Of a stretch of DNA of 59,404 nucleotides, positions 1 through 59,404 are shown in pieces. The position numbers and the translations under genes were made by a program. The stretch comes from an uncultured bacterium (GTDB taxonomy: Bacteria; DYJV01). Under the pieces are notes generated by a model. The model ran no database searches and was not told where the DNA came from. It saw only the letters and a list, made by a program, of their open reading frames with translations. Position 1 is the stretch's first letter. Each line of letters opens with the position of its first letter. The stretch covers positions 1-59,404 of the forward strand of contig CAZIZE010000031.1 of assembly GCA_964543655.1 (NCBI GenBank), written 5' to 3'.

Positions 1-657
1 ACCTTTTCTTTCCGTAATATTTTTTCTACGCCAGATAAAAAACATACAACTTCTGTATAAAATCTTTTGCCACCATTTAGACCTTCTCTGCTGGTTCAAT
101 ATAAACTCCCATGGCCATGGCATACCTTCTCTCCATTTATCACCAAAAACATAAGCCTGAGTAATATCATTACCTCCACATTGAAAAACCAAAATATCAG
201 GTTTTAGATTTTTTAATGTATCTTTCCACCATTCATAAAACTGCACAGCATTATAGCCAGGAAACCCTGCATTTAAAATTTCCCAATTTTTTATTCCTTT
301 CTTCTTCAGTATTTCAGCAAGTTTATAATTCTTCCATAAATCTTTTTCTTTAGGGAGTTTTGAGCCAAAAAAAATTGATTCTCCTATTATCATTATTCTC
401 TTTTTCTTCCCATTTTCTGATAATTCTTCGCCTCTCATCCCATAACTGTTAATATTTAACATTCTGGATTTAAAATTTTTTTTAAATCTAAAATAGAGCG
501 GTTTTGCAACCTTTTCAACACATTTATTAAATGGATATTCTCCTATATTTTTAGATATCCATTTTATCTTAAACCTTTTTTTGTAATAAATGCGGGAACA
601 TAACTCCAGAACAATAAAAAAAAATATTACTGCAAAACAAATATAACTTAATAACAT
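1..657 (-). CDS. SGNH/GDSL hydrolase family protein, membrane-anchored (3' end runs off the window)
   Basis: Not in the ORF track because it has no stop in the window. Manual translation from ATG at 657: MLLSYICFAVIFFFIVLELCSR...INSYGMRG...RIMIIGESIFFG...ILNAGFPGYN...PDILVFQCGGND, matching SGNH blocks I-III with GES in place of GDS. Confidence 0.75.
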   Translation of the reverse strand, partial: MLLSYICFAVIFFFIVLELCSRIYYKKRFKIKWISKNIGEYPFNKCVEKVAKPLYFRFKKNFKSRMLNINSYGMRGEELSENGKKKRIMIIGESIFFGSKLPKEKDLWKNYKLAEILKKKGIKNWEILNAGFPGYNAVQFYEWWKDTLKNLKPDILVFQCGGNDITQAYVFGDKWREGMPWPWEFILNQQRRSKWWQKILYRSCMFFIWRRKNITERKG

Positions 658-1835
658 TTAACTTCCTTTCTTTTAAAAAAATAAAGGAATATTATTAGTA
701 AAATTGAAAAAATAGATAAAAAACAGCTAAAAGAGAAAATAGCCCTATAACTGTAATAAGAGATTATTATACCACCTGTTAAAGAACCTATGAAAAAACC
801 TCCTTGAAACATTTCAATACCAATATTAGAATTAAAGCTTCTTAATTTTGGTGGTGAAAAATCAAATATAAGACTACTAATAAGTGGCATGGCAATTCCC
901 ATTCCAGTACCAAACATTGCTGCTGAAATTAAAAATAAGGTATTATTGCATTTTAAACTTAGCAAGAGAAAAGCCATAAAAATAATAAACATAGCAATTC
1001 CAAGTAAAGGCATTTTATCTGTTTTATCAAAATATTTCCCCAGAAAAATCCTAACTCCAATTTCCATTGTAGTTGCAATAGTAAAAAACCATCCTGGATT
1101 TGGAATATGATTTTTAATACCATATCCTTTTATATAGAAAAAAGTAGCAGAAAAAGAGGTGAACAGTAGAAGTGAAACTGTAAAAAGAATAATAAGATTA
1201 ATATTTCTAAAACTCTCTATTAAATCTTTTTTAGTTATTTTCATTTCACTTTTATTAACATTTGGTGGATTTTTAAATCTATTTAAAAAGGGTACTATAA
1301 TAATAGTTAAAAGCATTAATAATCCAAAATAAGTTAATACTGAAACAAAAGAATACTTGGACGTTAATGGCTTTAAAAGAGGTGGCATAACAGCAAATGG
1401 CAAAAGAGTAATAATGCCAATAATGCTAAAAGCCTGGCCACTTTTATTAGAAGGGACAGTGGCAACAATTCCTGTTAAAACAGATGTGCCAAAAACTACA
1501 TATGCAACTCCATGAATTATTCTTACAAAAAGCAATGTCTCAATATTTGTAGCATAAGAGTATAGTAAAAGAGATATTACTAAGCCAATAACAGAGGCAA
1601 AAATCATCTTCTTTGCATTTGAAGGAATAATAATAGCACTGATAAAAGGTCGCAATATTAACCCTGATAAAGAAAAAATACTTACAATAATGCCTATGCA
1701 TTCTGGAGAAATGCCAAGTTTATATTGAAGATAAAATGGAAATTGAAAAAAAATTGTAATATTACAATATGATAAAAAAAGAATTAAATTCAGAAGAATA
1801 AAATTTTTATTATAAATTGAACTTTCAGAAGTCAT
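648..1835 (-). CDS. MFS transporter
   Basis: About 12 hydrophobic segments and an RIIHG-type MFS motif. ATG at 1835 preferred because the GTG at 1853 lies inside the adjacent repeat element. Confidence 0.85.
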   Translation of the reverse strand: MTSESSIYNKNFILLNLILFLSYCNITIFFQFPFYLQYKLGISPECIGIIVSIFSLSGLILRPFISAIIIPSNAKKMIFASVIGLVISLLLYSYATNIETLLFVRIIHGVAYVVFGTSVLTGIVATVPSNKSGQAFSIIGIITLLPFAVMPPLLKPLTSKYSFVSVLTYFGLLMLLTIIIVPFLNRFKNPPNVNKSEMKITKKDLIESFRNINLIILFTVSLLLFTSFSATFFYIKGYGIKNHIPNPGWFFTIATTMEIGVRIFLGKYFDKTDKMPLLGIAMFIIFMAFLLLSLKCNNTLFLISAAMFGTGMGIAMPLISSLIFDFSPPKLRSFNSNIGIEMFQGGFFIGSLTGGIIISYYSYRAIFSFSCFLSIFSILLIIFLYFFKRKEVKCY

Positions 1836-1840
1836 AAAGA

Positions 1841-2049
1841 GAGACCTTTGCACAGCATATTTAATAATCTGTTAAATTTTTAATATTAAAAGGTTATGGA
1901 TTCTTCAATTGATAAAACTCTTTCAGGATGAACTAAAAGGTTTTTCTGATTCTCAGCAAAACAAAGAGGAAGAATCCAATCTAATTATCTGTATTTGCCT
2001 ATATATTTATTTTATAAAATTTTGCTATTTTTTTATTTGCAAAGGTCTT
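1841..2049. mobile_element. Putative MITE / non-autonomous IS remnant, copy 1
   Basis: Perfect 11-bp terminal inverted repeats AGACCTTTGCA (1842-1852) and TGCAAAGGTCT (2038-2048); internal inverted repeat TGGATTCTTC (1897-1906) / GAAGAATCCA (1969-1978); no transposase ORF; related copy at ~21378-21546. Confidence 0.6.
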
Positions 2050-2199
2050 AATTTTTTTAAACTTAATTAGTTATTTTGTCAAGGAAATTAATTTGTTTCT
2101 AATTTAAACATTATATTATTTCTTTAAATATTCTACTGAAATTATTTTTAAATAGCAACTATTCTTGTTTTTTTTCTACATTTATAGTATTTATAAAAG

Positions 2200-3135
2200 A
2201 TGAGTATTCATATAAAAAATGAAAAAATTATCCAGCTTGTTGATTATCTTGAAAAATTCTTACACAACAAAACAGAGCCTATAATTTTAAGTTTAATTGC
2301 CTTTTTTTCAGAAGGCCATCTTTTAATAGAAGATTTACCAGGTGTGGGGAAGACCACTCTTTCTCTATCAATTGCAAAAGCAATGTCTCTCTCTTTTGCA
2401 AGAATACAATGCACTTCTGATTTATTACCATCTGATATTACTGGTATTACTATCTATAGTAAAAAGGATGAAAAATTTATATTTAAAAAAGGTCCTATTT
2501 TTACAAATATTCTCCTTGTTGATGAAATTAATAGAGCAACACAAAAAACTCAATCAGCATTTCTTGAAATAATGGAGGAAAGACAGGTTACTGTTGATGG
2601 TAAAACCTATGAATTACCAGAGCCATTCTTTGTTATTGCCACACAAAATCCAGTTGAGCATTACGGCACATACAAATTACCAGACTCCCAGATGGATAGA
2701 TTTATTATGAACATCTCCATTGGTTATCCAAGTCAAAAAAGTGAGGTAGAAATTTTAAAAACAGGTAGCTTGAGAGAAAAAATTTCAAAAATGCAACCAA
2801 TTTTTCATAAAAATGAAATTCATAAAATTATCAATAAAATTCATTCTATATATGCATCTGAAAAAGTTTTAAATTATATTGTAAATATTTCAAATGCCAC
2901 ACGTGCAAATACTTATATTTTAAATGGCATTTCTCCTCGTGGCTCATTGTCATTGCTAAATTGTGCTAAAACTTTAGCTTTTTTTCAAAACAGAGATTTT
3001 GTTATTCCAGAAGATATTAAAACACTTGCACCTTATGTTTACTCTCATAGAATAATTTGTAAAGAGGAATTTTCCTCCATTAATAAACGGGATATTATTT
3101 ATGAAATTTTAGATAATGTTCCTCTTCCCATTTAA
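2200..3135 (+). CDS. moxR: MoxR family AAA+ ATPase
   Basis: HLLIEDLPGVGKT Walker A, RIQCTSDLLPSDITG, LLVDEINRA Walker B, IATQNPVE and SPRG motifs. Confidence 0.93.
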   Translation: MSIHIKNEKIIQLVDYLEKFLHNKTEPIILSLIAFFSEGHLLIEDLPGVGKTTLSLSIAKAMSLSFARIQCTSDLLPSDITGITIYSKKDEKFIFKKGPIFTNILLVDEINRATQKTQSAFLEIMEERQVTVDGKTYELPEPFFVIATQNPVEHYGTYKLPDSQMDRFIMNISIGYPSQKSEVEILKTGSLREKISKMQPIFHKNEIHKIINKIHSIYASEKVLNYIVNISNATRANTYILNGISPRGSLSLLNCAKTLAFFQNRDFVIPEDIKTLAPYVYSHRIICKEEFSSINKRDIIYEILDNVPLPI

Positions 3136-3206
3136 TTTAATAAAAAATAAAACACTTTTATTATTTTCAATTGACAGAGAAGCTTATTGATGTTAATAAA
3201 GAATTA

Positions 3207-4439
3207 ATGACAAATATATTATACTTATCCAATGATGAAGTATATTACAAAGTTATTGAGCTCACCTTATCAAATTATGATGTTAATATTCACCAGGCAA
3301 CAAAAATCGATGATACATCCTTTGATGTTGCAATAGTTGATGAAGATCTTTCAGAAGATGTTACTCCATTAATAAAATCACTTATCGCTGAAAAAAAACC
3401 TACAATTATTCTAAAAAATATTATAAATGGTGAAGATGATAAGTATCAAGAATTTATAAGTGATAATGTTTTACTACTGGATAAGCCTTTTGAAGATTCA
3501 GATTTTATTGAAACATTAAAAAAATTAACTACTTTAAATATTAAAGAGGTAGAAAAAATGGCAGACAAAGAGCAAAAAGAAAATGTAGAACAAAGAGCAG
3601 AAGAAGTTGAAGATGTTTTGGAGCTTACTGATATAGTGGAAGAAACTGCTGATGAGGTTTCAGATATTCTTTCTAACAAACAGGCAGAACAGGAAGAAAG
3701 TGAAGAAACTTTTGATGATTTCAATTTAGAATCCACAGAGGAAGAGACTTCAGATGAAATTTTAAAAGATGAAGATTTAGATGAGCTCCTATCTTCAGAC
3801 AAAGAAGAGGAAGCACCTAAAGAAGATGATTTTCAAATTTTAGACGAAGAGAAGGTTCCTGAAGAAACTGAGTCAAAAGAAGAACCAGAAATTACAGAAG
3901 AAATCAAGCCAGATGAGGAAGCATTTACCCTTGATACAGAAGAAGAGTTACCTGCTTCAGAAACTATAGAAGATAGTTCAGAGCCAGTTAAGGAAGTCAC
4001 TCAACCTGAGCAGGAGGAAGTTGCTATTGAAGAGCCTGTTGAAGAAGAAATTCCAGAACCTCAGCTAATTGAAGAAGCAGAAGATATACAGATTCCTATT
4101 GATGAAGAGACCAAAAAGCTTGCAGAAGAAATTGATAATGAAAAAGAAAACGAAATAACAGATACAGAAGAAGAAATTTTTTCTCCTGAGCCTGCTACAA
4201 AAAAAGAGGTAACACCATCTGTATCCACAGAAACAAGAGATGGTGTGGATATGTCAGTTGTGGAAAAGAGATTACTTGAAGCATCAGAAAAGATTATAGA
4301 AGCAATTCAGGAAGCTACTATTGAGATTGCTCGTGGCATAGCAAAAGCAACACCTCATATAATAGAAGAAGTTTCAAAAGAAATTATTCCAAAAATTGCA
4401 CAAAAAATTATTTCTGATGAATTAAATAAGAAAAAATAA
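3207..4439 (+). CDS. RomR-like polar scaffold: atypical receiver domain, long acidic disordered linker, helical C-terminus
   Basis: N-terminal receiver remnants (ILYLSND, FDVAIVDEDL, LLDKPF), a long Glu/Asp/Pro-rich linker, and C-terminal IIEEVSKEIIPKIAQKIISDEL resembling the RomR C-domain; directly upstream of valS. Start could be TTG 3171 or ATG 3207. Confidence 0.65.
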   Translation: MTNILYLSNDEVYYKVIELTLSNYDVNIHQATKIDDTSFDVAIVDEDLSEDVTPLIKSLIAEKKPTIILKNIINGEDDKYQEFISDNVLLLDKPFEDSDFIETLKKLTTLNIKEVEKMADKEQKENVEQRAEEVEDVLELTDIVEETADEVSDILSNKQAEQEESEETFDDFNLESTEEETSDEILKDEDLDELLSSDKEEEAPKEDDFQILDEEKVPEETESKEEPEITEEIKPDEEAFTLDTEEELPASETIEDSSEPVKEVTQPEQEEVAIEEPVEEEIPEPQLIEEAEDIQIPIDEETKKLAEEIDNEKENEITDTEEEIFSPEPATKKEVTPSVSTETRDGVDMSVVEKRLLEASEKIIEAIQEATIEIARGIAKATPHIIEEVSKEIIPKIAQKIISDELNKKK

Positions 4440-4470
4440 ATTTTTTAAATTTATACTTTAAATTTTTTTA

Positions 4471-4510
4471 AAGAGGTTGTAAAGGAGTCTTTGCAACCTC
4501 TTAATTTTTT
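4471..4510 (+). terminator. Intrinsic terminator-like hairpin between the romR-like gene and valS
   Basis: AAGAGGTTGTAAAG-GAGT-CTTTGCAACCTCTT (14-bp stem, one G-U pair) followed by AATTTTTT. Confidence 0.6.
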
Positions 4511-4533
4511 AAAAGTAAAAAGGAGAAATAAAA

Positions 4534-7152
4534 ATGGAGCAGTATAATTTTAAAAAAATTGAAGACAAATGGTACAGTTATTGGGAAGAAAAAGGATACT
4601 TTACTGCTGATACTAATAGCAATAAACCATCCTACTCTATTGTAATCCCGCCACCTAATGTTACAGGTTCTCTTCACATGGGACATGCTCTTAATAATAC
4701 TCTGCAAGATGTATTGTGCAGATACAAAAGGTTAAAAGGATACAATGTGCTCTGGATGCCAGGTACTGACCATGCTGGAATAGCAACACAAAATGTTGTT
4801 GAAAAAAAATTAGCAGAAGAAGGATTAACAAGACATGACCTTGGAAGAGAGAAATTTATAGAAAGAGTTTGGCAATGGCGTGAGCAATATGGCAGGACTA
4901 TTATCACTCAGCTCAAAAAGCTTGGTGCTTCATGCGATTGGAGCCGTGAACGTTTTACAATGGATGAAGGGCTCTCAAAAGCTGTTAAAGAGGTTTTTGT
5001 TAGGCTTTATGATCAAGGACTAATTTATAAGGGGGATTACATTATAAATTGGTGCCCAAGATGCCATACTGCTCTATCAGACCTTGAAGTTGAAATGGAA
5101 GAGAGCAAAGGAAAACTATGGTATATTAAATATCCAGTAAAAGGTGAAGATAGATATGTTGTTGTTGCTACCACAAGACCTGAAACCATGCTTGGTGATA
5201 CAGCTGTAGCAGTAAATCCCACTGATGAAAGATATAAAGACCTTATTGGCAAGAAAGTGATTCTCCCTGTTGTAAACAGGGAAATCCCTGTAATATCTGA
5301 TGATTATGTTGAAAAAGAATTTGGTACAGGAGTGGTAAAAATCACACCGGCACATGATTTTAATGACTTTATGGTTGCAATGAGACATAATCTTGAAGCA
5401 ATAGATGTAATGACAGATGATGCTACTATGAATAATATGGCAGGAGAATTTCAGGGACTTGACAGATTTGAATGCCGAAAAAAGCTTGTTGAAAAACTGG
5501 AAAAAGAAAATTTCCTTGAAAAAATAGAGGATTACCAGCTATTTGCTGGACACTGTTACAGATGTAAAACATTGGTTGAGCCAAGGCTTTCTAAACAATG
5601 GTTTATTAAAATAAAGCCACTTGCAGAAAAAGCAATTAATGCTGTAAAAAAAGGTGACACCAAAATAATTCCAGAACAGTGGGAAAACAACTATTTTGGC
5701 TGGATGGAGAATATTAGAGACTGGTGTATTTCACGTCAGATCTGGTGGGGACATAGAATCCCTGCGTGGTATTGTAATGATTGTCAGAAATATTCAGTTT
5801 CCAAAGAAAGTATAGAAAGTTGTTTACATTGTGGTAGTAAAAATATTTCTCAAGAGGAAGATGTTCTTGATACCTGGTTCAGCTCTGCACTCTGGCCATT
5901 TTCCACAATGGGCTGGCCAAAGCAGACTAAGGAACTTGAAAAATTTTATCCTACATCTGTTCTTGTAACTGGTTTTGATATACTCTTTTTCTGGGTAGCC
6001 AGAATGATGATGATGGGACTCTGGTTTATGAATGAAGTTCCTTTTAGAGATGTTTATATTCATGCTCTTGTTAGAGATGAAAAAGGTGAGAAAATGAGCA
6101 AATCTAAAGGGAATGTGATTGATCCTCTTATTATTATTGAGAAACATGGAGCAGATGCTCTTCGATTAACATTATCAGCTTTTGCTGCACAGGGTCGTGA
6201 TATAAAACTTTCAGAAAATAGGATAATTGGATACAAAAATTTTATTAATAAAGTTTGGAATGCTGCCAAATTTATAAAAATCAACTGTGAGGATTTAAAT
6301 GATGATTTTAATACAGATACTTTGTCAGATATAGATAAATGGATTTTAACAAGTTTGAAAAAAGCTGTTAAAACCTATGAAGCAGCTTTAAATGACTACA
6401 GGTTTAATGATGCTGTATCTGCAGTTTATCAATTTACATGGCACCAATTCTGCGATTGGTATATTGAACTTGCAAAGGTAAATCTCTCTGACAATTCGTT
6501 AAAAAACAATACCTACAGGACTCTTATTTATACCATTAAAGCTATTTTACAAATGTTACATCCTTTTATTCCATTTGTTACTGAGGAGCTATGGCACCAC
6601 TTTGATATTAACACAGATATAATGGTAAGTAATTTTATTGAAGAAAGTAAGATACCAGAATTTAATAATTCTTACAATGAAATGGAAAATATTATGGAAA
6701 TTATTAGTGGCATTAGGAATATTCGTGGTGAACTTAATATTTCACCTTCCAAAGCATTAAATCTCTACTTTTACTCTACAGATTCTTCCCTGAATGAGCT
6801 TATTGAAAAAAATCAGGTTTACATAAAAAAACTTACAAATCTTAAAAATATCCAATTTAAAACAGGTGAGCTACCTGAAAAAGTAATCAAAGATTATGTT
6901 AAAGGTGTTGAAATTTTTATTGATGTTGAAGGAGTAATAGATATTGAAAGTGAAATAAATAGATTACAAAAAGAGATTAATAAAACTTCAAAAGAACTTG
7001 AAAAGCTTAATAAAAAATTATCAAATAAAGATTTTTTATCAAAAGCACCTGAGCATGTTGTTGAGAAAAATAGAGTAAAAAAAATAGAACTTGAGGAAAA
7101 ATTAGAAAAAGCTAAAGCTGCACTTTATAGAATGGAAAAAATAGCTGATTAA
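4534..7152 (+). CDS. valS: Valine--tRNA ligase
   Basis: PPPNVTGSLHMGH (HIGH-like), GTDHAGIATQ, DWCISRQIWWGHRIP, KMSKS and a C-terminal coiled coil; AGGAG SD. Confidence 0.98.
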   Translation: MEQYNFKKIEDKWYSYWEEKGYFTADTNSNKPSYSIVIPPPNVTGSLHMGHALNNTLQDVLCRYKRLKGYNVLWMPGTDHAGIATQNVVEKKLAEEGLTRHDLGREKFIERVWQWREQYGRTIITQLKKLGASCDWSRERFTMDEGLSKAVKEVFVRLYDQGLIYKGDYIINWCPRCHTALSDLEVEMEESKGKLWYIKYPVKGEDRYVVVATTRPETMLGDTAVAVNPTDERYKDLIGKKVILPVVNREIPVISDDYVEKEFGTGVVKITPAHDFNDFMVAMRHNLEAIDVMTDDATMNNMAGEFQGLDRFECRKKLVEKLEKENFLEKIEDYQLFAGHCYRCKTLVEPRLSKQWFIKIKPLAEKAINAVKKGDTKIIPEQWENNYFGWMENIRDWCISRQIWWGHRIPAWYCNDCQKYSVSKESIESCLHCGSKNISQEEDVLDTWFSSALWPFSTMGWPKQTKELEKFYPTSVLVTGFDILFFWVARMMMMGLWFMNEVPFRDVYIHALVRDEKGEKMSKSKGNVIDPLIIIEKHGADALRLTLSAFAAQGRDIKLSENRIIGYKNFINKVWNAAKFIKINCEDLNDDFNTDTLSDIDKWILTSLKKAVKTYEAALNDYRFNDAVSAVYQFTWHQFCDWYIELAKVNLSDNSLKNNTYRTLIYTIKAILQMLHPFIPFVTEELWHHFDINTDIMVSNFIEESKIPEFNNSYNEMENIMEIISGIRNIRGELNISPSKALNLYFYSTDSSLNELIEKNQVYIKKLTNLKNIQFKTGELPEKVIKDYVKGVEIFIDVEGVIDIESEINRLQKEINKTSKELEKLNKKLSNKDFLSKAPEHVVEKNRVKKIELEEKLEKAKAALYRMEKIAD

Positions 7153-7154
7153 AA

Positions 7155-7865
7155 ATGAAAAAAATTTTTATAATTTTTATTTTAATTTTTCTTTGCTCCT
7201 GCGCAACAAATAAGCAGATAATAAAGTATGAGCCATATAGATTTAACCAATACATTCAGCTAAGCACCCTTAAATTTTTACCATTTAAAAACTTTGGTAA
7301 CAATTTTAAAGCTAAAATAACTTTTACATTAAAAAATGGCAAAAATTATAGTTTTTATGCTCTTGTATATAAAAACAACGAATTTGCAAGGGTATTTTGC
7401 TACACTTTTTTTGGTAAACAGGTGCTTGATATACTTTTTGGTGGAAAAGATTATGTTGTTGTAAACGCAAAACCAGAAGTTTATATTATTTATCCAAATA
7501 AAATTGATGAAAAAGAGAGTATTTTCTTCTTTTTAAAGCAAGTTTTGCATGGAATTGAGCTGAATAATGCAAACATTATAAATGATTGTATTACTGGCGA
7601 TTATTTTAATTACAGAGTGGTTAGCTGTAAAGAATCAAATTTTAAAAAAGTATTCTTTTACTCAAAAAATGGAAATTTGCAGAGAGAATTTAATATAAAT
7701 GATGATGAAATTATTTTAAAACTTAATGATAATATTTTACAGGTACGTTTTAAAGAAAAAATAAAGCGTAAAAATTTCAAAAAAAATTTTTTTACATCAA
7801 TCCAAAATTATAAAAGATACTATGTAAAAAATTTAAAAATAATTGAGGACAATATATTAAAATGA
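7155..7865 (+). CDS. Lipoprotein of unknown function (possibly LolB-like fold)
   Basis: Signal peptide with lipobox LCS-C; beta-rich sequence; coupled to valS and kdsD. The fold guess is weak. Confidence 0.6.
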   Translation: MKKIFIIFILIFLCSCATNKQIIKYEPYRFNQYIQLSTLKFLPFKNFGNNFKAKITFTLKNGKNYSFYALVYKNNEFARVFCYTFFGKQVLDILFGGKDYVVVNAKPEVYIIYPNKIDEKESIFFFLKQVLHGIELNNANIINDCITGDYFNYRVVSCKESNFKKVFFYSKNGNLQREFNINDDEIILKLNDNILQVRFKEKIKRKNFKKNFFTSIQNYKRYYVKNLKIIEDNILK

Positions 7866-8836
7866 CAAAGGAAGAAATTTTAAATTACGCAAAACATATT
7901 ATTTTAAAAGAAGCTGAAGCATTGAACCTACTCTCAGCTAACATTGACAATCAATTTTTTAATGTTGTGGAAACCTTATTAAATATTGAAGGAAAAGTTG
8001 TTTTAACAGGGATAGGTAAGTCTGGACTTGTTGCCAAAAAAATTTCTGCTACTTTATCAAGCACTGGCACTCCTTCATTCTTTCTCCATCCTGCTGAAGC
8101 TATACATGGTGATATTGGTGCTATTGATAAAAATGATGTTGTTATTGCAATTTCAACAAGTGGTGAAAGTGAAGAATTAATTCAAATTATCCCAACATTA
8201 AAATTACTTGCTAAAGAAATTATAGGTATCACAGCCAGAGTTGATTCCCACCTTGCTCAGCATGTGGATAGGTTGCTTATAATCCCGGATATTAATGAAG
8301 CATGTCATTTAAACCTTGCTCCCTCATGCAGCAGTACTGCCACCCTTGCACTTGGTGATGCAATAGCACTTACACTTTCATGGTTGAAAAATTTTAAATA
8401 TGAAGATTTTGCTATTAGACATCCAGGTGGAATAATAGGGAAAAAATTAACTTTAAAAATAAAGGACCTCATGCACACAGGAGATAGAGTGCCCAGGGTA
8501 AAATTAAATGATGATTTTAAAAAAGTGGTACTTGAAATGAGCTCAAAACGACTTGGATGCACAGGAGTTTTTGACAATAATGGAAAATTTTTAGGGATAA
8601 TTACAGATGGTGATTTAAGAAGAGCTCTTGAAAAATTTGAAAATATAATTGATTTAAAAGCTAAAGATATAATGACAGAAAATCCAAAAACTATAAATGA
8701 AAATGAGCGAGCTCTAAATGGTCTTATATTAATGGAACAGTTTAAAATCACCAACCTTTTTGTTATTGATGATAAAAAAAATATCTCAGGAATTATACAT
8801 CTACATGATATTTTAAGCTCAGGCTTAAGGATTTAA
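7862..8836 (+). CDS. kdsD: Arabinose-5-phosphate isomerase (KpsF/GutQ family, SIS + CBS pair)
   Basis: TGIGKSG, STGTPSFFLHPAEAIHGDIG, HPGG, GIITDGDLRR, HLHD. Confidence 0.95.
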   Translation: MTKEEILNYAKHIILKEAEALNLLSANIDNQFFNVVETLLNIEGKVVLTGIGKSGLVAKKISATLSSTGTPSFFLHPAEAIHGDIGAIDKNDVVIAISTSGESEELIQIIPTLKLLAKEIIGITARVDSHLAQHVDRLLIIPDINEACHLNLAPSCSSTATLALGDAIALTLSWLKNFKYEDFAIRHPGGIIGKKLTLKIKDLMHTGDRVPRVKLNDDFKKVVLEMSSKRLGCTGVFDNNGKFLGIITDGDLRRALEKFENIIDLKAKDIMTENPKTINENERALNGLILMEQFKITNLFVIDDKKNISGIIHLHDILSSGLRI

Positions 8837-10219
8837 AGGAAGAGTAATTTCAAATTTTGCCCCTTTCTCTGAAGGTAAAATTTGTATATTTCCACCATGA
8901 TTTTTTATAATACCATATACTATGTACAATCCTAACCCTGTACCTTTGGGACCCTTGGTGGTAAAAAATGGATCAAAAACTTTCTCTCTAATAGGTTCAG
9001 GTATTCCTGGACCTGTATCAGCAAACGTAATTATAAGGTTGCTTTCAAATTCAAACAGATCTATTGTTATTTCACCCTCTCCATTTAACGCATCAGCTGA
9101 ATTTGTTATTAAATTTTGAAATACCTGGAAAATTTGATTTTTAATACATTTAATTTCAATATTACTTGTGTTGAAATTCCCTTTAATTTTTATTTTATTT
9201 GAGATTATTTTAGCATTCTTGCATAATTCAATAACATCATTAATTATATTCTTAATATTCACTTTCTCCATTTTTTTAGAGTCAATTTCCTTGGTAACCT
9301 CTTTTACCCTGCTGACTATTTCTTTTATTCTGTCACAATGAGCTATTATTTTTCTAAAATACTCTTCATATTTATCCTCTTTTTTTAAAAGAAGTGCAAG
9401 CTCACTTAAACCTCTAATTGCACCAACTGGATTGTTTATCTCATGAGCTATCCCTGCTGAAATAGTACCTAAAGTTGCTAATTTTTCCTGCCTGATAATC
9501 ATATCCTGCAATTTCTGTATCTCTAATATCCTATTTTTTAACTCTTTATTTGCTTCCTCAAGACTTATAATTTTATCTTTTAAGTTTAGGATAAGTTGGT
9601 TATAAGCTTTAAAAACTGGCAAAAACTCAGTTTTATAAGAAGTGCTCATTAATTTATAATTACCATTAATTGTCTCTTTAATGGTTTCCAAAAAATTTTC
9701 TAATGGTGATAAAAATCTTTCAAGAAAAAAAGATATAACAATGAAAGAGATTGTTATAAAGATTAATAACAAAATTATTAAATAATTAATAGAATGTTTA
9801 ATAGCCTGTCTTATATCATTAATATTGTAATAAATTCTAATGTTAAAAGATGTTAGTCTTGCTGCTCCCACATTTTTAAAAATATTTATAAATTTAAATC
9901 TTTTTTCAACATAACGGGTGGAAAGAGAAAAGTTATTTTTTAAAGATAAAAATTCTTTATCTCCAATATAAACAAGAATATTTTCAATAAAATTGATATT
10001 ACTATAATTTTCAAGGATAACTTTTAAAAATTTTTTATTTTTAATTGTTAAAGCATATTTAACATCACTTTCCATTTTATTTATTAGTGCATAACATATA
10101 TTTTCCCTTATCTTTATTAATCTATGCTCTTCCTTTTTTATAAAAATAATAAATTCTGATGAAGAAACAATCAACAACAACACAACAATAAATAGTTGAA
10201 TCTTGGTTTTTAATTTCAT
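8825..10219 (-). CDS. Membrane sensor histidine kinase (2 TM, HAMP-like, HisKA, HATPase)
   Basis: H box [11 protein letters not shown] box [11 protein letters not shown]1 DTGPGI, F box FDPFFTTK, G2 GTGLGL. Overlaps the 3' end of the convergent kdsD by 12 bp. Confidence 0.93.
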
Positions 10220-10221
10220 AA

Positions 10222-11037
10222 TTAACTAAAATCAGGGGACTCTTTGTTTTCAACGATATTTTTATTTTTAATAACTTTCACATCTGAAGGATATACAATT
10301 TTTTTTAAAACATTTTTCTTCTTTATAAAATATAAAATAGATTTGCATAATATACAGCCTTCGCTAATAAAATTTGGAACAACAACAGCATAAGCTCCTA
10401 AATCCAGCATATCTTCAGAATAACCAATTATATATTTTCCCATTAGAATAGCTTTTTTAAAAATAAATTGAATAGAAAAGTAGTTAAAAACTGTTTTATC
10501 AGGTATAGCAAGCAATGCATCAGTTTCTTTAAGAGCTTTGTCTATTTTATATGGCACCTCTCCTATTTTTTTTACATAAAAAATTTTCAAATTTTTGGTT
10601 CTAAAATTTTTCAATAAATTGAGAATGTATCTATTATGAACAACAACAGATAATTTTTTCCCCTTTTCTAATAAATTTAATGCATTTTTAATCTGAGACT
10701 TTATAGAAGCAGTTAAAATAATATACTGCTTTATTAATGGGGAGTTATATTTTGATTTTTCTTCAATTGAATCGATTAATAAAAATATTGGTTTATGAAA
10801 GGTAATTGATTTATTAAAAAAAGTCTCATAGCTAATGATTAAAGTAACATCTTCTCTTTTTTCAAAAAGATTAACAATTTTAATATTTGGAAGATTCTTT
10901 TTCATTCCATCAACAATATCATTAAAATTTTTTTTATTTGGAAGCAAAGTGCCTACAACAATATTGTTAGAATTGTGAGAATAAAGAGATACTGCTAAAA
11001 AAATAAATATGAATAGGAAAAATAAAATTTTTTTCAT
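10222..11037 (-). CDS. Periplasmic substrate-binding-fold protein (ABC_sub_bind-like), likely sensory
   Basis: Signal peptide and a DALLAIPDKTVF...GYSEDMLDLGA segment typical of this family; lies between a TonB receptor and a kinase with no permease. Confidence 0.65.
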   Translation of the reverse strand: MKKILFFLFIFIFLAVSLYSHNSNNIVVGTLLPNKKNFNDIVDGMKKNLPNIKIVNLFEKREDVTLIISYETFFNKSITFHKPIFLLIDSIEEKSKYNSPLIKQYIILTASIKSQIKNALNLLEKGKKLSVVVHNRYILNLLKNFRTKNLKIFYVKKIGEVPYKIDKALKETDALLAIPDKTVFNYFSIQFIFKKAILMGKYIIGYSEDMLDLGAYAVVVPNFISEGCILCKSILYFIKKKNVLKKIVYPSDVKVIKNKNIVENKESPDFS

Positions 11038-11041
11038 TTTA

Positions 11042-12925
11042 TTAAAAGTTGTATTTTATTTTTAAATAAACTAATCTACCAATATCTTCACCAAAATAAG
11101 CTTCTTTATGAACATTATTAAATAAATTTTCTCCATGTAAAGAAACTTGTAATTTGTTATGAAAAAAATTTTTAATAATAGTTGCATTAATTGATAGGTA
11201 ATAATCTGAAGATTCACCAGTAAAAGCTTTAATAGCTGGCAAATATGTGGTGGTTAGACTACCTGATAACTCAGGATAATCAAATATCAATCCTCCAGCA
11301 AGTTTATATTTAGGAAGGTAATATGTATTACTGCTATTAAAAGTTTTATTTTTCATTTTTTGTATAAGGTATGAAGCAAAAATATTAAAATGTTTAGTTG
11401 GAATGTATTTAAAAGATGATTCTAAACCATGTACTGCATAATCTATTAAATTAATATTGTAAAAATCAATATGAAGAGGAAAGGTAAATTGAAAAAATCC
11501 ATTTGTGGTAATGGTATCTGTTATCCTATTGTAAAAAAGAGTTGTTTTAAAAATGAAATTATTCCATTTTTTTGAAATCGAGAGGTCAGTTGTATATATT
11601 TTTACAGGTTTCAAATGTCTATTATTATGAAGGTTTGCAATTAATTGAACTTTTATTGGAAAATCAATGTTTTCCACAGGAATTGTAGCACTATAGCTTG
11701 TATATTTAGCATACATTGAAGGAGGCTTTATAGACTTGGAATAACCTGTGTTTATTTCAAATGTTTTATCATCTGAAATATAGGATAAATTAAATTTATA
11801 ATTAAAATTTGAGCCATTATTTTTAATAAAGTTATTTCTAATTGTTAAACTAAACTTAAAATTTTTAAAAAACCTTAAACTCTGGCTAACAAATGGAGCA
11901 ATATCATAATCATTGCATGATGTTAAGTCTCTTACAAAAATATGATAATATTTAGCATCTATTCCTGTTAAAAAATTATTTTTAGAATATCTAAAGGAAA
12001 ATTTGTAAAATTCATTAACAAATTTAGCATTCTCAATTTTATCAATTAGTCTAATTGCAACATAACCTGTGGTATCTTGATAGTAAAATGATGAATCAAT
12101 ATGGGGATATTTATAATTTAATAAAAAATTTTTTATTTTAAAATTATTAAATTCTTCATACATTTTAAGGCTATACATCTTATGATTAATGCCAACAGGA
12201 TACGATTCTAAAAAGTTTAAATCCCCATCTGAAATTCCAGTTTTTATAAAAAACTTAGAATTATTAATATATTTTTCAACAGAAAGATTTATTAACTTAG
12301 ATTTATCTATTCTACGATCTCTATTAAACTCATCCACACTTCTAAAACGGCCTGTTAATTTCCAGTAACTACCGAGATTATAGCCATTTATAGAGAAATT
12401 TAATTTATTAAAATCTCTTGAACCACCAGTAGCGCTAATATAATTATTATCAAGAAATTGTGGATGCCTGGTAACAATGTTAATAATACCTGCTGGTTCT
12501 ATATATCCATTGGAATTTGAACCAGTAGTTTTAATTATCTCCACTCTATCAATGTCATCAATTGTAACTGGAATATTGTAAAAATAAGTTCTGCTGTAAT
12601 AATTCTCTGTAATCTCCATTCCATCTACCAAGATTAAGGGATTTAATTTTAATTCAGGTAAGAATCCCCTCATATAAACATTGGCAGTTGCACCATTAAC
12701 TCTGTTAACTAAGATACCAGAAACAAGATTGATTAATTCAGGAACACTTTCTACTCCCATTAACTGAATTTCCTTACTGGTAACCACCTCAACAGAAGGT
12801 GAAAGTGATGACAGGTCTTGAGAAAATGAGGTGGATGTAGTAATTGGTGTAATATCAGAAGAATATAGATTTGAAATTAGAGTAACTAAAATATAAAAAA
12901 GAGTTGTAATAGTAATTTTTTTCAT
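11042..12925 (-). CDS. TonB-dependent outer-membrane receptor
   Basis: Plug motifs (VEVVTSKEIQLMG, LILVDG, DDIDRVEIIK, GIINIVT) and C-terminal ENLFN...GR...YNF. ATG 12925 preferred over GTG 12949. Confidence 0.88.
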   Translation of the reverse strand: MKKITITTLFYILVTLISNLYSSDITPITTSTSFSQDLSSLSPSVEVVTSKEIQLMGVESVPELINLVSGILVNRVNGATANVYMRGFLPELKLNPLILVDGMEITENYYSRTYFYNIPVTIDDIDRVEIIKTTGSNSNGYIEPAGIINIVTRHPQFLDNNYISATGGSRDFNKLNFSINGYNLGSYWKLTGRFRSVDEFNRDRRIDKSKLINLSVEKYINNSKFFIKTGISDGDLNFLESYPVGINHKMYSLKMYEEFNNFKIKNFLLNYKYPHIDSSFYYQDTTGYVAIRLIDKIENAKFVNEFYKFSFRYSKNNFLTGIDAKYYHIFVRDLTSCNDYDIAPFVSQSLRFFKNFKFSLTIRNNFIKNNGSNFNYKFNLSYISDDKTFEINTGYSKSIKPPSMYAKYTSYSATIPVENIDFPIKVQLIANLHNNRHLKPVKIYTTDLSISKKWNNFIFKTTLFYNRITDTITTNGFFQFTFPLHIDFYNINLIDYAVHGLESSFKYIPTKHFNIFASYLIQKMKNKTFNSSNTYYLPKYKLAGGLIFDYPELSGSLTTTYLPAIKAFTGESSDYYLSINATIIKNFFHNKLQVSLHGENLFNNVHKEAYFGEDIGRLVYLKIKYNF

Positions 12926-13101
12926 AATTATTTCTACAAAATTTTTCACAATTTGTCAAAATTTTATTTTACATAAATTTTATAACATATTTTTATGAAA
13001 TATTGCAAAATTCTTTTAAAAATTAATTTCTTGACAATAAAAATTATTTCTTTTATATAAAATTATGTTCTATTTTTCTAATTTTTGATAAGGAGGATAT
13101 A

Positions 13102-14187
13102 ATGAAAAGAAGAGACTTTTTAAAGAAAGCTGGTTTAGGTGTTGCTGCAGCGACAGCAGCTGCTACTGTTAAGTCTCCCCTTGTAATTGCTTCAAAGAAA
13201 TATTTTTGGAAAATGTGTACTACTTGGCCTCCACACTTCCCAGTTTTAGGAGAAGGAGCAGATCTGTTTGCTAAATGGGTAGAAGAGATGAGTGATGGTA
13301 GAATGAAAATTCAGGTTTATGGTGGTGGAGAATTGGTTCCTGCACTTGGTGTTTTTGATGCAGTTAGAACAGGCAATGTTGAATTTGGACATTCTGCTTC
13401 ATATTATTGGGCAGGTAAAGCACCAGCTACTCAATTTTTTGCAGCAGTTCCATTTGGCATGAATGCACAGCAGGTAAATGCATGGTTTTATGGTGGTAAT
13501 GGTCTCAAATTATGGAAAGATCTTTACGCACAATTTAACCTTGTACCATTTCCAGCTGGTAATACTGGAGTTCAGATGGCAGGCTGGTTTAATAAAAAAA
13601 TCAACTCTGTTAATGACTTAAAAGGTCTTAAAATGAGAATCCCTGGACTTGGTGGAAAAGTTCTTGCCAAAGCAGGTGGAACAGCTGTTCTTGTTGCAGG
13701 TGGTGAAATTTATACAAACCTTGATAGAGGAGTTATAGACGCTACTGAATGGGTGGGCCCATACCACGATTATTTAATGGGTTTTTATAAAGCTGCAAAA
13801 TACTACTACTATCCTGGATGGCATGAGCCAGGAACTGTTCTTGAAATTATGGTTAACAAGAAAAAATGGGATTCATTACCAAAAGATTTACAAGCTATTA
13901 TCAGGACAGCAGCAGCAAGATCCAATGTTTGGATGCTTTCAATATTTGAATCTAAAAATAACTACTATTTACAAAAGCTTATTAATGAGCATCATGTTAA
14001 GCTTCTTAGGTTACCTGCTTCTGTTCTTAAAACATTACACAAATATTCTAACGAAGTTCTCAGTGAAATTGCTGCTAAAGATCCTTACAGCAAAAAAGTT
14101 CTCGCTGATTATCAAAAATTCCAAAAAGATATTCAAGAGTGGGGCAAAATATCAGAAAGAGCCCTTGCATGGGCAGAATCTCTATAA
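13102..14187 (+). CDS. dctP: TRAP transporter solute-binding protein, Tat-exported (DctP/TakP-like)
   Basis: Twin-arginine MKRRDFLK; SYYWAGK, PAGNTGVQMAGWF, GLKMRIPGLGG, EWVGPYHD, YYYPGWHEPG; AGGAGG SD. Confidence 0.93.
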   Translation: MKRRDFLKKAGLGVAAATAAATVKSPLVIASKKYFWKMCTTWPPHFPVLGEGADLFAKWVEEMSDGRMKIQVYGGGELVPALGVFDAVRTGNVEFGHSASYYWAGKAPATQFFAAVPFGMNAQQVNAWFYGGNGLKLWKDLYAQFNLVPFPAGNTGVQMAGWFNKKINSVNDLKGLKMRIPGLGGKVLAKAGGTAVLVAGGEIYTNLDRGVIDATEWVGPYHDYLMGFYKAAKYYYYPGWHEPGTVLEIMVNKKKWDSLPKDLQAIIRTAAARSNVWMLSIFESKNNYYLQKLINEHHVKLLRLPASVLKTLHKYSNEVLSEIAAKDPYSKKVLADYQKFQKDIQEWGKISERALAWAESL

Positions 14188-14190
14188 TCA

Positions 14191-14216
14191 AGAGCCGGCT
14201 TTATGCCGGCTTTTTT
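14191..14216. terminator. Intrinsic terminator between convergent genes
   Basis: AGCCGGC-TTTAT-GCCGGCT followed by TTTTT. Confidence 0.85.
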
Positions 14217-16506
14217 AATAGATTAACTTCACTCTACACACTTTAGTTTCTGCAATATCAATTTGAAAAAATTTTACTATATTTAAATGTTTTCCATTAT
14301 GAAATTTAATAGTTACCACTGTTTTACTATTTTGCAAAAAAATATTATCTATTAATTCATTCTCTTTAAAATCAATTTTATCATAAATTTCATATACTGC
14401 TGCTTTTACATCTTTTACAAGGTGCAATTTATCCCTGTTTTCAAAAAAATCATCTATTTTCATACCATTTGGTAAAAAATTATTTGCGCATCTCATAATA
14501 CTTTCTAAATTATCATTTCCAATAAATACTTCAAAATATTCTTCAAAACTTTCTACTCCAAAAGGTGGCGGCGGTGAAAAAGATATTTTAGGTTTTGGTT
14601 TATAACCTTCTGAATGTTTAAGTATTGCACCACTTCTAATTAATGCCCTTAATATAACATCTTGAGTATCAATATGTCCAAGTAATTGAGATACCCCTGT
14701 TTTTCTGTACTTAAATATAACTCTTCTAAAATATTCTCTTTTTAAAGCTTTATTCATAATCTGCTCTGTTAAATCTTTTGATGTTACAATTTTAACCTCT
14801 CCATTGCAAACACCACAATTATTACACTTTTCAATTCTACAATCTTCTGTCTGTTTCCCTTTTTCTGCTTTTAAATATTCAGAAATTAAAAACTCTTTTG
14901 ATACCCCGGTGTTAATAAAATCCCAGGGTAATTCCTCATAAAGATTAAATCTTTTTTCAGCTAACATATTAATATCGCTATTAGCATCACTCCACTTTTT
15001 ATAAAAAAATTTATCACTCCATCCTTCAAGGTAAGCACCTTTTTCAAAAACAGTATGCAATATTTCAGATAAAGATTCATCACCCCTTGCAAGAACAGCT
15101 TCTATCTGGCTCATTTCAGGCAAATGCCATTTTATTTTGATGTTTCTAAATTTTTTTAAGTTATCCTTAATTTTATAAAGTTTTTCTTTTATACTTCCAA
15201 TATTTTCCTGAGGACACCATTGAAAAGGTGTGTGAGGTTTTGGAACAAATGTGCTAATACTTATATTTAATGAATTTTTTTTATGATATTTTCTACCTAA
15301 TTTAGCTACTTCTTTTGAAAGTTTTATCATTTCATCAATATCTTCATCATCCTCAAAAGGTAGTCCAATCATAAAGTAAAGTTTTATAAGATTCCAGCCA
15401 TTTTTGTATAAAATTTCCACTGCATTAAAAATATCACTATTTGACAAATTTTTATTAATTGCTTTCCTTAATTTTTCACTGCCAGCTTCTGGTGCAATTG
15501 TAAAACCAGTCCTCTCTTTTTCAAGAATAGTTTTTAAAATCTCTTCATTTACCATATCAGCTCTAATTGATGGTAGAGAAATTTTCAAATCCAACCTTTT
15601 TAAATTTTCAACAATCTCTCTTAATTTAGAATAATCTCCAACAGAAAGTGATAGTAACGATACATCCCTATAACCACTATTTTTGATAGATTCTTTTACA
15701 ATATTGATAATATCATCTGCTGCTCTTTCTCTACTTGGTCTATAAATAATTCCAGCATGACAAAATCTGCAACCTCTTGTGCAACCTCTGGAAACTTCTA
15801 CCATAATTCTTTCATGAACTGTTTTTGCTGTTGGGATTACTGGACTTGTGGGGAAAAAATCTTTTGAAAGTGTAGTAAAAAACCTTTTAGTTACTTTCTT
15901 TTTAGGAAAAATAGGAGAATAAACTCCTTCAAGTTTTGAAAGCTCCTCTAATACATCTTCTCTTTTTGACCCTTTTAATTCATTTATTATCATGCATTTT
16001 TCTAAAATAATTTCTTCTCCATCACCAATAACAAAAAAATCAAAAATTTCTTTAAGTGGTAAAGGATTAAATGCTGACGGGCCACCAGCGCAAATTATCG
16101 GGAAATTGCTTCCTGCTCTATCTTTACTAAAAATAGGTATTTTCATCATCTGTAACATTGCAGGAATAGTTGTAAAATTCAATTCATATTGTAGCGTAAA
16201 TCCAATTATATCAAATTCTTTTGGGTATCTTTTATAGTCAAGCGAGAGATAAGGTAGTTTATTACTGTTAATAAAATTTTTCATATCTATATCAGGAGCA
16301 AAAATTCTATCACATAAATAATCCCTCTCTTTATTTACAATATGGTAAAGAATTTGAATAGCCAGATTCGAAGAACCTATTTTATACAAATCAGGATAAG
16401 CAAGTAAAAACTTTACCTTTGCCCTATCCCACTCTTTTTCTGGAATATTAATATCAACACCAATATATTGTAATGGATTTGTTACCAGTTTGTAATAGTT
16501 ATTCAT
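14215..16506 (-). CDS. B12-binding radical SAM protein (TIGR03960-like) fused to a DUF2344/TIGR03936-like domain
   Basis: RGCTRGCRFC CX3CX2C motif, FTLQYEL, TIAPEAGS, FVPKPHTPFQW, DCRIEKCNNCGVC; C-terminal GH.D...R...SEGYKPKPKISF domain. Confidence 0.9.
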   Translation of the reverse strand: MNNYYKLVTNPLQYIGVDINIPEKEWDRAKVKFLLAYPDLYKIGSSNLAIQILYHIVNKERDYLCDRIFAPDIDMKNFINSNKLPYLSLDYKRYPKEFDIIGFTLQYELNFTTIPAMLQMMKIPIFSKDRAGSNFPIICAGGPSAFNPLPLKEIFDFFVIGDGEEIILEKCMIINELKGSKREDVLEELSKLEGVYSPIFPKKKVTKRFFTTLSKDFFPTSPVIPTAKTVHERIMVEVSRGCTRGCRFCHAGIIYRPSRERAADDIINIVKESIKNSGYRDVSLLSLSVGDYSKLREIVENLKRLDLKISLPSIRADMVNEEILKTILEKERTGFTIAPEAGSEKLRKAINKNLSNSDIFNAVEILYKNGWNLIKLYFMIGLPFEDDEDIDEMIKLSKEVAKLGRKYHKKNSLNISISTFVPKPHTPFQWCPQENIGSIKEKLYKIKDNLKKFRNIKIKWHLPEMSQIEAVLARGDESLSEILHTVFEKGAYLEGWSDKFFYKKWSDANSDINMLAEKRFNLYEELPWDFINTGVSKEFLISEYLKAEKGKQTEDCRIEKCNNCGVCNGEVKIVTSKDLTEQIMNKALKREYFRRVIFKYRKTGVSQLLGHIDTQDVILRALIRSGAILKHSEGYKPKPKISFSPPPPFGVESFEEYFEVFIGNDNLESIMRCANNFLPNGMKIDDFFENRDKLHLVKDVKAAVYEIYDKIDFKENELIDNIFLQNSKTVVTIKFHNGKHLNIVKFFQIDIAETKVCRVKLIY

Positions 16507-16643
16507 AATAATCCTAATTTAATTAATTTAGAAAACAATATACTATATATGAGACGATATGTCGATGATATTTTGTATTAAATAACGCTTTTAAAGAATT
16601 GATTATAAAGTTCATATAAAGGAGATGGAATCCTCACTGAAAT

Positions 16644-19298
16644 TTAAGAAACAGGAGTGATTCCATTTTCTTCTTTTGCAATAGCTGAGTCAAATTTTAA
16701 CAATAATTCCTTCATATGATTACTTATTTCTTCAGCTTCTTTCAGTAATGTATCTCTTTTTTCAAAATCTTTTTTATTATGACATTCAATAGCCTCAATT
16801 ATTTTATCATGCACTTTTTTATGCAAATCTTCAATTTGTGAAAAATAAGAGAGATTGGCAAATTTTTGTCCCTCACCATAAAACCATTTCCCAAAAGAGC
16901 AATGGTGATGATCAGGAAATTTACTCCTATCTATAACATCTTTAATAATAATTTCAGTTTTAAATCTCCCTATAAACATATTATGTTGAGATTTGGCTGA
17001 TAAAATTGCATTTCTATCTTCATCAACTTTGTATTTTACTGTTTCTACATCAATTGCTTTTACAATTTCAGAAAGTTGTTTACTAATATCAACTATTTCT
17101 GTTGCTATTTTAGAATTAATTTTACTAACCTCTACAAGATTTTCATTAATTTTGAATAAATTTTCCATAACTTCTTTTTGTTCATTTATTGATGTAACAG
17201 TTTTATCAAGAAGAAGATTTACATTAAAAATATCTTCTGCAACTTTAACAATTTGTTTAGATTGTTCATTCATTTTTTCTTCAGTTATCTTTAATTGCTC
17301 AGAAACTTTTATACTTGCATCATTTATTGATTCTATTGTTGCATATTGCTCTTTTCCTGCTCTAATCATTTGTTCTACATAATCTTTGGTTTCAGTAACT
17401 TTTTCTAAAATTACATCTCCTGATTTTTCCAAATTAAACGTAACATTATGAATTTCAGATGTTTTTTCCCTTACTTCCTCAACGCTTTTTACAATAGCTG
17501 TGCTAACTTCTGCTTGCTCATTAGCTGCATGGGTAATTTGCATAACTAACTCCCTTGTTTTATTGCTAAACTCAACAATCTCTTTAGTTGCTTGCCTGGT
17601 GGTTTCAGCTAAACGGCCTCCATGTTCAACTTTATCAATACTTTCTTGGGTATATTTTGTTGAAATAACAACTTTTTCTTGAATATTTTTAATTAGATTA
17701 GCTATCTCTTTGGTGGCTGAAGTACTTCTTTCTGCAAGTTTTCTAACTTCATCAGCCACAACAGCAAATCCCTTTCCATGCTCCCCTGCTCTTGCAGCTT
17801 CTATAGCCGCGTTTAAAGCGAGCAGGTTAGTTTGCTCACTAATTTCATCTATTGTAGATGTTATATTTCCAATATCATCTGCCATATTACTTAGTTCATT
17901 TATTTCATTTCCAACAGTTAAAACTATATTTCTTATCTCATTGATAAATTTAAATAGTGATTCTAATGAATTCATTCCATTCTCAGCTTTTTTCAAAGTT
18001 TCTTCACTTAACTCATTTGCATTTTGAGAATTTTCTGCAACATTTTCTATGCTGGCTGCTTGTTGATTAATGGCACTGGATACCTTTTCTATTTCTTGAA
18101 TAATAACTTCTATTGCCTTTGATGTGTTAAATATCATTGCTTTAACATCATTTCCTGCTGATTCAACTTCATTCATTTTACTGTCAGTACTTTCAATATG
18201 TTGAATCACTGATTCTATACTTTCTGCCATTTTCCCAATTGCTGAAGAGGTGTTATTTAGTTCAACTTTAACTTCATTCATGGAACTATTTACTTCAGTT
18301 GTAATTTCTTCCATTTTTTTTGCAGATTGAGCAACATCATCTGTGACTTCTTTAACATCTTCCGCATTTTTTGCTACATTTGATAGAGAAGCAGTTAACT
18401 CTTCTATGGAACTACTTACTGTATCAACGTTATTATTTAATTTTTTTGTAGTTTTCATTAAAGATTTTGAAAACCAAGATAATCCCCTTGAAAAGCTGTC
18501 AAGCTCAACTACAATAGACTTTAAATTTAAAAAAAGATTATGTATATTTTTTACAAAACTATTAAAAAATCTGCCTAATGAACCAATTTCATCTTTAGTA
18601 TTAATTGGAACCTGAAAATTTAAATTATCTTTATTTTGCTCAAGATAATAAATAAAAACATCAATTTCTTTAGCAATAGAATTAGCTAATATATATCCTA
18701 ATATTAAACTTACAATTACAGCAATAATAAATGCAAAAATTGAATAATTTACCTGTTTATCAATGTACTCAATAGAAAGCTTAGTTTGATAAGTAAATAA
18801 TTTTGTATGATTTTTTACAAGGGAGTCAATATATTTTGATGTATTAAATGAAGTTTGATCAAATTGCTCCATGATTTTATTACCAGCCTGTATACCTTTT
18901 GAAATATAAACATGAGCCATTTTAACTCCAGTATTGTAGTATTTGTATAAAGTTCTTTTTAATTTTATTAAAAGAGACCTATCATTGTCAGTAATGTTGT
19001 TACTTTTTAGCAACTTATCAATAATATTGTTAGCATTATTGTAGTAAAACTTTGCTTTTTTAAAGCCATCTGTAGAATGAGTGGCAGAAACATCAGTAAG
19101 ATATTGTTGAATCTGAATTATAGATTTATCCAGTTCTTCAAGTGATATTGTTATAGACGCTATCTGTACAGAATCAATAATAACCTTCTGTATTTTAATA
19201 GATTTTGAGATTAAAAAAGTAAATAAAAGTATAAAAACAATTAAAATAGTGGCTATTAATAGAAATAGTTTCTTTTTGATGCTAATATTTTTAAACAT
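16644..19298 (-). CDS. Methyl-accepting chemotaxis protein with C-terminal zinc-binding (CZB) domain
   Basis: Two TM segments, HAMP ([11 protein letters not shown]), signalling tip [39 protein letters not shown] motif H...[10 protein letters not shown]...H...H. Confidence 0.95.
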
Positions 19299-19506
19299 TT
19301 TTAATACCTCCTAATTAAGATATTTCTGATAATAAATATAGTTATCATCTTAATTATTACTCTTGTTACAAAAAAAATCAAGTATATTTAAGAAATTATT
19401 TGTAAAATTTTTGTAAAATTTTAATGAGGAATTTTTTTAAATATTATTTGCTTTTCTATAAAAATTAATATAACTGCAAGCTGTTTTATTAATAGTTAGG
19501 TGAACA

Positions 19507-20667
19507 ATGAATCTTAAAATTTTTAAAAAAGAAGAGCTTTTCACTATTTTTGCCTGTTTCTGGGGAATTGGAATTTGTTATGGTATCCAGTATTCCTTTG
19601 GTATATTTTTTGTTGAAATTACAAATTATTTCCATTCAACCAAAGCAGCTTCATCTCTTATATTCTCAATAAGTTTGCTTATATATGGTCTTTATAACCC
19701 TGTTGTTGGAATATTGGTAAACAGATTTGGTGGCAGAAAAATTTTTAAAATAGCATCATTTATTATTTTCACGGGTCTTGCATCTTCATATTTTGCTTCT
19801 ACAATGAAGCAGCTTTATTTTACACTTGGAATAATTACAGCTATAGGTATTAATTCTGTGGGATTTATTCCAATCACCATTATTATTTCAAATAATTTTC
19901 CAAAAAGAAAAGGTTTTGCCCTTGGAATAGCAACTACAGGAGTTGGTGCTGGTGCAACTTTTATATCAATTTTTAGTGAGTTTTTAATTTCTAAATTTTC
20001 ATGGCAGCTTGCTCTGATTTATCTTGGTTTATTTGCTTCAATTTCAGTTTTTACTGTAAGTTTCTTTTTACCAAAATCACCAAAGAAAAGAGATTTTAAA
20101 TTTAATTTTAATATTTTAACAAATAAAGATTTTTATTTAATACAAGCAGGAATGGCTTTTGGTGCAATGACCACTCAAGGAATAATGCTTCATATAGTTG
20201 CATTTTTTATGGAAAAAGGTATTGTTAGAAGTTTTGCAGCTATTACAATATCAATAATTGCCCTTGTTGGCTCTTTTGGTAAAATATTTTGGGGTTACCT
20301 TGCTGACTTTATAAAACCTGTTAAATTATACTCTTTTGCATGTTGCCTGATTTTAATTTCATTTGCATTAATTCAATTTTTTAAAGTTAATATCTTTATA
20401 GCCATTATTTTCTCAATCCTTTTTGGAATTGGATATGGCTCATTTGCACCTCTTTTTCCAACACTTGCTTTTGAAAAATTTAAAGAAAATTTTGGAAATA
20501 CAATGGGATTGTTAGCAATGGGAAATGGAATAGGTGCATTTTTTTCCACATTTTTTTTAGGTTATCTTCATGATATTTATCATTCTTATACTTTTGCAAT
20601 ATATTTTTTAATGATAATCATTAGTTTATCCTTGCTTTCATATATAGTTGCATTTAAAGATGAATAA
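19507..20667 (+). CDS. MFS transporter (MCT/OFA-like)
   Basis: About 12 TM segments; GILVNRFGGRK motif A; FPKRKGFALGIATTGVG. Confidence 0.88.
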   Translation: MNLKIFKKEELFTIFACFWGIGICYGIQYSFGIFFVEITNYFHSTKAASSLIFSISLLIYGLYNPVVGILVNRFGGRKIFKIASFIIFTGLASSYFASTMKQLYFTLGIITAIGINSVGFIPITIIISNNFPKRKGFALGIATTGVGAGATFISIFSEFLISKFSWQLALIYLGLFASISVFTVSFFLPKSPKKRDFKFNFNILTNKDFYLIQAGMAFGAMTTQGIMLHIVAFFMEKGIVRSFAAITISIIALVGSFGKIFWGYLADFIKPVKLYSFACCLILISFALIQFFKVNIFIAIIFSILFGIGYGSFAPLFPTLAFEKFKENFGNTMGLLAMGNGIGAFFSTFFLGYLHDIYHSYTFAIYFLMIIISLSLLSYIVAFKDE

Positions 20668-21358
20668 AACCAAAATTATAACTATAGAGAATATAAGAAT
20701 AACTGTTTACAAAAAAAATGTTAAAAATCTTAATTTAACTATTTTACCACCTGATGGTTCAGTAAGAATTTCTGCACCTTATTTTGTCCCTGATGAATAT
20801 ATAGAAAATTTTATTAGGAAAAAGCTTCCTTGGATAAAAAAGCATGTTAATAGATTTAAAATTTTTCCAAATGAAATTAATAGAGAATATATTACAGGAG
20901 AGGTTTTCTATTTAAAAGGTAGAAAATATTTTATGGAAATTGTAATTTCAGATAAGGTAAAAATTTTTATTAAAGAACCTGATAAAATAATTTTTCATGT
21001 GCCTCTAAATTACAAAAGAGAGGATAGAGAAAGAGCTTATAATAGTTGGCTAAGAGAGTTATTGAAAAATGAAGTAACTAAATTAATTGATAAATGGAGA
21101 AAAATTATAGGTGTTTCTGTTAATGAGATTAGAGTTAGGAAAATGAAAACCAAATGGGGCTCCTGTAATATTAGTAAAAAAAGAATTTGGTTTAGCCTTG
21201 ATTTAATTGCCAAACCTTTATATTGCATAGAATATGTGGTTGTTCATGAACTTGTGCATTTACTTGAAAGAAGTCACAATAGTGTATTTAAAGCATATAT
21301 GGATAAATTTCTTCCACAATGGAGAATATATGAAAGGGAATTAAAAAGATTCAATTAA
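20660..21358 (+). CDS. YgjP/DUF45 (SprT-like) zinc metalloprotein
   Basis: KMKTKWGSC and EYVVVHELVHL.E.SH...F. ATG at 20660 overlaps the MFS 3' end. Confidence 0.9.
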   Translation: MNKTKIITIENIRITVYKKNVKNLNLTILPPDGSVRISAPYFVPDEYIENFIRKKLPWIKKHVNRFKIFPNEINREYITGEVFYLKGRKYFMEIVISDKVKIFIKEPDKIIFHVPLNYKREDRERAYNSWLRELLKNEVTKLIDKWRKIIGVSVNEIRVRKMKTKWGSCNISKKRIWFSLDLIAKPLYCIEYVVVHELVHLLERSHNSVFKAYMDKFLPQWRIYERELKRFN

Positions 21359-21377
21359 ACTTTGATTGAAAAAAGTT

Positions 21378-21546
21378 AAGACCTTTGCGCACTATTAAAT
21401 TATACAAAACCAACCTGAAGCAAAAGATTTTTCGGGCTGAAGCCCTCAAAATGACAGCTTTTATGGTAAATAGGAGCACTTATAAAAATTACTGTTGGAT
21501 TTTACATTTGTTTTTGTATTATGCTATTTTTATTATGCAAAGAGTA
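21378..21546. mobile_element. Putative MITE, copy 2 (degenerate right end)
   Basis: Left end AGACCTTTGC (21379-21388); internal AGATTTTTC-GGGCTGAAGCCC-TCAAAATGAC; right end TGCTATTTTTATTATGCAAAG resembles copy 1's TGCTATTTTTTTATTTGCAAAGG. Confidence 0.5.
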
Positions 21547-21550
21547 ATGG

Positions 21551-22297
21551 TTAATCAATGAAACATACTACTTTTTCTCCTTCTATTTCAATAATTTTTA
21601 CATTGATATTGTAGATATTTTTTAATAAATCTGGGGTGATTATTTCACTATTGCCATAAGCAAAAATTTTATTATTTTTTAAAAACAAAAACTTATCCGA
21701 AAATTTTAGTGCAATATTAATATCATGCAAAACAGAAATTACTATAATTTTCATATTTTTTACAAGTTTTTTGATAATATTCATAACTTCATATTGGTTA
21801 TAAATATCAAGATGATTAACTGGCTCATCAAGTAAAAGTATTTTTGGATTTTGTGCTACTGCTCTTGCAATTAAAACCTTTTGAAGCTCACCACCACTTA
21901 GCTGGTTGGTATTGGATGAACTAATTTTTTGTAATTTAAAATTTTCTATAATTTTATTAACTAATTTTATATCATTTTTTGAAGGGAGAAAATTTATATA
22001 TGCTTTCCTTCCTAATAATATTGTATCAAATACAGTAACTAATTCTCCAGAATATTTTTGTGGTAAGTAGCCAATGTTTTTTGCAAGTTCTCTTTTATTT
22101 AATTTATCTTTACCATTAACAATAACTGTGCCTTTTGTTGGAGATAATATTTTAGCAATATTTTTCAATAAAGTTGTTTTTCCAGAACCATTTAAACCAA
22201 GTATTGAGAGAAATTCTCCTCTGTGAATTTGAAAATTTATATTTTCCAGAATTAATCTTTTTTTATATTTAAAATGCAGATTCTTTATTTCTAACAT
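21551..22297 (-). CDS. Metal-chelate/cobalamin ABC transporter ATPase (FecE/BtuD-like)
   Basis: GLNGSGKT, LSGGELQKV, LLLDEP, VLHD. ATG 22297 preferred. Confidence 0.92.
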   Translation of the reverse strand: MLEIKNLHFKYKKRLILENINFQIHRGEFLSILGLNGSGKTTLLKNIAKILSPTKGTVIVNGKDKLNKRELAKNIGYLPQKYSGELVTVFDTILLGRKAYINFLPSKNDIKLVNKIIENFKLQKISSSNTNQLSGGELQKVLIARAVAQNPKILLLDEPVNHLDIYNQYEVMNIIKKLVKNMKIIVISVLHDINIALKFSDKFLFLKNNKIFAYGNSEIITPDLLKNIYNINVKIIEIEGEKVVCFID

Positions 22298-22298
22298 T

Positions 22299-23294
22299 TT
22301 AACCCCTTTTGCTTTTAACCATAATATAGAGAAATAGAGGCACACCAGCAAAGGATGTTATGATTCCAACAGGTAAAACAATCGGTTTAATAATAATTCT
22401 TGATATAATATCTGCAAGTAACAGTAAAAACGCACCATTAATTGCTGATAAAGGAATTAAAAATCTATAATCACTACCTATTATTATTCTTATAAAATGA
22501 GGTGCTATCAGGCCAATGAAACCAATGATTCCAAGAAATGCAGTGCATACAGAAGATATTAATGATGCAAAAACAAGTGTAAAAACTGTCAGCAATTTTA
22601 CATTTACGCCAAGACTTTTTGCAACATCTTTACCCCATATAAATGCATTATAGTTCCATGAATTATAAAGGAAAAATATTAAAATAGGTACCAGAAATAG
22701 AATCATAATTGAAATATTTTCCCATGTTGCTTTTGAAAGATCACCAAACGTCCAAAATACAGCTGAGGCTACTTGAATATCATTTGCAAAATATTTTAAA
22801 AACATTATACCTGCATTAAAAAAAGCACCTAAGGCTACTCCTGATAGTATAATTGATTCAGAGGTAATTGAAGGTAGAGTTGCCAGAAAAAGAATAGCTA
22901 AAATAGCTATTAAAGAACCTGAAAAAGCTGACAAAACAAGTAGATATTTTATTTTAAAAAAATTTTTAAACACAACAATTGCAAGTGTTGCTCCAAATGC
23001 TGCTCCTTGGGATACTCCAAGGGTAAAAGGTGAAGCAAGGGGATTTTTTAAGATATTCTGTAAAACTGCTCCTGAAACTCCTATGGCAGCACCAGTAATT
23101 AGAGCACCTGCGGTTCTTGTTAACCTGATATTTAGTAGTATAAATTTTAATTTTTCATTTAATTTTCCTGTAACTAAATTATATAGTGATATTTGAAATT
23201 CACCTATTTTTAAAGAGATTACTATTGCTATACAGAGTAAAAAAAATAAAATAAATCCTATTAAAACTTTTTTTATAACAAGTTTGTTGTACAT
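22299..23294 (-). CDS. FecCD/BtuC-family ABC permease
   Basis: LQNILKNPLASPFTLGVSQGA, AKSLGVN, GIIGFIGLIAPH, LPVGIITS. Confidence 0.93.
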   Translation of the reverse strand: MYNKLVIKKVLIGFILFFLLCIAIVISLKIGEFQISLYNLVTGKLNEKLKFILLNIRLTRTAGALITGAAIGVSGAVLQNILKNPLASPFTLGVSQGAAFGATLAIVVFKNFFKIKYLLVLSAFSGSLIAILAILFLATLPSITSESIILSGVALGAFFNAGIMFLKYFANDIQVASAVFWTFGDLSKATWENISIMILFLVPILIFFLYNSWNYNAFIWGKDVAKSLGVNVKLLTVFTLVFASLISSVCTAFLGIIGFIGLIAPHFIRIIIGSDYRFLIPLSAINGAFLLLLADIISRIIIKPIVLPVGIITSFAGVPLFLYIMVKSKRG

Positions 23295-23296
23295 AA

Positions 23297-24055
23297 TTAA
23301 TCAAGTTTAAAAACAAGTAAAAGCTTTACAGTTATTCTGTGCATTTTTAGTTTTGCAGGTATTGGTGGCAGAGGTAATGCAGATTTAACAGCATTAATTG
23401 CAGCATTATCGAGAATTTTTGACCCAGATGTTTTTAAAATTTTTATTCCTTTTAAACTTCCATTTTGGTTTAATGTAAACTCAATCTCTGCTGCACCTTC
23501 TATACCCATTTTTCTTGCAATATCAGGATATATTTTATTTGCCTCTATTTTCTTTCTAATGTTCATAAGGTATATTTTTATTAAATCAATATTATTTCTA
23601 CCTGATTTTTTTGAATTACCATTAATATTCTTAAAATTTGATTTAGAATTTTTCTTTGTTAAATTTCCCTTTTTTACTCTTGATGTATAAGGTATATAAT
23701 GTAGAGGAATGTTAGAAGGAATATCTGATAAGTTATTTTCAACTATTTTGTTTTTAAAATTTGTTGGTTTTAGTTTAGGTATTTTAAAATTTTCTATATT
23801 TATATTTTTTACAGGTTTTATAGGCTCTATATTTTCATTTACATTTATAGTAGGAATTTCAGGTAAATTATTTAACCGGGTATCAGGTTGATAAGTTTGC
23901 AAATCAATAGTTATTTTATTATTATTGATTGAAAGTTGTGGCAACCTGATAAAAGGAATTCCTCTAATAAAAAATAGCAATATTAAGTGCAACAACAATG
24001 AGAAAAAAAATATATAGAAAATGCTATTATTTTTTGTCTTTTGTGGCAATAACAA
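23297..24055 (-). CDS. tonB: Energy transducer TonB
   Basis: N-terminal TM with SLLLH; C-terminal YPDIARKMGIEG...SGSKILDNAA. Confidence 0.88.
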   Translation of the reverse strand: MLLPQKTKNNSIFYIFFFSLLLHLILLFFIRGIPFIRLPQLSINNNKITIDLQTYQPDTRLNNLPEIPTINVNENIEPIKPVKNINIENFKIPKLKPTNFKNKIVENNLSDIPSNIPLHYIPYTSRVKKGNLTKKNSKSNFKNINGNSKKSGRNNIDLIKIYLMNIRKKIEANKIYPDIARKMGIEGAAEIEFTLNQNGSLKGIKILKTSGSKILDNAAINAVKSALPLPPIPAKLKMHRITVKLLLVFKLD

Positions 24056-24434
24056 GTTTTTTTGCTCCTAAAGATTTTGCAAGGTCAAGAATATTAACAG
24101 CAATTTCAACTTTGCTATCCTTATCTGCTTTTAAAATTACTATTTTGCTATCTGAATTATCTATAGCTTGTTTTAAAATCGCAGGTAATTTTTTTTGAGA
24201 AACAAAGTTCCCATGAAAATATATTCTGTTCTCTTTTGTTACATAAATTGTAATATTTTCATTGTGAACAACTGTTTTTGAAGAGGATTCTGGTAGCTTA
24301 ATTTTTATCCCCTCTTTTTCAATAAAATTACTTGTTAGCATGAAAAAAATTAGGAGAAGAAAGACAATATCTATTAAAGGAGTTAAATTTAAAAATTCTT
24401 TGTTATTATTTATTTTGCTCTTGATGTTAATCAT
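24027..24434 (-). CDS. exbD: Biopolymer transport protein ExbD
   Basis: NLTPLIDIVFLLLIFFM and ILKADK. Confidence 0.93.
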   Translation of the reverse strand: MINIKSKINNNKEFLNLTPLIDIVFLLLIFFMLTSNFIEKEGIKIKLPESSSKTVVHNENITIYVTKENRIYFHGNFVSQKKLPAILKQAIDNSDSKIVILKADKDSKVEIAVNILDLAKSLGAKKLVIATKDKK

Positions 24435-25074
24435 GGTGATGAAAATACCCCGCTTTCTCTAACGCTTCTATTAACTCATTACCAATATCATTCATTGAAC
24501 CAACTATTTTGTTTAATTTTGAGGTAAAAAAACTGTACGCAAGCATTGTAGGTATAGCAACAGCAAGCCCCATAGCTGTAGTTAACATTGCTTCCCATAT
24601 TCCACCTGCAAGTACCTGAGCATTAACTTTCCCACCAAATTGCTGTATTACCATAAAAGCTTTTATCATACCAAGAACTGTACCAAGCAGTCCTAATAGC
24701 GGTGATAGCTGTGCAATGGTTAAAAGTGCTGGTAAGTTTCTCTCCATTTCCCTAACTTCTCTTTCACCAACATAGTTAATGGATTTCTCTATTGCTTCTC
24801 TTGAACTGCTACAACAACCAGTAGGAACAATATGTTTTGTAACTATTTCATATACAACCTTTACCACAGGAGAGTTTGATTCTTTAAGCTGAGGTACTAT
24901 TTTGTTAATGGTTCCATCTTTTAATGATTCAATAATTTTAAAGAGTAATTCAGGATCTTTTAATGATATTTTTCTAAAGGCTATAAACCTTTCAATAATA
25001 AATGTAAGCGAAAATACAGAGCATAATAGAATCAAATAACCACATATTCCTGATTTTGCAATTAATTCATACAT
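24427..25074 (-). CDS. exbB: ExbB/MotA/TolQ proton channel
   Basis: SPLLGLLGTVLGMI and AGGIWEAMLTTAMGLAVAIP. ATG 25074 fits the AGGAG SD better than GTG 25080. Confidence 0.93.
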   Translation of the reverse strand: MYELIAKSGICGYLILLCSVFSLTFIIERFIAFRKISLKDPELLFKIIESLKDGTINKIVPQLKESNSPVVKVVYEIVTKHIVPTGCCSSSREAIEKSINYVGEREVREMERNLPALLTIAQLSPLLGLLGTVLGMIKAFMVIQQFGGKVNAQVLAGGIWEAMLTTAMGLAVAIPTMLAYSFFTSKLNKIVGSMNDIGNELIEALEKAGYFHHHD

Positions 25075-25147
25075 TTCCACTCCTTTTGTGTATAGTTAAA
25101 CTAAAATGATGTTATAAAATTATTTTTAACTCTAATTCAAACATTAT

Positions 25148-26272
25148 TTACTCTTCTATATCAATTTTCCCATCGAAATTTAAATCAAGTTCTTTTTTAT
25201 ATAATTTTCCATTTTTGTAATATTCCCACTGATCAACTTTATTGTCAAAATTATTATCTTTTTCAATTCTTATTAATTTACCATTTTTATAAAATGCAAA
25301 AAAATCATATTTTTCATCACTATTACTATCTTCTTTAAATTCATACAGTTTATTGTTCTTATACATCCAAACCTGTTCTGGGAAATTATCTTCATTTTTA
25401 TCAAAATAGATTGTTTTATTCCCATTTTTGAATATTATCTTTTTTTCAAAAATATTATTACAATTTTTACTAATATAAATATTTTTACCTATTTCAACTT
25501 TTTTTGGATATTTACAATTTTGAGAAAAAATTGCTTTTTTCACAATTTTACCACTTTTGTTGAAATACAATTTTAAATTAAAGAATCCATTATAATTTGA
25601 ATCAACTTTTTCAAAACTCTTTTTTCCATTTTTATAAAAAATAATTCTGTCAAAATGGCCATCAAGATTTGAATCTATTTTTTCCATGCTTTTCTTTCCA
25701 TTTTTTTCAAAAAAAATAATGGTAAAAATTTTATTATTTTTATGAATAATTACTTTACTTATATTACCATTTTTGTAAATAAAAGTTTGATTTCCTTTGA
25801 GAATTTTAACAATATTTTTAGGAAGATAAAGAGTGATTTGATTTTTCTCCACCTGTTTTACAACTTTTCCATTTTTATCAAAAAAGATAAATTTATCAAA
25901 ATTATTGTCATAGTTACTATCTATTTTTTCTTCAAAAATTTTACCATTCCTGAAAACCATTTCATTGTCAATTTTGCCATCTTTATTTTTATCTTTTTCA
26001 ATTTTTACTATTTTACCATTTTTTAAATAAATTGTAGTTTCAAAATATTTATCAAAATTTTTGTCCTCTTTAATTTCATAAATTTTACCATCTTTTAAAA
26101 ATTTAATAATATCAGCCTTAGTATCACCATTTCTATCTTCCATTAACTTTACAAGCTCTCCTTTTGGATTATAAAATGCTGTAAACTTACCCTTTTTTAA
26201 AATATTATACTTTGCATTTAAATTTAAACAGGGTAAAAACAATAAAAGTATTGTTATTTTAACAATTTTCAT
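25148..26272 (-). CDS. Exported Lys-rich repeat protein with ~11 DxNxDGxxD-type repeats
   Basis: Signal peptide MKIVKITILLLFLPCLNLNA; recurring ~23-aa units such as DKNKDGKID, DSNLDGHFD, DLNFDGKID; GGAG SD at 26283-26286. Confidence 0.75.
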   Translation of the reverse strand: MKIVKITILLLFLPCLNLNAKYNILKKGKFTAFYNPKGELVKLMEDRNGDTKADIIKFLKDGKIYEIKEDKNFDKYFETTIYLKNGKIVKIEKDKNKDGKIDNEMVFRNGKIFEEKIDSNYDNNFDKFIFFDKNGKVVKQVEKNQITLYLPKNIVKILKGNQTFIYKNGNISKVIIHKNNKIFTIIFFEKNGKKSMEKIDSNLDGHFDRIIFYKNGKKSFEKVDSNYNGFFNLKLYFNKSGKIVKKAIFSQNCKYPKKVEIGKNIYISKNCNNIFEKKIIFKNGNKTIYFDKNEDNFPEQVWMYKNNKLYEFKEDSNSDEKYDFFAFYKNGKLIRIEKDNNFDNKVDQWEYYKNGKLYKKELDLNFDGKIDIEE

Positions 26273-26290
26273 CAATACATCACTCCATAT

Positions 26291-26352
26291 AAAAAAAGCC
26301 ACAAAGGTATCATGAGAACCTTCATGGCTAAAAACTTATTTCATATAAGTTT
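26291..26352 (-). promoter_or_regulatory. Candidate transcription attenuator: tandem AUGAA-loop hairpins plus overlapping intrinsic terminator
   Basis: Minus-strand RNA: P1 AAACUUAU-AUGAA-AUAAGUUU (26332-26352); P2 AGCC-AUGAA-GGUU (26317-26329); terminator AGCCAUGAAGGU/ACCUUUGUGGCU (12 bp) plus U-tract (26291-26329). Confidence 0.6.
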
Positions 26353-26356
26353 CTTT

Positions 26357-26385
26357 TTTTTAACATAAAAGAATTTTTACGTCAA
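26357..26385 (-). promoter_or_regulatory. Sigma70-type promoter for the attenuated leader
   Basis: TTGACG-17 bp-TAAAAA with an extended -10 TG; predicted start near 26350-26352, at the beginning of P1. Confidence 0.5.
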
Positions 26386-26429
26386 TTTTTTTATTATACT
26401 TGAATTTTTTTTTCTCTCAGTATAAGATT

Positions 26430-26506
26430 AGTTAATAGTTACCAGTTACCAGTTACCAGTTATCAGTTAATAGTTGAAAGTTATTAGTTCAAAGTGGATA
26501 GTTAGG
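26430..26506 (+). repeat. Heptamer tandem array (AGTTnnn)x11
   Basis: agttaat agttacc agttacc agttacc agttatc agttaat agttgaa agttatt agttcaa agtggat agttagg; the last unit merges into the lpxH SD (AGGAG). Confidence 0.9.
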
Positions 26507-26511
26507 AGATT

Positions 26512-27207
26512 ATGGATACTATTGTAATATCAGATATTCATCTAAGATTTAATGATAGCAGAGAAAAATGTATTCTAAATTTTTTTGATACTATTGCAAT
26601 CAACTTTAAAAGAATTATAATTTTAGGTGATTTTTTTGAATTCTGGTATGGTTTTCCAGAGGTTGTTATTTCAGAATACTTTCCAATACTCAATAAATTT
26701 TATGAATTAAAAGAGAAAAATATAGAGATTATTTATATAGAAGGAAATCATGACTTTAATATGGGTAACTTTTTTACAGAATTTTTAAATATAAAAGTTT
26801 TTACAGAATATTTTGAAACAGAGATTAATAGTAAAAAATTTCTTTTTATGCATGGTGATACTATTAATATTGCCAATGATAGATTTTACTTTTATCTTAG
26901 AAAATTTTTGCGCTCAGGTTTTGCAAAATTTTTAATGAATAATCTACCACCATACTCTATTTTGAAAATTGCAAACTATTTTTCAAATAAAAGTAGAGAA
27001 TATCTTTTTAAAGAGTTTAATTTAAGAAAAATTATAGATGATTTTCAATTAAAAAACCAGTATGATTTTATCATTGCGGGCCATTTCCATAATAATTTTC
27101 AATATGAAAATGTGTACATATTAGGCGACTGGCGCAATGAATTTAACTATATGACCATTGATAGTAATGGTCATATTGAATATAATACAAAAAAATTTAA
27201 TAGCTAA
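26512..27207 (+). CDS. lpxH: UDP-2,3-diacylglucosamine diphosphatase (LpxH-like metallophosphoesterase)
   Basis: ISDIHL, LGDFFEFW, EGNHDF, HGD, GHFH, LGDW. Confidence 0.85.
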   Translation: MDTIVISDIHLRFNDSREKCILNFFDTIAINFKRIIILGDFFEFWYGFPEVVISEYFPILNKFYELKEKNIEIIYIEGNHDFNMGNFFTEFLNIKVFTEYFETEINSKKFLFMHGDTINIANDRFYFYLRKFLRSGFAKFLMNNLPPYSILKIANYFSNKSREYLFKEFNLRKIIDDFQLKNQYDFIIAGHFHNNFQYENVYILGDWRNEFNYMTIDSNGHIEYNTKKFNS

Positions 27208-27310
27208 ATTATTGTAAAACTTCTATTAATTGCCTATTTAAGTTTTTATTTAGTAAAAAATGATTAATATATTATAGAACAAATAATTTCTCCTTACTTT
27301 TCAAAATAAT

Positions 27311-28024
27311 TTAATTATTAACAGCTTTAATATCTGTAATATTAATTTCATCACCATTTACTTTTATTAATGCTTCATTTTTATCTTTGTCAAAACTAAT
27401 GTTATCTACAGTTCCCTGTCCATATGGGGTATAAGAAATATTTTCTCCATCATTATCATACGCAACAACCTCATAATGATAAACACCTTTTGTCATTTTA
27501 TTTCCAAGTTTGTCAATGCCGTCCCATTCTACGCTGTTATCGCCTTTTTCAGGATTTTCAACTTTTAATGTTCTTACATAATTATCCTTGTCGTCATAAA
27601 TATTTACATTTACGCTTCTTGCTGAATCTTTTAAATTAAATTTTATATTTACCTTACTATCTTTCTCAGGATCATATTCAAATTTATCACCGGTATATTC
27701 AATATTTTTACCAAGCAGGTTTAATCCCTGAAAATATGAATTCAATGACATGGCACCGAGAAATTTGTCAAAATTTTTATTAATATTAACTAATTGTTCA
27801 AGAGAAGAATATTGTGCAAGCTGAGCAGCAACTTCATAATCTTCCATTGGATTTAAAGGATCTTGATTTTTTAACTGCTCCACAAATAACTTTAAAAAAT
27901 CATCTTTTCCCATCCCATCACTTGTTAATGATGAAAGCTCATCAGATGTTTTGTCATTTTTTTTAGTGGAATCTGTTTGTTGAACATTCTGTGTATTATC
28001 AACTGCAAAAGTATTAGTTATCAT
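27311..28024 (-). CDS. flgD: Flagellar hook capping protein
   Basis: MGKDDFLKLFVEQLKNQDPLNPM...AQLAQYSSLEQL; Ig domain WDG.D..G. Confidence 0.95.
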   Translation of the reverse strand: MITNTFAVDNTQNVQQTDSTKKNDKTSDELSSLTSDGMGKDDFLKLFVEQLKNQDPLNPMEDYEVAAQLAQYSSLEQLVNINKNFDKFLGAMSLNSYFQGLNLLGKNIEYTGDKFEYDPEKDSKVNIKFNLKDSARSVNVNIYDDKDNYVRTLKVENPEKGDNSVEWDGIDKLGNKMTKGVYHYEVVAYDNDGENISYTPYGQGTVDNISFDKDKNEALIKVNGDEINITDIKAVNN

Positions 28025-28061
28025 TTTTACCTCCGCAAAATTTTCCTCAAATTTATTTATC

Positions 28062-28076
28062 GCAATATTTATACCA
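28062..28076 (-). promoter_or_regulatory. Sigma54 (-24/-12) promoter upstream of flgD
   Basis: Minus strand TGGTAT-AAATA-TTGC, exact GG-N10-GC spacing, ~40 bp upstream of the flgD start. Confidence 0.7.
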
Positions 28077-28078
28077 TA

Positions 28079-28762
28079 CTATATTATATTTTCCTTTTTA
28101 AAAGAAAAATAATTATCACCTGCAATGATTACATGGTCATGAACTGTAATACCAAGTGGAGCAGCTATTTTTACTATTTCCCTGGTAATGTTCATATCTT
28201 CTCTGGATGGAGTTGCATTGCCAGATGGATGGTTATGAATAAGTATAAGTGCTGTTGCTTTTATTTTAAATGCTTTTTCAAATAATTTTCTAAAATAAAT
28301 GTAGGTCTCATTAACAGTACCCTGTTCCAATATTTCAAATTTTAAAACCTCATTTTTAGAATTTAAAAATAAACAGCAAAATTGCTCAAAATTAACATCC
28401 CACAGAATATTTTTTGAGAATTTTATAACATCATCTAATGATTTAATACATTTTTTGTTTTCAATTATTGCATTTTTTTCTATTATTTTATGAAAATCTT
28501 TTATTAATGAAAAAAGTATATAAGATTTTTCCCCTAATCCTTTAATCGATGAAAATTCTTCTAAGTTAAGATGTGCTAATATATTTTTAATTGAGCCAAA
28601 CTTCTGTAATAATTCCTTTGCAACAGGTTTTGTATCTTTTACTGGTATTGAGTAAAAAAGAATTAGCTCCAAGATTTCATAATCATTAAGGGATTCAATG
28701 CCTTTTTCTAAATATTTTTTTCTTAATCTTTCTCTGTGACCATGGAAATGCTGTTTTTTCAT
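28079..28762 (-). CDS. radC: RadC/JAB-domain protein
   Basis: GHRERLR, YEILELIL, HNHPSG..PS.ED, HDHVII. Confidence 0.93.
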   Translation of the reverse strand: MKKQHFHGHRERLRKKYLEKGIESLNDYEILELILFYSIPVKDTKPVAKELLQKFGSIKNILAHLNLEEFSSIKGLGEKSYILFSLIKDFHKIIEKNAIIENKKCIKSLDDVIKFSKNILWDVNFEQFCCLFLNSKNEVLKFEILEQGTVNETYIYFRKLFEKAFKIKATALILIHNHPSGNATPSREDMNITREIVKIAAPLGITVHDHVIIAGDNYFSFKKENII

Positions 28763-29394
28763 TTCATATTTAAAATTTTATGAAGTTGTATTGTTAGCCT
28801 AACATCAACATTAGTTGATAAAATCCATTCTCCTAAAATTTTAGCATTTAATTTATTCCAAACAGGAGAAAAATGGATATTTCTAACCTGTTGCTCTAAT
28901 TTATATTTTTTTACCACATCTATACTCCATTTAAAATCTTCTTCACAACCAATAACAAATTTAACTTCATCATTCTCTGTTAAATAATGAATGTTTTTAA
29001 AATTATTTTTTTGGCACATTCCACTTGAAGGGGTCTTAAAGTCAACTATCTTCACAACACTATAATCAACCTTATCCAATAGAATAGAGCCATTAGTTTC
29101 AATAAAAACTTCTTTTTTCATATTTAAAATTTGCTCTATTAAGTTATAAACATTGTTCTGCAATAGCGGCTCACCACCAGTAACTAACACTCTCCTAATT
29201 TTATAACTTTCAATTTTATTTAAAATTTTTTCAATTTCAATTTCAGGAAAATTATTTTCTTCCTGTGCATATTTTGTGTCACAATAACTGCATCTCAGAT
29301 TACAGCCTGCTAATCTAATAAACAAAAAGGGGAATCCTGCAAATGAAGATTCCCCTTGAATAGACTTGAAAATTTCAACTATTCTTAAATTCAT
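28759..29394 (-). CDS. queE: 7-carboxy-7-deazaguanine synthase (radical SAM)
   Basis: EIFKSIQGE, FIRLAGCNLRCSYCDT, TGGEPLLQ, IETNGS, QLHK. Confidence 0.92.
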   Translation of the reverse strand: MNLRIVEIFKSIQGESSFAGFPFLFIRLAGCNLRCSYCDTKYAQEENNFPEIEIEKILNKIESYKIRRVLVTGGEPLLQNNVYNLIEQILNMKKEVFIETNGSILLDKVDYSVVKIVDFKTPSSGMCQKNNFKNIHYLTENDEVKFVIGCEEDFKWSIDVVKKYKLEQQVRNIHFSPVWNKLNAKILGEWILSTNVDVRLTIQLHKILNMK

Positions 29395-30278
29395 TTTTTC
29401 TTTTTCTTATCAAGTAGCAAAAGTATTGGACTGGCTATGTAAATGGATGAATATGTACCTACAATTATTCCTATTAACAATGCAAGTGCAAAATCATGGA
29501 TAACACCACCACCAAACAGAAATAGTGCAAGCACAACAAATAGAGTGGTTCCTGAGGTAAGAATTGTCCTGCTTAATGTCTCATTAATACTCCTATTGAT
29601 TATATTTGCAAAAAGACCTTTTACATATTTTTTCATATTTTCCCTAATTCTGTCATAAACAATAATTGTGTCATTAAGAGAGTAACCAACAAGAGTAAGA
29701 AAAGCTGCAAGCACAGTAAGATCAATTTCTTTATTTAATATTGAAAACATACCTAATGTAATTAAAACATCATGAACAAGTGCTATAATTGCCCCAACAG
29801 CAAACCTAAATTCAAATCTAACTGAAATATAAATTAAAATACCAATAAGAGCTACAATAACAGCAAGCAATCCTTTTTTACGTAAATCCTTTCCTATTTT
29901 AGGACCAACCATTTCAATTCTTCTTATCTCATAACTTCCTTTGCCAAAATTTTTAATTAATTTCTCTTTAATATCTTTGGAAAGAGCTTCTGTATCTGCA
30001 GAAGATTGGGCAAACCTTAACAAAAACTCATTACCAGAATCTCCAAAACTTTGCACAGAAACATCTTTGCCCATTACTTTTCTAAGCTGACCAATTTGAA
30101 TAGGTTTTTTAAATTTTATTTGTACAATTGTACCACCGGCAAAATCAACACCATATTTGGGGCCTCCCTTTATTATAAGAGAAATGATTCCTGCAAGTAT
30201 CAATAAAATGGAAATTGTTATAAATATCTTCCTTTTTCCTACAAAATCTATATTGATTCCTGGTTTAATAAATTCCAT
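29391..30278 (-). CDS. secF: Protein translocase subunit SecF
   Basis: GVDFAGG, VGPKIG, GYSLNDTIIVYDRIRE, GTYSSIYIA. Confidence 0.97.
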   Translation of the reverse strand: MEFIKPGINIDFVGKRKIFITISILLILAGIISLIIKGGPKYGVDFAGGTIVQIKFKKPIQIGQLRKVMGKDVSVQSFGDSGNEFLLRFAQSSADTEALSKDIKEKLIKNFGKGSYEIRRIEMVGPKIGKDLRKKGLLAVIVALIGILIYISVRFEFRFAVGAIIALVHDVLITLGMFSILNKEIDLTVLAAFLTLVGYSLNDTIIVYDRIRENMKKYVKGLFANIINRSINETLSRTILTSGTTLFVVLALFLFGGGVIHDFALALLIGIIVGTYSSIYIASPILLLLDKKKKK

Positions 30279-30294
30279 TTAAAAAGCTCCTCCA

Positions 30295-31881
30295 TTAACC
30301 GATTCTGATTTTTTTTACTTTATAATTTGTTAGAACATAATCAAATATGAATCTTGAAACAAAGATTGCAGTAAACATACTGGATATAATCCCTATTGAG
30401 AGGGTAACTGCAAATCCTTTTATTGGACCTGTACCATACTGATACAAAACTATAGCAGCAATTAATGTGGTTATATTGGCATCAAAAATAGTAAGAAATG
30501 CTCTGGAAAAACCATTTTCAACAGCACCTCTTATTTTTACACCTTTTCTTAGCTCTTCCCTGATTCTTTCAAATATGAGCACATTAGCATCTACTGCCAT
30601 ACCAATTGTTAAAATTATACCTGCAATACCCGGGAGCGTGAGAGTAGCTCCAAAAGCTGCAAGGCATGACATAATAAAAAGAATATTTAAAGCAAGTGCA
30701 ATATCAGCTGCTACACCTGCAAGGCTATAATAGAATATCATAAAAATAAACACAATTATACCACCAATAAACATTGAATAAAAACCTTTTTTAATTGAAT
30801 CGTGTCCCAATGATGGTCCAACGGTCCTTTTTTCCAATACTTTCACTGGTGCTGGAAGTGCTCCAGCTCTTAAAACTATAGCAAGGTCGTGAGCTTCTTT
30901 TTCTGTAAACCTGCCTGTAATTTGAGCTCTACCACCTGATATCCTTTCTTGAATTACTGGTGCTGAATAAACATTGTTATCAAGAATAATGGCAAGTCTT
31001 TTTCCAACATTTTCAGCAGTAATTCTATCAAAAATTTTAGCACCTTGATTATCAAACTCTATTGAAACGTAAGGTTCATTGTAAGTTGGATTAATATTAA
31101 CCCTTGCATCTTTAATATATTGCCCTGTTAGAAGAACCTTTTTATAAACAACTATTGGCCTTTTTGAAATAACTCTACCCATGTCATCTTTCACATACTG
31201 GTATAAAATCTGACAATTTGAAGGTATATTTTTAGGATTTAAATTTTTGGTATCAATATTTTCATTTACCAATTTAAATTCAAGCCTTGCTGTTTTACCA
31301 ATGATTCTTAATGCTCTATCAGGATCTTTAATACCAGGAAGCTCTATTAAAATTCTATTATCACCCATTGACCTAACTTCAGGCTCTGTAACTCCAAATT
31401 GGTCAATTCTGTTTCTAATTGTTTCTACTGCCTGGTCAACAGAAAATTTTCTCAAATATTTTAAATATTTATCCGAAAAAGCAAGAACTAATTTATCCCC
31501 TTTAAAGGATTTTATTTCAAGATTAGGAAATTCTTCAGAAATAATCTGAGTAACTTTATCTCTATCAGTACTATCAACAGTAACAACAAGATTCATATTA
31601 ACACGTTTAACAGATTTATAATGTATTTTATTGTCTTTTAATACAGAAGCTATGTTGTCAGTATATCTATCAAGAGTTGTTTTAATAGCCTCATCTGTTT
31701 TTACCTCCATAATAAGGTGCATTCCACCTTGTAAATCAAGTCCAAGGTGAATCTTTTTGGTAGGTAAAAAAGATGGCCACCAGGAAGGTGTACCATTAAA
31801 TACTGTTGGCAATATATAAACAATAGCCCAAAGAATCACACCTAATATTATCAGGAATCTCCATTTTAAACTTCTAATCAT
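30295..31881 (-). CDS. secD: Protein translocase subunit SecD
   Basis: LGLDLQGG, RNRIDQFGVTEP, LRAGALPAP, GMAVDANVLIFERIREE. Confidence 0.97.
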   Translation of the reverse strand: MIRSLKWRFLIILGVILWAIVYILPTVFNGTPSWWPSFLPTKKIHLGLDLQGGMHLIMEVKTDEAIKTTLDRYTDNIASVLKDNKIHYKSVKRVNMNLVVTVDSTDRDKVTQIISEEFPNLEIKSFKGDKLVLAFSDKYLKYLRKFSVDQAVETIRNRIDQFGVTEPEVRSMGDNRILIELPGIKDPDRALRIIGKTARLEFKLVNENIDTKNLNPKNIPSNCQILYQYVKDDMGRVISKRPIVVYKKVLLTGQYIKDARVNINPTYNEPYVSIEFDNQGAKIFDRITAENVGKRLAIILDNNVYSAPVIQERISGGRAQITGRFTEKEAHDLAIVLRAGALPAPVKVLEKRTVGPSLGHDSIKKGFYSMFIGGIIVFIFMIFYYSLAGVAADIALALNILFIMSCLAAFGATLTLPGIAGIILTIGMAVDANVLIFERIREELRKGVKIRGAVENGFSRAFLTIFDANITTLIAAIVLYQYGTGPIKGFAVTLSIGIISSMFTAIFVSRFIFDYVLTNYKVKKIRIG

Positions 31882-31908
31882 TTATATTCACCTCTGTTTA
31901 AAACTTTA

Positions 31909-32214
31909 TTATTTTGCTTTGGCGCTTACAAAAGTACGAGCAACTTTAATTTTCACATTATCTGCCACTTCAAGAGTAAGGACATCATCAGTTATCCCAA
32001 CAATCTTACCATAAATGCCACCTGAAGTTATAACTTCATCACCTTTTTTTAATTCTTGCAACATTTTTCTATGCTCTTTGGCTCTTTTCTGTTGTGGCCT
32101 AATGAGAAGAAAATAGAAAACAACAAAGATTAAAATTAAAGGCACCATTTGAGCAATTGCAGCTCCTGCATTTGGTGCAGCCTTACCTGCTGCGTACAAT
32201 GTGTCTACAAACAT
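31909..32214 (-). CDS. yajC: Preprotein translocase subunit YajC
   Basis: FYFLLIRPQQKR, LKKGDEVITSGGIYG. Confidence 0.96.
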   Translation of the reverse strand: MFVDTLYAAGKAAPNAGAAIAQMVPLILIFVVFYFLLIRPQQKRAKEHRKMLQELKKGDEVITSGGIYGKIVGITDDVLTLEVADNVKIKVARTFVSAKAK

Positions 32215-32318
32215 AAATAACCTCCTTATAAAATTAGATATGCACCATACTAATAGATAAAAAAAAAATCAAGTAATTTTTAAAAATTTATTGAGAAAAA
32301 CAGGAAATGAATAAAAAG

Positions 32319-32342
32319 AAAACCCCCTCAGAAAGAGGGGAT
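32319..32342 (-). terminator. Intrinsic terminator after the multiheme cytochrome gene
   Basis: Minus strand CCCCTC-TTTCT-GAGGGG followed by GTTTT. Confidence 0.75.
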
Positions 32343-32350
32343 TTTAATAT

Positions 32351-33592
32351 TTATTTTTTGGCACTCATCTTTCTCATTATGTTTGCTTCTCTTTTGATTT
32401 CCACAAGAGTTTCTTTTAATTTTGCGTAACCATACCAGGTTGTATAATCTGGCATAATGTGAAAAGCTGCTTGATATGTTTTCATTCTGTAATCCATGAA
32501 CATTTCATATAAAAGCTCTTCTACATGAGTGTTCACTTCATAAAAATTGAGCAAATCAGGATAAGGCCAGGTAGCCTGGTTAGTTTTCTTTTTGATAATA
32601 CCATCTTTGTAAAGATCTTTTACAATGTTAATAGCTTCTGCAAATATTTTATCAGATGCTTTAATCATCATATCAGCATTTTTAAGATTCTCTTTTGCAA
32701 AATTTTCAGAGTGACATTTTTTGCAAGTATTTATCATTCTCTCTCTTTCTTTATTAAAAGAAGCAGCATCAAGTCTTGCAAGATTAGCTTTTTTTACAAC
32801 ATCAAGTCGTTTTGTTGGCTTGCCTTTAGCATCAAGAACACCAAGAGCTTGTAAAATAGTTACTCTATAGCCAAGCCACTCTTTATCTTTTTCAGGAAGT
32901 CTAAGAGCAAGAAATCCCCATGCTGTCATAACTCTATGATTTCCATTCTGCATGTGGCAATCTTGACAAGTTGGACCTCTATGTGCTTTTCTGTTGGTCT
33001 CATAAGCAGCACCATGCTTGGAATGCTTCCACATTTCCCATTGAGCATGGTCAAATCCTGTATGGCAGCTATTACATGCTTCTGGTTCTTTAGCTTCCTC
33101 AACAGAAAAGGCATGTCTTGTATGGCAGTTCTGACAATCCATTCCATACTTGTAATATTTCCTGTACGCAACATTCTTTCTAACATGCTCATCAGTAATT
33201 CCAAGATTATGGCATCCATTACAACCTTTCTGTCCTGCTATAAATGCCTTTGGCTGTTTGTGTGCAAACCCTGGAAAAGCAATAACTGGCAATAAACCAA
33301 GTGCATGTTTACCTGACATATATTGCTTTACCTGCTTTTTGTGGCATCTTTTACAGGTGCTAATTGTAGGTAATTTAGCTTTAGCATAATCAGTGGATGT
33401 TTTGTGTGATGAACCATGACAAGATTTACAGGTAAGCTTTTTTGCCATTTTACCTCTGTTAAAATCCTTCACAAGTCCTGGATTCAATTTTTTGTGGCAA
33501 TTCTCACATTTAGATGGCTTTGCCATAATATTTCCAGCAAAAACAAATGAGAATAAAATAAAAAACATTAAAAATTTCTTAAAAACTTTCAT
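32351..33592 (-). CDS. Periplasmic octaheme cytochrome c, HAO/reductive-HAO family
   Basis: Signal peptide; eight CXXCH motifs (CENCH, CKSCH, CKRCH, CNGCH, CQNCH, CNSCH, CQDCH, CKKCH); CHTRH.F, GFDHAQWEMW..SKHG, FH..PDY..WYG. Confidence 0.85.
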   Translation of the reverse strand: MKVFKKFLMFFILFSFVFAGNIMAKPSKCENCHKKLNPGLVKDFNRGKMAKKLTCKSCHGSSHKTSTDYAKAKLPTISTCKRCHKKQVKQYMSGKHALGLLPVIAFPGFAHKQPKAFIAGQKGCNGCHNLGITDEHVRKNVAYRKYYKYGMDCQNCHTRHAFSVEEAKEPEACNSCHTGFDHAQWEMWKHSKHGAAYETNRKAHRGPTCQDCHMQNGNHRVMTAWGFLALRLPEKDKEWLGYRVTILQALGVLDAKGKPTKRLDVVKKANLARLDAASFNKERERMINTCKKCHSENFAKENLKNADMMIKASDKIFAEAINIVKDLYKDGIIKKKTNQATWPYPDLLNFYEVNTHVEELLYEMFMDYRMKTYQAAFHIMPDYTTWYGYAKLKETLVEIKREANIMRKMSAKK

Positions 33593-33622
33593 CTCTCTAC
33601 CTCCTTTCTTTTAATTGAAAAA

Positions 33623-34249
33623 TCATGTGAATAAATTTTTAATACTATGTTCATTAATTTTCATCCTCTGAAAAATTGTACCTAATCTTTCACCAATAAT
33701 AGAGTTTTCTTTATAATAAATTAATATTTTTTTAAAAATGTCAATACATTCCTCAAAAGATGTAAAATTCTTAATTTCTAATGCAAGCATTGGGTGTCTT
33801 CCTAATTTACCACCAGCGAGAATTTGAAATCCCTTATCAATTACTTTAATAGCACCTTCCCTGCATACTTTTATGCACATGCCACAACCTATGCAGTTTC
33901 CCTGGTTAAATGTTAATGTATGTTCCTTGATTTTTAATGCATTCTCAAAGCAAGTTTTTACACATTTACCACATAGGGAACATTTATCCATATCTATACT
34001 AATTTTTACTTTTGAGATGATTCCCACATCTTTAATCTGTACCTGTGAACAAGCATTGGGGCAATTGGCAATTGAAACCCTGAAACAATGATGCTGTCTA
34101 ATTGGACCCTTAATTTTTGAATGAATAACTTCCTCTATATTTTCTAATTTTGCAATTTTATATAATTTTTGGGCAAGTGGCTCTGTGTCTAACAAAGAAT
34201 TGGGGCAACCTGTATTGCCACTACACTGCTCTATTTGAAAAAGCTTCAA
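33623..34249 (-). CDS. Small nitrite/sulfite-reductase-like Fe-S protein with a 2x[4Fe-4S] ferredoxin insert
   Basis: CSGNTGC (CX5C) and NCPNACS (CX3C) siroheme/Fe-S-type ligands; CSLCGKCVKTC and CIGCGMCIKVC; GGKLGRHP; GERLG. Confidence 0.8.
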   Translation of the reverse strand: MKLFQIEQCSGNTGCPNSLLDTEPLAQKLYKIAKLENIEEVIHSKIKGPIRQHHCFRVSIANCPNACSQVQIKDVGIISKVKISIDMDKCSLCGKCVKTCFENALKIKEHTLTFNQGNCIGCGMCIKVCREGAIKVIDKGFQILAGGKLGRHPMLALEIKNFTSFEECIDIFKKILIYYKENSIIGERLGTIFQRMKINEHSIKNLFT

Positions 34250-34323
34250 TGTTAACCTCTCAAAATATTAAAAACTATTAATACATATACTATTTAAAGG
34301 CTTCATAAGTCAAGATAAAATTA

Positions 34324-35859
34324 TTATAATAGTGACTCAAGAATTTCTTTTTCAAGGTCTGGATATTTTTTCAAATGTTCATATCTTTCCTGCTTCAACC
34401 TTTTAACTATGCTATTATATTCATCAATTCTATTCTGTTTTTCATAAAGTTTTTTGGGTTGTAAAATATATATATCTTCCCTGTCAATACCAGGAACTTG
34501 TTCTGCTATTTCATAGCCAAAATCTTCATCTTTTACCCACTTAATTGTCCCTTCAGCTATGCCTTTTACTATTGCAGATGAGTGCTTGATTTTAACTTTT
34601 AAGCTTCCTTCAACATCTTCTTTTCCACCAACTCTACCTGTATTCATTATGTAAACTTCCATATTGATATTTTCAAGTAATTCTTTTAACCTATTTCCCT
34701 GAAAACCCTGTCTCAGTGGAAAGAATGGATTTGTTCCCGGAATTCTTAAAAATTTTCCTTCTTCAGCTTTACCACCTGCACTTGTACCGGTAGTTTCACC
34801 AAGCATAAAATAAGCTGCTGCCTGATTTTTATCAAGTTTTGCAACACCTGGAATAATATTTTCATTTCTATTTAAAATTAGAAGGAAATCAGCCTTTTCA
34901 ATACGTGGAATAAGCTTTGCATTTGGGATATCTTCCATTAGAAAAACAGCTCTGCCATTTTCAGAGTGAACTTTTCCATAGAAGTCTACCTTACCATTTT
35001 CATCAATTGTAACATTTTCAAGAAAAGAAGTGGGCTTTGTAACAGCATTATAGATAATGGGCTCATTTTCCTTATTTAAGCCAAAAGTTTTTGCAAAACA
35101 ACCACGCTCTGTGCCATAAGCTCTACCATCAGGCATTAAAGCCACAAAATCATCCTGAACTGGCTGCGAGCCATTTTGATCTGTAAAAGTGGTAGTAGTT
35201 TTTCCTGTACCAGAGAGACCAATTATAAGAAAAGATTTCTCTCCTCTATCTGTAGGAACTATTTTACATCCAGCATGAAGAGCAAGCCCACCTTTTTCGT
35301 AAATATATTTGTTCCACATTCTGAGCCCACCCTTTTTGGATTCACCAAAGTAATCTGAATTAATAACTCTTGTAACCCATTTATCAAGGTATACTGCAAT
35401 AACTCTTTTATCATTGTAACCATCTATTTCAAGGTCTGGAGTCATAATAATTTGAAATAGAGGTTGAAAATTGCCATTGTCAGGTTCAAAATATAATAAC
35501 TTCTGCATAGCAGCTACATTGGCATATTCTTCTTGAATAACAAGTTGACTTGGAACTTTAACCATATTGTCATAAGCAATAAAGCCATTTATTTTTATCA
35601 TTTTTCTATTTTTTATAAACTCATCTTGAATATTAGCAATTCTTTCACCTTCTTCCACAGAGATAGTTTGAGTATCTGTAATAGAAGTATCATCAGTAAC
35701 AATGTATGTGTTTTTTGCACTTCTTGCTTTAGCTTTAGTAATAGCATCTGGATTATTAAATTCAGTTTTTATGACATTTTTTTGTTTAAAAGTTAAATCT
35801 CTTAACAAATCCATGTTAGGATTATTAATAACATCGTTTAAATTAAGATCTATAGCCAT
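34324..35859 (-). CDS. pckA: Phosphoenolpyruvate carboxykinase (ATP)
   Basis: YFGESKKG, LHAG, GLSGTGKTT, QDD, E.GCFAKT, FLENV, NGR, NTG. Confidence 0.88.
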   Translation of the reverse strand: MAIDLNLNDVINNPNMDLLRDLTFKQKNVIKTEFNNPDAITKAKARSAKNTYIVTDDTSITDTQTISVEEGERIANIQDEFIKNRKMIKINGFIAYDNMVKVPSQLVIQEEYANVAAMQKLLYFEPDNGNFQPLFQIIMTPDLEIDGYNDKRVIAVYLDKWVTRVINSDYFGESKKGGLRMWNKYIYEKGGLALHAGCKIVPTDRGEKSFLIIGLSGTGKTTTTFTDQNGSQPVQDDFVALMPDGRAYGTERGCFAKTFGLNKENEPIIYNAVTKPTSFLENVTIDENGKVDFYGKVHSENGRAVFLMEDIPNAKLIPRIEKADFLLILNRNENIIPGVAKLDKNQAAAYFMLGETTGTSAGGKAEEGKFLRIPGTNPFFPLRQGFQGNRLKELLENINMEVYIMNTGRVGGKEDVEGSLKVKIKHSSAIVKGIAEGTIKWVKDEDFGYEIAEQVPGIDREDIYILQPKKLYEKQNRIDEYNSIVKRLKQERYEHLKKYPDLEKEILESLL

Positions 35860-35960
35860 TTTAACCCTCCATAATTGTATTTAAAAACAGAGCAGCGATA
35901 ACAGAAAAAAATATAAAAATCAAATTGATTTTTATTAAATTTTTATATATCTAATGAATT

Positions 35961-36233
35961 ATGGATTTAAAGAGAGCATTTGAAATTCTTGAAATAAATG
36001 ATACAATTTCAATTAAAAAATTAAAACATTTGTACAGGAAAAAGGTAAAACAGTATCATCCTGATATTTCAGATTCTTTAGAAGAGATTATTGAGATAAA
36101 CTCAGCTTATAAATTTTTAATGAAATTTTTTGAAAATTATGAATTTAATGTTAATAAAGTATTAAATGAAAAATCTCTTGAAGAAAAGACTTTTAGCAGA
36201 TTTTCCAATGATTGGTTAGGAGGAGGTAAATGA
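35961..36233 (+). CDS. Small DnaJ-domain protein
   Basis: AFEILEI...YRKKVKQYHPD...INSAY; coupled to glmU. Confidence 0.85.
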   Translation: MDLKRAFEILEINDTISIKKLKHLYRKKVKQYHPDISDSLEEIIEINSAYKFLMKFFENYEFNVNKVLNEKSLEEKTFSRFSNDWLGGGK

Positions 36234-37618
36234 AAGGTTTGGATATTATTATTTTAGCAGCTGGCAAAGGAACAAGGATGAAATCAGACATTCCTAAAGT
36301 AATGCACAAAATATGCGGTTTGCCAATGCTTGAAATAGTTATTGAAAATGCCAATAAATTAAAACCAGACAATATATTTGTTGTGGTTGGTTATAAAAAA
36401 GAAATTATTGAAAGTTATTTTAATAAAAAATTTGAGGGTAAATTAAAATTTATTGAACAAAAAATGCAAAATGGTACAGGTGATGCTGTAAATTCCTGCA
36501 AAGAGTTTTTTAACAATAGGAATAGCAATGTCCTCATATTATGTGGAGATATGCCTCTTGTAAGTGGAGAAAGTTTAATAAATTTTATAGACTTTTTTAA
36601 TGAGAACAATATTTCATTATTGGTAATGTCAACTTTTGTTGAAAATCCGTATGGATATGGGAGAATAATTAGAGATGGTAAAAATTTTATTAAAATAGTA
36701 GAAGAAAAGGATGCAAGTATTGAAGAGAAAAAGATAAATGAAATAAACACAGGTATTTACTGTGTAAAAAGTGATATTCTTTTTAATCTACTTGAAAAGG
36801 TTGACAATAATAATGCTCAGGGTGAATATTATCTTACTGACATTGTTGAAACAGCAGTAAAAAATAAAATAGATGTTTCTGCTGTTGCTTTTGGAACAAG
36901 TGAAGAATTTATTGGTATTAATAGTAGGGAGCAGCTTGCCTATGCTGAAAATATTTTAGTAAAGAGGAAAATAGCAGAGTTGCAATCTGAAGGGGTTACT
37001 TTTATTAAACCAGAAACAACATACCTACACCTCAATATTAAAATAGGAAGAGATTCTGTTATTTATCCAGACAATGTGATTATTGACAACTCAATAATTG
37101 GTGAAAAATGTGAAATAGGCCCATTTAATGTTATAAAAAATACTTTTATTGCTGACAATGTAAATATAAAAGCCCACTGTTATTTAGATTCTGCTAAAAT
37201 TGATACAGGAACTCAAATTGGACCATTTAGCCATTTGAGACCAGGAAGTGAAATAGGAGAAAATTGCAAAGTTGGAAATTTCGTTGAAATAAAAAAATCT
37301 ATTTTGAAAAAAGAGGTTAAAGCTTCTCATTTAAGTTATCTTGGAGATGCTAATATAGAAGAGGGAGTGAATGTAGGTGCCGGTACCATTACTTGTAATT
37401 ATGACGGTGTGAATAAATATAAAACTTTTATTGGCAAACATGTTTTCATTGGAAGTGATACACAGTTAGTTGCACCTGTAAATATTGGAGATTATACCTT
37501 AATTGCAGCTGGCACAACAGTAACAAAAGATACTCCAGCAAATTCCCTTGTTCATTCAAGAGTTAAGCAGTCCAATATAGCAAATAAAGGTGTAAAGTAT
37601 AAAATAGAAACGGGCTAA
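36230..37618 (+). CDS. glmU: Bifunctional UDP-GlcNAc diphosphorylase / glucosamine-1-P acetyltransferase
   Basis: LAAGKGTRMKS, GYGRI, EINTG, EYYLTD, hexapeptide repeats, HLSYLGDA, TCNYDG. Confidence 0.97.
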   Translation: MKGLDIIILAAGKGTRMKSDIPKVMHKICGLPMLEIVIENANKLKPDNIFVVVGYKKEIIESYFNKKFEGKLKFIEQKMQNGTGDAVNSCKEFFNNRNSNVLILCGDMPLVSGESLINFIDFFNENNISLLVMSTFVENPYGYGRIIRDGKNFIKIVEEKDASIEEKKINEINTGIYCVKSDILFNLLEKVDNNNAQGEYYLTDIVETAVKNKIDVSAVAFGTSEEFIGINSREQLAYAENILVKRKIAELQSEGVTFIKPETTYLHLNIKIGRDSVIYPDNVIIDNSIIGEKCEIGPFNVIKNTFIADNVNIKAHCYLDSAKIDTGTQIGPFSHLRPGSEIGENCKVGNFVEIKKSILKKEVKASHLSYLGDANIEEGVNVGAGTITCNYDGVNKYKTFIGKHVFIGSDTQLVAPVNIGDYTLIAAGTTVTKDTPANSLVHSRVKQSNIANKGVKYKIETG

Positions 37619-37792
37619 TATTGCTAAATTTCTAAAAATTTAATTTTAACTATCTATTTTAAGCTTTTATCACCTATAAATCTGATAGTTCGGATTAAAC
37701 CCCAAAATTAAAAAGAATTAAATCAATCCAAAATAATTGACATAATTTTTTTTTAATGATAATTCTTAAGAATAATTTCAAAGGAGGATAAT

Positions 37793-38131
37793 ATGCTTAA
37801 GAAAAATATATCTGAAGTTCCTATAGAGAATGTTGAATTAGAAGGTGCTAAAGGTGTGAAAGTCCAGTGGGTTTTTGCTCCAAAAGATGGTGTACCAAAC
37901 TTTGCTTTCAGAATTTTCCATATAGAAAAGGATGGTCATACTCCCAGGCATACCCATGATTGGGAACATGAAGTTTTAATTTTAAAAGGTGAAGGTGAAA
38001 TATTTTTAAATGGAGATTTAATACCTTATAAAGAAGGTGACGCATTTTTCATCCCAGGAGGTGAAGAGCATCAATTTTTAGCAAAATCTGAAGGGAAATT
38101 CATATGCTTAATTCCAAATTCTGGTTGCTAA
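37793..38131 (+). CDS. Cupin domain protein
   Basis: HTPRHTHDWEHEV..LKGEG and IPGGEEHQF; GGAGG SD. Confidence 0.9.
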   Translation: MLKKNISEVPIENVELEGAKGVKVQWVFAPKDGVPNFAFRIFHIEKDGHTPRHTHDWEHEVLILKGEGEIFLNGDLIPYKEGDAFFIPGGEEHQFLAKSEGKFICLIPNSGC

Positions 38132-38934
38132 TTTTCATTCCTATTTTTCTACTCTCTTTACAGTTAAATGCATTATCCAATAAATTAAAATATTTTAGTG
38201 AAGATAATTTTAATGAAATGTACAACAACTTACCTTTTGACTATAAAGCAACATTTAAAAATTTTAAGTTTGTTGAAGTAAAAGAAAATTACACCCCTTA
38301 TTTTAAACAAAGTGTAATTAAAAGCTCTATTAACTGTTTTAAAAAAAATAAAAAATACTTTTTAGCTGCTGAAAAGAAGTATAATGTTTCACCTTATGTT
38401 ATTCTATCAATTCTCACAATTGAATCTCTCTGTGGTAATCATCATCCAAAATACAACATAGTGGCTGTTTATAAAAGTTTAGTTATTCTTAGCAAAGATA
38501 AGAATTTGCAAAATAAGCTATTTAATGATATTAAAAACAAATATCCTGATATAACTAAAAAGTGGTTTTTAAAAAAGCTTAAATGGAAAAGTGCATGGGC
38601 AAGACGCCAGATTACTGCGTTGAAGAAAATATTTTTACAACACAGGATTGATGTTTTCAAAATTAAAGGCTCTTGGGCAGGTGCTTTTGGACTCTCACAA
38701 TTTATCCCACTATCTTTTCTTAATTATGCAGTTGACGGCAATAATGATGGAAAAATAAATCTTGATGAATATCCTGATGCTATTTTTAGTATTGCTAATT
38801 ATTTAAAAAAAGCTGGCTGGTCTGAAAAATTACCTTATCAAAAAAAACTTAAAGTTATATATAGCTATAATCACTCAAAATTATATTGCGAAACAGTTCT
38901 AAAATTAACCAAAATTTTTAATAATCAATCTTGA
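38104..38934 (+). CDS. Lytic murein transglycosylase (MltB/SLT_2 family)
   Basis: ILTIES, GSWAGAFGLSQFIP.S...YAVDGNNDG.INL, SIANYL..AGW, YNHS..Y. Confidence 0.9.
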   Translation: MLNSKFWLLIFIPIFLLSLQLNALSNKLKYFSEDNFNEMYNNLPFDYKATFKNFKFVEVKENYTPYFKQSVIKSSINCFKKNKKYFLAAEKKYNVSPYVILSILTIESLCGNHHPKYNIVAVYKSLVILSKDKNLQNKLFNDIKNKYPDITKKWFLKKLKWKSAWARRQITALKKIFLQHRIDVFKIKGSWAGAFGLSQFIPLSFLNYAVDGNNDGKINLDEYPDAIFSIANYLKKAGWSEKLPYQKKLKVIYSYNHSKLYCETVLKLTKIFNNQS

Positions 38935-38944
38935 GGAGGGAACA

Positions 38945-40255
38945 ATGAAAAGATTTTTCAAAAAAAATATTATTATTCTACTTTGTCTTATTACTTTCCT
39001 ATTAATTCAGGTTTCCATACTAACTGCTACAAAGGAAAAATCTCCTGATGATAATAATATTTATAAAAATATAGAGTTGTTTACAAAAGTTCTCTCAATA
39101 GTAAAAAAAGATTATGTTGATGATAAAACTTATAAAGATTTAATTTATGGAGCAATAAATGGAATGCTTTCGTCACTTGATCCACACTCTTCTTTTCTCA
39201 CCCCTGATAGCTTCAAAGAAATGCAGGTGGAAACTACAGGAGAATTTGGTGGACTTGGTATTGAAATAACAATTAGAAACGGAGTACTTACTGTTGTAGC
39301 ACCAATAGAAGATACTCCAGCTTACAAAGCTGGTGTTAAAGCAGGTGATAAAATAATTAAAATAAATGGTGAAAGTACCAAAAATATGACCTTAATGGAT
39401 GCTGTAAAAAAATTGAGAGGTAAAAAAGGTACCAAAGTTACTATTTCCATTTTCAGAGAAGGACTTAAAAAATTAAAAAATATTACAATAGTTCGTGATA
39501 TAATAAAAATCAAAAGTGTTAAAAGCAGAATGTATGATAATGATATTGGCTATATTAGAATTACACAATTTCAAGAAAGAACAGCTTCATCTGTTATAAA
39601 AGCTCTTGATAAGTTTAAGAAAGAATTTGGCACAATTAAAGGAGTTATACTTGATTTAAGAAATAACCCTGGAGGATTATTGGCTCAAGCAGTAAAAGTT
39701 TCAGATATATTTCTTAAAAAAGGTAAAATTGTTTATACCAAGGGAAGAATACCAAACAGCCAGATGGTATTTTACGCTCATAATGATGGTACAGAAGGAG
39801 ATTATCCCATGGTTGTTCTTGTAAATGGTGGTAGTGCAAGTGCATCTGAAATAGTTTCTGGTGCATTACAGGATCATAAAAGAGCAATTATTTTAGGTAC
39901 TCAAACTTTTGGAAAAGGCTCTGTTCAGACAATTATACCACTTGATGATGGCTCAGCTTTGAGATTAACCACAGCAAAATATTACACACCATCAGGTAGA
40001 TCCATTCAAGCAAAAGGGATAACCCCTGATATTATTGTAAAGCAGAGAAAAATTCTACCAGACAATAAAACAGTTGATTCATTTTTCTTAAGAGAAAAAG
40101 ATTTAAAAGGCCATTTTGAGGCAACTTCAGATAAAACAAACAAGGAAGAACATAAAAAATTAAAAGGTGTTATCCCATTTGACAAAGTAAAAGATTATCA
40201 GTTATTACAAGGATTGCAACTTCTTAAAGCACTGCAGATTGTTTCAGGTAAATAA
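38945..40255 (+). CDS. ctpA: Carboxyl-terminal processing protease (S41, PDZ)
   Basis: LDPHS, GGLGIEI, DLRNNPGG, SASASEIV.GALQD, TFGKGSVQ. Confidence 0.95.
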   Translation: MKRFFKKNIIILLCLITFLLIQVSILTATKEKSPDDNNIYKNIELFTKVLSIVKKDYVDDKTYKDLIYGAINGMLSSLDPHSSFLTPDSFKEMQVETTGEFGGLGIEITIRNGVLTVVAPIEDTPAYKAGVKAGDKIIKINGESTKNMTLMDAVKKLRGKKGTKVTISIFREGLKKLKNITIVRDIIKIKSVKSRMYDNDIGYIRITQFQERTASSVIKALDKFKKEFGTIKGVILDLRNNPGGLLAQAVKVSDIFLKKGKIVYTKGRIPNSQMVFYAHNDGTEGDYPMVVLVNGGSASASEIVSGALQDHKRAIILGTQTFGKGSVQTIIPLDDGSALRLTTAKYYTPSGRSIQAKGITPDIIVKQRKILPDNKTVDSFFLREKDLKGHFEATSDKTNKEEHKKLKGVIPFDKVKDYQLLQGLQLLKALQIVSGK

Positions 40256-40267
40256 TTTTAATTTCTC

Positions 40268-40310
40268 AGGGAGTGGTGGATTTAAAATGTTCCACCTGCT
40301 CCCTTATTTT
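40268..40310 (+). terminator. Terminator-like hairpin after ctpA
   Basis: AGGGAGT-GGTGGA ... TCCACC-TGCTCCCT followed by TATTTT. Confidence 0.6.
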
Positions 40311-40315
40311 ATACA

Positions 40316-41392
40316 ATGAAAAAGCTTCCTATAATTTTCTTAATTTGTATCACCATTTTAAATGTCATACTATTGGAAAAATTCTCTTTAAAAAATAATC
40401 AGGGAAAAGCATTTGATAGTCACTTAAATAAGTTAAACACAATTTTAAAAAAATTTAATATTTCTAAAAAAAATAATATTTTTATTTTCCATTATAAAAC
40501 CCTTGAAAATAGAAATCAATTCTTTAAGTTATTGGAAAAAAACAATTTTTTAATAGAAAAATCTGATAATAATATAAAAATTTTCTATGAAAATAAACTC
40601 CTCGCAATGCTATTTTTAGAAAAAGTAAAAATATTGAAACCGAAATTAAAAAAAATCTCTGCAAAAAAACAATCAAATTTTAAATATCTATCTATTATAA
40701 TTGATGATATTGGCCCAAACCTGAGCCGTGCAAAAGAGTTCTGGAAAATAAATGATAACATCACTCTATCAATAATCCCTTTTTTAAAAGAATCTAAACT
40801 AATCTCTATCTATGCTCTAAAACATCACTTGCATGTAATGCTACATATGCCAATGGAACCAGCTAAACCACTTAGAAATTATAATCATTTCTTATTATCA
40901 ACAATGGATAATAACACTTTTAAAAAGCAACTTTTTGCTAATTTAAAATCTATACCATTTTATGAAGGGATTAACAATCATATGGGATCAAAATTAACTT
41001 GCAATAGAGAGAAAATGGAGCTATTTTTTTCAACCTTTGAAAAAGGTAAGTTTTTTATAGATAGTAAAACAGCAAGGTGCACAATTGCAGGGAAAATTGC
41101 TTTAAAGCATAATATTAAATCTGGGATAAGAGATATTTTCATTGATAATAAAAAAGAATTTTCATATATTTTAAAAAACTTGCAAAAAGCTGAAAAACTT
41201 GCAATGAAAAATGGCTTTGCAATAGCCATTGGTCATCCTGATAGGAGAACTGTACATGCATTATCAGTATTTATTGCAAACAAGAGTAAAAATTTAGTAA
41301 TAATTCCTGTAAAACTTGCTTTAAATAAATTTGAAAAATTTGAAAAAAAACATATTATAGAGAAGGAGATTTATGAAGGTAGCAGCTATTGA
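40316..41392 (+). CDS. Divergent polysaccharide deacetylase family protein (YibQ-like)
   Basis: IIIDDIG, LHMPMEP, GINNHMGS, FIDSKT, RDIFIDN, AIAIGHP; downstream of ctpA as is common. Confidence 0.9.
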   Translation: MKKLPIIFLICITILNVILLEKFSLKNNQGKAFDSHLNKLNTILKKFNISKKNNIFIFHYKTLENRNQFFKLLEKNNFLIEKSDNNIKIFYENKLLAMLFLEKVKILKPKLKKISAKKQSNFKYLSIIIDDIGPNLSRAKEFWKINDNITLSIIPFLKESKLISIYALKHHLHVMLHMPMEPAKPLRNYNHFLLSTMDNNTFKKQLFANLKSIPFYEGINNHMGSKLTCNREKMELFFSTFEKGKFFIDSKTARCTIAGKIALKHNIKSGIRDIFIDNKKEFSYILKNLQKAEKLAMKNGFAIAIGHPDRRTVHALSVFIANKSKNLVIIPVKLALNKFEKFEKKHIIEKEIYEGSSY

Positions 41393-42293
41393 TATTGGCA
41401 CAAATACCACAAGATTATTAATAATTGATTCAGTTTCAATGAAAGTTTTAGAAAAAGTTAGAACAATTACAAGACTTGGGGAAAACTTCAATGGTATTTT
41501 GCAGGATAACGCAAAAGCAAGAGTTTTAAAAACCCTTGAAAATTACAAAAATATAATGAAAAAACACTCTGTTAACCTTTACAGAGCAGTGGCAACAAGT
41601 GTGATTAGAGAAAGTGCTAATGGCAAAAAATTTGTAGAAGAGGTGTATGATAAATTAAGGTTAAAAATTGATATTATTTCAGGGAAAGAAGAAGCTGAGT
41701 TAACATTTTTAGGAGTATTATCTGTACTTGATAAAAATATTGAAAATTTTTTACTACTTGATATTGGCGGTGGGAGCAATGAATATTCCCTTGCAAAAAA
41801 TAGGACACTAATAAAATCTATTAGTGAAAAATTTGGAGTAGTTTTTCTATATGAAAAATTTATACATCATGATCCTCCAAAAAATAGTGAAATTAAAAAC
41901 GCATCTACTGAAATTTCTAAATTTTTAACACAAATCAAAAATAAATTTTCTGCTTCTTTACCAAAACAACTCTATTTTGTTGGCACAGCAGGTACAATTA
42001 CAACATTAAGTGCAATTTATCAAAATTTGAAAATTTATAAACCTGAACTTATAAATAATCATAAAATACCGAAAAGTTTTATTAATAAATTGCTTAATGA
42101 AATGCTACTTATGACAAACTTTGAAAGATTTGAAAAGTATAATATTGAAAAAGGGAGAGAGGATGTAATTTTAATAGGACTTCTCATTGTAAAGCATACC
42201 ATGGAAACATTCGGTTTTAATGAAATAATTTCCATAGATGCAAGTTTGCTTGAAGGTGTTGCTTTTGATTTGTTAAAACATAAAAATAAATAA
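41373..42293 (+). CDS. ppx: Ppx/GppA family phosphatase
   Basis: AAIDIGTNT, TRLGE, ATS..RES.NG, ISGKEEA, DIGGGSNE, GTAGT. Confidence 0.92.
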   Translation: MKVAAIDIGTNTTRLLIIDSVSMKVLEKVRTITRLGENFNGILQDNAKARVLKTLENYKNIMKKHSVNLYRAVATSVIRESANGKKFVEEVYDKLRLKIDIISGKEEAELTFLGVLSVLDKNIENFLLLDIGGGSNEYSLAKNRTLIKSISEKFGVVFLYEKFIHHDPPKNSEIKNASTEISKFLTQIKNKFSASLPKQLYFVGTAGTITTLSAIYQNLKIYKPELINNHKIPKSFINKLLNEMLLMTNFERFEKYNIEKGREDVILIGLLIVKHTMETFGFNEIISIDASLLEGVAFDLLKHKNK

Positions 42294-42335
42294 AAAAATT
42301 CTTGACAAAATTTTAATTTTAAATCATTAAGTAAT

Positions 42336-43103
42336 ATGTTAAAAATAAATGTATTAGGATGCCACGGTGGTGGTGAAAAAGATAAAGGTTTAACATCACT
42401 TTTAATTAACGATACCATTCTCATTGATGCTGGGAATGTAGTGGGTTCTCTTTTACTTGAAGAGCAAAAAGAAATTTCACATATTTTAATTACTCACACC
42501 CATCTTGACCATATAAAAGATATACCTCTTCTTGCTGACAATTTTGTTTCATGTAAAGGTCACAAAGTAAATGTTTTTGGAATGGAAAAAGTGGTTAGCT
42601 CCCTTAAAGAAAATTTTTTTAACAATGTAATTTTTCCAGATTTTTCAATGATTCCTATTAATGATCCAATTCTTCATTATCATACAATTTATCCTGACAA
42701 GCCATTTAATCTTAATGGTCTCATTATTACAGCTATTGAGCTAAATCACACTGTCCCGAATGTAGGATACATTGTAGAAAATGAAGACGTAGCTTTTGTA
42801 TTTATCTCTGATACATACAAAACTGATAAAATTTTTGATGTTATTAATGAAAATAAAAAAATTAAATTTGTTATTATTGAAACCTCTTTTCCCAACCAGT
42901 TTGAACATCTTGCAGAAATCAGTAAACATCTTACTCCAAACTTAATGAAAGAACAGATAGAAAAAATTAAAGATAACAACATTAAAATTTATATATATCA
43001 TATGAAACCAAACTATACAGCTAAAATTATAGATGAAATAGACTCTATTGAAACTGATAAAGATATTGAATTTCTCAGAGATGGAATGATTATAGAAATA
43101 TGA
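42336..43103 (+). CDS. 3',5'-cyclic-nucleotide phosphodiesterase-like MBL-fold hydrolase
   Basis: VLGCHGG, IDAG, ITHTHLDHI, FNNVIFPDF, IETSFPN, SKHLTP, YHMKP. Confidence 0.82.
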   Translation: MLKINVLGCHGGGEKDKGLTSLLINDTILIDAGNVVGSLLLEEQKEISHILITHTHLDHIKDIPLLADNFVSCKGHKVNVFGMEKVVSSLKENFFNNVIFPDFSMIPINDPILHYHTIYPDKPFNLNGLIITAIELNHTVPNVGYIVENEDVAFVFISDTYKTDKIFDVINENKKIKFVIIETSFPNQFEHLAEISKHLTPNLMKEQIEKIKDNNIKIYIYHMKPNYTAKIIDEIDSIETDKDIEFLRDGMIIEI

Positions 43104-44401
43104 AATACGATTATAAAACTGCTCTTGATTATCTTTATAATCTTGAAAAATTTGGCATTAGTTTAGGCCTTCACAAAATATCAGCCCTTCTCAACCCTTT
43201 TAATAATCCTCAGGATAAGCTAAAAGTTATTCACATTGCTGGCACCAATGGTAAAGGTTCAACTGCTGCAATACTTGAGTCTATTTTACTTTATCATGGC
43301 TACAAAGTAGGGCTTTACACATCACCACACCTTGTAAGATTTAATGAAAGGATCAGAATTAATCAGCAAGAAATAACAGATGAAGATATTGTTTATTATG
43401 TTAATAAATTTAAGCCCATTGCAGATAAAATTAATCTCAAGGATCCTGTTACTTTTTTTGATTTTACAACTGCTGTTGCATATAAATATTTCTACGATAA
43501 AAATGTTGATTTTGCAATAATGGAAACCGGCCTTGGTGGCACTCTTGACTCAACAAATATTGTAAGAAAGCCTTATGTTGCAATTATTACAAATATTTCT
43601 CTTGAGCATGAAGAGTTTTTGGGCTCCACATTAACTGATATAGCCAGGGAAAAAGGTGGTATTATTAAGGAGAACATTATTACAGTTACTGGAGAGGTTA
43701 AAGAGGAGCCTCTACATGTTTTGAAAAAAATAGCTCTTGAAAAAAACTCCAAATTTTTTATATTATCAGAGTCTGTTAAAATTGAAAAAAAAACTCCATA
43801 TTTTAATTACTTTTCTAAAAACCATTCCTTTCAAAAATTAAAAATTAATCTATCAGGAGATTATCAGATTTATAACGCTTCTCTATCTATTTTTAGTCTT
43901 GAATGTGCTCATTTTAACTTACAGGAAGATTTATTAAAAAAAGCATTAATAAATGTAAAATGGGAAGGCCGATATGAAAAAGTCAAAAAATCACCTTTAT
44001 TTATAATAGATGGTGCTCATAATCCAGCAGGAGCAGAATTGCTTGCTAAAAATATTAAAAAAGAAAATTATTCAAAATTAATATTGATAATATCTGTAAT
44101 GTCTGATAAAAACATAGATGAAATTTTTAAAAAGCTTTTACCAATGGCTCATACAATCATATTTACAAAAGCAAAGCTTGACAGAGCTGCTGATTTTAAT
44201 ACATTGCAATCAAAAGCAGAGAAATTTGGCAAACCATACAAGTTTTGCAAAAATATTTCAGAAGCTATAATTGAAGCAGAGAAAAATGCCACCAACGATG
44301 ATTTAATACTTTTTACTGGCTCTTTATATGCAGCTGGTGAAGCAAAAGAATTTTTTGGTGGAGAAAAAACCAAATTTTCAGTTGGGAACAAGTATAAATG
44401 A
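43100..44401 (+). CDS. folC: Folylpolyglutamate synthase / dihydrofolate synthase
   Basis: IAGTNGKGST, YTSPHL..FNERI, ETGLGG.LDSTN, DGAHNP, TGSLY. Confidence 0.96.
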   Translation: MKYDYKTALDYLYNLEKFGISLGLHKISALLNPFNNPQDKLKVIHIAGTNGKGSTAAILESILLYHGYKVGLYTSPHLVRFNERIRINQQEITDEDIVYYVNKFKPIADKINLKDPVTFFDFTTAVAYKYFYDKNVDFAIMETGLGGTLDSTNIVRKPYVAIITNISLEHEEFLGSTLTDIAREKGGIIKENIITVTGEVKEEPLHVLKKIALEKNSKFFILSESVKIEKKTPYFNYFSKNHSFQKLKINLSGDYQIYNASLSIFSLECAHFNLQEDLLKKALINVKWEGRYEKVKKSPLFIIDGAHNPAGAELLAKNIKKENYSKLILIISVMSDKNIDEIFKKLLPMAHTIIFTKAKLDRAADFNTLQSKAEKFGKPYKFCKNISEAIIEAEKNATNDDLILFTGSLYAAGEAKEFFGGEKTKFSVGNKYK

Positions 44402-46515
44402 AAAAGATTATTAAATTTATATCTATTATCTCAATTCTTTTTATTGCAAACAACCTTTTTGCACTTGAATTTATAAAAAAAAATTTCACCTTTAAGAAAA
44501 AGTCCAAAATTGAAATAACTGCTGATGTTTTAAGTTTTGATAAAAAAAATCAAATATTTTATGCAGAAGGTCTGGTGAAAATCACACAAGAAGGACTTAC
44601 TGTTGATGCAGATAGAGTAAAGTATAATCTTATAAAAAAATTAGTAGAAGCTGAAGGTCATGTAAAAATTGTCCAAAATGGAGATACAATTAATTGCAAT
44701 AAAGTGGTTCTTGATCTTAAAAACAACACTGGTAAAATTGAAAAAGGTGAAATTTTTATAAAAAAAAGACATTTTAGAATTATTGGTGACTCTATTAAAA
44801 AAGATTCCAGCGGCAACTATATTCTTGACAATGTTACCCTTACATCATGTTGCAGACAAAATCCGTTCTGGTCATTTACAGCAAAGACAATAAAAATTAC
44901 CCCTCAAGGATTGGGAAAAGCTAAAAGTGTGAAATTCAGGTTTGGTTTTTTTCCATATCCTTTAATGTATGTACCTTATGCTACATTCCCCACTAAAAAT
45001 GAGAGAGGCTCAGGATTTCTTATTCCCTACTTTGGTCTTAACAGTAAATTTGGAGCAAGATATAGACAGGGTTACTACTGGGCAATTAATCAGAGTAGTG
45101 ATATGACTTTCTATTACGATTTAATGTCAAAAAGGGGAATAAAAGTTGGTACAGAATATAGATATTTGCTTACAAATAAAGGTAGAGGTCTTGCAAGATT
45201 CTTCTATCTGGATGATAAAGGAATGAAAAGGAAATATTATTCTATTTATGATGATACAAAGCAACGTTTTTATTTAAAATTCAATCACTACCAGGAATTT
45301 CAAAATGATTTTAAAATTTTTGCTGATATTAATTATATAAACGATATAAACTATAAAAATGATTTTCCTGAAGATTTTAAAAACACCAATTTTATGAATA
45401 GGCAATCAATTCAATCAGAAAACAGCATGAATTCTATCCTCTATGCAACAAAGAAATTTGATTATTTGAATCTTATCTTAGATGCTGAATACTTTCAAGA
45501 TCTTACCAAAACTACCAACAAATACACAAGTCAAAAATTACCAGAAGCTGGAATATTTGTTTCTCAAAATGATTTTCTCAATATTAATCTATATAGTTTA
45601 CTTGATGCACAATACCTAAATATTTATAGAAAAAAAGGTGAAAGTTTTTCAAGGATTTATATAAAACCAGAATTAATAAAGCCATTACATTTAAAAAATT
45701 ATTTTATTACTTCCACAGAGGTAGCACCAACATTTGCTGAATATTTTTTCGATGTTGATGAAAACAGCCTTGGCAATACCAATAAGTTCTATTTTCACGT
45801 TCTTCATAATGGCAGATTTCAATTATCCAGAGTTTATGATTTTCCATATCTTGGGGTGGTTAAATTAAAGCATGTTATTGAGCCAATGTATGAGATTGAC
45901 TATATTTCTGACACCAAATCAATTTTTGAAAATTTTAGACATTTTGATTACATAGATGATGAAATTAATAGAAATATTTTAAAATATGGATTTAAGCAAA
46001 GATTAATAGCAAGATTGGATGACGGCTCTTATCAAGAATTTATTTACTGGGAACTGTATCAATTCTATCAAATAGACAGGCAAGATTACTTTTTTCAGGG
46101 AAGAAAAAATAGTGATATATATTCTGATATAAGATTTAATCTCTGGAAAAATTTTTCAATGGAAAATAACCTATCTTATGATCCATATGAAAATCAGTTA
46201 AGAAAATTCTCCATTTGGAGCAATGTAAAATTTACTGACAAAAATTTCTTATACATGGAATACAGATATATGAGAGATGAAGTAAAACAGTACAACATGG
46301 GATTTAATGTTCACTTTTTGGATAAATTTGATTTTTATAATTATACCAATTATGATATCCTTCAATCAAGGCTTGAGCAGATTACCTATGGATTAAAATA
46401 CTCTATTCCATGCTTTGCAGCTAATTTTAATATTACAGAAGAGCACAACCCATACAATTTCTCTTTTAATTTTCAACTAACATTTCAAGGTATTGGCAGC
46501 ATAGGCAATTTTTAA
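44398..46515 (+). CDS. lptD: LPS-assembly protein LptD
   Basis: N-terminal OstA-like domain (ITAD, AEG.V.I, LTSC...P.W), R.SGFLIP, YYWAI, aromatic beta-barrel. Confidence 0.88.
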   Translation: MKKIIKFISIISILFIANNLFALEFIKKNFTFKKKSKIEITADVLSFDKKNQIFYAEGLVKITQEGLTVDADRVKYNLIKKLVEAEGHVKIVQNGDTINCNKVVLDLKNNTGKIEKGEIFIKKRHFRIIGDSIKKDSSGNYILDNVTLTSCCRQNPFWSFTAKTIKITPQGLGKAKSVKFRFGFFPYPLMYVPYATFPTKNERGSGFLIPYFGLNSKFGARYRQGYYWAINQSSDMTFYYDLMSKRGIKVGTEYRYLLTNKGRGLARFFYLDDKGMKRKYYSIYDDTKQRFYLKFNHYQEFQNDFKIFADINYINDINYKNDFPEDFKNTNFMNRQSIQSENSMNSILYATKKFDYLNLILDAEYFQDLTKTTNKYTSQKLPEAGIFVSQNDFLNINLYSLLDAQYLNIYRKKGESFSRIYIKPELIKPLHLKNYFITSTEVAPTFAEYFFDVDENSLGNTNKFYFHVLHNGRFQLSRVYDFPYLGVVKLKHVIEPMYEIDYISDTKSIFENFRHFDYIDDEINRNILKYGFKQRLIARLDDGSYQEFIYWELYQFYQIDRQDYFFQGRKNSDIYSDIRFNLWKNFSMENNLSYDPYENQLRKFSIWSNVKFTDKNFLYMEYRYMRDEVKQYNMGFNVHFLDKFDFYNYTNYDILQSRLEQITYGLKYSIPCFAANFNITEEHNPYNFSFNFQLTFQGIGSIGNF

Positions 46516-46517
46516 AA

Positions 46518-46923
46518 GGGGATAGCCTATAAGCCGGATTCTGTTAATGGCAGTCATTCATCTAAGCTTACAGTTGCCTGTAAGCTTTAGCAGCCTACCC
46601 GGGAATATTGAGGAGGGCAACTCTTATTCCCCTATTTGGCTTTGCACCAGGTGGGGTTTACCATGCCATTACTGTCACCAGTAATGCGGTGAGCTCTTAC
46701 CTCACCTTTTCACCCTTACCCCGCACAATATTTATTAATACAAAAGTCTCAACCAACTAACAACTATCAACTATCAACCAACAACTATTAACCAACAGGT
46801 GCGGGGCGGTATATTTTCTGTGGCACTATCCTTCCATTACTGGAAGTTGGCGTTACCAACCACCCTGCCCTCTGGTGTCCGGACTTTCCTCCTGCAAAAG
46901 CAGGCGACTGCCCAGCTATCCCC
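46518..46923 (-). ncRNA. rnpB: RNase P RNA (bacterial type A) with a 72-nt insertion in the P12 region
   Basis: Minus strand: P1 GGGGAUAGC/GCUAUCCCC, GAGGAAAGUCCGG, AGUGCCACAGAAA, GGUAAGGGUGAAA, GGUAAACCCC, ACAGAAUCCGGCUUA. The 3' end abuts the lptD stop. Confidence 0.97.
46750..46798. repeat. Heptamer tandem array x7 inside rnpB P12
   Basis: caaccaa ctaacaa ctatcaa ctatcaa ccaacaa ctattaa ccaacag, enclosed by the stem CCCCGCAC (46719-46726) / GTGCGGGG (46799-46806). Confidence 0.88.
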
Positions 46924-46975
46924 TGTAATACAAGTTTAAGGTTACAAAATTCATGGTTCAACATTGAAAGATAGT

Positions 46976-47004
46976 TTAATAACAATAATTTAAGAATATT
47001 ACAA
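46976..47004 (-). promoter_or_regulatory. Candidate sigma70 promoter of rnpB
   Basis: TTGTAA-17 bp-TATTAA with an extended TG, ~50 nt upstream of the mature 5' end. Confidence 0.4.
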
Positions 47005-47043
47005 AGTTATTTCAAGTAAAAAATTATATCAACAAAAATATCA

Positions 47044-47712
47044 TTATATTGCACTTTTCAATAAAGTAATAAAATCCTCTCTTGGAATATTAATTCCACC
47101 AAACCTACTAAAGTGAAGTGAATAAACCTGACAATCAATAAATTCATAACCCTTATCAAAAAGCATATTTGCAAGATATATAAATGCAAATTTTGAAACA
47201 TTTGGCTTTAAACTAAACATTGATTCTCCAGAAAAATATTTTCCAATATTTACTCCATAAAGTCCACCAACTAATTTCTCATTTTCCCACACCTCAATAG
47301 ATAATATAAAACCTTTTTTATAAAATTCAAGATAACCATTTACCATCTCATCAGAAATCCATGTATTATCTTTTAATGAATGAACAACCTGGCAAGATTT
47401 TATTACTTGATAAAATGCTTTATTTACTGTTATTTTATAGTTATGTGTTTTATAATATCTTGCAAGCCTCTTTCCTACTCTAAAATCTTCTTTAAAAATA
47501 ACAAACCGTGGATCTGGGCTATACCAGTAAATAAAGGTGTATTTTTTATTTCCTAAGTATAATTTCTCATCAAACCATGGGAAAATACCAGAAATATATG
47601 CCTGGTATAATGTTTCAAAAGAATATGAACCACCAACTGCAATAAGTCCTGAGTCATCAGCTTCTGAAAGTGGGGGAAACTTTGTAATTTGGGATGAAAA
47701 AATATAAACCAT
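47044..47712 (-). CDS. aat: Leucyl/phenylalanyl-tRNA--protein transferase
   Basis: AY..GIFPW, W.SPDPR, TWI, LVGGLYG, GESMFS, DCQ. Confidence 0.95.
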   Translation of the reverse strand: MVYIFSSQITKFPPLSEADDSGLIAVGGSYSFETLYQAYISGIFPWFDEKLYLGNKKYTFIYWYSPDPRFVIFKEDFRVGKRLARYYKTHNYKITVNKAFYQVIKSCQVVHSLKDNTWISDEMVNGYLEFYKKGFILSIEVWENEKLVGGLYGVNIGKYFSGESMFSLKPNVSKFAFIYLANMLFDKGYEFIDCQVYSLHFSRFGGINIPREDFITLLKSAI

Positions 47713-47722
47713 CTACATAGAT

Positions 47723-49975
47723 TTAAACAAATTCTTCACTTTTACTTTTACTATTAAAAATCAATTTATTATTTTTAAAATCTATCTCGATAATTTTAGC
47801 TCTACTGCTTTTACTGAGTAAAATCATATCTGCTACTTTATCACTAATCTCTTCCTGAATTAACCTTTCCATTGGTCTTGCACCAAAGAACTTGTTATAA
47901 CCTTTTTTAGCAAGGTACTTTTTAGCTGCATCTGTTAATTTTATAACTATTCTTTTTTTACTTAACCTTTCATTTAGTTGGGCAATAAATTTATCAACAA
48001 CCAAAATAATCACTTCTTCATCTAAGTAGGAAAATTCAACTATTGCATCAAGTCTATTTCTAAATTCTGGAGGGAACTCTCGCTCTATTGCTTTTAAATT
48101 TTTTCCAAGCTCTGATTCAAGAAAACCAATATTCTGAGTTGCCATCTCTTTGGCACCACTGTTTGAAGTAAGAATTAAAATAACATTTCTAAAATTAACC
48201 TTTTTACCAATATTATCTGTTAATATTCCATAATCCATAATCTGAAGCAAAATAGTGTAAATATCTGAATGTGCTTTCTCTATTTCATCAAAAAGTAAAA
48301 CAGTATGTGGATTTTTATTCACCGCTTCTGTTAATTGTCCTCCCTGCTCAAAACCAACATAACCAGGTGGTGAGCCAATAAGCCTTGCAACAGCATGTTT
48401 CTCCATATATTCACTCATGTCAAATCTCAAAAAATTAATTCCAAGCAATTTTGAAACCTGTAGAGCAAGCTCTGTTTTTCCCACTCCAGTTGGTCCTGTA
48501 AATAGAAAAGAGCCTATTGGTTTATTCTCATCTCTAAGTCCTGCAATATTTCTTTTGAGAGCTTTTACAACTTTTTCAACAGCACTATTTTGGCCAAAAA
48601 TTCTCTTTTTAAGCTCTTTCTCAAGTGTAATAACTCTTTTTTTGTACGATATTCCAGCACCTGCTACAGGCATTCTGCTCATAATTGAAACTACTTTTTC
48701 TATGTCTCTCTCTGTAATAATGTTTTTTTTCCTCTTTCTATTTGCAGAAATAAAAGCACCTGCTTCATCTATAACGTCTATAGCTTTATCAGGTAAAAAC
48801 CTGCCTTGTATATATTTTTCTGATAAAATAACAGCAGATTTAACTGCTTTTTCAGAATATTTTATTTTATGAAAGGATTCATACTTTTCTTTTAAACCTT
48901 TTAAAATTTCCACAGCTTCATTAATATCAGGCTGCTCTATATCAACCTTTTGAAATCTCCTTGAAAGAGCTTTATCCTTTTCAAAACCATTTCTGTACTC
49001 TTCATAAGTTGTTGCTCCAATGCATTTTAGCTTGCCATGTGCAAGAGCTGGTTTTAAAATATTGGATGCATCAAGAGAACCATTACTTGTAGCACCAGCA
49101 CCAACTATTGTATGAATCTCATCAATAAAAACTATTGGATTCTCCTCTTTTAAAACTTCTTTTATTACATCTTTTAACCTTTTCTCAAAATCACCTCTAT
49201 ATTTTGTACCTGCAACAAGTGAGCCCATATCAAGTGAAAAAATCTTTGCATCTTGCAACTTTTCAGGTACATCATTATTTGCTATTTTTATGGCTAATCC
49301 TTCTGCTATGGCTGTTTTTCCAACTCCAGGTTCACCAACAAGGATTGGATTATTTTTTTTCCTTCTACATAAAATCTGAATAATCCTTTGAAACTCCCTC
49401 TCTCTACCAATTACTGGATCAATCTTACCTTCTTTTGCAAGACTCACAAGCTCTGTTGTAAATTTCGTAAGTGCTGAATCCTGCTTTTCTTCTCCTTCTT
49501 CATCAGGAGTCTCTTCAACATTATCCTGCTTATCAGAAAAATCTTCATTAGTAATCTTGCTAATACCATGCTCAACATAATTCATAATATCGAGCTTTGT
49601 AATATGCTCTTCATCTTCAAGAAAATACTTTGCAAAACTTTCTTCTTCATCATAAATTGCTATTAATATATCCCCAATTCTTACTTTATCCTGTCCTGCT
49701 GATTTTACATGGTTAATTGCATTGCTGAGCACTCTCTCCACAGCAACAGTTTCCACTGGAAGCATATTGGTTTTCTCTATGTAGTCTGAAAAATACATCT
49801 CAAGATTTGCCTTTAAATTATCAATATCACCGCCACAATTATAAATTATATCCTTTCCTTCATCAGTTAATAAAATACAGTATAAAATATGTTCAAGTGT
49901 AACAAACTGATGATTGTTATCCCTTGCTATTTTATAAGCAAGATTAAAAACTTCATTTAAACTTTTTGTTAACAT
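47723..49975 (-). CDS. clpA: ATP-dependent Clp protease ATP-binding subunit ClpA
   Basis: Two AAA modules (GEPGVGKT, GPTGVGKT), FDMSEYMEKH, no middle coiled coil; downstream of clpS. Confidence 0.96.
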   Translation of the reverse strand: MLTKSLNEVFNLAYKIARDNNHQFVTLEHILYCILLTDEGKDIIYNCGGDIDNLKANLEMYFSDYIEKTNMLPVETVAVERVLSNAINHVKSAGQDKVRIGDILIAIYDEEESFAKYFLEDEEHITKLDIMNYVEHGISKITNEDFSDKQDNVEETPDEEGEEKQDSALTKFTTELVSLAKEGKIDPVIGREREFQRIIQILCRRKKNNPILVGEPGVGKTAIAEGLAIKIANNDVPEKLQDAKIFSLDMGSLVAGTKYRGDFEKRLKDVIKEVLKEENPIVFIDEIHTIVGAGATSNGSLDASNILKPALAHGKLKCIGATTYEEYRNGFEKDKALSRRFQKVDIEQPDINEAVEILKGLKEKYESFHKIKYSEKAVKSAVILSEKYIQGRFLPDKAIDVIDEAGAFISANRKRKKNIITERDIEKVVSIMSRMPVAGAGISYKKRVITLEKELKKRIFGQNSAVEKVVKALKRNIAGLRDENKPIGSFLFTGPTGVGKTELALQVSKLLGINFLRFDMSEYMEKHAVARLIGSPPGYVGFEQGGQLTEAVNKNPHTVLLFDEIEKAHSDIYTILLQIMDYGILTDNIGKKVNFRNVILILTSNSGAKEMATQNIGFLESELGKNLKAIEREFPPEFRNRLDAIVEFSYLDEEVIILVVDKFIAQLNERLSKKRIVIKLTDAAKKYLAKKGYNKFFGARPMERLIQEEISDKVADMILLSKSSRAKIIEIDFKNNKLIFNSKSKSEEFV

Positions 49976-49978
49976 TTA

Positions 49979-50287
49979 TTACTCCTGTCTCTCCTCAGGC
50001 TCTATTGAGCACTTTAATGGGAAATTGTTTTTTTCTGCAAGATAATGAACAATTTCCACTTTGGTTACTGCAATATCATAGGGATAAATTCCACATAATC
50101 CAACACCATGATTATGTATTTTCAACATAATACTTACAGCTTCCTCATAAGATTTATTAAATATTTTTTCTAAAATTTCAACAACAAATTGCATTGTTGT
50201 ATAATTATCATTGTGCATTAAAACTTTATATAATTTGGGTTGTTTTGTTTTCTTTTTAGTTTTTGTAACTTCTTTAACATCAGCCAT
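49979..50287 (-). CDS. clpS: Clp protease adaptor ClpS
   Basis: YKVLMHNDNYTTMQFVVEIL, MLKIH..G, FPLKC. Confidence 0.96.
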   Translation of the reverse strand: MADVKEVTKTKKKTKQPKLYKVLMHNDNYTTMQFVVEILEKIFNKSYEEAVSIMLKIHNHGVGLCGIYPYDIAVTKVEIVHYLAEKNNFPLKCSIEPEERQE

Positions 50288-50339
50288 AAGATTTATTATA
50301 AATTTCTCTAATTTAATTACTTTTTGCTGTATAATACAA

Positions 50340-50421
50340 GTTCACGGTTCAACGTTCATAGTTCACAACAATCAACTAACAACTAACAACTAACAACTAA
50401 CAACTAACAACTAACAACTAA
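50340..50421. repeat. Bipartite heptamer array: (GTTCAnn)x4 + 5 bp + (CAACTAA)x7
   Basis: gttcacg gttcaac gttcata gttcaca (50340-50367), acaat, then seven perfect CAACTAA (50373-50421). Confidence 0.92.
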
Positions 50422-50466
50422 TTCAATACCATATTATCTTTAAATTTACAAAATAAAATTTAAAAT

Positions 50467-50491
50467 AAAAAAGCGGAGCAAAAGCCCCGCT
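50467..50491 (-). terminator. Intrinsic terminator ending the acs operon
   Basis: Minus strand AGCGGGGC-TTTT-GCTCCGCT followed by TTTTT. Confidence 0.85.
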
Positions 50492-50522
50492 CTTTCTTAG
50501 CCATTTATAAATTTCAATAACT

Positions 50523-51515
50523 TTAAACTTCCATTTCAAGCCATGAATGTGAATATAAAACTTTTCCTGTTAATACAAGGAATGACTTGTAATATTCAAG
50601 CTCTATTCCTTCTAATTCTTTAGGATTAATTTTTGGCTGATTTTTATAATCAGTCTGAGTTTCTATATAATGACAAACTGTTGGAAAAGTTTCTTCATCA
50701 AGCTCATGAGCCATAAATCTACCTGCAAGATCAACAAGGTTTGGTCTTTCACCTTTACAAAGAGCCATCATATCTTTATCATAAGCATCCACAATAGAAG
50801 AATAGATTCCAAGAACCATATGCATTGCCTGATATGGACCATTTAATTTAGGTCTCAACTCTGTAGGTGTTCCATTTGAAACGTTAGATAAACCACATGT
50901 TGAAAGTGCACCAGGAGCAAAATCAGGGATCATAGGCAAAAATTCAAGAAAAGCAATAACCTGATTCAAACTAACACTTACTGGTAAAACTATTGGGTCA
51001 ATCCACATTTTATTTTCTGGAATACCAAATTCAAGTGCTTTTGCATAAATTTTACCAGCACAGTCTCCTCTTTCATTAACATCTCTTGGAATACCTTCTT
51101 CACTTAAAGTTAGTGCAACAAAGTTGCAGTTGTACTCTTTAACAAGAGGCATTCTCTCTTCAAGAGATTCAGGCTGAGCTGAAATAGAGTTAATTATAGC
51201 TGTCTCTGGATTTCTCACAACTTTCAATCCTGCTTTAACAGCTTCTGTATTAGTTGTGTCAAGAGCAAGTGGAATTTCATCACCAACTCTTGGATCAACT
51301 TCTTGAACAGTTTTTACAAGCCATGCCATCATCTCATCACCAGCTTTTCTTGCTGGACCAAGGTTGAGATCAAGAATTGTTGCACCAGCTTCTATCTCTT
51401 CTTCTGCCATTTTCTGAACTGGCTTAGCATTTCTCTCTTTAATAGCAGGGCCAATTGTTTTTGACATAATATTTATACTTTCTGCCAATGTTTCTATTTT
51501 GTAATTTACAGCCAT
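50523..51515 (-). CDS. acsE: Methyltetrahydrofolate:corrinoid Fe-S protein methyltransferase
   Basis: Pterin-binding barrel: AESINIM, LDLNLGP, LALDTTN, IINSIS, WIDP, GLSNVSNG; end of the acs cluster. Confidence 0.9.
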   Translation of the reverse strand: MAVNYKIETLAESINIMSKTIGPAIKERNAKPVQKMAEEEIEAGATILDLNLGPARKAGDEMMAWLVKTVQEVDPRVGDEIPLALDTTNTEAVKAGLKVVRNPETAIINSISAQPESLEERMPLVKEYNCNFVALTLSEEGIPRDVNERGDCAGKIYAKALEFGIPENKMWIDPIVLPVSVSLNQVIAFLEFLPMIPDFAPGALSTCGLSNVSNGTPTELRPKLNGPYQAMHMVLGIYSSIVDAYDKDMMALCKGERPNLVDLAGRFMAHELDEETFPTVCHYIETQTDYKNQPKINPKELEGIELEYYKSFLVLTGKVLYSHSWLEMEV

Positions 51516-51565
51516 ACTCCGTTCCTCCTTAAATTTAAATAGGATAAAATCCTTTTACTTTAAAA

Positions 51566-52915
51566 TTACTTACCGTAATTATCTTTGAGGAATGCTGGTA
51601 AATCAGCAGCTTCCCTTGTACCAATTACAACTTCCCAATCATCACCAAGCTCTTCCTGTAATTCACCACTAATCTGTGCAACATATCCAGGAATAATTAC
51701 CTGTTTATGGTTAACTTTTTCAGTAATACCAACTTTCTTCAAGAAAGGAGCTATTGCATCAGCAACAAACTTTCCAGCAGACCATGCTGTTAACACTGAC
51801 ATACCCTCAACATCCATAATAACAAGCCAGGTTGGTACCCTACTTGCCTCAACAACAGCAGCAACAATAAAGTATGTAAGAGCAAAGTTTGTTGTAACAA
51901 TAACTGGTGAATTTTCATCTGGATTATTAATTGGATAAATACCCTGCTCAACAACCATTGGTCTCTGTGGGTCTGTGTAAATATTAAGTCTCTGAATTCC
52001 AAGTGGTAATAAAATTTCAGGTTTAGCATCTGAAATTACAATTATACCACCATACTTTGCAATTGCAAGAGCAGCAATAGCAACTTCTTTTATCTTATCA
52101 TCTGTCATAAAACATGGTAAATTAACTGTTGGAAATCCAACATCTCTATTTTTCTTTTTAAGAGCTGCTCTTCTTACAAATGTGTTATGCTCAAACATGG
52201 TTTTTACATCTCTTGCTTCAGTATCAAGAATTAAATCTTTTAACCCAGCAGCAACTGCTTTTTTGGTTAATGCTTCTATTTCATCAATTGGCGCTTTGAT
52301 TACTAATGAACATTCATTGGCTTTTGCAACTTCCACTAATTTGTCAAGAGAATCTGCTGTAGCAGCATAAATTACACCTTTTAAGCCTTTAATAACAGCA
52401 GCGGCTTTTTCAAGAGCCTCTACATTTTCACTCATTATCATAATAGGCTTTTTGGTATTATCTTTAATTTTTGTAACAAGATTAACAAACTTGTCAACAT
52501 CACCTGACTCATTGTAAACAGCAGCAAGATGTGCTTTTAATATGTAACCAACCCTTTCAAATGAAATTTCATTGAAATTTTTAAGTTTTTCATCAATTGC
52601 AGCATCATCTTCACTATCTTTAAAAAGCACACCTATTGCAGGAGGATTGATAAATGTTTTTTCATGTCTATAAAGAACTAATTCCTCACCAATTTTCAAT
52701 TGCTCATCACCGGTACCTACCACAACACCTCTAATAGGAGGAGCACTTGCCTCAGCAAGTTGTGCTTTTGCCTCTTCACTAACATAAGGACATTTTGAAA
52801 GCTCTGCCTTACCCTGAGCAAGCTTCATAGCAAATGCAAGACATGTTGGGTCACCACATTCCTTACAATTTTTCTTTGGTAATAACTTAAAAATCTGTAT
52901 CCCTGTTAAGCCCAT
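51566..52915 (-). CDS. acsC: Corrinoid Fe-S protein large (gamma) subunit
   Basis: LPKKNCKECG.PTCLAFAM, CPY, YTDPQRP, TTNFALTYF, SVLTAWSAGKF. Confidence 0.97.
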   Translation of the reverse strand: MGLTGIQIFKLLPKKNCKECGDPTCLAFAMKLAQGKAELSKCPYVSEEAKAQLAEASAPPIRGVVVGTGDEQLKIGEELVLYRHEKTFINPPAIGVLFKDSEDDAAIDEKLKNFNEISFERVGYILKAHLAAVYNESGDVDKFVNLVTKIKDNTKKPIMIMSENVEALEKAAAVIKGLKGVIYAATADSLDKLVEVAKANECSLVIKAPIDEIEALTKKAVAAGLKDLILDTEARDVKTMFEHNTFVRRAALKKKNRDVGFPTVNLPCFMTDDKIKEVAIAALAIAKYGGIIVISDAKPEILLPLGIQRLNIYTDPQRPMVVEQGIYPINNPDENSPVIVTTNFALTYFIVAAVVEASRVPTWLVIMDVEGMSVLTAWSAGKFVADAIAPFLKKVGITEKVNHKQVIIPGYVAQISGELQEELGDDWEVVIGTREAADLPAFLKDNYGK

Positions 52916-52951
52916 TTTAAACTCCTTTCACAAATTTTACTTTAAATATTT

Positions 52952-52974
52952 TAAGTGGGGGAATCCCCCACTTA
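52952..52974. other. Perfect 10-bp intercistronic hairpin after acsB
   Basis: TAAGTGGGGG-AAT-CCCCCACTTA. Weak U-tract in the sense direction, so an mRNA-stabilising or processing hairpin is as likely as a terminator. Confidence 0.6.
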
Positions 52975-52977
52975 TTT

Positions 52978-55197
52978 TTACATCATTGGATCCATTGTGA
53001 GACAAGGATGTCCAACTTTTTCAAGAAATTCATACAATTCTTCTTCTGTAGTGCAATCTTCTTCTGTTGCTATCATATCATATAGATTTGGAACACCTTC
53101 CTCTTCACCTCTCTTCTTAATAGCATCAGCAAGGAACTCTTTTAATGCTTTAGGCATCCATGCAAGTCTTTTAATTCCACCTTCAGCTGAAATGAACTTT
53201 TTAGAACCAACAAATAATTTGGAAATACCAACAAAACCAGGTGTCTGCAATCCACCACCAACAGTACCAGCAAGTGTAGAGAATCTCATTCCACAAGGTG
53301 TATCACCTGTATAATCCCTGTCAACAACCATAACAGCATTACACATTGGTAAAAATGCTGCAATTGCTTCAAAACAACCACATGATGTCATTGGAGCATC
53401 CATAATTGAGTAAGCACAAGCATATTCAACAGCCTGGTTTGAATGGGTAAATATAAATTCATCTGTATTTTTCCATCTACCTTTAACAGGATCAACAACA
53501 TCACCTTTAGGAATTGGCTGGTTAGGACCAGTTGGGTTAATTTCATAGGATGCTTTACAGTCAAGTAAGTTATATGCACCGCAAAGTCCTGGTCTTTCTG
53601 GAGTGATTACACAAACGTGTGTTGGTGCAAATGATTGACACAATGTACATGAATAAAAGGTATCAACTTCCTCATCTGTAAGACCAGCAAGTCTGGTATC
53701 TCTTTCATGCCATACTTTTCTTGCATATTCAATTTTTTCTTTAATCTTCTCTTCATCAGTATAAATTGTACATTGAATTTTATCAATAATAGCACCAAAA
53801 TCTTGGTGTAATTTGTCATGCAAAATCTGTCCAAGGTGTCTCAATCTAAAACCAGCATCAAAAGCTTTTTTAGAGATTCTCATCCAGAGAATGTCTCTCT
53901 GACCAATATGGAGAACACCTTCAGCTTCATTTAACATATGGTGGAACTGTCTCTCTATAATTGGCTCAAAATCTTTCTGGAATTTTCTACCTGCAACATT
54001 TAGCCAGATTGCAATTGGTGTAAGACCACCTTCTGGCAATTCATCAATATCTTTACCAATAACTTCAATTTTACCATCTTCAACTTCATCCATCTCTTTC
54101 ATTTCACAGAATTCAAATCCTATTGATTTAGGTCCACCAAGCTCCAATCTCATCTGATCCTTCTTAATTCTTTCACCTTCAAATGCAGGACCATAAGAAA
54201 CAGGAACATCAACCTTTTTAATAACAATTTTAAGACCTCTAACTTCAATTGCTTTGGAAACAATTTGATCATGAGGCACATTAGAAACAACATGCTCATA
54301 AGTACAGATACCTGTAGGTAATATCTGAGGAATATCACTATCAGCAATAGTTGGGAATCCATAATTAATAGCACCAGCAGCTGCTGCATACCATTCATCA
54401 GTAACTTTTCCAAGAGCTATAACAAAAGCAAAAATTCTGTTTTTGTTGTATCTCAAAACTTTTTTATAATCTCCTGGTTTTGCACCACCAAAACTCATAG
54501 CAGCTCTTGTAGCAAAACCAAGTGCATGGATAGCAGCTGAAACATCTTTTCCAAATGGAACAAGTCTTGTATCCCAACCTAACTGAACACCTTCTTCTTT
54601 AAGCTGTTCAGCCATATTTTTGCCATTATGGTCTGCTGCCATAAATACATATAGATATTTTTCTTGTAATTCTTTTGCAATTTTAACAGCAGTTTCATTA
54701 TCAGGTGCTGCTCCAACAATTGCAGCAAAACCAGGCGCAGAACCATCAACAAATTCAACACCTCTTTTTCTCATAATAACATCATCTGCTGCACCAAGCC
54801 AGATATTATCACTTTCAGGGTCAACATATTCTGTACCACCAGGTAAGTAAGGGCATTTATCTGGATCAACATATTTTAATGCTTCCTCAATATCATAAGC
54901 AAAAAGTGTTGCCATACCTGCATCAAGAGTTGGTCCCAAGTATGGTAACCACAACTCTTCTGATGGAACATCTGGTAAAAGCTGTTTACATTTTTCAATA
55001 ACTGGTTTCATATCACCAAGAGTTTTTACAGCAACACCAAGGTTACCATATATAATAGGAAGATAGTAAGCTGTATTAGGATATGCAACTTCTTTATCCT
55101 CTCCATATTGTGCAATAGCATCATTTAACTTTTGCTCAACTCTTTTTACAATTTCATGTGCGCCTCTAATAGCAGCACTTGCAATAATTTTTGACAT
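52978..55197 (-). CDS. acsB: Acetyl-CoA synthase (bacterial type, full N-terminal domain)
   Basis: PNTAYYLP, FYSCTLCQSFAPTHVC..TPER.GLCGA, PMTSCGCFE A-cluster ligands. Confidence 0.97.
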   Translation of the reverse strand: MSKIIASAAIRGAHEIVKRVEQKLNDAIAQYGEDKEVAYPNTAYYLPIIYGNLGVAVKTLGDMKPVIEKCKQLLPDVPSEELWLPYLGPTLDAGMATLFAYDIEEALKYVDPDKCPYLPGGTEYVDPESDNIWLGAADDVIMRKRGVEFVDGSAPGFAAIVGAAPDNETAVKIAKELQEKYLYVFMAADHNGKNMAEQLKEEGVQLGWDTRLVPFGKDVSAAIHALGFATRAAMSFGGAKPGDYKKVLRYNKNRIFAFVIALGKVTDEWYAAAAGAINYGFPTIADSDIPQILPTGICTYEHVVSNVPHDQIVSKAIEVRGLKIVIKKVDVPVSYGPAFEGERIKKDQMRLELGGPKSIGFEFCEMKEMDEVEDGKIEVIGKDIDELPEGGLTPIAIWLNVAGRKFQKDFEPIIERQFHHMLNEAEGVLHIGQRDILWMRISKKAFDAGFRLRHLGQILHDKLHQDFGAIIDKIQCTIYTDEEKIKEKIEYARKVWHERDTRLAGLTDEEVDTFYSCTLCQSFAPTHVCVITPERPGLCGAYNLLDCKASYEINPTGPNQPIPKGDVVDPVKGRWKNTDEFIFTHSNQAVEYACAYSIMDAPMTSCGCFEAIAAFLPMCNAVMVVDRDYTGDTPCGMRFSTLAGTVGGGLQTPGFVGISKLFVGSKKFISAEGGIKRLAWMPKALKEFLADAIKKRGEEEGVPNLYDMIATEEDCTTEEELYEFLEKVGHPCLTMDPMM

Positions 55198-55249
55198 AAC
55201 TCAAACCTCCATAGTTTTTTTGCCTTCATGGCTATTTAAAATTTAAATT

Positions 55250-56191
55250 TTAAGCATAAAGTTCATTAATCAGTTCTTTCATAACAGAAACTGATTTAGG
55301 ATTTCTCATAATTAAAACTGAAGAACCTGCTGTTAAAACATCAAGAGCTGTTATTGTCTCCATAAGGATACCTCTTGTATCTTGATCTCCAAAAGAAGGC
55401 TCTTCTTCAATTGTAAGCATAGCTTCTCTTGTTTTCCATGCTTCTTTTGCAAGATCATTTACAAATGGTAACTGCATTTTTTCATCATTTTGTGCTAATG
55501 CAGCCAATGAGATTCTCTCCATAACTGAATAAGTATATTCAATTCCATAACCAAGAGCACCTGTTGTTGGATCCATAATAATTTTGTCAAGAGGAAGTCC
55601 AAGGTTTTCACAAAGAATATTTAACTGTTTTGCAAGGTTAACATCAATAGATGACTTAGCAACTATTGAATGTCCATAACCTATTGCAGAAGCAGCAATT
55701 TTTTTATAATTTGCTTCTTCTGCTGGCCCAAGAAGAAAATTTTCATTTGGAAAAGCTTCCATAATTGCTGGAAGAACTTCTTGATCCTTTTCCACATTAC
55801 CAGAGCCCCATATAATTAAAGGAACATCAACTGCTTCTTTAACAGCTTTAACTGTTTCAACGGCTTCTTCTGCACTTCTGTTAGCACCATTAGGATCTGT
55901 GCCAGCAAGTTGAACCACTATTAAATCAGCCCCATATTCAACACATTTTTTTGCCCATGCCCCTGGGTCATTTAAAACATCTTTAAAAGGCTCAACCACT
56001 GCTGGTGGCCATTGATCTGGTGCAATATCATACACCTCCATAGCAATAACTGGCTTATTAGGCCATTCTCCTTCAAAAGTACAAAGAGGCATACTGTTAT
56101 AACCACCTACCTGCACTGCTTTGTCACCTTTGCCTATGGTGACTACTTTAATTTTTCCTGCATAATTCTCTTTGGGAATTGCAAAAGCCAT
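55250..56191 (-). CDS. acsD: Corrinoid Fe-S protein small (delta) subunit
   Basis: IAMEVYD, SSIDVNLAKQLN, MDPTTGALGYGIEYTYSVMER. Confidence 0.96.
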   Translation of the reverse strand: MAFAIPKENYAGKIKVVTIGKGDKAVQVGGYNSMPLCTFEGEWPNKPVIAMEVYDIAPDQWPPAVVEPFKDVLNDPGAWAKKCVEYGADLIVVQLAGTDPNGANRSAEEAVETVKAVKEAVDVPLIIWGSGNVEKDQEVLPAIMEAFPNENFLLGPAEEANYKKIAASAIGYGHSIVAKSSIDVNLAKQLNILCENLGLPLDKIIMDPTTGALGYGIEYTYSVMERISLAALAQNDEKMQLPFVNDLAKEAWKTREAMLTIEEEPSFGDQDTRGILMETITALDVLTAGSSVLIMRNPKSVSVMKELINELYA

Positions 56192-56207
56192 TTTACACTC
56201 CTTTCTT

Positions 56208-56963
56208 TTAGTTATTTGCCTTAAAAATTTTATCTAAAAAATTAAACATTTGCTTAACAGAAACAGAATCTGCTGGCAAATTGTATGTTGGCTCTCCAGC
56301 CATATCTAATTCAGATATTTTTTCATCTTCCTGAATATATACATCTGGAGAGATGCCCTCTTTTTCTAAAAATTTCTTTGTAGCATCATCAATCTCACCT
56401 CTAACCCTGTTAACAATAATATAGTAATTTGCAATATTAAGCTTTAATGTCTCTCCAAGTTCTTTAATCCTTTTAACAGTCATTAACCCCCTTCTTGAAG
56501 GATCAGAGATTATAAAAAAATGATCTATATCTTTGGTGAGCAATCTGCTCATATGTTCCATTCCTGCTTCATTATCAATCACAATATAGTCATAATTGTC
56601 AAGTAAAACATCAATATACTTTTTACAAAGTGTATTTGCAGCACAGTAACATCCCTGCCCCTCTGGAGTACCCATAACAAGCAGGTCGTATCCATCCCCT
56701 TCATTAACAGCTTCTTGAACTTTATACTCAATAAATGTATCTTTTGGCATACCTGAAGGCACATCAGTTTTCATTGTCTCTCTTGCATTACCTATTGTCT
56801 CATTAACTTCAATACCAAGAACTTCATTTAAATTAGAATTAGTATCTGCATCAACTGCTAACACAGAACCAAGTTTATTTTCAACAATATATCTAATCAT
56901 CAATCCTGTTAATGTTGTTTTACCAGTTCCACCTTTACCAGCAACTGCTATTTTAACTGCCAT
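56208..56963 (-). CDS. cooC: CooC/AcsF nickel-insertion ATPase
   Basis: AGKGGTGKT, DAD...NL, GCYC metal motif, DNEAGMEHMSR. Confidence 0.93.
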   Translation of the reverse strand: MAVKIAVAGKGGTGKTTLTGLMIRYIVENKLGSVLAVDADTNSNLNEVLGIEVNETIGNARETMKTDVPSGMPKDTFIEYKVQEAVNEGDGYDLLVMGTPEGQGCYCAANTLCKKYIDVLLDNYDYIVIDNEAGMEHMSRLLTKDIDHFFIISDPSRRGLMTVKRIKELGETLKLNIANYYIIVNRVRGEIDDATKKFLEKEGISPDVYIQEDEKISELDMAGEPTYNLPADSVSVKQMFNFLDKIFKANN

Positions 56964-56977
56964 AAAACCTCCTAAAT

Positions 56978-58993
56978 TTATTTATTCCTTTCTCTTGCAG
57001 CTCTTTTTTCTTCAATCTCTTTAATTGTATTTGGAAATAAACTCCCATCTGTATGAGGGAGAAAACAAGCTGCTACAAATTCATTCATAAAATTAACATT
57101 ATCTGCAAGCTCTATATGAGTCATCATATTACTAACTTTTTCAGATTCTTTCATTAGATCTTTTGAAAAAGCTACAAGTCTTGCTCCAAGAAGAGATGAA
57201 TTTCCAACATAAATAAATTTGCTAAAATCCATTTCTGGAAACAATCCAATTTTCACTGCTTTTTCAAGGTTAATAAACTTTCCAAAGCCACCAGCAATAA
57301 TAACTCTGTCAAGGTCATCAAAAGTCATACCAACACTGTCAAGCAAAGTTTTGCACCCTGCAAAGATAGCACCTTTTGCTCTAATAAGGTTGTCTATATC
57401 AGCCTCTGTAATAACAATATCATTATCTATCCCTGACAAATCCTCCCACACAAGAACATATTCATAACCACCCTCTTCTCCTTTTCTCACTCTTGGAGAA
57501 TCAATATCTGGATTAAATTTACCATTCTGGTTAATAATACCTGCATAAAGCATCTCTGAAACAAGCTCTATAAGACCAGAGCCACATATTCCTATTGGTT
57601 TCTCATCTCCAATACTCATAACCATAGGTTCATAATTTGTAGGATTAATCTTAACATGATCAATTGCCCCAATTGTTGCTCTCATTCCATGCTTAATACC
57701 ACCACCCTCAAATGCTGGACCTGCTGAACAAGATGTACAAACAAGCCAATCCTGATTACCAAGTACTATTTCTCCATTGGTACCTATATCCATAAAAAGT
57801 GTAAGCTCTGGCTGCTGAAAAATTCCTGTAGCAAGAACACCTGAAACAATATCACCACCAACATAACTTGCAACATTTGGAAATGTGTAAACGTAAACAA
57901 AATCTCCAAGGTTCAACCCAAGTGAACTTGCTTTAACTGGAGGAAAAAGCCTTGCTGTTGGAACATAAGGTGCCTCTCTAATATATTTTGGATTAACACC
58001 AAGAAAAAGCTGTGTCATTGTGGTATTGGCACCTACAACCATAAAACTTATCTCTTCCCTTTTTACATTGCTTTTTTTAAGGGTTTCTTCAAGTATTTCA
58101 TTAATCGTTTTAACAACTGCTTTCTGCAAAACTTCAAGGCCATTTCCCTTTAAAGCAAAAACTATTCGTGTAATAACATCCTCTCCATAGCTAACCTGAC
58201 CATTATACAATGAATGCTCTGCAACAACAAACTCCTTACCACCAATATCAATTTCATCTATTCCTTTAACTATGCATTTATTCAGGTCAATAATCTGGCC
58301 ACTAATGGATGTTGTGCCTATATCAACTGCAAAAGCAAAGTTTCTTATATTCTCAGTTTTTGGATTAATATCTATAATTTTATAACTACTATCATTTGCT
58401 ACAAGTGTAACATTAACCTTGAAATCAGCTTTTCTTAAAACTTCTGGAAGCCTTTTTACTACATCAAAATTTACAGTAACATTATCATAATTGTATTGAT
58501 TTTTAATTGTCCTGAGTATTCTGTCAAGATCATTTAAATTATCATCTTTATTGGGCTTATCTATATCAAGAAAAAGTTTAAAAACAGTTGGCTCAATATC
58601 AAATGATGGAATTAAATGCTTTATTTTACTTGAGGATAAAATGAAATCTTTATCAAGTTGAAAAACAGAGCTATCTACCTGTGATTCTTTAGGTATAATA
58701 ACTTCAATTGGCCCTTTAACCTTGGTTAAACATGCAAGTCTGTATCCTTCCTCAATTTCCTCTTTGTCAAGTTTTGGGCTTTTTCCACCAATGTAATTAT
58801 CGCCAATAATTTTGACCTTACACTTACCACATGCTCCAATACCACCACATGAAGCATTAATATGAACCCCTGCAGCCATTGCTATTTTAAGGAGGTTTTC
58901 TCCCTCTTTATATACCTCAATTTCAACATTATTTGGTAAAAACTTTACTTTAAATTTGCCTTCTGGTTTTTTTACTTCTTGATAAACAGCCAT
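56978..58993 (-). CDS. acsV: Corrinoid reductive activator (AcsV/RACo; 2Fe-2S + ASKHA)
   Basis: SCGGIGACGKC and RLAC 2Fe-2S motif; DIGTT, GEDVITRI, DIGTNGE, SAGPAFEGG, GICGSG, IAGGFG. Confidence 0.92.
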   Translation of the reverse strand: MAVYQEVKKPEGKFKVKFLPNNVEIEVYKEGENLLKIAMAAGVHINASCGGIGACGKCKVKIIGDNYIGGKSPKLDKEEIEEGYRLACLTKVKGPIEVIIPKESQVDSSVFQLDKDFILSSSKIKHLIPSFDIEPTVFKLFLDIDKPNKDDNLNDLDRILRTIKNQYNYDNVTVNFDVVKRLPEVLRKADFKVNVTLVANDSSYKIIDINPKTENIRNFAFAVDIGTTSISGQIIDLNKCIVKGIDEIDIGGKEFVVAEHSLYNGQVSYGEDVITRIVFALKGNGLEVLQKAVVKTINEILEETLKKSNVKREEISFMVVGANTTMTQLFLGVNPKYIREAPYVPTARLFPPVKASSLGLNLGDFVYVYTFPNVASYVGGDIVSGVLATGIFQQPELTLFMDIGTNGEIVLGNQDWLVCTSCSAGPAFEGGGIKHGMRATIGAIDHVKINPTNYEPMVMSIGDEKPIGICGSGLIELVSEMLYAGIINQNGKFNPDIDSPRVRKGEEGGYEYVLVWEDLSGIDNDIVITEADIDNLIRAKGAIFAGCKTLLDSVGMTFDDLDRVIIAGGFGKFINLEKAVKIGLFPEMDFSKFIYVGNSSLLGARLVAFSKDLMKESEKVSNMMTHIELADNVNFMNEFVAACFLPHTDGSLFPNTIKEIEEKRAARERNK

Positions 58994-59070
58994 TATTCCT
59001 AACTCTAAATTTATTTAATTCATTTAAACTTATTTTATTACCCACACTGGGCAATAAAATAAATTCAAAT

Positions 59071-59095
59071 AAAAGGGAGGTAAAACCTCCCTTTT
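59071..59095 (-). terminator. Intrinsic terminator after fhs
   Basis: AAAAGGGAGGT-AAA-ACCTCCCTTTT palindrome directly after the fhs stop. Confidence 0.8.
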
Positions 59096-59098
59096 CTA

Positions 59099-59404
59099 TT
59101 AGAACAATCCTTTGATTTCACCTGTTTCAAGGTCAATATCAACATTGTAACCAGCAGGAGTTTTACCAAGACCTGGCATTGTCCTCATTTCACCACAAAG
59201 TGGATATAAGAAACCAGCTCCAGCTGAAGGTCTAATATCTCTAATTGGCAATCTATAATTTTTAGGAACACCTTTCCAGGTTGGTTCATGAGATATTGAA
59301 AGGTGTGTTTTAGCCATACAAATAGGAAGCTTATCTAAACCTTGCTTTGTAAATAATTCAATTTTCTTTTCAGCAACTGGTGAATAATCAACGCCATCAG
59401 CATT
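59099..59404 (-). CDS. fhs: Formate--tetrahydrofolate ligase, 3' part (5' end beyond the window)
   Basis: Open frame from the window edge: ...ADGVDYS...[15 protein letters not shown]...[18 protein letters not shown]...IKGLF. Confidence 0.95.

Follow-up and report, generated by a model that had tools for sequence, protein, structure and literature searches.

A conserved dual-hairpin leader element, apparently undescribed, ahead of metal-uptake operons: a candidate antitermination switch for nickel uptake

Comparison of bacterial leaders points to a conserved dual-hairpin attenuator family that has no Rfam match and is apparently undescribed. It came to light in the window, as we call the whole 59,404-nt stretch of DNA from an uncultured bacterium (contig CAZIZE010000031.1) that was analysed. 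The comparisons show a predicted promoter-proximal hairpin (P1), a predicted terminator, and a loop motif that occurs both in P1 and in the terminator 5′ arm, where it would close a second hairpin (P2). The element, which recurs before metal-import genes of many anaerobes, is very probably a cis-regulatory attenuator and, with moderate confidence, we read it as a protein-dependent antitermination switch for nickel uptake that replaces NikR. In sulfate reducers and related anaerobes the supply of nickel sets a limit on hydrogenases and on CO dehydrogenase/acetyl-CoA synthase; as far as is known, nickel uptake is controlled there by the DNA repressor NikR. A widespread dual-hairpin attenuator over NikR-type genes would imply a second, RNA-level route and a metal-responsive RNA-binding protein.

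Results

The leader and its operon in the window

A first-pass annotation had placed a promoter, P1, P2, an intrinsic terminator and a Shine–Dalgarno sequence on the minus strand of the window, and all of these parts are found there (Table 1). Transcription is predicted to start near 26351. The terminator stem (26329-26297) has 12 bp, including two G·U pairs, and a 9-nt loop, and its U tract runs to 26291. The 5′ arm of this stem is the P2 sequence itself, separated from P1 by a gap of 2 nt, and P2 and the terminator are mutually exclusive, as had been annotated. The predicted fold of the leader consists of P1 and the terminator (−21.6 kcal/mol, z −5.8, 0/200 shuffles as good); the terminator alone gives −17.4 kcal/mol (z −5.6). 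By itself P2 has little stability (−2.2 kcal/mol, z −1.2, 23/200 shuffles as good), and after 43 nt have been transcribed a local hairpin is predicted to outcompete it. Consensus scans of the window missed both the promoter and the terminator because of their own rules, the −10 hexamer lacking the required final T and the terminator loop exceeding 8 nt. The element motif occurs once in the window, which is chance level, and we rejected a repeat or uptake sequence on this count.

Table 1. Predicted parts of the leader and genes of the operon behind it, in window coordinates
Feature	Position	Strand	Basis
−35 hexamer TTGACG	26380..26385	-	sequence
−10 hexamer TAAAAA, TGT just 5′	26357..26362	-	sequence; 17-nt spacer to −35
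P1 hairpin, 8 Watson–Crick pairs, pentaloop AUGAA, predicted transcript 5′ end	26332..26352	-	sequence, fold
P2, putative antiterminator hairpin, 4 bp (AGCC-AUGAA-GGUU)	26317..26329	-	sequence, fold
Intrinsic terminator including U tract	26291..26329	-	sequence, fold, family covariation
Shine–Dalgarno sequence of first gene (GGAG 26286-26283)	26281..26286	-	sequence
Opening gene of the operon, encoding a secreted DxNxDG-repeat protein; start codon TTG 26275 or ATG 26272	25148..26275	-	
exbB	24427..25080	-	PF01618
exbD	24027..24434	-	PF02472
tonB	23297..24055	-	PF03544
FecCD/BtuC-family permease	22299..23294	-	PF01032; tree placement
ABC ATPase	21551..22351	-	PF00005

The operon had been described as a TonB/ExbBD/metal-ABC operon. 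Its exbB, exbD, tonB, permease and ATPase genes bear this out, but it opens with the gene of a DxNxDG-repeat protein, for which no curated family reached its cut-off, and it has neither a receptor nor a binding-protein gene. Among the matches listed, relatives of the repeat gene lie ahead of exbB in 36/80 loci, and in Desulfobacterota and their relatives such a gene regularly opens operons of the exbB-exbD-tonB type. Most of the 20 members of the window ExbB clade have a cytoplasmic Cys-Cys motif and a His-rich C-terminus, possibly a metal site. The divergent neighbour of the operon is LpxH-like. Elsewhere on the minus strand of the window are an acetyl-CoA synthase cluster with a CooC-like gene (50523-58993), which is a nickel consumer, an RNase P RNA (46514-46923) and a TonB receptor linked to a histidine kinase (8825-12949).

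The same leader is found at the orthologous locus L001 (G+C 31%), whose ExbB is 70% identical to that of the window and whose gene order, repeat gene-exbB-exbD-tonB, is the same. Its promoter keeps the −35 hexamer, the 17-nt spacer and the −10; the P1 stem differs by a compensatory change and carries the loop AAGUA; and the two terminator arms are identical to those of the window at 12/12 and 10/10 bases, both G·U pairs included. This conservation goes beyond chance, because only 60/136 fourfold-degenerate sites of the four shared genes are identical between the two loci. Near-identical cobalamin riboswitches (2162-2378 and 11814-12023) flank the element operon of L001 on both sides and head a btuB-like/cobN-like unit and a DUF2162–ExbB-like–DUF2149 unit.

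In the window the AUG of the P2 loop opens a 17-codon hydrophobic frame (26272-26325, minus strand) whose stop overlaps the start of the first gene, and the L001 leader has a frame with the same overlap. Leader-peptide control through this frame is scarcely credible: no such frame is present in the other copies, a start codon opens the P2 loop in only 2/27, and the window and L001 frames have no synonymous changes in common. We rejected a leader-peptide attenuator for want of a conserved start codon and frame.

The element recurs ahead of related genes

A profile scan of genome contigs with an alignment of 21 ExbB proteins gave at least 80 loci. Among the matches listed, the regions upstream of repeat genes showed the same element many times; it is present in 20/80 loci, 13 of these 20 being labelled Thermodesulfobacteriota by NCBI. 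Several loci carry two to four copies, among them that of Desulfosarcina widdelii PP31 (L011; cultured, complete genome), which has two. We analysed 30 copies and that of the window; nearly all lie directly 5′ of a gene.

A strict pattern matched 31 times in 22/81 sources, as against 1-5 matches in ten Markov simulations, and a P1 of at least 5 bp lay within 100 nt of 20/31 matches (5% of random positions) and within 240 nt of 24/31 (11%), counts that favour the model, the pattern having been composed after the loci were viewed and the P1 copies chosen for pairing. Two reverse-strand echoes of terminators (L007, L021) and three chance-like matches (L003, L043, L049) were set aside, L080, with its match downstream of exbB, was excluded from the repeat-gene count, and the degenerate leaders of L004, L047 and L055 were scored negative. 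A covariance model built from 27 curated copies found seven more sense-strand matches (E 5e-5 to 0.68), preceding repeat genes, exbB or permeases, and zero matches in 22 Bacteroidota/Ignavibacteriota loci.

The Rfam search that the first-pass annotation had proposed returned no known family. Rfam 15 gave no gathering-score match to the window element (best E 0.14, an unrelated sRNA, 24.6 versus 67 bits), and across the 20 element loci (14 searched at gathering score only, 6 at E ≤ 1) there was no match at the element in 18; weak, unrelated sRNA matches at E ≤ 1 overlap copies in L007 and L019. The matches obtained in the window and the element loci were to RNase P, cobalamin and TPP riboswitches and tRNAs, none of them at the element. 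None of the computational findings that the annotation had itself named as contrary to its reading, such as a known Rfam family or loss of the loops in related leaders, was encountered.

Some loci depart from the common arrangement. L007 has two tandem P2–terminator units with a single P1 (7657-7878, plus strand) ahead of an fmdE-domain gene, and in L045 the repeat gene, exbD and tonB behind the copy are split into several frames (8559-11765), either pseudogenes or assembly errors. Three loci scored negative for the element (L020, L054, L072) share another motif ahead of the repeat gene; it overlaps the promoter and may be an operator of the Fur/Zur/MntR type.

Conserved structure of the element

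Throughout the family the order of parts is a TTGAC promoter, a 5′ P1, a variable linker, and P2 (GCC-ANGAA-GGY) inside the terminator 5′ arm. P1, which has at least 5 bp in 27/31 copies, appears to open the transcript, because a TTGAC-type hexamer lies 35-62 nt 5′ of its core in 21/23 copies. The annotation had asked for a test of covariation, which P1 and the terminator pass and P2 does not. In 19 pentaloop copies, themselves selected for pairing, 6/6 P1 pairs change on both sides (44 cells versus 12.8 shuffled), and loop positions G3 and A5 are invariant (19/19). Mismatches in P1, counted with a strand-neutral pick, are G·U 19 times and A·C twice (p 2e-4), and P1 therefore acts as RNA and not as a DNA operator; nor did any copy have a NikR or Zur consensus (≤2 mismatches) at P1, and a DNA operator was rejected. 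Terminator pairs gave 15 covarying cells versus 4.1 shuffled (0/500 shuffles as high), and the variable base of the P2 loop covaries with the terminator 3′ arm (CG 17, GC 6, AU 2, UG 2). The three core pairs of P2 are intact in 27/27, 25/27 and 27/27 copies; the first alternates between G-C and G·U, its G facing C or U in 27/27; covariation of P2 is not above shuffles (152/500 as high). Because P2 is near-invariant, we can only infer its pairing across the family.

AUGAA had been proposed as the recognized loop. The family consensus is instead (A/G)NGAA, and the P2 loop is ACGAA in 16/27 copies and AUGAA in 2/27. Neither are twin identical loops and tight spacing general: the P1 and P2 loops are identical in 4/27 copies, and linker lengths span 1-214 nt, with a median of 41 nt and 19/27 copies between 30 and 60 nt; the linkers have no common 5-mer beyond shuffle level. 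In this comparison twin AUGAA loops and the 2-nt spacing are confined to the window lineage, the window and L001 being short-linker variants of the element. CsrA/RsmA sites have GGA in their loops, a triplet found in only 2/27 P1 and 5/29 P2 loops, and this candidate was discarded.

In every copy the terminator is far stabler than P2 (predicted −14 to −36 versus −1.3 to −9.8 kcal/mol). This difference, together with the absence of P2 covariation, would suit a terminator that constitutively dampens transcription, or a short decoy RNA that ends there, with P2 never forming; so would the copy in L027, behind which comes not a gene directly but another promoter and a riboswitch. We think such an element very unlikely, since it leaves unexplained the fixed sequence of the 5′ arm across phyla, the restriction of the G partner in P2 to C or U, and a like-looped hairpin at the start of the transcript. 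Moreover, the motif is absent from the remaining terminator-like sites listed in the window, and nearly all copies lie directly before a gene.

A riboswitch is also improbable. The guanidine-II riboswitch has twin like-looped hairpins and needs ACGR loops in both; P1 and P2 might likewise dock loop to loop and bind a small ligand, as their paired arrangement, their conserved purine-rich loop and the frequency of ACGAA in P2 would allow. CG is present in both loops of only 5/27 copies and in neither loop of the window, however, and guanidine-II-type kissing was rejected on these figures. Conservation is confined to very few nucleotides and does not extend to the linkers, which are long, and Rfam is without a match. 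In addition, a ligand bound to P2 would turn uptake on, which would be the wrong sense for an imported metal.

The genes behind the element fit nickel

The first-pass annotation had suggested a metal or corrinoid uptake operon; metal-uptake genes do follow the element, and as a set they favour nickel over corrinoids. Genes downstream of the copies encode TonB receptors, DUF4198, FmdE, TrmO-like and CooC-like proteins, CooT with DUF3842, tetrapyrrole methylases and ABC systems, as well as a small protein without a family match that we take, from a sequence motif, to be CooJ-like. One copy (L016) heads a DUF4198–porin–CbiM/NikM–NikL-like–CbiQ–ATPase operon, the gene order that has been published as nikKMLQO under NikR (PMC545781). 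Among the matches listed, nickel markers occur in 13/20 element loci and 7/60 others (p 9e-6) and, within repeat-gene loci, in 12/17 versus 5/19 (p 0.018), values whose significance the Fisher tests overstate, the loci being related, gathered by the ExbB query and not independent.

Phylogeny suggests a link to NikR. In a quick permease tree (n=21), where the row of the window has an odd composition, the window groups with the element-headed L014, L030, L037 and L064 (SH-aLRT 97), and the sister of this clade is the permease of L008 (support 98). L008 is without the element; ahead of its receptor-trmO-fmdE-ABC-exbBD-tonB cluster lie instead nikR and three NikR boxes. The receptor of this cluster shares 34% identity with the L014 receptor. 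No NikR box was found in any element leader.

The same antitermination might instead answer to cobalt or corrinoids, or to a general demand for nickel and cobalt, which we consider doubtful. A btuB-like receptor gene and a cobN-like gene adjoin copies in L001 and L031, the element sitting between the cobN-like gene and the repeat gene; cobalamin riboswitches lie near copies in L001, L027 and L030; tetrapyrrole methylases are encoded in three element loci; and the S component of L016 scores as CbiM, its NCBIfam name. However, the neighbouring corrinoid operons have riboswitches of their own, and the permeases of the riboswitch-headed operons in L027 and L030 fall outside the window clade, whereas the CooT, CooC-like and CooJ-like genes and the NikR-headed sister L008 are nickel-specific.

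A weak candidate for the protein

Since the annotation had also called for a search for RNA-binding regulators, we looked in the element loci: no ANTAR domain was detected among the 192 locus proteins covered by a Pfam scan, and no regulator with an RNA-binding fold was found near any copy. The nickel chaperone CooT, alone or with DUF3842, is a weak candidate for the antiterminator, to which we give a small probability; it would read the loops when empty and release them when loaded with nickel. CooT is a 7-kDa nickel-binding dimer so far tied only to CO-dehydrogenase maturation, and if the proposal held it would act as a nickel sensor at the RNA level, autoregulated and taking the place of NikR. 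The dimer (PF10133; PDB 6FAN) is reported to bind one Ni at 9 nM (PMC6006190).

Among the matches listed, the five cooT genes lie in four loci, all element-positive (4/20 versus 0/60), and clustering of 5,423 ORFs left CooT and DUF3842 as the sole small genes restricted to element loci. Co-regulation alone would explain this linkage, which counts against CooT as the antiterminator, and the window has no cooT gene. In favour of the proposal, one atlas cluster is automatically named RNA-binding protein. The predicted fold of CooT shows strong likeness to CooT only and no clear likeness to an RNA-binding fold (Hfq: Z 2.8, rmsd 2.8, 48 aligned), a weak or missing fold match that does not exclude one; DUF3842 is predicted to be Rossmann-like. 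DUF3842–CooT and CooT–DUF4198 fusion proteins occur (P0183, P0278, P0286). On the minus strand of L007, a 13-codon remnant resembling the CooT C-terminus (~7333-7374) directly follows an element copy, with a 66-aa CooJ-like gene (7118-7315) 3′ of it.

Discussion

The leaders described above suggest the following course of events. Transcription would start at the foot of P1 and, by default, the terminator would form and RNA polymerase would stop about 60 nt on; conservation gives the structure, from which we infer termination. Under nickel shortage the (A/G)NGAA loop of P1 would recruit an RNA-binding protein, acting in trans and probably a dimer, which would then hold the weak P2, with its like loop, blocking the terminator and allowing the repeat protein-exbB-exbD-tonB-ABC operon to be transcribed. 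With the protein nickel-bound or absent, the terminator would win. We suppose the protein to be active at low nickel because a cell short of the metal should express the genes for its uptake, and we prefer a protein to a ligand because P2 is weak, the loop occurs twice, and linkers of such varied length share no 5-mer. The preferred linker of ~40 nt would fit loading at P1 first and subsequent transfer or bridging to the emerging P2, as proposed for EutV (PMC8934654).

If this reading is correct, the motif could be used to flag nickel-specific TonB receptors and ABC systems as well as the DxNxDG-repeat protein, and Desulfosarcina widdelii PP31 makes the attenuator testable in culture.

Among known systems, two invite comparison by their response or their shape. 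The NiCo riboswitch is an RNA-level response to nickel and cobalt, with a larger, multi-stem aptamer that turns efflux on; neither it nor guanidine-II matched the element in Rfam. The pan motif (RF01749) is closer in form, consisting of tandem simple hairpins that are thought to bind a dimeric protein in delta-proteobacteria. In pan, however, A residues bulge from the stem and the genes that follow are those for pantothenate (PMC2864571), and the core 10-mers of the element are absent from the supplements of that paper, one of which was covered in part. We rejected both pan and atoC as identities of the element, their descriptions and sequences being different. No description of the element was found in the literature covered, including PMC11247825, PMC6344411, PMC5317091 and PMC2965389 and the main texts of PMC5737381 and PMC11109978, whose lists of candidate motifs could bear on novelty.

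The closest systems in layout are the ANTAR-target RNAs (EutV, NasR, AmiR, GnfR), which like the element consist of two like-looped hairpins, the second overlapping the terminator 5′ arm, and whose loops begin with A and have G third from the end. The element shows this overlap too, with two hairpins of 3 bp or more. It is thus conceivable, if unlikely, that the element is a variant ANTAR target whose pentaloops are read by an ANTAR protein encoded elsewhere. The loop G, three bases from the 3′ end, would then correspond to hexaloop G4, the sole base-specific contact of EutV (PMC8934654); two P1 loops are in fact hexaloops with A1 and G4, and a GnfR antiterminator functions in Geobacter (PMC2995071), at a site that by inspection differs from the element. 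ANTAR targets have A1/G4 hexaloops and linkers of 5-12 nt (eut) or 2-25 nt (actinobacteria) (PMC3369931, PMC8934654, PMC8164766). In contrast, loops of 5 nt dominate the family (22/27 P1, 28/29 P2) and those of 6 nt are rare (2/27 and 0/29), both window loops being pentaloops that depart from the hexaloop rule, as the annotation had observed. The linker is 25 nt or shorter in just 3/27 copies, and the window, with 2 nt, falls short of the eut linkers and just reaches the shortest actinobacterial ones. EutV is reported to fail with 3- or 14-nt linkers or a 20-nt extension (PMC8934654, PMC3369931), spacings that the element tolerates. ANTAR targets accompany nitrogen or ethanolamine genes, whereas the element accompanies metal-uptake genes, and among the locus proteins that the Pfam scan covered there was no ANTAR protein.

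In its targets, the element resembles the NikR regulon of delta-proteobacteria (PMC545781), with nikKMLQO-type transporters in common, and the NikR-headed cluster of L008 is related to the element-headed clusters. In means the two differ: NikR represses at a DNA palindrome, whereas the element, in leaders free of NikR boxes, would act as a strand-specific RNA structure at the step of termination.
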